This document shows positions 1 through 32,000 of a stretch of 32,000 nucleotides of DNA, one piece after another. Position 1 is the stretch's first letter. Every line of letters begins with the position of its first letter. The stretch comes from Sinorhizobium meliloti (GTDB lineage Bacteria > Pseudomonadota > Alphaproteobacteria > Rhizobiales > Rhizobiaceae): the NCBI RefSeq assembly GCF_017876815.1, contig NZ_JAGIOS010000003.1:180001-212000 (forward strand), read 5' to 3'. The translations under genes were made by a program, and so were the position numbers. The notes under the pieces were generated by a model. That model ran no database searches, was not told where the DNA came from, and saw only the letters and a list, made by a program, of their open reading frames with translations.

Positions 1-298
1 GTTCCAATTGACGTAAGTGCTGAAAGCGGGCCTCAAACCCCTTTGAGGTCGCCGAACTGCATCGCGTCTGGCCGTCCGCTAAGCATGAAAGCTTCGCTCA
101 ACCGACCCCGGCTTGAAGTCGTTGTCCCACGAACCGCTATTAACTGGAGCCGTTTTGTCTAGTATTGTATGTTTCCCCGGTTTTGTACGATTCGCCGGAA
201 ATCTCCACGCACTTTCTGGATATCGGCTGCTTTGCCGTTGACGCCGTTTAATTAAGCTGAGAATGGGGGTCAACTTAAACGTTGAATGGAGTGTGGCG

Positions 299-1294
299 AT
301 GAGGCTGTTTCGTTTCGCCGTACTGGCAGTCATAGCCCTTCATTGGGCAGACCGGCACGGCACTGTGTTCGCTGCCGAGAGTACTTCGTATCCCATCACC
401 ATCAAGCATGCCTTCGGCAACACCATCATCGCAAAGAAGCCGGAGCGTGTTGCAACTGTCGCCTGGGCGAACCATGAAGTGCCGCTGGCTCTTGGCATCG
501 TTCCGGTTGGAATGGCGCGCGCGAACTTCGGCGACGACGACGATGACGGCATTCTGCCATGGGTCGACGCACGGCTCGGTGAACTCAAGGCTGAAAAGCC
601 GATGCTTTTCGACGAGGGCGATGGTATCGATTTCGAGGCGGTCGCCGCCACGCGACCGGACGTCATCCTTGCGGCCTATTCGGGCCTCAGCCAGGCCGAC
701 TATGACACGTTGAGTGATATTGCACCTGTCATCGCCTATCCGCAGGCTCCCTGGTCGACCGACTGGCGCGAGACGATCCGGTTGAACAGCGCCGGCCTCG
801 GGATGGCCGCGGAAGGGGAAGGGCTTATAGCCAGCATCGAGGCTGAGATCGACCTTGCGCTTGATGGACATCCCGAACTCAAGGGCAAATCGGCGATGTT
901 CATTACCCATCTCAGCTCATGGGACCTCAGCGTCGTCAATTTCTACACGACGAACGATACGCGCGTCAGGTTTTTCGGCGATCTCGGGCTTATGTCGCCG
1001 AAAAGCGTGGTGCAGGCGTCACAAGCCGGAAGGTTCTCAGGTTCCGTCAGCGCCGAGCAGATCGATGCTTTCGACGATGTCGATATTCTCGTTACTTACG
1101 GAGACGGGATGCTTTTCGACGCTTTGAAAGCCAACGCGCTGATGATGCATATGCCCGCCGTCGCTCGAGAATCAATTGTCATGCTAGGCAACAACGCGGT
1201 CGGTAATGCCGCAAATCCCACGCCACTGTCCATCAGATGGGTCCTGAAGGACTACGTGAAGCTGCTCAGCGAGGCAGCCAAGAAGTCGCAATGA
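299..1294 (+). CDS. Iron-siderophore ABC transporter periplasmic substrate-binding protein (FhuD/FepB type)
   Basis: The ORF spans 263..1294. GGAG lies 8 nt upstream of ATG 299. The N-terminus is a signal peptide (MRLFRFAVLAVIALHWA...FAAE). The body has the siderophore/B12-type SBP pattern (ERVATVAWANHEVPLALGIVPVG, PDVILAAYSG). It is the first gene of an operon with FecCD permeases. Confidence 0.85.
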   Translation: MRLFRFAVLAVIALHWADRHGTVFAAESTSYPITIKHAFGNTIIAKKPERVATVAWANHEVPLALGIVPVGMARANFGDDDDDGILPWVDARLGELKAEKPMLFDEGDGIDFEAVAATRPDVILAAYSGLSQADYDTLSDIAPVIAYPQAPWSTDWRETIRLNSAGLGMAAEGEGLIASIEAEIDLALDGHPELKGKSAMFITHLSSWDLSVVNFYTTNDTRVRFFGDLGLMSPKSVVQASQAGRFSGSVSAEQIDAFDDVDILVTYGDGMLFDALKANALMMHMPAVARESIVMLGNNAVGNAANPTPLSIRWVLKDYVKLLSEAAKKSQ

Positions 1295-2337
1295 CCGCCG
1301 GGATTATCAAGACATCGGACGGGCGTTGGTCGCCCGTGTCCCGTTCCAACAGAATGCGAAGTCTTTGGCTTGCAGCGCTTTTCGCGCTCGTGATCGTCTT
1401 GCTTGCCGCCTCCGTTACGGTCGGCACGCGCAATGTCGGGTGGGACGATGTCGCCGCGGCAATGGGCGGTGCACAGAATAACATCGATCGCGCGTCGGTT
1501 GCTTTGCGCATTCCGCGGACCGTGTTGGCCCTGCTTGCCGGGGGCGCTCTCGGCTTGGCCGGAGCGATCATGCAAGGCGTGACACGCAATCCGCTTGCGG
1601 ATCCCGGCATTCTCGGCGTCAACATGGGGGCATCTCTCGCGGTCGTCGTCGGCGTCGCCTGGTTCGGGATGTCGTCGTTATATGCGTACATCTGGGTGGC
1701 GATCCTGGGTGCCGGATGCGCCGCGATCTTCGTCTACGCCATAGGTTCGCTGGGCAGAGGCGGCGCGACCCCTCTGAAAATGGCGCTCGCAGGGGCGGCA
1801 ACGTCGGTCGCATTTGCGTCCATGGTTATCGCCGTCGTGCTGCCGCGTGGCGATATTGCAGGCGGTATTCATTCCTGGCAGATCGGTGGTGTTGGCGGCG
1901 CGACTTACGAGCGGATCCTTCCCGTATTGCCGTTTCTGCTTGTAGGATTCGTGATCAGCCTGTTGTCGGCCAGAAAACTCAACTCTCTTGCACTCGGTGA
2001 CGAGCTGGCGACCGGGCTCGGCGAAAGCGTCGCAACCGCGCGCGCCGTTGCTTCCCTCGGCGCCATCCTTCTCTGCGGTGCGACGACCGCCATATGCGGG
2101 CCGATCGGCTTTCTCGGGCTGGTCGTACCACATCTCTGCCGCCTCTTGGTTGGCGTGGACCATCGGTGGCTGCTGCCTTTTTCGACGCTCGCAGGCGCGT
2201 GTCTCCTGCTCGCGGCGGACGTTCTCGGGCGAATCGTCGCGCGCCCCGCAGAGATCGACGTAGGCATCGTCACCGCGATGATCGGTGCGCCATTCTTCAT
2301 CTGGATCGTCCGGCGCCAGCGTGTGAGGGACCTGTGA
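1291..2337 (+). CDS. FecCD-family iron-siderophore ABC permease (FepD/FhuB-like)
   Basis: ATG 1291 overlaps the upstream stop (ATGA). The protein is polytopic and hydrophobic, with FecCD hallmarks (RNPLADPGILGVNMGASL, GPIGFLGLVVPH, TAMIGAPFFIWIV). Confidence 0.9.
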   Translation: MTAGIIKTSDGRWSPVSRSNRMRSLWLAALFALVIVLLAASVTVGTRNVGWDDVAAAMGGAQNNIDRASVALRIPRTVLALLAGGALGLAGAIMQGVTRNPLADPGILGVNMGASLAVVVGVAWFGMSSLYAYIWVAILGAGCAAIFVYAIGSLGRGGATPLKMALAGAATSVAFASMVIAVVLPRGDIAGGIHSWQIGGVGGATYERILPVLPFLLVGFVISLLSARKLNSLALGDELATGLGESVATARAVASLGAILLCGATTAICGPIGFLGLVVPHLCRLLVGVDHRWLLPFSTLAGACLLLAADVLGRIVARPAEIDVGIVTAMIGAPFFIWIVRRQRVRDL

Positions 2338-3371
2338 CAGCTCCCTCGTCCACTCTTGCTGTCGTGATCGCACACCGACGCAAAAGAGCGCGCAGGCACC
2401 ATGCCATTATCGCAACGTTGCTGACCCTTGTCGCAGTGACCTTCGGCGTCACCTTGTCGATTGGGCAATCCATCACGCCGCCGAGCGATGTTCTGCGTGT
2501 ACTCCTCGGTGAACCGGTTCCGGGCGCATCCTTCACGGTGGGGCAACTGAGATTGCCACGCGCCGTGCTGTCGATCCTGGCAGGCTTATGCTTTGGACTG
2601 GGCGGCGTGGCGTTTCAGGTCATGTTACGCAATCCGCTCGCCAGTCCCGATATCATCGGGATTACCTCCGGCGCTGGGGCGGCTGCCGTTTTCGCCATTG
2701 TAGTCCTGTCCATGACCGGTCCGATGGTTTCGGTTATCGCTGTTGTAGCGGGGCTTGGCGTGGCGCTGCTCGTCTATGCCCTTTCCTTCCGCAACGGGGT
2801 CGCCGGTACCAGGTTGATCCTTGTCGGTATCGGCGTTTCCGCGATGCTGCAGAGTGTTATCGCCTATATCCTTCAATCGGCGCCCGCCTGGAATTTGCAG
2901 GAAGCGATGCGTTGGCTTACTGGCAGCGTCAACGGCGCTCAGCTTGGCCAGGCGCTGCCGCTTCTGCTTGCCCTCATCTTCTTCGGGGGGCTACTGCTCG
3001 TTCGCGGTCGCGATCTCGAGACACTACGGCTGGGCGACGATACGGCGGCCGCTCTTGGAACGAGAGTCTCGAATACAAGGATGCTGGTGATTGTAGCGGC
3101 GGTCGGACTGATCGCATCGGCGACCGCGGCATCGGGACCGATCGCCTTCGTCGCTTTCCTGTCGGGACCTATCGCCGGCCGGATCGTACGAAACGATGGC
3201 TCGGTGCTGATCCCGTCTGCACTGACGGGCGCCGTTCTCGTGCTTGCCGCCGATTACGTCGGGCAGCACCTTCTGCCGAGCCGCTACCCTGTAGGCGTCG
3301 TAACCGGGGCGCTTGGCGCACCCTACCTGTTATACCTCATCGTTCGTATCAATCGGATCGGAGGGTCGTGA
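2334..3371 (+). CDS. FecCD-family iron-siderophore ABC permease (FepG-like second subunit)
   Basis: GTG 2334 overlaps the upstream TGA (GTGA). The sequence downstream of it is FecCD-like (LRNPLASPDIIGITSGAGAAAV, GPIAFVAFLSGPIA, GALGAPYLLYLIVR). The long in-frame N-terminal extension in the ORF track (2094) lies inside the previous gene. Confidence 0.85.
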   Translation: MTAPSSTLAVVIAHRRKRARRHHAIIATLLTLVAVTFGVTLSIGQSITPPSDVLRVLLGEPVPGASFTVGQLRLPRAVLSILAGLCFGLGGVAFQVMLRNPLASPDIIGITSGAGAAAVFAIVVLSMTGPMVSVIAVVAGLGVALLVYALSFRNGVAGTRLILVGIGVSAMLQSVIAYILQSAPAWNLQEAMRWLTGSVNGAQLGQALPLLLALIFFGGLLLVRGRDLETLRLGDDTAAALGTRVSNTRMLVIVAAVGLIASATAASGPIAFVAFLSGPIAGRIVRNDGSVLIPSALTGAVLVLAADYVGQHLLPSRYPVGVVTGALGAPYLLYLIVRINRIGGS

Positions 3372-4213
3372 TGACCGACCATCTGCTCGTCGCCAGCGGA
3401 TTGACGGCCGGTTATGACAAAACCGAAATCCTGCATGCGCTCGACCTCACCATTCCCCCGCGCAAAATCACGGTGATCGTCGGCGCCAATGCCTGTGGCA
3501 AGTCCACGTTTCTCCGCACGCTCTCGCGGTTAATCGCGCCCAGCAAGGGGCAAGTTCTCCTCGACGGCAAATCCATCCACCGGACACCCTCGCGAGATCT
3601 CGCCCGGACGCTGGGTCTGTTGCCGCAATCGCCGATCGCGCCGGAAGGCATCACAGTGGTCGACCTCGTCAGCAGGGGACGGCATCCGCATCAAAGCCTG
3701 TTTTCCGGCTGGACGCGACGGGACGACGAGGCGGTCGACAGTGCGCTTAGGGCGACAAAGACATTCGACCTTGCCGATCGGCCGATCGACGAGCTCTCCG
3801 GCGGCCAGCGGCAGCGGGTCTGGATCGCCATGGCACTCGCCCAGCAAACCGACATCCTGCTGCTCGACGAGCCGACGAGCTTTCTCGACATCAACCATCA
3901 GATCGAGGTGCTCGATCTCCTGACCGATCTCAACAGCGCGCGTCGAACTACGGTCGTCATGGTGCTGCACGATCTCAACCTTGCTGCCCGCTACGCCGAC
4001 CATCTCGTGGCGATTGCCGGTGGGCGCGTGCACATTTCGGGCACTCCGGAAGAGGTGCTCACCGAAGAGACCGTGCGGCATGTTTTCGGCCTTGATAGTC
4101 GCGTCATCAGCGATCCCACGTCGGGTCGGCCAATCATGCTACCGATCGGGCGACACCGGATGGCCGTCATCGACGACATGGGCGATGCACCACAAAAGGA
4201 GAGGAGCGCATGA
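3371..4213 (+). CDS. Iron-siderophore ABC transporter ATP-binding protein (FepC/FhuC-like)
   Basis: ATG 3371 overlaps the upstream stop. The protein has Walker A (GANACGKST), the ABC signature (LSGGQRQR) and Walker B (ILLLDEPT). The 2588 start in the ORF track is an out-of-context extension across the permease gene. Confidence 0.9.
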   Translation: MTDHLLVASGLTAGYDKTEILHALDLTIPPRKITVIVGANACGKSTFLRTLSRLIAPSKGQVLLDGKSIHRTPSRDLARTLGLLPQSPIAPEGITVVDLVSRGRHPHQSLFSGWTRRDDEAVDSALRATKTFDLADRPIDELSGGQRQRVWIAMALAQQTDILLLDEPTSFLDINHQIEVLDLLTDLNSARRTTVVMVLHDLNLAARYADHLVAIAGGRVHISGTPEEVLTEETVRHVFGLDSRVISDPTSGRPIMLPIGRHRMAVIDDMGDAPQKERSA

Positions 4214-5280
4214 ACGCAGTTCATTCATTCAAGCTGTCCGGCGTAGCGGTCCCCGGTAGTGCCGCTGACATGCTCGACGAGATCTGCGAGCATTTTGTCG
4301 AACATGCCAAGGTCGAACGGAGAGACGACCTGGCGGTGCTGCAGAGCGAGCTAGGTGTCGCGCGCATCAGCATCGAAAACGGGCGCTTGTTGATCGAGCT
4401 CGACTGCCCGACGCGTGAAAAGCTGCACATGAGCCGCACGATCCTGGCGGAACATCTTTTCTATTTTGCCGAAGGCCAGCCTTTCGAATTGACCTGGTCG
4501 GAACCGACGTCCTTGTCGGTGCTCCCGAGCCTTCATGAGGTGACAGTCGTCTCGGCGCACGACGTCACTCCGCACATGCGTCGCGTGATCTTTTCCTGCG
4601 TCGACGTAACGCCCTTTGTGGGTAGCGACATGCATGTCCGACTGCTGGTGCCGCCGAAGGGCAAGCCGCCGGTCTGGCCCGGCTACCGGGAAGACGGCCG
4701 CATCGCCTGGCCGGAAGGCGAGAACGAGCTTCTGGTTCGTGTCTATACCATCCGCGCCGTCGATTTGGATCGGAGCGAGTTGTGCATCGATTTCTTGCAG
4801 CATCCCGCTCCTGGCGTACCGACTCCGGGTGCAGACTTTGCGCGCGATGCGCAGCCCGGAGACGTGGCCGCCCTGCTAGGGCCAGGCGCAGGCGGTCTGC
4901 CAGCGGAGCGATCCATTTTACTAATCGGCGACGAGAGCGCTCTACCAGCCATAGCACGTATCGCGGCCGAAGCTCCGGCTGAAACGCATATACGTGCCAT
5001 CATCGAGGTTGAGGACAAGGCGGAAGAGCAACCACTTCTGACTGATGGCGTGCTCGACGTGCGTTGGTTGCACAGGGGGAGCTACCCGGGAGATGCTGCC
5101 GATATTCTCGTGTCCGAGGCGAAAGCAGCGATATCGGCCGTCGATGACGAGACGTTTGTTTGGGTTGCGTGCGAAAGAACAGACATACGAGCTATCAGGA
5201 CCTTCCTCAAAGCTCGGCAACATGATCGCAGGAAGATGTATGTCGCTTGGTACTGGGAAAGAGACGTGAAAATCGCATGA
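4210..5280 (+). CDS. DUF2218-like N-terminal domain fused to a siderophore-interacting FAD-binding reductase (SIP/ViuB family)
   Basis: There is an ATGA overlap with the ATPase stop and an AGGAGAGGAG Shine-Dalgarno (SD) sequence. The N-terminal ~100 aa (EICEHFVEHAKVERRDDLAVL...LLIELDCPT...) looks like DUF2218. The remainder has SIP features (HEVTVVSAHDVTPHMRRVIF, the RVYTIR FAD motif, and the C-terminal NAD-binding-like LLIGDESALPAI). Confidence 0.8.
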   Translation: MNAVHSFKLSGVAVPGSAADMLDEICEHFVEHAKVERRDDLAVLQSELGVARISIENGRLLIELDCPTREKLHMSRTILAEHLFYFAEGQPFELTWSEPTSLSVLPSLHEVTVVSAHDVTPHMRRVIFSCVDVTPFVGSDMHVRLLVPPKGKPPVWPGYREDGRIAWPEGENELLVRVYTIRAVDLDRSELCIDFLQHPAPGVPTPGADFARDAQPGDVAALLGPGAGGLPAERSILLIGDESALPAIARIAAEAPAETHIRAIIEVEDKAEEQPLLTDGVLDVRWLHRGSYPGDAADILVSEAKAAISAVDDETFVWVACERTDIRAIRTFLKARQHDRRKMYVAWYWERDVKIA

Positions 5281-5747
5281 TGTATGACCAGAAAGGCGAA
5301 CACCTGCGTCGTCGAGATTCCGAGCCACTTCGTCACTCATCTCGCTATCTCGACTTGTCCGATTGTATGATCGTCGACGGAACGATGGGCTCCAGCTTAG
5401 CCTTGCTTGGCTCAGTTCAAGCGGTTGAGTGAGCCAAATGAGATCACAGCATTTCAAAGAGCTATGGCGATCACTTTGTCGGTTTGGCGCAGATTTTGCT
5501 CATGATTCGTGGATAAGCTTCTGTTTGCGCCAAACTAAGAGAGTCTGTTGCGTGTATCACTAGCTCGTAGGAGTGTTTGAAATCAGTATGTCCTGCCGAA
5601 CGGTGCCCTGAAGGCCTACCTTTAAGGCTTGGCTACCGAGAAGCGTGGCCGCGGAGACGTTTCCCGAATTGTTCTTTATACTTGGGTAGTCCGTACAGGG
5701 CCTCTCCAATGGGCGTTGCGCAGGGTGAAAGCCGCGGCTCAAATCGG

Positions 5748-6806
5748 CTATCCTCTGTACCAGAGAAGGCCGACCACGATGAAGGCCGCAAGAAATGCGG
5801 TTGCCAGCAATGCGAGCGTGACATGTGACGGTCTGATGCTAGCGAACTCCTTTACGGACGTTTTCAAGCCGGCGGCTCCCAGCGCAATTAGAAGTAACCA
5901 ACGCGAAAGATCGTTGGCGACGTCGCCTGCTGCCGCCGGCAGAAATCCCATCGATTTGAGGGCCGCGAGGAATGCAAATCCCAGGACGAAACCGGGTATC
6001 ACCTGGCCCAATTTTTGTGGCTTCTGACCGGCGCCTGCTCCCAACACTGTGACCATGATCAATACGGCAATTATCGTTGGCGCAAGCAGGCTTACGCGAA
6101 CAATCTTGACGAGTGTCGCAATCTGACCAGTCTCCTCCGACATTGCGAAGCCGGCACCTACGACCTGAGCAACATCGTGGATCGTTCCACCGATGAACAC
6201 GCCGGACTCTTTAGCGTCGAATTGCAGATGGGACGCGAGCACCGGATAGAGCACCATCGCTGATGTCGACAGGAGTGTTATTGCCACAATCGTCAAGGCG
6301 AGATCCCGGTCGCTGTTCTGTCGCGGAGGAAGAACGGCATTTAAAGCTACAGCCGCTGAAGCTCCGCAGATGGCGACGGCTCCTCCCGTTAGCAGTGACA
6401 GTCGCCAATCCATGCCGGCGAACTTACCGACAATAATGGCGAACAAGATTGTGCAAGCAAGCGCGGTAGTAACCAGGCAGAGCAGGCTAACGCCCAGGTC
6501 GCTCAATACCTCCAACGACACCCGTGCACCCAACAGTGCCACGCCGAAACGAAGCACAGCGCGGCTGGCAAAATGGATGCCTGGAACGGTCCTGGCACCG
6601 CTTTCCGACAAAAAGTTGAGAGACATGCCCAACAGAAGCGCCATCAAGGTCGCCGGAGCCCCATAGTGCTCGGAAAGAAATTGAGCCGAGATTGCGATCA
6701 ACACTGCCACGGCAAGGCCGGGAAAATACGATACTACGCGTGTCCTTAAGTTCTGGGTTGGGCGAGGGATATCGCTCGTGGCGACTTGTTCAGTTCGATC
6801 GCTCAC
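5748..6806 (-). CDS. YeiH/UPF0324-family inner-membrane protein (putative sulfate exporter family transporter)
   Basis: The protein is 352 aa and polytopic throughout. It starts at a GTG with AAGGG upstream. It is divergent from a LysR regulator, as in the E. coli yeiE-yeiH arrangement. Confidence 0.8.
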   Translation of the reverse strand: MSDRTEQVATSDIPRPTQNLRTRVVSYFPGLAVAVLIAISAQFLSEHYGAPATLMALLLGMSLNFLSESGARTVPGIHFASRAVLRFGVALLGARVSLEVLSDLGVSLLCLVTTALACTILFAIIVGKFAGMDWRLSLLTGGAVAICGASAAVALNAVLPPRQNSDRDLALTIVAITLLSTSAMVLYPVLASHLQFDAKESGVFIGGTIHDVAQVVGAGFAMSEETGQIATLVKIVRVSLLAPTIIAVLIMVTVLGAGAGQKPQKLGQVIPGFVLGFAFLAALKSMGFLPAAAGDVANDLSRWLLLIALGAAGLKTSVKEFASIRPSHVTLALLATAFLAAFIVVGLLWYRG

Positions 6807-6990
6807 GGCTCAACCCTTAGCTCGGGCACTAACGGTGTCGTTCTCGCTGAAGGCCGGGAGTCTGAAATTGTGGCAGTCAGGCTCGACGCTGAACATTATT
6901 TTCTCCCGAGACGTGTGGGTCGGAACTCGAAGCGACCCCGAGATGACAACATTTCTTTGATGTGATAAACGCGCTCAAAAGCAGATATTA

Positions 6991-7005
6991 ATCGCCATTT
7001 GCGAT
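6991..7005. promoter_or_regulatory. Perfect dyad ATCGC-N5-GCGAT (contains T-N11-A) in the yeiH/LysR divergent region; candidate LysR-type regulator (LTTR) box
   Basis: The sequence atcgccatttgcgat was read directly. It sits 6 nt upstream of the LysR ATG at 7011. Confidence 0.3.
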
Positions 7006-7010
7006 CGAAG

Positions 7011-7892
7011 ATGAATCTGGACCTGATCGACACTTTCCTTGACCTACTCGAGACCGGCAATTTCAATCGAACTGCCGAGCGGCTGGAAACGACGCAGTCC
7101 ACCATCAGCGGGCGCGTCAAGGCGCTCGAGCAAGCTGTCGGGGCGAAGCTTTTTCAGCGCGGGCGGGCCGGAGCGATCCCGACGCCGTCCGGGCTTCGAT
7201 TTGAGCAGCATGCGCGGTCTCTGAAGGCTGGCTGGGCCCATGCCCGCCGGGATATTGGCGGGCTGGAGCGCTACGAAGGCTCGCTACGGGTCTCCGGACA
7301 GTTCAGCTTGTTGCGCACGCTCTTCCTGGACTGGATCGGCGAGCTGCACGCAACCAACAAGCGCGTCGCGCTGCACCTCGAGGCGGACTATTCGACGCAA
7401 ATCATCTCTGATCTGGCCAATGGCGCAATCGACATTGGAGTCGTGTTCGCTCCGAAATTCCTTCCTGACCTCAGCATCGAGGAGATTGGTGCCCAGAGGC
7501 TGGTGATGGTATCCACCGAATTCGCGAACGTGGGCAATGTCACCGCCGACCGGTATATTCGCGCATCCTACACGGCTTACATTGAGCGTGCTCACGCCGA
7601 GCTCCTGCCCCATCTCGCCCATCCGGCTCTGACCGTGGGCTATGAGGAATTGGCCGTTGGCATTATGAAACGTTTCGGAGGCACAACCTACCTTCCGGAG
7701 CATGCCCTCGATTATCTCGCAAGTTCCGGTGTTTCGGCCAAAGTCGTTGAGGACGCTCCCGACATTCACCAGCCAGTTTATGTGGCGACGCAGAGGCGTC
7801 GCAAACACGATCCGTTAGTGCACCGTGCAATTCTTGCGCTGAAAAGCGTTGCAGATCGCCATTTTAAGATTTCGAAGGTGAAGGATGCCTGA
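7011..7892 (+). CDS. LysR-family transcriptional regulator (YeiE-like by context)
   Basis: The N-terminal winged helix-turn-helix (HTH) reads MNLDLIDTFLDLLETGNFNRTAERLETTQSTISGRVKALE, followed by an LTTR effector domain. The ORF-track start at 6999 is a TTG, and ATG 7011 is preferred. Confidence 0.85.
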   Translation: MNLDLIDTFLDLLETGNFNRTAERLETTQSTISGRVKALEQAVGAKLFQRGRAGAIPTPSGLRFEQHARSLKAGWAHARRDIGGLERYEGSLRVSGQFSLLRTLFLDWIGELHATNKRVALHLEADYSTQIISDLANGAIDIGVVFAPKFLPDLSIEEIGAQRLVMVSTEFANVGNVTADRYIRASYTAYIERAHAELLPHLAHPALTVGYEELAVGIMKRFGGTTYLPEHALDYLASSGVSAKVVEDAPDIHQPVYVATQRRRKHDPLVHRAILALKSVADRHFKISKVKDA

Positions 7893-7935
7893 GGGCCGGC
7901 CTCGGATCTTCAATCGATCCCACAGGCGTCCGTTC

Positions 7936-9000
7936 TCATGCGTCGATGGATACGGAGCCCATTGGGCGGCTGCAGCAGGCGAGGACAAATCCCTCTGACC
8001 TCTCGCACGCCGACAGTCCGCCAAGATCCTGCATGTCCACCATTCCCTGTGTCAATTTCACCTTGCAGCTTCCACAAACTCCCTGGTGACAGGAACTCTC
8101 AATCCAGATGCCAGAGTTCAGTGCTGCTTCCAAGATTGTTTCCCCTGGCGCGCAGGTTCCGTGTTTGCCAGAGAGTGAAAAGTATACCTCGTCACCTAAC
8201 TTGTCCGGTTCTTCGATCGGAATCCTCTCGCCGAAGCTCTCCTCGTATACTGCCCGGATCGGCACCTCTGCCGCCATGGCGCGAGCGGCTTTCATAAAGC
8301 CCTCCGGTCCGCACATGAAAATCTCGCGTTGCGGAAGGTCCGGAACAAGCGACTGCATTAAAGAGGCACTTATCGTTCCCATCCTCCCACGGAAGCAAGT
8401 TTCTTCGCCGGTTTCGCCCACCACCATATGAACCTTGATGTTGGAAAAACGCCTGGCGATGAATTCGAGCTGATCTCGAAAAATAATGTCCTTCGGGGTA
8501 CGTGCGAAATGGACGAACTCGACGTCGACCTGATCGACGACGTCGGTGATGTATTGCAGCATCGACATTACCGGTGTCACGCCCGAGCCGCCGGAGAGTA
8601 AAAGCGGCTTCCGGGAGGGAATGTCAAAATAGTTGAAGCGGCCGGCTATGTCGGCAATTTCGACGGACATACGGGGGCGCATGTGGTCGTTCAGCCAGTT
8701 AGACACCAGCCCGCCAGGCACGCGCTTGACGGTAATCTGGACGTTGTGAGGACGGGTGGGCGTTGAACAGATGGAATAGGCGCGGGGGCAGAGCTTACCT
8801 TCGATCTCGAATTTGAAGCTGATATATTGCCCGGGTTTGAAATCGAAGCTCCTGCTCTGGCTGTCTTCAAACACGAACGTTTTGCTATCATGCGTCTCGT
8901 CGATCACGGCTTTGCATACCAATGTTGCCGGACCTCCGCGGTAGCATGGTTGCTGGTTGGCTGCGGAAAGGGAGAAGGGAAAGCTTGCTTCCATAAGCAT
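7936..9000 (-). CDS. FNR-like FAD/NAD(P)-binding oxidoreductase with C-terminal plant-type 2Fe-2S ferredoxin domain (GbcB/CntB-type 'hybrid-cluster' reductase)
   Basis: It has the flavin motif RAYSICS, the motif VKRVPGGLVSNWL, the NAD motif LLLSGGSGVTPVMSM, and the C-terminal cluster motif CHQGVCGSCKV...ACC. ATG 9000 has GAGG 8 nt upstream. The GTG at 9009 is the maximal ORF. Confidence 0.85.
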   Translation of the reverse strand: MLMEASFPFSLSAANQQPCYRGGPATLVCKAVIDETHDSKTFVFEDSQSRSFDFKPGQYISFKFEIEGKLCPRAYSICSTPTRPHNVQITVKRVPGGLVSNWLNDHMRPRMSVEIADIAGRFNYFDIPSRKPLLLSGGSGVTPVMSMLQYITDVVDQVDVEFVHFARTPKDIIFRDQLEFIARRFSNIKVHMVVGETGEETCFRGRMGTISASLMQSLVPDLPQREIFMCGPEGFMKAARAMAAEVPIRAVYEESFGERIPIEEPDKLGDEVYFSLSGKHGTCAPGETILEAALNSGIWIESSCHQGVCGSCKVKLTQGMVDMQDLGGLSACERSEGFVLACCSRPMGSVSIDA

Positions 9001-9199
9001 AAAGGGCACCTCTGACTCTGTGCCACAGTTATATCAAGCTCCGCAAAGTGGATTGAGCGGGGCAAAACCCTCTTTTCAATCGTAAAATGCGATCATTAGG
9101 GGGTTAATTGCGCCACAGGCCGGGCAAACGTGCCCCAGGCACTGACCGCGTCGACATCATAATGAAATACGACTGCCCGGAAAGAAGCGCCAGGTCGTC

Positions 9200-9308
9200 G
9201 GAACGCTCCCCCCGTGAGCTGTCGTGAGGTCTCACGGGATTTTTTGCAGCGTCTTGCCCACGAAAAGGCCGACAGCGAGAGCCAATCACGCGTCCCAGGA
9301 ACGCTCCC
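9200..9308 (+). repeat. Two direct copies of GGAACGCTCCC (9200-9210 and 9298-9308) bracketing a terminator-like hairpin
   Basis: The exact 11-nt repeat was read directly, with partial similarity extending 3 nt upstream. It contains CUCCC, which is complementary to the GGGAG in the downstream SD (GGGGAGGGAG, 9423-9432). Confidence 0.6.
9211..9245 (+). terminator. Rho-independent-terminator-like hairpin inside the 430-bp divergent intergenic region
   Basis: The stem is CCCGTGAG (9211-9218) paired with CTCACGGG (9231-9238), with a 12-nt loop. It is followed by ATTTTTT (9239-9245). The U-tract exists only in the + orientation. Confidence 0.55.
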
Positions 9309-9438
9309 GTAGTTCGATCGCAGTTTACGATCAATAACCCAAGTTTGTCGCCGTTTATCGATTGAGCAATTTGTTGTCCTATGTCGCTGCGTCATTCACG
9401 CGCATCGAGTTTCGACCCACTTGGGGAGGGAGAATATC

Positions 9439-10521
9439 TTGTTCATCGTCGATAGCGATTGCCATAACTACTGGTGCAGCGCGACCGTCCTGGAGCCGTA
9501 CATGGACGGCTTCTTCAAGGACATGTTCGTTCGCGGCGAAAAGACTGGGCCACGCGGCGCATTTCCGCACGGCCATCGTCCCTGGTTTCATCCAGAAGGA
9601 TTTTCGCGGCATGACGTCAACCCGGTCGAGGAAGACGACAATTACGCGATCATGAAGGAAAAACACCTCGATAAGTACAATATCGATGTGGCGATTCTAA
9701 CCGGCGACGAGCCGATCGAAGCGTCTACTTTGGCAAACGCCCATTATGCCAATGCGCTCTGTAGGGCGTACAACGACTACATGATCGATTACTGGCTACC
9801 GAAGGACAGTCGGTTCTGGGGGTCGATCATTGTTGCCCCGCAGGACCCAAAACTGGCGGCCGAGGAAATCCGACGTCTCGGCTCGCATCCGCGAATTGTC
9901 CAGGTTCTGGTAAGCCATGGCGCCCAGCGGCCCTACGGCGACCCATTCTACCATCCCATTTACGAGGCTTGCGCCGAAATGGGGCTGCCGTTCGCCATGC
10001 ACCTTGGTGGTCAGGGTGGTGTGAACTCGACGCCTATCGGAGCAGGACCGTCGACGTTCTTCTGGGAAACCCATGCGATACTTCCACAGTCCGCAATGAC
10101 GCATATGGCTTCCCTGATCGCCCAAGGCGTCTTTGAGAAATGGCCAAGCCTCAAAGTCGTGATCATCGAGTGCGGGGTGGCATGGGTGCCCTCGGTGCTA
10201 TGGAGACTGGACGCCAACTATAAGGCACTGCGCAAGGAGACACCCTGGTTGAAGCGGTTGCCCTCGGAGTATTTCAAAACGAACATTCGCATGTCGACCC
10301 AACCACTCGAGCAGCCGGAAAATGTTCAGCATCTTTGGGCAACCCTGGAGGCGATGGACGGGGAAAACACACTGCTGTTCGCGTCCGACTATCCGCATTG
10401 GGATTATGACGACGTCACGAAGCTGCACATTCCCCCTGCCTGGCGCGAGAAGGTACTCGGCCTGAACGCGCTCGACGTTTACCGGCGCATTCCCCGGCCG
10501 GCCGCGATCGCAGCAGAGTGA
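9439..10521 (+). CDS. Amidohydrolase_2 (ACMSD/LigW-type metal-dependent hydrolase/decarboxylase) family protein
   Basis: TTG 9439 lies 6 nt after the strong SD GGGGAGGGAG. The protein starts with FIVDSDCHNY and has an internal FAMHLGG and a C-terminal FASDYPHWD, which are typical PF04909 landmarks. No in-frame ATG would retain the N-terminal metal motif. Confidence 0.8.
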   Translation: MFIVDSDCHNYWCSATVLEPYMDGFFKDMFVRGEKTGPRGAFPHGHRPWFHPEGFSRHDVNPVEEDDNYAIMKEKHLDKYNIDVAILTGDEPIEASTLANAHYANALCRAYNDYMIDYWLPKDSRFWGSIIVAPQDPKLAAEEIRRLGSHPRIVQVLVSHGAQRPYGDPFYHPIYEACAEMGLPFAMHLGGQGGVNSTPIGAGPSTFFWETHAILPQSAMTHMASLIAQGVFEKWPSLKVVIIECGVAWVPSVLWRLDANYKALRKETPWLKRLPSEYFKTNIRMSTQPLEQPENVQHLWATLEAMDGENTLLFASDYPHWDYDDVTKLHIPPAWREKVLGLNALDVYRRIPRPAAIAAE

Positions 10522-10532
10522 GGGGGCGGGCA

Positions 10533-10886
10533 ATGGCTTCAAAACAGTTTGCATGCAAGGCTTCGGAGGTTCCTGCCGATGCTGCCAAGATCATCAAACT
10601 CGGCAATTTGTCGCTTGGTATCTTCAGGGTTGGGGACGGATATCACGCGCTTCTGAACGTGTGCCCCCACAAGGGAGCAGCGCTTTGCCAAGGACCCGTT
10701 TGCGGGACCACGAAACAGACGGACAAGGCGGAGTTTGTTTATGAGCGGGCAGGTGAGTTGGTCCGTTGTGCTTGGCACGGATGGGAATTCGATATCCGGA
10801 CGGGCGAGTTCCTGGTCGATCCCCGTGTGAAAGCCCGCACATTCCCGGTTTCCGTCGAAAGCGAAGACATCTTCGTTCACGTTTAG
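10533..10886 (+). CDS. Stand-alone Rieske [2Fe-2S] protein (NirD/ferredoxin-like, 117 aa)
   Basis: Both cluster-binding boxes are present: [11 protein letters not shown] and CAWHGWEF. The ATG lies 12 nt after the amidohydrolase stop and is preceded by GAGGGGG. Confidence 0.85.
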
Positions 10887-10905
10887 CGAAAAAGAGGCGT
10901 CGCCT

Positions 10906-12375
10906 ATGCAAAGTTACCAAATTCGCGAAATGGCGACGCCGCTCTGTCAGCCGGCCGCTTCACATTTTATCGACGGCACCTTTATTGAGGATCGCACCGG
11001 TCCTGAGATCCTCTCCGTCAATCCGGTGGATGGTGAGATCATCGCCAAATTGCACGGGGCGACTTCCTGCATCATCGAGAAGGCAATTGCCTCGGCGAAA
11101 CGGGCGCAGAAAGAATGGGCTCGGAAAGAGCCGGCGGAGCGGGGTCGCGTCCTCAGTCGCGCCGCTGACATCATGCGGGCGCGAAACAGGGAACTGTCGG
11201 TTCTCGAAACGCGCGATACAGGCAAGCCAATTTCTGAAACACTGGTGGCGGACGCCGCTAGCGGTGCCGATTGCCTCGAGTATTTTGGCGCAATCGCGGC
11301 GACACTTTCGGGAGACAGCATCCAGTTCGGAGAAGATTGGGTCTACACACGGCGGGAGCCGCTTGGGGTCTGTCTCGGAATAGGGGCCTGGAACTACCCC
11401 ATCCAGATTGCGGCCTGGAAGGCAGCCCCCGCGCTTGCTTGCGGGAATGCCATGATATTCAAGCCGTCGGAAGTGACCCCATTGTCAGCGCTCAAGCTCG
11501 CGGAAATTCTGACTGAAGCGGGGCTTCCTCCTGGCGTTTTCAATATTGTGCAAGGTGCCGGTGATGTTGGGGCTGAGCTCGCCACCCATCCGGCGATCGC
11601 CAAAGTCTCCCTCACCGGCTCGGTCAAGACTGGCGCGAGGGTCGCCTCGGCCGCCATGGCCGGCATCCGGCCAGTAACGATGGAGCTTGGTGGAAAGTCT
11701 GCGCTGATCGTCTTCGACGATGCAGATGTTGAGGCAGCCGTCAGCGGCGCAATTCTCGGGAATTTTTATTCGGCCGGCCAGATCTGCTCAAACGGTACGC
11801 GCGTTTTCCTGCAGCGCGGAATAAGGGAAGCGTTCCTTGCGCGCTTGCTGGCCCGGGTCGCGGCTTTGAAGATTGGTGATCCGATGCACGAGGAGACCGA
11901 CATCGGGCCGCTAGTCAGCGCCGCCCATCGCAACCGGGTTGCCACATACGTCGCCCGCGCCGAGGTTGAGGGAGCATACCAGATGACGCCTCCGCGCAAG
12001 CTTCCACCAGGGGATGCCTGGCACGAGCCCGTAGTCTTCACGAATGTTACGGATTGGATGACGCTTGCTCGGGAAGAAGTGTTCGGTCCGGTCATGGCCG
12101 TCCTGGACTTCGATGACGAGCAAGATGTCGTCGCAAGAGCCAATGCAACGGACTTCGGATTGGCAGCAGGCATATTCACGAGAGACCTCGTTCGTGCCCA
12201 TAGGTTGGCGGCTGAGCTCGAAGCCGGAACCGTGTGGATCAACGCTTACAACTTGACGCCAGCTGGCATGGCGTTCGGCGGAATCAAGAGATCAGGCATC
12301 GGGCGCGAAAACGGGCGTGTCGCGATCGACCACTATACCCAGCTCAAGTCTGTGTTCGTCAGCATGCAGACATAA
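10906..12375 (+). CDS. NAD-dependent aldehyde dehydrogenase, betaine-aldehyde dehydrogenase (BetB)-like
   Basis: Long colinear similarity to the BetB pattern as I recall it ([67 protein letters not shown]). The catalytic Glu (MELGGKS) and Cys (GQICSNGTR) are present. Confidence 0.85.
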
Positions 12376-12568
12376 CACGAGAATTGACACGGTCGACGGC
12401 CCAGAACCTCAGCCAATCGGCCGTTTTCTCATACGCGAATAGGGGCCCGGCGTTCGAGCAGTCTCCCGAGGGGGAGGAAGGGTTCGTCAGGGTCCTATTA
12501 CGGCCACAGCGGCAGCGGTCACGCTGTGAGGCCGAACGAGGAGAGGCCGCAGTTCAAGGGGAACCAGA

Positions 12569-13570
12569 ATGTTTGGTAAATTGCTCGCACCTGCCTGTTT
12601 TGCAGTTGGCCTTACCAGCCTGACACAGGGTGCTTTCGCGGAGGAATGTGGCGACGTCGTTATCGCCAATATGAATTGGCAGTCGATCGATGTCCTGGCG
12701 AATATCGACAAGATCATTCTTGAAAACGGATATGGGTGTTCGGCGGAAATCACCATCGGTGACACCGTTTCGATCATGACGTCGATGATTGAAAAGGGAG
12801 AGCCGGACATAGCACCGGAAGCGTGGCTCAATGCTTTGCCTGAGATTGTCTCGAGAGGCATCGCCGAAGGGAAGCTGATATCGGCTGGCAACGCCCTGAG
12901 CGATGGCGGAATCCAGGGCTGGTATATCCCAAAGTACATTGCCGACGCTCACCCGGAGATCAAGACGGTTTCCGACGCGCTGAAGCACCCGGAACTCTTC
13001 CCGGCTCTAGAGGACAGTTCCAAGGGCGCAGTCGTCAACGGTCCATCAGGTTGGGGCGCATCGACTACAACCAGCCAGCTTTACAAGGCTTACGACGGGG
13101 ACGCCAAAGGCTTTGTGCTGGTTGACCCAGGCTCGGCGGCGGGTCTGGACGGTTCAATCGTCAAGAACTACGAACGGAAGATCGGCTGGTTCGGCTACTA
13201 CTGGTCACCCACTTCGTTGCTCGGCAAATACCCAATGGTCAAGCTTGATTTTGACGCGCCACACAACGCAGCGGAATGGAAACGTTGCAACACGGTGGTC
13301 GATTGCGAAGATCCGAAGGTAAACGATTGGCCGACCGATAAGGTGGAGACACTCGTCACTCGCGAGTTCAAAGAGCGTGCCGGTGCGGCGATGGATTACC
13401 TGAAGACGCGGCGCTGGGATAACGCAACGCTGAACAGCCTCTTAGCCTGGATGACCGACAACCAGGCGACGGGCGAAGATGCTGCAAGATACTTCCTGGA
13501 GAAGAACCCCGAGATTTGGACAAAGTGGCTTTCTCCCGAGATCGCGGAGAAGGCGAGATCGTCGCTCTGA
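12569..13570 (+). CDS. ProX-type glycine betaine/quaternary-amine ABC transporter substrate-binding protein (orphan)
   Basis: It has a signal peptide (MFGKLLAPACFAVGLTSLTQGAFA) and Trp-containing ProX-like segments (NMNWQSIDV, IQGWYIPKY, GPSGWGAS, WFGYYWSPT). AGGGGA forms the SD. Confidence 0.8.
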   Translation: MFGKLLAPACFAVGLTSLTQGAFAEECGDVVIANMNWQSIDVLANIDKIILENGYGCSAEITIGDTVSIMTSMIEKGEPDIAPEAWLNALPEIVSRGIAEGKLISAGNALSDGGIQGWYIPKYIADAHPEIKTVSDALKHPELFPALEDSSKGAVVNGPSGWGASTTTSQLYKAYDGDAKGFVLVDPGSAAGLDGSIVKNYERKIGWFGYYWSPTSLLGKYPMVKLDFDAPHNAAEWKRCNTVVDCEDPKVNDWPTDKVETLVTREFKERAGAAMDYLKTRRWDNATLNSLLAWMTDNQATGEDAARYFLEKNPEIWTKWLSPEIAEKARSSL

Positions 13571-13584
13571 CTTGTAAAACCACG

Positions 13585-13619
13585 ATCCGCCGGCGGTTGT
13601 CGGCGGATTACCCTTTTTG
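13585..13619 (+). terminator. Rho-independent terminator downstream of the SBP gene
   Basis: The stem is ATCCGCCG (13585-13592) paired with CGGCGGAT (13601-13608), with an 8-nt loop, followed by TACCCTTTTTGT. Confidence 0.7.
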
Positions 13620-13688
13620 TCAGTCTCTAAACCCGCCGACCGCCACGACACCAAGCTGCAGCTTTACGACGATGAGGCGAGCTTTTGG

Positions 13689-13713
13689 TGATCTCGGCGC
13701 TCCGCCGAGATCA
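13689..13713. other. Perfect 11-bp stem, 3-nt loop hairpin in the convergent spacer
   Basis: TGATCTCGGCG-ctc-CGCCGAGATCA was read directly. It is followed on the + strand by TTTCACTT, and there is no U-tract on the - strand. Confidence 0.4.
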
Positions 13714-13758
13714 TTTCACTTCCGACTTTTCCCTTAACGGCGTAACCTCGTTCGAATG

Positions 13759-14649
13759 TCACTCCGACAGGAATGAATTGATTAGTTCGGCCGCCTTTTC
13801 GGGCCGCTCCCAAAACATATTGTGACCAGCGCCTGGGAAGGTTTCAAACCGAGCTTTAGGAAACGCCGCCTTTAGTTTCGCTTGCTGCGGCGCGTTCATC
13901 AACTGGTCTTGATCCCCCCAGAAAATCATGACCGGCGCTTTGATCAAAGACGATATCTTCCCGAGATCACCTGTCGTCGTACCCCACAGGACACCCTTCC
14001 AAACGTGGATGGGCACGGCAGCGCTCTCTTCACGCTCAGGCTTGATGAACCTCTCGTCAACCGGGTTCGGGTTCCAGTACCAGTCCGTCATAAACTTGCC
14101 GTTTGGATCGATAGGCGGCTGGAGCGGCTTGATATTATCCCAAAGCCAAGTGCCAGGTCCGCCGCCCGTGTTGAGTGTCGAAGAGATCAAAACGACCTTT
14201 CTGACCTTCTCAGGGTGCTGCGCCGCCAGCATCTGAACGGCCAGCGATCCCAGCGAATGCCCGACCACGTCGGCCTGCTCAATCTTCATCGCCTCCAAAA
14301 AAAGGAACGCGTCGTTTGCGAAATCGAGATACGTGTAGCAGCACTCCGGGGCGCTCGATTTCCCATGGCCGCGAAGGTCGATGGCGTAAATATGATGGTT
14401 CTTCAGATACGGGGCGACCAATGACCAGCTTCGCGAATTATCAGTATAGCCGTGAATGAGCAGTAGGGGCTTCCCTTCGACGTTGCCCATTTCGGAGTAT
14501 GCCAGCTTGATGCCGTTTGGCAGGTCTACGGTCTTCTTGGCCGCCGCCCATTCCGTTTGCGTCGGAACGGGAATTTCCGTCGCGAATCCAGGCCCGGCCG
14601 CGAACAGCAAACCGACTGCCAATGCCAATTTTAGGATGGTGGTTGTCAT
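13759..14649 (-). CDS. Secreted alpha/beta-fold hydrolase (esterase/lipase-like)
   Basis: It has a signal peptide (MTTTILKLALAVGLLFAAGPGFA), an oxyanion HG (LLIHGYTDNS), a nucleophile elbow (GHSLGS) and a C-terminal His (GAGHNMFWE). The SD GAGGGAGAA precedes the ATG. Confidence 0.85.
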   Translation of the reverse strand: MTTTILKLALAVGLLFAAGPGFATEIPVPTQTEWAAAKKTVDLPNGIKLAYSEMGNVEGKPLLLIHGYTDNSRSWSLVAPYLKNHHIYAIDLRGHGKSSAPECCYTYLDFANDAFLFLEAMKIEQADVVGHSLGSLAVQMLAAQHPEKVRKVVLISSTLNTGGGPGTWLWDNIKPLQPPIDPNGKFMTDWYWNPNPVDERFIKPEREESAAVPIHVWKGVLWGTTTGDLGKISSLIKAPVMIFWGDQDQLMNAPQQAKLKAAFPKARFETFPGAGHNMFWERPEKAAELINSFLSE

Positions 14650-14672
14650 CGTTCTCCCTCATATTCTTACCC

Positions 14673-14700
14673 ACTGGTCTGCATACTGACCAACTGGTCA
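14673..14700. promoter_or_regulatory. Operator-like array ACTGGTC-N5-ACTGACC-A-ACTGGTC, including the inverted repeat TGACCA-AC-TGGTCA (14687-14700)
   Basis: Read directly in the 100-bp divergent region between the hydrolase and the TetR gene. TGGTC (14675-14679) also pairs with GACCA (14688-14692). Confidence 0.5.
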
Positions 14701-14749
14701 ACACTTGAACTCGGCGCTCGATTTGTCAATAACGATTCAGGAGCATGTG

Positions 14750-15361
14750 ATGGCACTTACAAAAATCAGCGATATCCGGAGGCGGGAACTGCGGCGGGCC
14801 GCCGTGGAAGTCATGAAGCGTGAGGGCGCCGCCGGGACGACGTTGGAAAAAGTGGCTCAAGAAGCCGGAGCCTCGAAAGGTATTGTCCTCCACTATTTCC
14901 GAAACAAGCAGGAGCTGTTCGAAGAGGCGATGCGCGAGGCCAATGCGGGCCTGAGGGATGACGTCGTGAGACGGCTAAAGAAGGCCCGCTCGCCTATCGA
15001 ACGCATCTGGGCAATCGTCGAAGCAAACCTTGGTGAAGACGTTTTCAAACCACCCCACGGGCACGCTTGGCTGTCGCTATGCGCTGAGGCTCCGCGAGAG
15101 CCGCAGCTGGCAAGATTGCAGAGTATTTTCCATGCGCGGATGCATTCGAACCTCATGTCGGGGTTTCGTTCATTGGTTCCACACTCGCAAGCCGAGCGAC
15201 TATCCCTGTCAATGTCTGCTCTCATCGATGGCCTCTGGGTCCGGCTGGGCATCGGCGATCGGACTATGACATCGTCAACAGCTACTTCACTCGCCCGCGA
15301 CCTCTTGACCAACGCTCTCCCGACTATTGCTATTCCGGACGTGACCAAGTGCGAGCAATGA
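14750..15361 (+). CDS. TetR-family transcriptional regulator, BetI-like
   Basis: ATG 14750 follows CAGGAG. The TetR HTH reads TTLEKVAQEAGASKGIVLHYFRNKQELF. BetI-like C-terminal segments are present (WLSLCAEAPREPQLARLQSIFHARMHSNL, ALIDGLWVRLGIG). Confidence 0.8.
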   Translation: MALTKISDIRRRELRRAAVEVMKREGAAGTTLEKVAQEAGASKGIVLHYFRNKQELFEEAMREANAGLRDDVVRRLKKARSPIERIWAIVEANLGEDVFKPPHGHAWLSLCAEAPREPQLARLQSIFHARMHSNLMSGFRSLVPHSQAERLSLSMSALIDGLWVRLGIGDRTMTSSTATSLARDLLTNALPTIAIPDVTKCEQ

Positions 15362-15504
15362 AAATACCCCCGCTGAGAGGTTTCAGCAATCCGAGCATAA
15401 CCGCCGCTCCGATATGCTGCCAATGAGCATCATCGCGGCTGTTGCTCCGATCGACCGAGAAGCGGATTGTGCTGCTGTCGACGGCGTCGAGCGCGCTGAC
15501 GTCA

Positions 15505-16500
15505 TCAAGTTCCAGGTGACAATTGATGCGAAGTAAAACGCTGACGATACTCGGCAGGGGTCAGCCCAATGATACGGGTGAAGATTTTCCGAAAGGAGCT
15601 CGGATCACTGTAGTGTACTTTCCAGGCGATGGCATCGACAGGATCGCGCGTAAACTGGAGTAGGTCGCGTGCCTTATTGATACGCAAACGCTGGACATAC
15701 TCGCCGGCCGTATGACCGGTTGCCTTTTGGAATCGCCGCATGAAGGTTCGCGGTTCCAACCCTGCATGCTCTGCCAGCACGGCAAGGCCCATGTCCTTCC
15801 CGCCGGTGGCCTGAAGCCAGTGTTGAACCTTCAAGATCGCGTCGTCACCGTGATTGAGACGGGGAGAGAAGGCGCTGTAGTAGCTTTGTTCCCTGCCGGG
15901 CGGGTCGACGAGGAAGGCTCTTGCTGTTTCGACCATGATCGTCGGGCCGAGAAAACGCTCGATCAGTATCAGGCTGAGGTCGATCCATGCCATCACGCCG
16001 CCGGCGGTCAGGATGTCGCCGTCATCGATGATCAGACGGTCCGTGTTTACATTGATGTCGGGAAAACGCGAGACAAGGTGCTCCTCATAGCTCCAGTGGG
16101 TGGTCACGGTGCGTCCCGCAAGGAGTCCTGTCTCTCCCAACAAAAAGGCGCCTTTGCAGATTGAGCACAGGCCCGCGCCCTTCGAATGTTCAGAGCGAAG
16201 CCAGTCTGCATAGTACCTCGCCTCCCTCTCCGGTAGCGGATCGCCGAGGCCCGGAGGAATGACAATAACAGTCGGACGGTCACCTAGCGATACGGGATCG
16301 GACGAGAAAACCCGTTCAGGCGTGCGTTTACCGGTTGCTCGCGTCCAATGACTTACGCGAAGAGGATGACTGACGCCGTGCCGCTGGCGAGCGATGCCTG
16401 CGGCGGCGGTCAGAAGATCAGTCATGCCCAATACAGCCGCGGCTTGAGCGCCGTCGTAACGGAGGATTCCGATCTCCAATGTATCTTCCATGCTGTCCAT
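15505..16500 (-). CDS. GlxA-family (DJ-1/PfpI-like domain + AraC HTH) transcriptional regulator, the GbdR/CdhR architecture
   Basis: The N-terminal amidotransferase-like domain includes LCSICKGAFLLGETGLL. The C-terminal AraC HTH includes LAEHAGLEPRTFMRRFQKATGHTAGEYVQRLRINKARDLL...SDPSSFRKIFTRIIGLTPAEYR. The start is uncertain: ATG 16500 has AGGGG upstream, and 16491 and 16533 are alternatives. Confidence 0.8.
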   Translation of the reverse strand: MDSMEDTLEIGILRYDGAQAAAVLGMTDLLTAAAGIARQRHGVSHPLRVSHWTRATGKRTPERVFSSDPVSLGDRPTVIVIPPGLGDPLPEREARYYADWLRSEHSKGAGLCSICKGAFLLGETGLLAGRTVTTHWSYEEHLVSRFPDINVNTDRLIIDDGDILTAGGVMAWIDLSLILIERFLGPTIMVETARAFLVDPPGREQSYYSAFSPRLNHGDDAILKVQHWLQATGGKDMGLAVLAEHAGLEPRTFMRRFQKATGHTAGEYVQRLRINKARDLLQFTRDPVDAIAWKVHYSDPSSFRKIFTRIIGLTPAEYRQRFTSHQLSPGT

Positions 16501-16585
16501 ACCGCCCCTGTATTTGTCAATTATGCCACTCATATGGTCGATCGCGATCTGTTAAATCAAGACATAGTCCTGGAAAGGATATCCT

Positions 16586-17131
16586 ATGAGCAAGCGTGCG
16601 ATCATCGTCGTTGACCTGCAGAACGACTACCTGGCAACAGGCAAATTTCCCTTGGTGGGCATTGACACAGCACTTGAAAACGCAGCACGCCTCGTCGACG
16701 CGGCTCGTCGGTCCGGCGATCTCGTCGTCAATATCCGCCACGAGAGCCCAGCCGGTGCACCATTCTTCGTGTCGGGCACGGAGGGAGCGGAGATAATTCC
16801 CAACATCGCTCCGCAGCATGGTGAAGCGGTTGTCACCAAACGATACCCCAATTCATTTCGCGAAACCGAGTTGGCCTCCCTGCTGTCTTCTGCCGGTGTC
16901 GATGAAGTGACAGTCATTGGCGCGATGAGCCACATGTGCATCGATGCGACCGCCAGAGCAGCCTCCGATCTCGGCTACAAGACGACGGTTGTTGAAGACG
17001 CCTGCGCTACGCGCGACCTCGAGTTCCGAGGCGAGGTCGTGCCCGCCGCGAAAGTCCACGCTGCATATATGTCCGCTCTGGCCTTCGGGTACGGACAGGT
17101 GGTTTCGACCCGTGACTATCTGGCAAAGTGA
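16586..17131 (+). CDS. Isochorismatase-family cysteine hydrolase
   Basis: It has IIVVDLQNDY (catalytic Asp region) and GAMSHMCIDATARAA (Cys nucleophile). It is divergent from the GlxA regulator, which is a common pairing. Confidence 0.85.
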   Translation: MSKRAIIVVDLQNDYLATGKFPLVGIDTALENAARLVDAARRSGDLVVNIRHESPAGAPFFVSGTEGAEIIPNIAPQHGEAVVTKRYPNSFRETELASLLSSAGVDEVTVIGAMSHMCIDATARAASDLGYKTTVVEDACATRDLEFRGEVVPAAKVHAAYMSALAFGYGQVVSTRDYLAK

Positions 17132-17698
17132 TCAATGGTCGACAGCGGTTGAGGTATCCGCTCTCAGCTGATGCCATGCAGCTTGGGCCGGGCAGTAGAC
17201 CGCGAAGCCTCCTTTGGCGTCATTTCGCACTCTGCCGGAGCCGACCCTTTGTGCTCGCCAGGGGAAACATCCGATATCGACGAGAGACGTCGTCGGGTCT
17301 GGCTTGCCTATCGGGCGAGCCGGTCTCGTCTGGCTTCTCCAGGTGCTCGGGCGAGCGGACTGCGACGCCGAGAGCTCGCTATAGCGAATTGCTTGTGTCC
17401 GTCGTTGCCTTCCGCAAGTGGTGCCTACGGTGGGACGCCGCTCGGGCGCATCTCGGCTACGCAGGATTGACACAAGCTCCGGGTGTCCTGAGAGTCGACC
17501 CGCGGGCTTTCTCAGTCAGTGACCGGGATCTTTTCGCATGGGGCGTGCCGAGGCCGAGTCCCGTCGCCGATGCGAATACCGACATTGACACGCCAAGGCG
17601 ACGTCGGAGGTCCTTTTTGCCGCTTGGAGACAATGGTGTGGGCGGCATCGGTCGCCTTGGGAGCGAGCAATGCTGATCCCGCCGCTCGACATTTAAAG

Positions 17699-18643
17699 CT
17701 ATTCGCGCGCGATCTTCTCGACGAAATAGCGCGGGATCTGGTCCCGTTCGCGTCGGCGGTAGAACTCCATGCAAAACCTCACAAAGGCCTTGAATCGGCG
17801 AGAAACGTGCCGGCGCCGCGAATAGATAAGGTTGATTGCCGTTTCGCGCGACCGCCATTCCGAAAGGACGGGCACCAAAAGCCCGCTCTGGCACTCCGTT
17901 TCGACAAAGAAGCCCGGAAGATAGGCGATGCCTTGTCCGGCGACGGCAAAATATTTGAGGGTCCAGTAGTCGTTCGCTGTCAGCGCGGCAGTAAGCAGGA
18001 TTTCCGTCTCCGACCCGCCCGGTCGCGAAAGGTACCACGGCTGCAACCTCGTCGTGCTGCGAAAGATGAGACCCCGGTGCAGCGCCAGTTCGTCTTCGTT
18101 TGCCGGTTGATCGTGTTGTGCCAAATAATCAGGGCTGGCATAGAGGCCGTAGGAAGCCGTTGCCAGCCGGCGGCTGACGTAATCAACGTCGGATGGCTCG
18201 CCCCAATGGAAGATACCATCCAGCGCCATGTCGGAAACGTCGGTAAACGGCTGGCGGGCGGAGAGGAACACGACGTCGAGGATGACCTGCGGATAGGTCT
18301 TCTGGAAGGCGTAAAGCAATTCGGAGGTGACGGTCGTGCCGAACTCGCCCGTTGAGCCGACGCGCAGCGTCCCCGCCACCGCCTTATGCATTTCGGCCAT
18401 TGCGGTGACCGCATCGTCGCAGCTCGCTCGGATCTTCCGAGCATGGCGCAGGAGTTCCGAGCCGGCATCGGTCAGGTGCAGCTGGTGGCCCTCGCGTACG
18501 AACAGCTCGACACCGAATTGGTCTTCCAGTTGGCGGATGCGATGGCTAAGGGTCGACTTCGGCAATCGATGAAGGCGCGACGCTGCCGAAATAGACCTTG
18601 CATCCGCTACCTTCACGAAACAGTCGATTACTGAAAGGTCCAT
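17699..18643 (-). CDS. LysR-family transcriptional regulator
   Basis: The HTH reads MDLSVIDCFVKVADARSISAASRLHRLPKSTLSHRIRQLE. ATG 18643 is preferred over the 24-codon upstream extension. It is divergent from the deaminase/permease operon. Confidence 0.85.
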   Translation of the reverse strand: MDLSVIDCFVKVADARSISAASRLHRLPKSTLSHRIRQLEDQFGVELFVREGHQLHLTDAGSELLRHARKIRASCDDAVTAMAEMHKAVAGTLRVGSTGEFGTTVTSELLYAFQKTYPQVILDVVFLSARQPFTDVSDMALDGIFHWGEPSDVDYVSRRLATASYGLYASPDYLAQHDQPANEDELALHRGLIFRSTTRLQPWYLSRPGGSETEILLTAALTANDYWTLKYFAVAGQGIAYLPGFFVETECQSGLLVPVLSEWRSRETAINLIYSRRRHVSRRFKAFVRFCMEFYRRRERDQIPRYFVEKIARE

Positions 18644-18657
18644 TGGTCGTTTCCATT

Positions 18658-18677
18658 TCGTACAACATGTTGGACGA
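18658..18677. promoter_or_regulatory. 20-bp near-perfect palindrome TCGTaCAACATGTTGgACGA (9 of 10 pairs)
   Basis: Read directly. It lies 15 nt upstream of the LysR ATG and about 83 nt upstream of the deaminase ATG, making it a candidate LTTR site. Confidence 0.4.
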
Positions 18678-18759
18678 CACGTTCGATAATAGGCCTGGTT
18701 CGGCCAGTTGTTCAAACGTAAACCAGCTGGAATACTCCTTTCTGACGAGGGAGGTCTGA

Positions 18760-20562
18760 ATGTCCGACGTTCGAGAATTCATCCGAGCCGCTTCGGGCGG
18801 GGAGTCCAAGGCGACCGTGGCTGTTTGCGGCGGCCGGCTGGTCAATGTTGTTTCGGAGGAGATCTATCAGGCTGACGTCGCCATCTACCGCGATCGCATC
18901 ATTGCGGTCGGTGATATCAGTGAATATATCGGGCCGCAGACGGAGATTATCGACGCGGCGGACAGATATCTCACTCCCGGCATGATCGACGGCCATCTTC
19001 ACGTCGAATGCTCGAAACTGTCGCTGACGAGCTTTGCCAAGGCAGTTCTGCCACTTGGCACGACCTCGATCGTCTCCGGCCTCGACCAGATCATCGTCGT
19101 TGGTGGTCCGGACGCCGCGCGTGAATTCCTCGACGAGGTCAGGCAGACGCCGCTCAAAGTGTTTTGGGGTGCGCCGTGCAAGACGCCCTACACCATGCCG
19201 CGCTCCACCGTAGGCCACTATTTCAGCCCGAAGGACCACCGAGATACGCATCATTGGCCGGAATGCGTCGGGATATGGGAGACCGTGCGCGAATTCATCC
19301 AGGAGGAGGACGAGGACGTCCTGCAGGCCATAGAGATCGGTCAGGCGAACCGCCTGCCTGTGCTCGGTTGCTGCCCGATGACCCGCGGCGCGCGCCTCAA
19401 CGGATACATGCAGTCGGGCGTGCGTGCCGATCACGAGAGCTACACCCCCGAGGAAATGCTGGAGAAGCTGCGCGCAGGCATGCACGTCGTCGTGCGTGAA
19501 TCCTCCATCTCTCACTTTTTGTCCGACAATCTGCGCATCGTCACGGAGATGGGGGTGAAGGCGCTGCGCCGCATCAGCTTCTGCACGGACGATGTGGTAG
19601 CCAGCGACATTCTTTCCCGCGGACATCTCGACAACATGGTCCGCATGGCGATGGCCATGGGCATTTCGCCGATGGCCGCCATCCAGATGGCGACGATCAA
19701 TGGAGCGGAAGCACTGCGCATCGACCACAAGGTCGGTTCGATCTCTCCCGGGCGCACGGCCGACATCCTGATCGTTAACGACCTGCGTGACTTCCGCATC
19801 GAGGCGGTCGTGGCAAACGGTACCGTGGCGGCCCGCGACGGGCGTATGGTAGTGAAACTGGTCCCGCCGCAGCGCAGCGCCGGCCTGCTGCGGTCGGTCA
19901 AGACTACGCCAGTGACGGCCGCAGACATCGCCGTGCCCTTCACCGGCACGACGCCGTTCGCCGAGGTGCTCGCGATCGCGGTGACGCCGGAGAAGGTTTT
20001 CGTGCGCACCCGCCGGGACGTGAGGCTGCCGGTGGTCGACGGAAAGATCCTCGCCGACGCGAGCCAAAACGTACAATACGTGACGGTCGTCGAGCGCTAT
20101 GGCAAGACGCTGAACCGCCCCGTCGCCTTCGTGTCGGGCTTCAATCTGAAATCCGGCGCCATCGCCAGTTCCACGGCCCCGGACGACAACAACATCATTT
20201 GCATCGGTGCCGATCCCCAGGACATGGCGATCGCTATCAACCATCTCGTCGCCAATAATGGCGGTCAGGTCGTTGTCGATAAGGGCGAGGTCGTCGAATT
20301 CCTGCACTTGCCGATCGGCGGCATCGTGTCTGACATCGATCCCGCGGAGATGGCGGCGTTCGAATTGCGCCTGGACGAGGCGGCGCGCAGGCTCGGTTGC
20401 GATCTGCCCTGGCCGTTCATGTACATGTTCGTGCTGCAGATCACCGCCATCCCCGATTATGCCATGACCGATCTCGGGGTCGTCGATTGCGTCAATCTGC
20501 GGATCATTTCGCCGCTGGCCCCGGATGGGCCTGCCAAGGCGAACACGCTTGCGGCGGAGTAG
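18760..20562 (+). CDS. Adenine-deaminase-family amidohydrolase, divergent paralog (function probably not canonical)
   Basis: The SD GAGGGAGG precedes the ATG. The Ade-like scaffold is present (PGMIDGHLHVE, ADHESY, FCTDD). However, the canonical DPHE motif is GLDQ (19078-19089), GHxP is GCCP (Cys codon 19369-19371), and HDSH is PDDN (20179-20190). Confidence 0.8.
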   Translation: MSDVREFIRAASGGESKATVAVCGGRLVNVVSEEIYQADVAIYRDRIIAVGDISEYIGPQTEIIDAADRYLTPGMIDGHLHVECSKLSLTSFAKAVLPLGTTSIVSGLDQIIVVGGPDAAREFLDEVRQTPLKVFWGAPCKTPYTMPRSTVGHYFSPKDHRDTHHWPECVGIWETVREFIQEEDEDVLQAIEIGQANRLPVLGCCPMTRGARLNGYMQSGVRADHESYTPEEMLEKLRAGMHVVVRESSISHFLSDNLRIVTEMGVKALRRISFCTDDVVASDILSRGHLDNMVRMAMAMGISPMAAIQMATINGAEALRIDHKVGSISPGRTADILIVNDLRDFRIEAVVANGTVAARDGRMVVKLVPPQRSAGLLRSVKTTPVTAADIAVPFTGTTPFAEVLAIAVTPEKVFVRTRRDVRLPVVDGKILADASQNVQYVTVVERYGKTLNRPVAFVSGFNLKSGAIASSTAPDDNNIICIGADPQDMAIAINHLVANNGGQVVVDKGEVVEFLHLPIGGIVSDIDPAEMAAFELRLDEAARRLGCDLPWPFMYMFVLQITAIPDYAMTDLGVVDCVNLRIISPLAPDGPAKANTLAAE

Positions 20563-20609
20563 GAGATCCGTCAAGCGACTCGATGATGTTCAAAATGGGG
20601 AGGAACACT

Positions 20610-22010
20610 ATGAACTATCAGTCGAAAGTCGCGGGAGATCCCGCCAGCCCGGAGAAACCCGGGCCCGGCGGCGCCATAGACCGCCTATTTGAGGTCACCC
20701 GCAGCGGATCGACGATCCGCACGGAAATCATCGCCGCCCTGACGACGTTCCTGGCGGCGTCCTATGTCATCGTGGTCAATCCCGCAATTCTCCAGAATGC
20801 GGGCATTCCGTTTTCCGGAGGGGTCACGGCCACGGTCCTGGTCAGCTTCATCGGCAGCTGCGCCATGGGGCTTTACGCGCGCAGTCCCATTCTCGTCGCG
20901 CCCGGCATGGGCATCAACGCCCTGTTTGCCTACACGATGGTGATGGGGGCGAAAGTGCCGCTGGAGATCGCTCTCGGCTGCGTGTTCTGGGCCGGCGTTC
21001 TCTTCACTATCCTCGCCATACTCAACCTGCGCACGGCTGTCATCGAGGCGGTCCCGAAGGACCTGCGCTACGGAATTGCTTGCGGCATCGGTCTGTTCAT
21101 TGCACTGATTGGCCTGGAGAATGCCAAGTTCATCGTCGCCAGCCCAGATACGATCGTCGCCCTGACCCAGTTCACGCCGGTCACGCTCACCTTCATCGCC
21201 GGCTTCATCATCACGGCTGCCCTGGTAGTGCGCCGCATACCAGGCGCAATGATGACTGGCATGATCATCACCACCGTGCTTGCGATACCGATCGGTCGCC
21301 TGTGGGGAGACGGCAGCGCCTTTGCGGGTGGGACGCCGGATGTCCAGACGCTCGTCAACTGGAGCGGCCTGTTTGCCGCGCCCGATTTCAGTTTCGTCGG
21401 CAGGATCGATCTTCTTGGTGCCCTTCAGGTCGCCTATGCACCGTTCATCTTCGTCTTCCTCTTCACCAACTTCGTGGAGGCGCTGTCGACTTTCTTGGGG
21501 CTCGCGGAAGCGGCCAACCTGAAGGACGAGAGTGGGATGCCACGCAACATCAAGGAATCGATGCATGTCGACGCCGTCGCGGCGCTGATATCCGCCCCGC
21601 TCGGCACTAGCCCGGCAACGGTCTACCTGGAATCGGGCGCCGGCATCGCGCAGGGTGGGCGGACTGGCCTCGTCGCCTTTATTGCGGGGCTCCTATTCCT
21701 GCCGTTCCTGTTCCTCTCGCCGCTCCTTTCGCTGGTGCCGACGATTGCCACGGCGCCCGTCCTCATCCTCACGGGCCTCTTCATGTCGGCGCCGATGGGG
21801 CAGATCAACTGGGCGGACATGGAAGACGCCATCCCGGCCTTTCTCGCAATCGTGCTCATTCCGCTGACGTTTTCGATAACTCTCGGCCTGTCGCTTGCCA
21901 TCATCGCCTTCGTTATGATGAAGCTTGCTCTCGGAAAGGTTTCCGAGGTCAAGCCCGTCATGTGGTTCGTCGCCGTGCTTGCCGCGATGCTGGTGATGCA
22001 GGTTCAATGA
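20610..22010 (+). CDS. NCS2/AzgA-family purine (adenine/guanine/hypoxanthine-type) permease
   Basis: ATG 20610 follows GGGAGGAA. The N-terminus is typical (FEVTRSGSTIRTEIIAALTTFLAASYVIVVNPAIL) and the protein is polytopic throughout. Confidence 0.85.
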   Translation: MNYQSKVAGDPASPEKPGPGGAIDRLFEVTRSGSTIRTEIIAALTTFLAASYVIVVNPAILQNAGIPFSGGVTATVLVSFIGSCAMGLYARSPILVAPGMGINALFAYTMVMGAKVPLEIALGCVFWAGVLFTILAILNLRTAVIEAVPKDLRYGIACGIGLFIALIGLENAKFIVASPDTIVALTQFTPVTLTFIAGFIITAALVVRRIPGAMMTGMIITTVLAIPIGRLWGDGSAFAGGTPDVQTLVNWSGLFAAPDFSFVGRIDLLGALQVAYAPFIFVFLFTNFVEALSTFLGLAEAANLKDESGMPRNIKESMHVDAVAALISAPLGTSPATVYLESGAGIAQGGRTGLVAFIAGLLFLPFLFLSPLLSLVPTIATAPVLILTGLFMSAPMGQINWADMEDAIPAFLAIVLIPLTFSITLGLSLAIIAFVMMKLALGKVSEVKPVMWFVAVLAAMLVMQVQ

Positions 22011-22082
22011 TCTCATCCGGTGGTGTCGCGTAGCGGCGCCGCCGGTTCGTATCGGTGCTTGGATTAGGAAGGATCGGCAGAA

Positions 22083-23870
22083 ATGCTGCAGCCATGGTCT
22101 GAAATCGCACCACGCCTCGTAGATGTCGCTATGGGGCGGAAGCCAGCGGATTTGGTCGTCCGCAACGGCAGGTGGGTGAACGTCTATTCCGGGGAAATCG
22201 TGCCGGGCGCCGATATCGCGATCGTCGGGGGCCGCTTCGCTTATGTCGGTCCCGACGCCGGCCACACAATCGGGGAGGGGACCAAGATCGTCGATGCGGC
22301 CGGCCGCTACCTCGTCCCCGGTCTCTGCGACGGGCACATGCATGTCGAAAGCGGGCTGGTAACGGTGACCGAGTTCGCCCGCGCCGTCATTCCGCACGGC
22401 ACGACGACCATGTTCGTGGACCCTCACGAGATCGCCAACGTGCTCGGCATCGCCGGCGTGAAGCTGATGAACGACGAGGCGCAGACCCTGCCCGTCAACA
22501 TCTTCGTGCAGGTTCCGAGCTGCGTCCCCAGCGCGCCGGGGCTAGAGAATGCCGGCGCGACGCTGAGCGCCGCGGACGTGCGCGAAGCCCTTGCCTGGCC
22601 CAACATTATCGGGCTCGGCGAGATGATGAACTTCCCCGGGGTTGCTGCGAACGATTCCAAGATGGTTGCCGAAATCGCCGCAACGCGGGCCGCAGGCCTG
22701 ACGGTCGGCGGTCACTATGCCTCCCCGGACCTGGGCCGCGCCTTCCATGCCTATGCCGCCGGCGGCCCGGCAGACGACCACGAGGGAACCACCGTCGAAG
22801 ACGCGATCGCGCGCGTTCGGCAGGGCATGCGGTCCATGCTTCGTCTCGGCTCGGCCTGGTTCGACGTGGCCGCACAGGTCAAGGCTATTACCGAACGGGG
22901 CATCGATCCACGCAATTTCGTGCTCTGCACGGATGACAGCCACTCCGGCACACTGGTCAGCGATGGCCACATGAACCGCGTGGTGCGCCACGCCATCTCC
23001 CAGGGCCTGAAGCCGATCACCGCGATCCAGATGGCGACACTCAACACCGCGCAGCACTTTGGCCTGGAGCGGGATCTGGGCTCGATTGCCCCGGGACGCC
23101 GCGCCGATCTCATCGTGACCTCCGATCTGACCGCCTTGCCGATAGAGATGGTGTTCGTCCGCGGTCGGCTTTTGGCGGAGAAGGGCGTGCTGGTTGCCGA
23201 CATTCCCGCCTACGACTATCCAGCGAGCGCCAAAAACACGGTGAAACTCGGCAAGAGGCTTGCCCCAACCGACTTTGACATTTCTGCGGCCGGATCGTCG
23301 GAAGTCGAGGTGCGGGTGATCGGCGTCATCGAAAACCAGGCCCCCACCAAAGCCTTACAGCGCCGACTGCCGGTAGAATGCGGCGTAGTGCAGATGGATC
23401 GCGCCAGCGACGTGTGCCAGATCGCGCTGGTGGAGCGCCATCGGGCGACCGGCGGCGTGATCAACGCCTTCGTCTCCGGCTTCGGTTACGACACCCATTG
23501 CGCCATGGCCTCAACGGTCGCCCATGACAGCCACCATATGATCGTCGTTGGCACGAATAAGGCTGACATGGCGCAGGCCGCGAACCGACTGCAGGAGGTG
23601 GGCGGCGGTATTGTGCTCATTGCCGGCGGGCGTGAACTCGCTCTCGTCGAACTGCCAGTCGCCGGGCTCATGTCGGACCAGCGCGCGGAAATCGTGGCGG
23701 AAAAGGCAAGTCGTCTCGTGGAAGCCATGCGTGCCTGCGGCTGCAAACTTAATAATGCCTACATGCAGCATTCTCTGCTGGCGTTGGTGGTGATTCCGGA
23801 ACTACGTATCTCCGACGTCGGCCTAATCGATGTCACCCGTTTCGAGACGACCGAGGTGATCGTTCGTTAG
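22083..23870 (+). CDS. ade: Adenine deaminase (canonical-looking Ade family member)
   Basis: All landmark motifs I recall from E. coli/Agrobacterium Ade are present: DGHMHVE, VDPHEIANV, GLGEMMNFPGV, GGHY, DDHEG, CTDD and AHDSHHMIVVG. Confidence 0.8.
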   Translation: MLQPWSEIAPRLVDVAMGRKPADLVVRNGRWVNVYSGEIVPGADIAIVGGRFAYVGPDAGHTIGEGTKIVDAAGRYLVPGLCDGHMHVESGLVTVTEFARAVIPHGTTTMFVDPHEIANVLGIAGVKLMNDEAQTLPVNIFVQVPSCVPSAPGLENAGATLSAADVREALAWPNIIGLGEMMNFPGVAANDSKMVAEIAATRAAGLTVGGHYASPDLGRAFHAYAAGGPADDHEGTTVEDAIARVRQGMRSMLRLGSAWFDVAAQVKAITERGIDPRNFVLCTDDSHSGTLVSDGHMNRVVRHAISQGLKPITAIQMATLNTAQHFGLERDLGSIAPGRRADLIVTSDLTALPIEMVFVRGRLLAEKGVLVADIPAYDYPASAKNTVKLGKRLAPTDFDISAAGSSEVEVRVIGVIENQAPTKALQRRLPVECGVVQMDRASDVCQIALVERHRATGGVINAFVSGFGYDTHCAMASTVAHDSHHMIVVGTNKADMAQAANRLQEVGGGIVLIAGGRELALVELPVAGLMSDQRAEIVAEKASRLVEAMRACGCKLNNAYMQHSLLALVVIPELRISDVGLIDVTRFETTEVIVR

Positions 23871-23997
23871 TGCGCTACCTCCCATTCGGCGTAGGGTGGT
23901 CATTCTCCAGGAACTCTTGTTCCAGAGACCGTTGTTATAAAGGTATGCGCGGAGGAGGGGCGTGAGCGCTGAATGACCGGCTAGTTCGCTGTACGGG

Positions 23998-24699
23998 CTA
24001 AGCAGGCGGTAGCAGCGAATGATCCCTTTGGGTCGAGGCACAGTCGTTGCTGCTCACGCTAGGAAGGCAGTGGTTGATGCGCAAAGGTAGCAGGCCAGGA
24101 TCCCGGCCCCACGCGCGTGCGACATCCCGGATAAGATAGCGGTGGAAAGCCTCGGCCGATATTTGCTCCCGCTCTTGGAACAAAGCAGAGCACGAAAGTT
24201 GGCACTGGGGGAGGACCCCGCATGGCGGACCATCAATGAGCGTTCGGCCGTTGGGAGCCGACAGTAGCGCACCGATGCGGCCGATGGAGTTGTGTGCGTC
24301 GTGGGGAATGCCCTCCTTTGGGAGCGGATTGCTGCTGAATGCGATCAAGTCGGCTTCCGACCAGAAGAGCGCGTGTCTCATGCCCTGAGGTTGAGCCGCC
24401 TCCAGCGCATCAAATTAGACGGACTGAAAGGCGCAGCACTGCCACAGGCCCGGAGCGACGGCGAACATACTCTCGTGTACGTCGCGCCAGTAGGCCTCGC
24501 ACACTTCCGGCGGGATATCGGCGCGCCACCAGCAAGACGCCGTCAACGCGAGTTCGGCAGCGTTCTCACGTTTGGCCTGTCCATCACAGCAAGCGATTGT
24601 CTGGTCTCGATCACAGCTCTGCACCCCCTTCGGCTCGATTTTTCGGAGCTGTGAGAAAACGAACAGGGGCGCAAAATGTTGCGCAGCGTCAAACGCCAT
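23998..24699 (-). pseudogene. EthD-domain-like ORF (two tandem domains) interrupted by an in-frame TAA
   Basis: ORFs 24415..24699 and 23998..24381 share one frame and are separated only by the TAA at 24415-24417. The EthD-like signatures are IPPEVCEAYWRDVHESMFAVAPGL and ISAEAFHRYLIRDVA. The N- and C-terminal segments look non-protein-like, so further lesions are possible. Confidence 0.35.
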
Positions 24700-24734
24700 C
24701 TGCTGCGCCGGAAAGCAGACGTTGCTCGCCGTGT

Positions 24735-25628
24735 TCAGGACGCTGCTGTTCCGAGGGCTGTGGCCAGTACGTCGGCCAGGTCGCGCCCGGCGCTGCCGGA
24801 CTCATCAAGGCGCGGATTGTAGATGGTGATCTCGATGCCGACTGCCTTGCCACTCGCCAAGGCAACCCGAAGCGCGGTCCCTAGCTCGTCCCACGACAAC
24901 CCGCCCGGCATGCGGAAATCGACAGCCGGCATGATGGCGTCGTCGAGGCAATCGGCGTCGAGATGGATGAAGAAGCCGTCCAGTTCCTCTCGCGTCAGGT
25001 GGTCAACCGCTTCGCGCGCGGCGGCCTCAATGCCCACTGCGCGCACGGCGGGAAGATCAATCGCCTTGAGCTCGTTAGGGAGCGGCTGGCTTCCGTACTC
25101 CTCCTGATCCTTATGATCGCGATATGCGAACGCGACAGCGTCTTCGGGACGGACCAGAGGACCGCGACCTTCAATGTCGGTCAGATGTGACGGGCCGTAG
25201 CCGGTAACGAGGGCAAGGTCCATGGAGGCGCCCTCACCATTAGGCTCCGCCTCGGGCTGGAAGAAATCGGCGTTGCCGTCGATGAAGAGCAGGCCGTAGC
25301 GGCCGCGTCGGCGAAACGCGAGCATCGAGCCCAGCACGATCGTGCAATCGCCGCCCAGTACCACCGGAAATTCGCCCGCGGTAAGCACCGCTTCCACCGC
25401 GTCGGCGAGCTTGGGCGACCAAGCCGCAATTGCCCTCGCATTCAGGATGCCGGTCTCGGGATCTGGCGTAGGCTCCTTCGGAGGCACCGCCAGCCGCTCG
25501 GCGTGGCGCGCATGGATGCGCTCCGCAAGACCGAGATGCAGGAGTTGGTCGGGCAGGCGCTCCACTCCGTGGGTCGCCAGTCCCAACGTGGAAGGGGCTT
25601 CGAGAATTGCATAAGGAAGGGTCGGCAT
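24735..25628 (-). CDS. Arginase/ureohydrolase-fold protein with non-canonical metal-ligand positions
   Basis: GGAGG lies 5 nt upstream of the ATG. The family scaffold reads VVLGGDCTIVLG, LLFIDGNADF and FIHLDADCLDD. Canonical GGDH is GGDC (Cys codon 25344-25346) and DAHxD is DGNAD (Asn codon 25272-25274). Confidence 0.75.
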   Translation of the reverse strand: MPTLPYAILEAPSTLGLATHGVERLPDQLLHLGLAERIHARHAERLAVPPKEPTPDPETGILNARAIAAWSPKLADAVEAVLTAGEFPVVLGGDCTIVLGSMLAFRRRGRYGLLFIDGNADFFQPEAEPNGEGASMDLALVTGYGPSHLTDIEGRGPLVRPEDAVAFAYRDHKDQEEYGSQPLPNELKAIDLPAVRAVGIEAAAREAVDHLTREELDGFFIHLDADCLDDAIMPAVDFRMPGGLSWDELGTALRVALASGKAVGIEITIYNPRLDESGSAGRDLADVLATALGTAAS

Positions 25629-25646
25629 GAGCGCCTCCGTGAGCGA

Positions 25647-26023
25647 CTACTTTGCGGAGTAGATCGCTGCCTCGATTTTGTAACTATCTGTATCGCGGAC
25701 GAACGCCCCATAATAGTTGGCATCGTAGTTCGGCCGCAGCCCCAGAGCGCCATCGTCGCTGCCACTATATCTTAATGCTTGCGTAAAATTGATTGACTAT
25801 CGAACGGTCCTCGACGGCAAAGGCGACATGAGTGCCATTGCCCACGGTCGGTGGTTTTCTATCAATCGGAACCTGAACGCTGAAAGTGAAACGTGCCGCT
25901 TCCATAGCCTAGTCCACCTCGTCCTCTGCCATCGGCACAAGGCCGACGATGGGCAAAAACGGCATCGTAGAAGCGCTTCGAACGCCCAACATCATTCGTC
26001 CCTACCGAGACATGGTGGATCAC
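25647..26023 (-). pseudogene. VOC (glyoxalase/bleomycin-resistance) family gene with at least two frameshifts
   Basis: Minus-strand segments in three frames read colinearly: (GTG)IHHVSVGTNDVGRSKRFYDAV / GLVPMAEDEVD..RFTFSVQVPIDRKPPTVGNGTHVAFAVEDRSIVNQFYAS / SGSDDGALGLRPNYDANYYGAFVRDTDSYKIEAAIYSAK*. The length of 377 nt is not a multiple of 3. Confidence 0.55.
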
Positions 26024-26168
26024 AACTACCTGCGCTCCAGCTTTGTCCCTAACGGCAGCTTCTGGTCATTGTTTCCTCAAAGCCGACTGTCGTTTGTTCA
26101 CCACAAGATACAGCCTTGCTTTCATGTTGAACGGTAATTTATGTTGTGTTCAACACACGGAGGCTAGC

Positions 26169-26465
26169 ATGCGTGCCCAAATCCGTTCCGCTGCAGAAAA
26201 CGAGGCAAAGGTTGCCTTGACCCGCAACAAACTGGTGCTTGATCAAGCGCGGGCCGTTGGCCTTCTCGGCACCGCGAAAAATACACGTTTGTCAGGGCGT
26301 GTACCATCGGAGTTGATCGAAGCCGCGAAGAAGCGAGCCCACGTCACTTCCGACACCGAACTGTTGGAACTGGCACTGGCGCGGCTGGCACTGGAGGATG
26401 ACTTTGGCGCCCGCCTCGTCGGCCGGAAAGGCAGCATTCCAGCGGACGTCGACCTTGGGCTTTGA
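26169..26465 (+). CDS. Putative type II antitoxin (RHH/VapB-like, 98 aa)
   Basis: ATG 26169 follows GGAGG. The segment SGRVPSELIEAAKKRAHVTSDTELLELALARLALEDDF is typical of antitoxin DNA-binding/neutralisation proteins. PIN-toxin remnants lie downstream once the IS is removed. Confidence 0.5.
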   Translation: MRAQIRSAAENEAKVALTRNKLVLDQARAVGLLGTAKNTRLSGRVPSELIEAAKKRAHVTSDTELLELALARLALEDDFGARLVGRKGSIPADVDLGL

Positions 26466-26507
26466 TCTCCTCGAGACCCTCCATCACTGAAGCCTCAAAA
26501 ACGCCTA

Positions 26508-26526
26508 GAGCGGGATGCATTTAGGC
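26508..26526 (+). repeat. IS630-family left terminal inverted repeat
   Basis: GAGCGGGATGCATTTAGGC, read directly and compared with the right end. Confidence 0.7.
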
Positions 26527-26600
26527 GGAATCGGAAAGGGGATTCCTTTTTCTGCGCAAATCAGATTCACCATTCAGGCCGGTGAAGGAGGCCGGCCTTT

Positions 26601-27547
26601 ATGGCGAGACCTTTTTCGAATGATCTTCGGGAACGCGTTGTCGATGCGGTGACGGGCGAGGGCCTATCGTGCCGGGCAGCGGCCAAGCGCTTCGGCATCG
26701 GCATCAGCACCGCGATCGATTGGGTGCGGCGGTTTCGCGAGACGGGCAGCGCCGCACCCGGCCAGATGGGTGGGCACAAGCCCCGCAAGCTTTCCGGTCC
26801 GCACCGGGCTTGGCTGCTTTGCCGCTGCCGCGAGCGCGACTTCACGCTGCACGGACTTGTCGCCGAGTTGAGCGAGCGCGGCCTGAAGGTGGATTATCGC
26901 GCCGTCTGGACCTTCGTGCACGAAGAGGGGTTGAGTTATAAAAAAAGACGCTGGTCGCCAGCGAACGGGAGCGGCCCGACGTCGCCCGCCACCGGGCACG
27001 ATGGCTGAAGCACTGCCCCGGAATTGATCCCGCCCGCCTCGTTTTCATCGATGAGACCTGGACGAAGACGAACATGGCGCCGCTGCGGGGCTGGGCGCCT
27101 CGCGGCGAACGACTGGTGGGCTACGCCCCCTTCGGCCATTGGAACACCATGACCTTTGTCGCCGCACTCAGGGCCGACCGCGTCAGCGCTCCCTTTATCC
27201 TCGATGGCCCGATCAATGGCGAACGCTTCCGCATCTATGTCCAGCAAGTTCTGGTGCCGGAACTCAAAGCCGGCGACATCGTCATCCTGGACAATCTCGG
27301 CTCCCATAAGGGTCAGGAGATCCGCGCCGCCATCCGTAAGGCCGGCGCCCGCCTGTTCTTTCTGCCGAAATATTCCCCCGATCTCAATCCGATCGAAAAG
27401 CTCTTCGCCAAAATCAAGCACTGGTTGCGTGAGGCACAGGCCAGATCACGCGACGCAATCCATGACGAACTGCGCCACATTCTCCAAGCCGTCACCCCAC
27501 AGGAATGCGCAGCCTACTTCAAAGAGGCGGGATATGAACGGGCTTAA
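26601..27547 (+). CDS. IS630-family transposase produced by -1 programmed frameshift (OrfA 26601-26945 joined to OrfB frame 26945-27547)
   Basis: OrfA carries the HTH ([24 protein letters not shown]). The slippery A AAA AAG lies at 26940-26946. In the -1 frame the sequence continues [21 protein letters not shown]...[26 protein letters not shown]...ILDNLGSHK...[13 protein letters not shown], which is the DDE motif. Confidence 0.85.
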
Positions 27548-27560
27548 ATACATACCGCTC
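27542..27560 (-). repeat. IS630-family right terminal inverted repeat
   Basis: The reverse complement reads GAGCGGTATGTATTTAAGC. Confidence 0.7.
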
Positions 27561-27591
27561 TAGGAACGCTTGAACGCCGCGCCGATGATGA

Positions 27592-28091
27592 TTTGCCCTG
27601 GGTAGAAGACGAGCCAACCATTGGTGGTCCAGGTTCCTGGACACCGTCGTCTATCTGGATGTGCAGCAGGGGCGATCGCCGGCAGAGATAGATGCACTTG
27701 TGACCTATCGGCTATGCCATCATTCGGCTGTGTGTCTCTCCGAGCTGACCCATGATTTGGCCGCCTGGATCCGAAACATGTTTCAACGAAGTCGGTCCTG
27801 GAAACAATTCAGGCGACGGTAGGCGACATACCGGAGCACAGACTTCATGCCCCGGACGCAGCTATCTGGGGGCAAGCCGGCGTCCTCGCTGGCTTGCTCT
27901 TTCGGTTGACCAACTTGCCAAGGGGTGAGGGTCACGAGCGTCGGTTTGTAAACGATGCTCTGATTTTCCTGCAGGCGCGGCAATTGGGTGCGAGTGTGCT
28001 TACCGGAAACATCCGGGATTTCGACTATTTTTCCCAGATCATTCCGACGGGGCGCGTCATTCTGTACCGATCTCCTGCAGCGCCACGATGA
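27592..28091 (+). pseudogene. PIN-domain (VapC-like) toxin gene, frameshifted and lacking an obvious start
   Basis: Frame A (27592-27822) reads ..WWSRFLDTVVYLDVQQGRSPAEIDALV..AVCLSELTHD. Frame B (27756-28091) reads FGRLDPKH...AAIWGQAGVLAGLL...RRFVNDALIFLQARQLGASVLTGNIRDFDYF. Together they give the PIN acidic residues D...E...D...D. The frame switches near 27750-27756. TGA TGA closes frame A just upstream, with no ATG or GTG. Confidence 0.55.
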
Positions 28092-28115
28092 TGAAGTAAG
28101 TAGTAGTTAGCGCAC

Positions 28116-28532
28116 CTACTTCAACGCCCGGCTCTTTCCCAGCCCCATCGCGCGTGCGAGTTTCGAGCGCTGCAGGGCATAGTTGCGAGCTGTCATCGGG
28201 TATTCGGATGGAAGCTTCCATTTTTCGCGATACTGGTCCGGCGTCATACCGTATTTTGTCGTCAAATGCCGCTTGAGAGACTTGAATTTCTTGCCGTCCT
28301 CCAAGCAGACGATGAAGTCGTCGGTCACCGACTTCTTGATGGGGACCGCGGGGCGTTGTTCTTCGACTGCTGGCGGGGTCTCCCCTGGTCCAGAAGTTTC
28401 GTTCAGGGAGCCGTAGGTTTGCTGGATAAGATAAGGGAGTTCGTCGGGGGCAATGACATTGCGGCTCAAATAGGCCGATACGATGCGGCTGGTGAGCTCA
28501 AGTCTTCGTCCGTTTGAGCGCGTTTCCGTCAA
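28116..28532 (-). CDS. Ros/MucR-family zinc-finger-type transcriptional regulator (138 aa, TTG start)
   Basis: The N-terminus (TTG)TETRSNG..ELTSRIVSAYLSRN matches the usual MTET... start of MucR proteins, and GGAGAAG lies upstream. The core reads CLEDGKKFKSLKRHLTTKYGMTPDQYREKWKLPSEYPM. Confidence 0.85.
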   Translation of the reverse strand: MTETRSNGRRLELTSRIVSAYLSRNVIAPDELPYLIQQTYGSLNETSGPGETPPAVEEQRPAVPIKKSVTDDFIVCLEDGKKFKSLKRHLTTKYGMTPDQYREKWKLPSEYPMTARNYALQRSKLARAMGLGKSRALK

Positions 28533-28659
28533 TGATCTTCTCCGCAGCCTGTTACCAATGAAATCGAGCGATGCAGAGTGCAGATATTTCGGTCGGAACG
28601 AAGGCACTATGAGCCGCGAGTCGCTATATATCTCTGCTTGTCATCCCTACGAGGGTTCC

Positions 28660-29838
28660 ATGGCTGAAAACCACACGCACTGGCTTCGGAAAGAGAATAC
28701 GGATCAGACGAAGGCGAGCTTTCCGGAACTCTTTTTCGATCTCGTTTTTGTATTTGCCCTGATTCAGCTTTCCGAGAGCCTTTCGGATGATTTCAGTCTT
28801 GGCATCGCCGCCGAAGCAGTGCTTTTCATCTTCGCGCTTTGGTGGGTATGGATTCATACGACGTGGGTCATGGATCTTCTGGATACCGAGATCGAACCGG
28901 TCCGCCTGCTGCTCTTCACTCTCATGTTCTTCGGCATCGTGATGGCGATTGCGCTGCCCGAGGCCTTCAAAGGCATGGGCCTTCTCTTTGCCGTCGCCTA
29001 TTCAGCGATGCAGGTCAGTCGGTCGCTGTTCGCACTCTATGCATTCCGAAGAGGCGACCCGGCCTCGTTCATGACCTTTTTCCGGATCACCGCCTGGCTT
29101 ACGATTTCAAGCACCTTCTGGATTACGGGAGGCCTGTCGGAACCGCATCTGCGCGTCGTCCTGTGGATCGTGGCGCTCGTTGTGGAATATACAGGTCCGA
29201 CGGTCCGCTACTGGGTGCCACTTATCGGGGCTTCGCCGCGGGAAACCCTTGACATCGACGGGGAACATCTTGCGGAACGCAGCGCTCTTTTTGTCATCAT
29301 CGCACTTGGCGAGACCATCCTGACAATTGGCAAACACACGTTCAGCAACCTCGAGACTGAGGGCACGCCCTGGGTCCTCTGTTTTTCCTTTCTCACCACG
29401 GTTCTCATGTGGTGGATCTATTTTCACGACGGCCAGCAACGGGCCGCTGACAAGGCAGAAGACACGTCCAAACCGCAAACCACCGCGCAGTATCTCTTCA
29501 CCTATGGCCACCTTCCGATCGTTGGCGGCATCATCTTCACGGCGGTCGGAGAAGATTTCAGCCTGGCGCACCCTTACCAACTGGGAAAGTACAATTTCGC
29601 GCTGGCTCAGCTCGGCGGGCCGATCCTGTTCCTGGCTGGGACAATGTGGATGAAAAGGGTGTCATCGCGCGTCCTGCCCTATTCGCATGTCTTTGGCATC
29701 AGCCTGCTCACAGCTAGTTTCACGCTTGTGCCCTTCGTCGCCAACTTCGCTATCCAGGCGCTGACAGGTGTTATACTGCTCGTGGTCGCCGTCTGGGAGT
29801 ATGTCGCGTTGAAGCATCTGCGGCGCAGCGCCGCTTGA
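28660..29838 (+). CDS. LtrA (low temperature requirement A)-family integral membrane protein
   Basis: The family signature ASFPELFFDLVFVFALIQLS is present and the protein has multiple TM segments. ATG 28660 follows GAGGG. The upstream in-frame extension to 28483 overlaps the mucR-like gene. Confidence 0.8.
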   Translation: MAENHTHWLRKENTDQTKASFPELFFDLVFVFALIQLSESLSDDFSLGIAAEAVLFIFALWWVWIHTTWVMDLLDTEIEPVRLLLFTLMFFGIVMAIALPEAFKGMGLLFAVAYSAMQVSRSLFALYAFRRGDPASFMTFFRITAWLTISSTFWITGGLSEPHLRVVLWIVALVVEYTGPTVRYWVPLIGASPRETLDIDGEHLAERSALFVIIALGETILTIGKHTFSNLETEGTPWVLCFSFLTTVLMWWIYFHDGQQRAADKAEDTSKPQTTAQYLFTYGHLPIVGGIIFTAVGEDFSLAHPYQLGKYNFALAQLGGPILFLAGTMWMKRVSSRVLPYSHVFGISLLTASFTLVPFVANFAIQALTGVILLVVAVWEYVALKHLRRSAA

Positions 29839-29878
29839 TTGCCACGGCTTCGTTTCTGCTGCGCCCTAGAAATATGCC

Positions 29879-29905
29879 ACACCTTCCTCTTCATGCAGAA
29901 GGTGT
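29879..29905. other. Perfect 8-bp stem hairpin ACACCTTC-N11-GAAGGTGT, 41 nt after the LtrA stop
   Basis: Read directly. There is no T-tract on the + strand, and GGCATATTTCT follows on the - strand. It may be a terminator for either flank. Confidence 0.3.
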
Positions 29906-30420
29906 AGCCGGACGCTTAGGGCATCCTCCACAGCTCCTCCGTTCTATCGCTACTGCTTGGGCAGTTGGTGCCGGTCCCACGCACCGTCCTCAAGGCCCCG
30001 GTCTTCAATGAGCTTCCCGACCGGCAGGAGGTCGCGCAGCGCCCAGTGCCTGCGCTATCCCGTCGTGCCGGCCCCAAAGCGGGTAAGCCCCTTCAACGAC
30101 ACCCCCGCCGGCGAGTTTTGGGGTCGCGGAAATCCCAGACGGCTTCCCCAAGGTTTCAGGGCGCCGCTGCAGGTAGGGCAGCTTTGTTGACTCCGTCTTC
30201 CGCTGGGCCGAAAACAGACTTCCGCTTCCAGAAGGAGATCATCTGATGGCTGAAGAGAATAGTATGTTCCTCAATGACAGGTTTGTCGTGGCGGACGCCA
30301 CGGAAAGACACCGACGATGCAAAAGCATACTGCTGTCGAACTTTTCCGCCGGATTGCAAACTGAGTGAGTAGCAATACCTCAACCGGATCGCAGTCCGGC
30401 TTGCTCAAAGTGGGGACACT

Positions 30421-31014
30421 ATGAAAACACCGTGGAAATTCCTTGCCCGATTGGCGTCGCGGCAACCATCGGGGAAAACGCAAGAGAGCTCGGCCGGGAA
30501 TGACACCGGTTCCAAGACTCTCGAGCATACGTCCGCACTTCCACCCAGTCCGACGGTGGCTGCCAGCCCGCTTGCTCGAAATGAGGACGTCTCGGTTGAT
30601 CAAGGGCCAATCGCATCGGATAAGCCGGCAGGCCATAACGGTGTCGCACAGGCGTTAGAACCGCCAATCCATGCGGATGAGGCTCAAACAACTGCGCGTG
30701 ACGAAGCCGACCAATCGGGCGCCGAAGCGAATTCGCTGGCTCCGAAAAGCACGGCAAGCACAAAGTCGCAACGCAAACCGCGGATCAAGCGTCGAGAACG
30801 TGGGAAGAGAGCCAACGCCCGCGTGGATGCTCAAAGCGCTGTCGTCCAAAAGCATTATCAAAACCTGCAACAATCGTCTTCACGTGACTTGTTTTTCCAT
30901 GAATTGGCGACACTCGACGAAGAAATCAAAATGCTGCGGACCCAACTCGCTCAAAAGCTTCATCTGCAGAACGTTCAGCTGAAGAAAATGCTGGAGCGAT
31001 TCGAACTTTCGTGA
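30421..31014 (+). CDS. Hypothetical protein: low-complexity/disordered N-terminal ~150 aa, basic patch, C-terminal coiled coil
   Basis: The ATG follows GGGGA. The basic patch is KSQRKPRIKRRERGKRANAR. The C-terminal heptad-like segment is FFHELATLDEEIKMLRTQLAQKLHLQNVQLKKMLERF. Confidence 0.55.
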   Translation: MKTPWKFLARLASRQPSGKTQESSAGNDTGSKTLEHTSALPPSPTVAASPLARNEDVSVDQGPIASDKPAGHNGVAQALEPPIHADEAQTTARDEADQSGAEANSLAPKSTASTKSQRKPRIKRRERGKRANARVDAQSAVVQKHYQNLQQSSSRDLFFHELATLDEEIKMLRTQLAQKLHLQNVQLKKMLERFELS

Positions 31015-31160
31015 ACTCGGCGGCACTCCTATAAGCGCGCCTGCGTCATCTTCGCTTGGCGGGAAGCCCTCGCCGCCATTCAATTGAATGGGTGCGAAAG
31101 CCTGTTGAGCAGACACCCATCAAATAGGCTCATTGCGTATTCGTCGACGCGTGCTGCGCC

Positions 31161-31370
31161 TCAGGACAGCCCAGCGACAATACTCAAGCCCAGGTCGTCG
31201 CGAATCCCTGATTGATATGCATTGATCAGTTTTGCGGCGAGTGCTTCAGCTTCTTCTGACTTGCGTGGCAAAGCTCGCCTTTGCAGTTCGTCCAGGAAGG
31301 CCTTTCCGATTATCTCCAACTCGTCAGGCCCAATTGGATCGAAACTCGAGGTTTGAGCTGATTTCATCAT
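31161..31370 (-). CDS. Small hypothetical protein (69 aa)
   Basis: A very strong SD (GGAGGGAGGGGA) lies immediately upstream of ATGATG. The composition is plausibly soluble and helical (DELEIIGKAFLDELQRRAL...AEALAAKLINAYQSG). Confidence 0.55.
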   Translation of the reverse strand: MMKSAQTSSFDPIGPDELEIIGKAFLDELQRRALPRKSEEAEALAAKLINAYQSGIRDDLGLSIVAGLS

Positions 31371-31458
31371 TCCCCTCCCTCCGCCGCCGGCTGAGACGGA
31401 AGACCCTTCGGCCTCTGCGTTTCAGCCTGAACTGAACGGGTGCAGCTTCGCATTAGAT

Positions 31459-31617
31459 CTATCGAAATTGAGCCGTCCTTACGGCCTGACGGTCCGTATC
31501 GATCCACTGCAGTGCCCCAAGGGCCGAGCCAAATAGCAGAGCAGGCACAGCCAGGGCTCCCATGAACCTCAGCATTTGGAGCCGGCGTGTTCGCTTTCCA
31601 TCCCAATCGTAAGCCAT
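31459..31617 (-). CDS. Small putative membrane protein (52 aa from ATG 31617)
   Basis: The sequence is MAYDWDGKRTRRLQMLRFMGALAVPALLFGSALGALQWIDTD..., a basic N-terminus followed by one TM helix. The SD is weak. It is preferred over the overlapping 138-aa ORF 31367..31783, which runs through the next gene's SD. Confidence 0.35.
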   Translation of the reverse strand: MAYDWDGKRTRRLQMLRFMGALAVPALLFGSALGALQWIDTDRQAVRTAQFR

Positions 31618-32000
31618 TTGCACGCCCCGTCGTATAAAGCACGCCGAGATAGAACCAGAGAACGACTTTTTCGTCGAGTCTATTTTCAAGTATTACTTTT
31701 AGAGGAATTTCCTCTGCGGGTTTTATATTGCACATCCAAGGGCGTCGATAGAAAATGAGAAGTAAAGGTGTCCAAGAAGGCATGGTGATCGCGCTTGGCC
31801 GTGACGGAGGGCATCACACTGCGATAAGCCTTCGCGCTCGCGCCGACCCTGCGCCAACATGTAGAGGGCCCCGATCGTCGAATTAGGGATAGTGGTCAGC
31901 GCCGTCTATTTCCGGTGAGGGCCGGAAGCTTTCACCGGTAGATCGTCAGGCTCTAGGTGTGAGCCAGGCATCAGCGATCCGTAAAGCAGGACTCTGATGG

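Follow-up and report, generated by a model that had tools for sequence, protein, structure and literature searches.

The closest described relatives of the locus considered here are the amidohydrolase-related dinuclear oxygenases (AROs), whose published examples are AibH1H2 with its partners AibG and AibF (PMC7782822, PMC10401708), and SfbO and three orphan AROs, which were discovered through their Rieske neighbors (PMC10811679). The flow of electrons from NADH to the reductase, from there to the Rieske ferredoxin and finally to the ARO was demonstrated experimentally for AibFGH in 2021 (AibF-AibG-AibH1H2). About 17,000 members of the family are predicted, and the motifs D-x-H and D-x-P-H-x-D are missing from the characterized hydrolases and decarboxylases of PF04909 (PMC13154177).

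The window that we analyzed, a stretch of 32 kb from Sinorhizobium meliloti, contains a cluster located on pSymA. Its 5.6-kb region matches S. meliloti SM11 pSmeSM11c at 100% identity and pSymA of strain 1021 at 99.7%, and is found in 46 Sinorhizobium megaplasmid records. A sequence-only reading of this DNA had placed five genes here, for a reductase, a PF04909 protein, a Rieske protein, a BetB-like aldehyde dehydrogenase and a binding protein, and all five are present where it put them. The features are:

5748 to 6806, minus strand: YeiH-family membrane protein, putative sulfite/sulfate exporter (PF03601, 209 bits)
6991 to 7005, no strand: palindrome ATCGCCATTTGCGAT between yeiH and lysR, overlapping the start of lysR (ATCG-N7-CGAT, LysR T-N11-A type)
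6999 to 7892, plus strand: LysR-family regulator (HTH_1 and LysR_substrate)
7936 to 9000, minus strand: NAD(P)H-dependent reductase, FNR-like with C-terminal plant-type 2Fe-2S domain (PF00970/PF00175/PF00111)
9079 to 9093, no strand: palindrome ATCGTAAAATGCGAT, about 80 nt upstream of the reductase start
9317 to 9331, no strand: palindrome ATCGCAGTTTACGAT, 122 nt upstream of the ARO start
9439 to 10521, plus strand: ARO, predicted terminal hydroxylase (PF04909, 188 bits)
10533 to 10886, plus strand: stand-alone Rieske [2Fe-2S] ferredoxin, 117 aa (PF00355, 51 bits)
10906 to 12375, plus strand: BetB-like NAD(P)+ aldehyde dehydrogenase, "betB2" (PRK13252, 742 bits)
12569 to 13570, plus strand: orphan periplasmic binding protein, OpuAC family, DmpX-like (PF04069, 201 bits)
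13584 to 13609, no strand: bidirectional intrinsic terminator ending the binding-protein gene (11-bp stem and T-run)
13759 to 14649, minus strand: secreted alpha/beta hydrolase, divergent from betI (Abhydrolase_1, 130 bits; N-terminal signal-like sequence in the translation)
14705 to 15361, plus strand: BetI-type TetR repressor, a second betI on pSymA (TIGR03384 BetI, 238 bits, cut-off 201)

The longest open reading frame of the reductase starts with GTG at 9009. For the PF04909 protein (360 aa), the TTG start that had been claimed is the true one: it lies at 9439, 6 nt 3' of GGAGGGAG, and agrees with PGAP and with the homologs; the mechanically derived frame begins at 9421. The Rieske gene starts 11 nt 3' of the stop codon of the ARO gene, and the dehydrogenase gene 19 nt 3' of the Rieske stop codon. 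The terminator that had been ascribed to the binding-protein gene is also there. The sequence-only reading had noticed no canonical Rieske-oxygenase alpha subunit, and our search of the entire 32 kb likewise found none encoded.

Judged by its sequence, the PF04909 protein is a two-metal oxygenase of the ARO family and not a hydrolase, and the "missing oxygenase" is thus present. Its matches among solved structures are D3EI84 (8SM7, E 1.5e-86) and SfbO (8SM6, E 3.2e-77), and further 8SM9, 8SM8 and AibH1/H2. Both signature motifs, taken as defined in PMC13154177, are present (D7-C-H9 and D317-Y-P-H320-W-D322), and the ligand positions, six in all with H188 and E244, are invariant in 24 orthologs. 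The markers of the low-potential, Rieske-dependent class are found as well (gamma4 = W321, gamma5 = Y323, gamma3 = A315), and the metal site is predicted to be Mn/Fe- or Fe2-dependent and of this class. Where SfbO holds sulfate with R232 and R235, the S. meliloti protein has His and Leu, which argues against an SfbO-like sulfonate pocket.

Of the two options that had been put forward for the cluster, a split chain running from the reductase through a stand-alone Rieske protein to an amidohydrolase-fold metalloenzyme has strong support from sequence, from motifs and from the conservation of the gene neighborhood, but it is not the undescribed use of PF04909 that had been supposed. The other option, a metal-dependent decarboxylase or hydrolase, with the Rieske protein and reductase serving a canonical Rieske oxygenase encoded elsewhere, is highly improbable. 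In its favor are the name of the Pfam family, the label "amidohydrolase family protein" given by PGAP, and matches to characterized PF04909 decarboxylases such as LigW. These matches are weak, however (E 6e-24 or worse versus 1e-86, or some 60 orders of magnitude, for the AROs), the oxygenase-specific motifs are in place, and in 77 of 80 related loci a small Rieske gene, so closely spaced in S. meliloti, is the neighbor of the ARO gene.

In a profile search, the reductase shows FAD_binding_6, NAD_binding_1 and C-terminal Fer2 domains; its top NCBIfam match is GbcB with 300 bits (E 2e-89), under the cut-off of 500. The Rieske protein carries C-P-H and C-A-W-H boxes, and its top PDB matches are Rieske ferredoxins of multicomponent oxygenases. 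Sequence evidence and the published biochemistry of the family together indicate a three-component ARO-type monooxygenase, in which NAD(P)H would reduce the flavin/2Fe-2S reductase and the reductase would pass electrons to the Rieske ferredoxin. The ferredoxin would then hand single electrons to the two-metal (Mn/Fe or Fe/Fe) site of the TIM-barrel ARO, which would activate O2 and hydroxylate a C-H bond.

The trio of ARO, Rieske and aldehyde dehydrogenase genes, whose co-occurrence with the divergent reductase had been proposed as a check, is kept in some lineages only; the universally conserved unit consists of LysR, reductase, ARO and Rieske. LysR, ARO and Rieske genes are found together in all 26 close proteobacterial loci, each time with the LysR homolog (35-96% identity) beside the ARO gene, and 21 of the 26 have a reductase homolog within about 2 kb of it. 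Of the close ARO orthologs, only some 25 to 33 in a hundred have the dehydrogenase and YeiH with them. S. meliloti, S. psoraleae, E. aridi, Leisingera and Pseudohalocynthiibacter all have a BetB-like gene directly 3' of the Rieske gene, and Paracoccus has a dehydrogenase remnant at this position; no BetA-type GMC oxidoreductase gene lies beside the ARO-linked betB genes. Homologs of yeiH adjoin the module in S. psoraleae, Ensifer aridi, Leisingera, Pseudohalocynthiibacter (where the operon reads ARO-Rieske-betB-yeiH) and two Pseudomonas islands; the link occurs in three different arrangements of genes.

A common regulator probably ties these genes together. The palindrome ATCG-N7-CGAT occurs eight times in the window (1.45 expected), with three copies in control regions of the cluster, and the copy on the reductase side, ATCGTAAAATGCGAT, is conserved in S. 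psoraleae as ATCGTTAAATGCGAT. Among 18 LysR-linked loci, 15 have the box at a distance of 94 to 124 nt upstream of the ARO start; none of six loci without a LysR gene has it. The copy ATCGCAGTTTACGAT is likely the LysR operator of the oxygenase operon, and the probable targets of the LysR protein, through such boxes, are yeiH/lysR, the gene for the reductase and the operon ARO-Rieske-betB. The YeiH gene probably belongs to the same regulon.

As to the substrate, the surroundings of close orthologs show transport, regulation or enzymes of the betaine family in at least six arrangements that are independent of each other, and the earlier guess of a quaternary amine fits these neighborhoods. BCCT transporters adjoin the module in five lineages; in Pseudomonas its direct neighbors include ChoX-type binding proteins, and in Mesorhizobium a ProX-type ABC system. 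BetI-type regulators are also found nearby. In M. comanense a canonical betI-betC-betA-betB operon is 3.4 kb away, and in E. aridi a choline-sulfatase cluster sits beside a copy of the module. With 742 bits, the S. meliloti dehydrogenase clears the cut-off of 593 set for BetB by NCBIfam in PRK13252, and it falls under TIGR01804 (652.7 bits, cut-off 668.6); its top PDB match is Agrobacterium BetB (3R31, 650 bits). It is 67-68% identical to the ARO-linked enzymes of Leisingera and Pseudohalocynthiibacter, and 60% to a bet-operon BetB, which places it by sequence in an ARO-linked BetB subgroup. As ARO-linked dehydrogenases score 651-663 bits on the stricter model, just under its cut-off of 668.6, their aldehyde may not be betaine aldehyde. 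The OpuAC-family protein has the DMSP-binding RnDmpX as top PDB match (7YLE, E 2.3e-63) and keeps the pocket residues W35, T64, W84, W152, Y200 and W202, but has Q for E113 and G for A153; its orthologs (80-84%) adjoin choline-sulfatase clusters. Proteins of the YeiH family confer sulfite resistance (PMC12880088). The secreted hydrolase is possibly linked to the module, perhaps as a choline-ester hydrolase.

Because of the BetB-like dehydrogenase in the operon, BetI, BCCT, the ChoX- and DmpX-type proteins, the choline-sulfatase clusters and the YeiH-type exporter, the ARO probably acts on a choline-type onium compound. Our best explanation, held with middling confidence, is that it hydroxylates Me3N+-CH2-CH2-X at the X-bearing carbon, which would yield betaine aldehyde, as the hydrate or on loss of X, and that the co-transcribed BetB2 would oxidize the aldehyde to glycine betaine. 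Choline itself (X = OH) is the simplest candidate, and the ARO would then stand in for BetA. The plant Rieske enzyme choline monooxygenase catalyzes the same conversion of choline to betaine aldehyde. With O-sulfate as X (choline-O-sulfate), or with sulfonate (N,N,N-trimethyltaurine), the reaction would set sulfate or sulfite free, which would account for the linked exporter and the DmpX-like protein. S. meliloti already has a chromosomal betICBA, however, so that a choline or choline-sulfate route would be redundant. We found no paper that ties AROs to choline or betaine.

Other orthologs adjoin Opp-type peptide transporters, a gene resembling dimethylglycine dehydrogenase (in Aestuariivirga) or an HD protein of PhnZ/TmpB-like type, so that there may be several substrates within the clade, or one that we have not considered. 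It is rather unlikely that the quaternary-amine neighbors are coincidental or lineage-specific and that the module acts on an unrelated small polar metabolite, such as an amino-acid or peptide derivative, or a phosphonate (for instance 2-(trimethylammonio)ethylphosphonate, with the HD protein). In Mesorhizobium an Opp/Dpp-type ABC transporter comes after the orthologs (77-78% identity), a 207-aa HD protein lies 3' of the Rieske gene in four Mesorhizobium-group loci and also occurs with the ARO in E. aridi, Chloroflexi and Actinomycetota, Pseudomonas islands have a TmpA/BBOX-like dioxygenase, and homologs with 60-65% identity sit in unrelated contexts; against this stands the recurrence of betaine-family genes around close orthologs, and the phosphonate, still a choline-type Me3N+-CH2CH2-X, overlaps with our best explanation.

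The GbcB match raises another prospect, that the ARO demethylates glycine betaine or a different betaine oxidatively at the nitrogen, in analogy to the function of GbcA or Stc2. N-methyl hydroxylation would then give formaldehyde and dimethylglycine, and BetB2 would merely supply glycine betaine from betaine aldehyde made elsewhere. In Aestuariivirga a DAO+GCV_T gene of the dimethylglycine-dehydrogenase-like kind lies just 3' of the Rieske gene, and Mesorhizobium L009 has one at a distance of about 9 kb; a GcvT-family gene is near the Leisingera module, and PMC12478193, citing Barra et al. 2006, reports a second, unidentified demethylating route in S. meliloti. We consider this unlikely, since the GbcB score is far under cut-off, the order ARO-Rieske-betB(-yeiH) pairs the oxygenase with an aldehyde consumer and not with a demethylation chain, co-inducing BetB with the enzyme that consumes its product would be less economical, YeiH is left unexplained, and the 2025 paper attributes the missing route to MtgBCDE. 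Cleavage of a C-N or C-S bond as by CntA or SfbO, through hydroxylation of the carbon next to the onium and release of trimethylamine or dimethylsulfide and an acid aldehyde for the dehydrogenase to oxidize, is quite improbable. SfbO performs exactly such N-alpha hydroxylation and dealkylation on aminoethylsulfonates, the binding protein is nearest to a DMSP-binding protein, and the Acinetobacter carnitine operon (LysR, oxygenase, reductase, ALDH, BCCT) is similar in layout. The dehydrogenase, however, is BetB-like and not of the succinate-, malonate- or sulfoacetaldehyde-semialdehyde type (SafD 268 bits, SSADH 356 bits), aldehydes taken by BetB-type enzymes retain the onium group, and trimethylamine-handling genes are absent nearby.

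The architecture of the cluster is thus already known from published AROs; to it we would add, on the strength of sequences and gene neighborhoods, a proposed choline-type role for the clade.

Each gene element named in the sequence-only reading is present in the window; together with the YeiH-family and LysR genes beside them, they are:

5748-6806, YeiH-family gene.
6999-7892, plus strand, LysR-type regulator gene.
7936-9000, minus strand, reductase with FAD_binding_6, NAD_binding_1 and a C-terminal Fer2 domain.
9439-10521, plus strand, PF04909 protein of 360 aa, as in homologues; TTG start at 9439, 6 nt after GGAGGGAG.
10533-10886, plus strand, Rieske protein of 117 aa with C-P-H and C-A-W-H boxes; starts 11 nt past the PF04909 stop codon.
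10906-12375, plus strand, BetB-like aldehyde dehydrogenase (ALDH), BetB2; starts 19 nt past the Rieske stop codon.
12569-13570, plus strand, OpuAC-family binding protein, preceded by a 193-nt gap; a strong terminator (13584-13609) stands at its end.

The 5.6-kb region matches plasmid pSmeSM11c of S. meliloti SM11 with 100% identity and pSymA of strain 1021 (975705-981340) with 99.7%, and it was found in 46 Sinorhizobium megaplasmid records. PGAP annotates an identical copy, in order, as YeiH family protein, "hybrid-cluster NAD(P)-dependent oxidoreductase", "amidohydrolase family protein", "Rieske (2Fe-2S) protein", betB, ABC transporter substrate-binding protein, alpha/beta hydrolase, betI, GlxA-family regulator and cysteine hydrolase.

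The "amidohydrolase" matches PF04909 (amidohydrolase_2) with 188 bits. Its closest solved relatives are the amidohydrolase-related dinuclear oxygenases (AROs) D3EI84 (8SM7, E 1.5e-86), SfbO (8SM6, 3.2e-77; Rieske partner SfbR), W7L2Y2 (8SM9, 3.8e-64) and B6JH23 (8SM8, 2.5e-61), and it also matches AibH1/H2 (3.5e-50 to 4e-39); the best non-oxygenase structure, the decarboxylase LigW, reaches only 6.4e-24. The ARO family, with about 17,000 mostly mislabelled members, is defined by an N-terminal D-x-H and a C-terminal D-x-P-H-x-D/E motif, and the characterized PF04909 hydrolases and decarboxylases are reported there to have neither (PMC13154177, 2026). We searched for D-x-H on the first beta strand (metal site 1 ligands) and for D-x-P-H-x-D/E (metal site 2) at least about 200 residues further on. 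The window protein has D7-C8-H9, aligned to SfbO D30-V-H32, and D317-Y-P-H320-W-D322, the same as SfbO 337-DYPHWD-342. Its H188 and E244 align with the SfbO His and Glu ('vHfg', 'fiEhd'), a ligand assignment by alignment, and both motifs together with these two residues are invariant among 24 orthologues of 58-90% identity. The low-potential class of AROs is marked by a hydrophobic gamma1, a small gamma3, aromatic gamma4 and gamma5 residues, and a Rieske ferredoxin gene nearby. In the window protein gamma3 is A315, gamma4 is W321 and gamma5 is Y323, the aromatic residue for which stacking against the Rieske partner has been proposed, while gamma1 is Cys8, where the orthologue consensus is Val and the structurally characterized low-potential AROs have Val or Ile.

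Judged by these sequence features, the window protein is an ARO of the low-potential, Mn-capable, Rieske-dependent class, with a predicted dinuclear metal site. The matches to solved AROs, the oxygenase motifs and the class markers together mean that the oxygenase of this cluster is not missing. The sequence-only reading had offered two options. Its electron-transfer chain from reductase through Rieske protein to an amidohydrolase-fold metalloenzyme was correct in substance, as the ARO identity and the motifs indicate, but calling this an undescribed use of the fold was wrong, since it has been described since 2019-2024. Its other option, a downstream hydrolase or decarboxylase with the oxygenase encoded elsewhere, is essentially excluded by the presence of both oxygenase motifs and by the ranking of LigW (6.4e-24) against 8SM7 (1.5e-86). 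Motifs and structure ranking likewise rule out the LigW, LigI, gamma-resorcylate decarboxylase and ACMSD types, a class defined by a mononuclear or metal-free site without the pair of motifs that the window protein carries. That reading was right that no Rieske-oxygenase alpha subunit is encoded in the 32 kb, where the sole Rieske protein is the one of 117 aa. No canonical oxygenase is hidden among the ORFs of the window, and a two-component system of the GbcAB/CntAB/Stc2 kind is ruled out there because no alpha subunit with Rieske and mononuclear-iron domains is present.

GbcAB, CntAB, Stc2 and plant choline monooxygenase nevertheless resemble the cluster in having a reductase of the same domain content, onium substrates and neighbourhoods of BCCT, LysR and ALDH type. 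In those systems a single alpha subunit of roughly 370-430 aa contains both the Rieske cluster and the mononuclear iron, whereas the window has a separate 117-aa Rieske protein, a predicted dinuclear site and an unrelated fold. The reductase scores 300 bits against the GbcB model NF058606 (cut-off 500) and is not a GbcB equivalog.

Another precedent is the Mn/Fe hydroxylase AibH1H2 of the Rhodococcus wratislaviensis 2-aminoisobutyrate monooxygenase (PMC7782822; cofactor PMC10401708). Experiments have shown that the reductase AibF takes electrons from NADH and that the Rieske ferredoxin AibG carries them on to AibH1H2 (PMC7782822). The window shares its three-component logic, in which a flavin/2Fe-2S reductase using NADH and a small Rieske ferredoxin serve a PF04909 TIM-barrel hydroxylase whose dinuclear site is, for the window protein, a prediction; in both, the genes are grouped with a transporter. 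Two paralogues make up the AibH heterotetramer, whereas the window has a single ARO gene, and the Aib system differs from the S. meliloti cluster in its amino-acid substrate, its other downstream enzymes and its actinobacterial host. The reductase domain order, FNR-like then Fer2, and the divergent transcription of its gene also set the window apart.

SfbO and three orphan AROs were discovered because a small Rieske gene adjoins each, and all four hold redox-active two-metal sites (PMC10811679). Like the window protein they have a single ARO gene each (the SfbO crystal is a one-protein tetramer), and they share with it D-x-H, D-Y-P-H-W-D and aromatic gamma4 and gamma5 residues. SfbO, D3EI84 and W7L2Y2 are structurally characterized low-potential, Mn-capable AROs, and SfbO hydroxylates a C-H beside nitrogen to yield an aldehyde (PMC10811679, PMC13154177). 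An SfbO-like sulfonate pocket was rejected for the window ARO, which has His and Leu at the positions of the sulfate-binding R232 and R235 of SfbO; SfbO position 280, Asp in the chain as aligned but Tyr in the paper, was left out of the pocket comparison. None of the four has been linked to betB, BetI, BCCT or YeiH genes.

In one scan of representative genomes, a Rieske gene adjoins the ARO gene in 77 of 80 loci. We defined a close set of 26 loci with an ARO at least 70% identical, many of them on plasmids, from Sinorhizobium, Ensifer aridi, Mesorhizobium, Rhizobium, Aestuariivirga, Ruegeria, Leisingera, Paracoccus, Pseudohalocynthiibacter, Pseudomonas and Marinobacterium; in GC-rich loci ORFs were chosen with GC3 weighting, since picking by length only gave antisense artefacts. 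The Rieske gene and a homologous LysR gene are present in all 26, and a homologous reductase gene lies within about 2 kb in 21, so that the conserved unit is LysR, reductase, ARO and Rieske protein. The ALDH is adjacent in only some lineages and was rejected as a universal partner. The ARO of Sinorhizobium is 87-92% identical to those of Rhodobacterales and other rhizobia (loci L003, L005, L082 and L091-L094 in other genomes), while over the same loci the Rieske protein, reductase and ALDH are 64-76% identical, or 64-71% when Rhodobacterales alone are compared, and LysR is 41-46% identical; by this sequence comparison the catalytic subunit is under unusually strong constraint. The many copies on plasmids suggest horizontal spread. 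On a plasmid of Pseudomonas sp. MPC6 (L095:475-21041) the module is bracketed by two IS6 transposase genes annotated under one and the same protein accession, an arrangement that resembles a composite transposon; the order is metal ABC importer, reductase, LysR, ARO, Rieske, choX, LysR, TauD/GBBH-like dioxygenase, YeiE-like LysR, YeiH and MFS transporter. A ZnuA/ABC-3-type metal ABC importer adjoins the reductase or ARO module there (L095:5117-7685), in a second Pseudomonas island (L007:5089-7295) and in Marinobacterium (L083:1135-4777). The ZnuA/ABC-3 family includes Mn, Zn and Fe uptake systems, and its presence beside the module would fit a low-potential ARO that needs manganese.

The module appears to be controlled as one unit. 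The window holds 8 copies of the palindrome ATCG-N7-CGAT, a LysR-type T-N11-A box, where 1.45 would be expected, and three of them stand in control regions of the cluster:

6991-7005, yeiH/lysR intergenic region.
9079-9093, upstream of the reductase gene.
9317-9331, 122 nt 5' of the ARO start.

A box lies 94 to 124 nt 5' of the ARO start in 15 of 18 LysR-linked loci and in none of 6 homologous loci without a LysR gene. We infer a single LysR regulon of yeiH/lysR, the reductase gene and the ARO-Rieske-betB operon, with LysR binding predicted at these boxes. The operon contains no terminator-like site on the plus strand, and an Rfam search of the entire window, including the 430-nt reductase/ARO spacer, gave no hit to a riboswitch or any other RNA family. 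The spacer of S. meliloti differs from that of S. psoraleae by two insertions at about 9125-9290 (44 and 43 nt, 87 nt in total), of which the second holds a stem-loop with T-run (9222-9237), and the conserved flanks carry both LysR-type boxes. The BetI of the window passes the curated models TIGR03384 (238 bits, cut-off 201) and PRK00767 (169 bits, cut-off 118), and BetI-type regulators occur near other module copies too. Neither betA nor betB lies beside the window betI, which is divergent, over a 55-bp spacer, from an alpha/beta hydrolase gene with an N-terminal signal-like sequence (13759-15361 for the pair); the hydrolase could be an esterase that is secreted under choline control to cleave choline esters.

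The clues to the substrate come from the accessory genes. The window ALDH has the catalytic motif GQIC294, and its closest structure is Agrobacterium BetB. Of the two BetB models, PRK13252 accepts it (742 bits, cut-off 593), whereas with TIGR01804 it falls short (652.7 bits, cut-off 668.6). All four ARO-linked ALDHs show this pattern, scoring 651-663 bits with the latter, just under the cut-off, against 732 for a bet-operon BetB, and they form a subgroup of their own, 67-68% identical across orders as opposed to 60% to bet-operon BetB. An ALDH gene lies directly 3' of the Rieske gene in S. meliloti, S. psoraleae, E. aridi, Leisingera and Pseudohalocynthiibacter, with a remnant there in Paracoccus, and none of these loci has a BetA-type gene beside it.

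Further clues come from transport genes. BCCT carriers adjoin the module in Ruegeria, Leisingera, Paracoccus, Marinobacterium and a Thermoleophilaceae metagenome-assembled genome; the Rieske gene is followed by a ChoX-type binding protein gene, passing the choline model, in two Pseudomonas islands, by a complete ProX-type ABC system in one Mesorhizobium locus and by an Opp-type system in other Mesorhizobium loci. The window binding protein is closest to the DMSP-specific RnDmpX (7YLE, E 2.3e-63) and keeps six of eight DmpX pocket residues (the four-Trp cage, Tyr200 and Thr64), with E113 replaced by Q and A153 by G. Its orthologues in E. aridi (84%) and Rhizobium sp. J15 (80%) adjoin a choline-sulfate cluster, which includes a LysR that passes the choline-sulfate regulator model, a ChoX-type protein, choline sulfatase and TauE; next to the E. 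aridi cluster stands an ARO module copy with 99% identity. In M. comanense a canonical betI-betC-betA-betB operon lies 3.4 kb from the module. YeiH recurs with the module in three arrangements, divergent from lysR (Sinorhizobium, Ensifer), as the end gene of ARO-Rieske-betB-yeiH (Leisingera, Pseudohalocynthiibacter) and within the IS6-flanked Pseudomonas islands. YeiH is required for sulfite resistance in Salmonella, and its Bordetella homologue is a proposed sulfite exporter. We found no literature linking AROs or PF04909 to choline, betaine or DMSP, and nothing relevant on the S. meliloti locus tags or betB2 in searchable full text.

Together, these data suggest a model in which electrons would pass from NAD(P)H through the reductase and the Rieske ferredoxin to the dinuclear ARO site for O2 activation and C-H hydroxylation. 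The chain is drawn from sequence and family biochemistry, and metal binding and O2-dependent hydroxylation are predictions for the window protein. The substrate would be a choline-type compound, Me3N+-CH2-CH2-X, hydroxylated at the X-bearing carbon to give betaine aldehyde, which BetB2 would oxidize to glycine betaine. With X = OH this would be the choline monooxygenase reaction known in plants, where choline is converted to betaine aldehyde hydrate with ferredoxin as donor, and the ARO would replace BetA. If X is O-sulfate or sulfonate, the enzyme would set free sulfate or sulfite oxygenolytically, in the manner of AtsK or TauD, and both YeiH and a binding protein whose shape suits an onium-C-C-anion ligand would then make sense. 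Chemistry of this type is performed by TmpA/TmpB, PhnY*/PhnZ (hydroxylase and HD-domain oxygenase) and TauD/AtsK, which hydroxylate the carbon bearing the phosphonate, sulfonate or sulfate ester in 2-amino(or trimethylammonio)ethyl compounds and yield glycine betaine, or an aldehyde and an oxyanion. The TmpA-, PhnY*- and TauD/AtsK-type hydroxylases are Fe/2-oxoglutarate enzymes rather than AROs, and the link is by analogy and neighbourhood only; a TmpA-like gene and an HD gene are both absent from the window.

We give the formation of betaine aldehyde, taken over all forms of X and not choosing between them, about even chances. Against it speak the non-conservation of the SfbO sulfate-binding arginines, the fact that most orthologues (close set, n=26) do not have ALDH and YeiH as companions, and the betICBA genes that S. 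meliloti already has. Alternatively, the ARO could be an N-demethylase of glycine betaine; the GbcB-like reductase (though under the model cut-off), dimethylglycine-dehydrogenase-like neighbour genes and a reported unidentified demethylation route of S. meliloti would fit, but operon logic and YeiH fit less well, and we consider this unlikely. A C-N cleavage like that of CntA or SfbO sits poorly with a BetB-type ALDH and is more improbable still.

It is possible, too, that the substrate lies outside the choline family or is a phosphonate. A gene for a 207-aa HD-domain protein follows the Rieske gene in four Mesorhizobium-group loci and also stands beside AROs in E. aridi, Chloroflexi and Actinomycetota, and the Pseudomonas islands contain a TmpA/BBOX-like dioxygenase. 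The copies of the HD-domain gene, each with the locus in which it lies, are:

L011:3872-4495, 207-aa HD protein.
L012:11490-12107, 207-aa HD protein.
L013:11497-12120, 207-aa HD protein.
L014:11491-12114, 207-aa HD protein.
L096:9949-10572, minus strand, 207-aa HD protein.
L023:948-1493, 207-aa HD protein.
L026:212-757, minus strand, 207-aa HD protein.
L029:11483-12028, 207-aa HD protein.

The protein is 86-92% identical among rhizobia and about 52-54% in Chloroflexi and Actinomycetota, directly beside ARO-Rieske pairs, and its only similarities are weak ones to PhnZ (PDB 4MLM, E 6e-5) and TmpB; possibly it is a further oxygenase that uses the product of the ARO as substrate. Reading a substrate from the 60-65% homologues (Chloroflexi, Actinomycetota, a gammaproteobacterial symbiont) was abandoned, as the genes around them (EamA, IclR, ureidoglycolate lyase, other reductases) are unrelated and give no clue.

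Elsewhere in the window, 263-5280 is an iron-siderophore ABC uptake operon whose end gene fuses DUF2218 to a siderophore-interacting reductase (FAD_binding_9 and SIP), labelled by PGAP only as 'DUF2218 domain-containing protein'. At 15505-17131 a GlxA/FtrA-type AraC regulator (DJ-1/PfpI and HTH_18) is divergent from an isochorismatase-family cysteine hydrolase; the regulator matches the GbdR model weakly (71 bits, cut-off 480) and is therefore not a GbdR orthologue. An NCS2 permease gene between two adenine deaminase genes (18760-23870), with a divergent LysR gene (17699-18715), looks like an island for purine salvage or catabolism that has no connection with the ARO cluster. A ROS/MucR-family ORF (28116-28607, minus strand) and an LtrA-family ORF (28483-29838, plus strand) overlap by 125 nt at the LtrA start, and one of the two start codons was probably called too far upstream.

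The three-component ARO monooxygenase architecture is already known, but this clade is uncharacterized. We put forward tentatively, at somewhat less than even chances, that it represents a new route into glycine betaine, with a Mn/Fe (or Fe2) choline-type C1-hydroxylase. This might take the form of a fourth, non-homologous choline oxidizer besides BetA, choline oxidase and plant choline monooxygenase, or of an oxygenolytic removal of the sulfur group from choline-O-sulfate (desulfation) or N,N,N-trimethyltaurine (desulfonation), coupled to BetB2 and to YeiH as sulfite/sulfate exporter. If true, it would provide a native substrate and a genetically tractable host for a family whose closest solved members are orphans. 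The label "amidohydrolase" is carried by about 17,000 predicted AROs, with native substrates assigned for only a handful, and the present assignment corrects a systematic mislabel by which the oxygenase of such clusters seemed missing. S. meliloti is the best-studied rhizobium, and the locus lies on a dispensable megaplasmid; its regulon is clear, there are candidates for the operators and for the enzyme that consumes the product, and the list of substrates to test is short. Finding the substrate would give a physiological role to a conserved ARO clade of rhizobia, roseobacters and pseudomonads, and could add a step to the cycling of choline, choline-sulfate and betaine in soil and sea.
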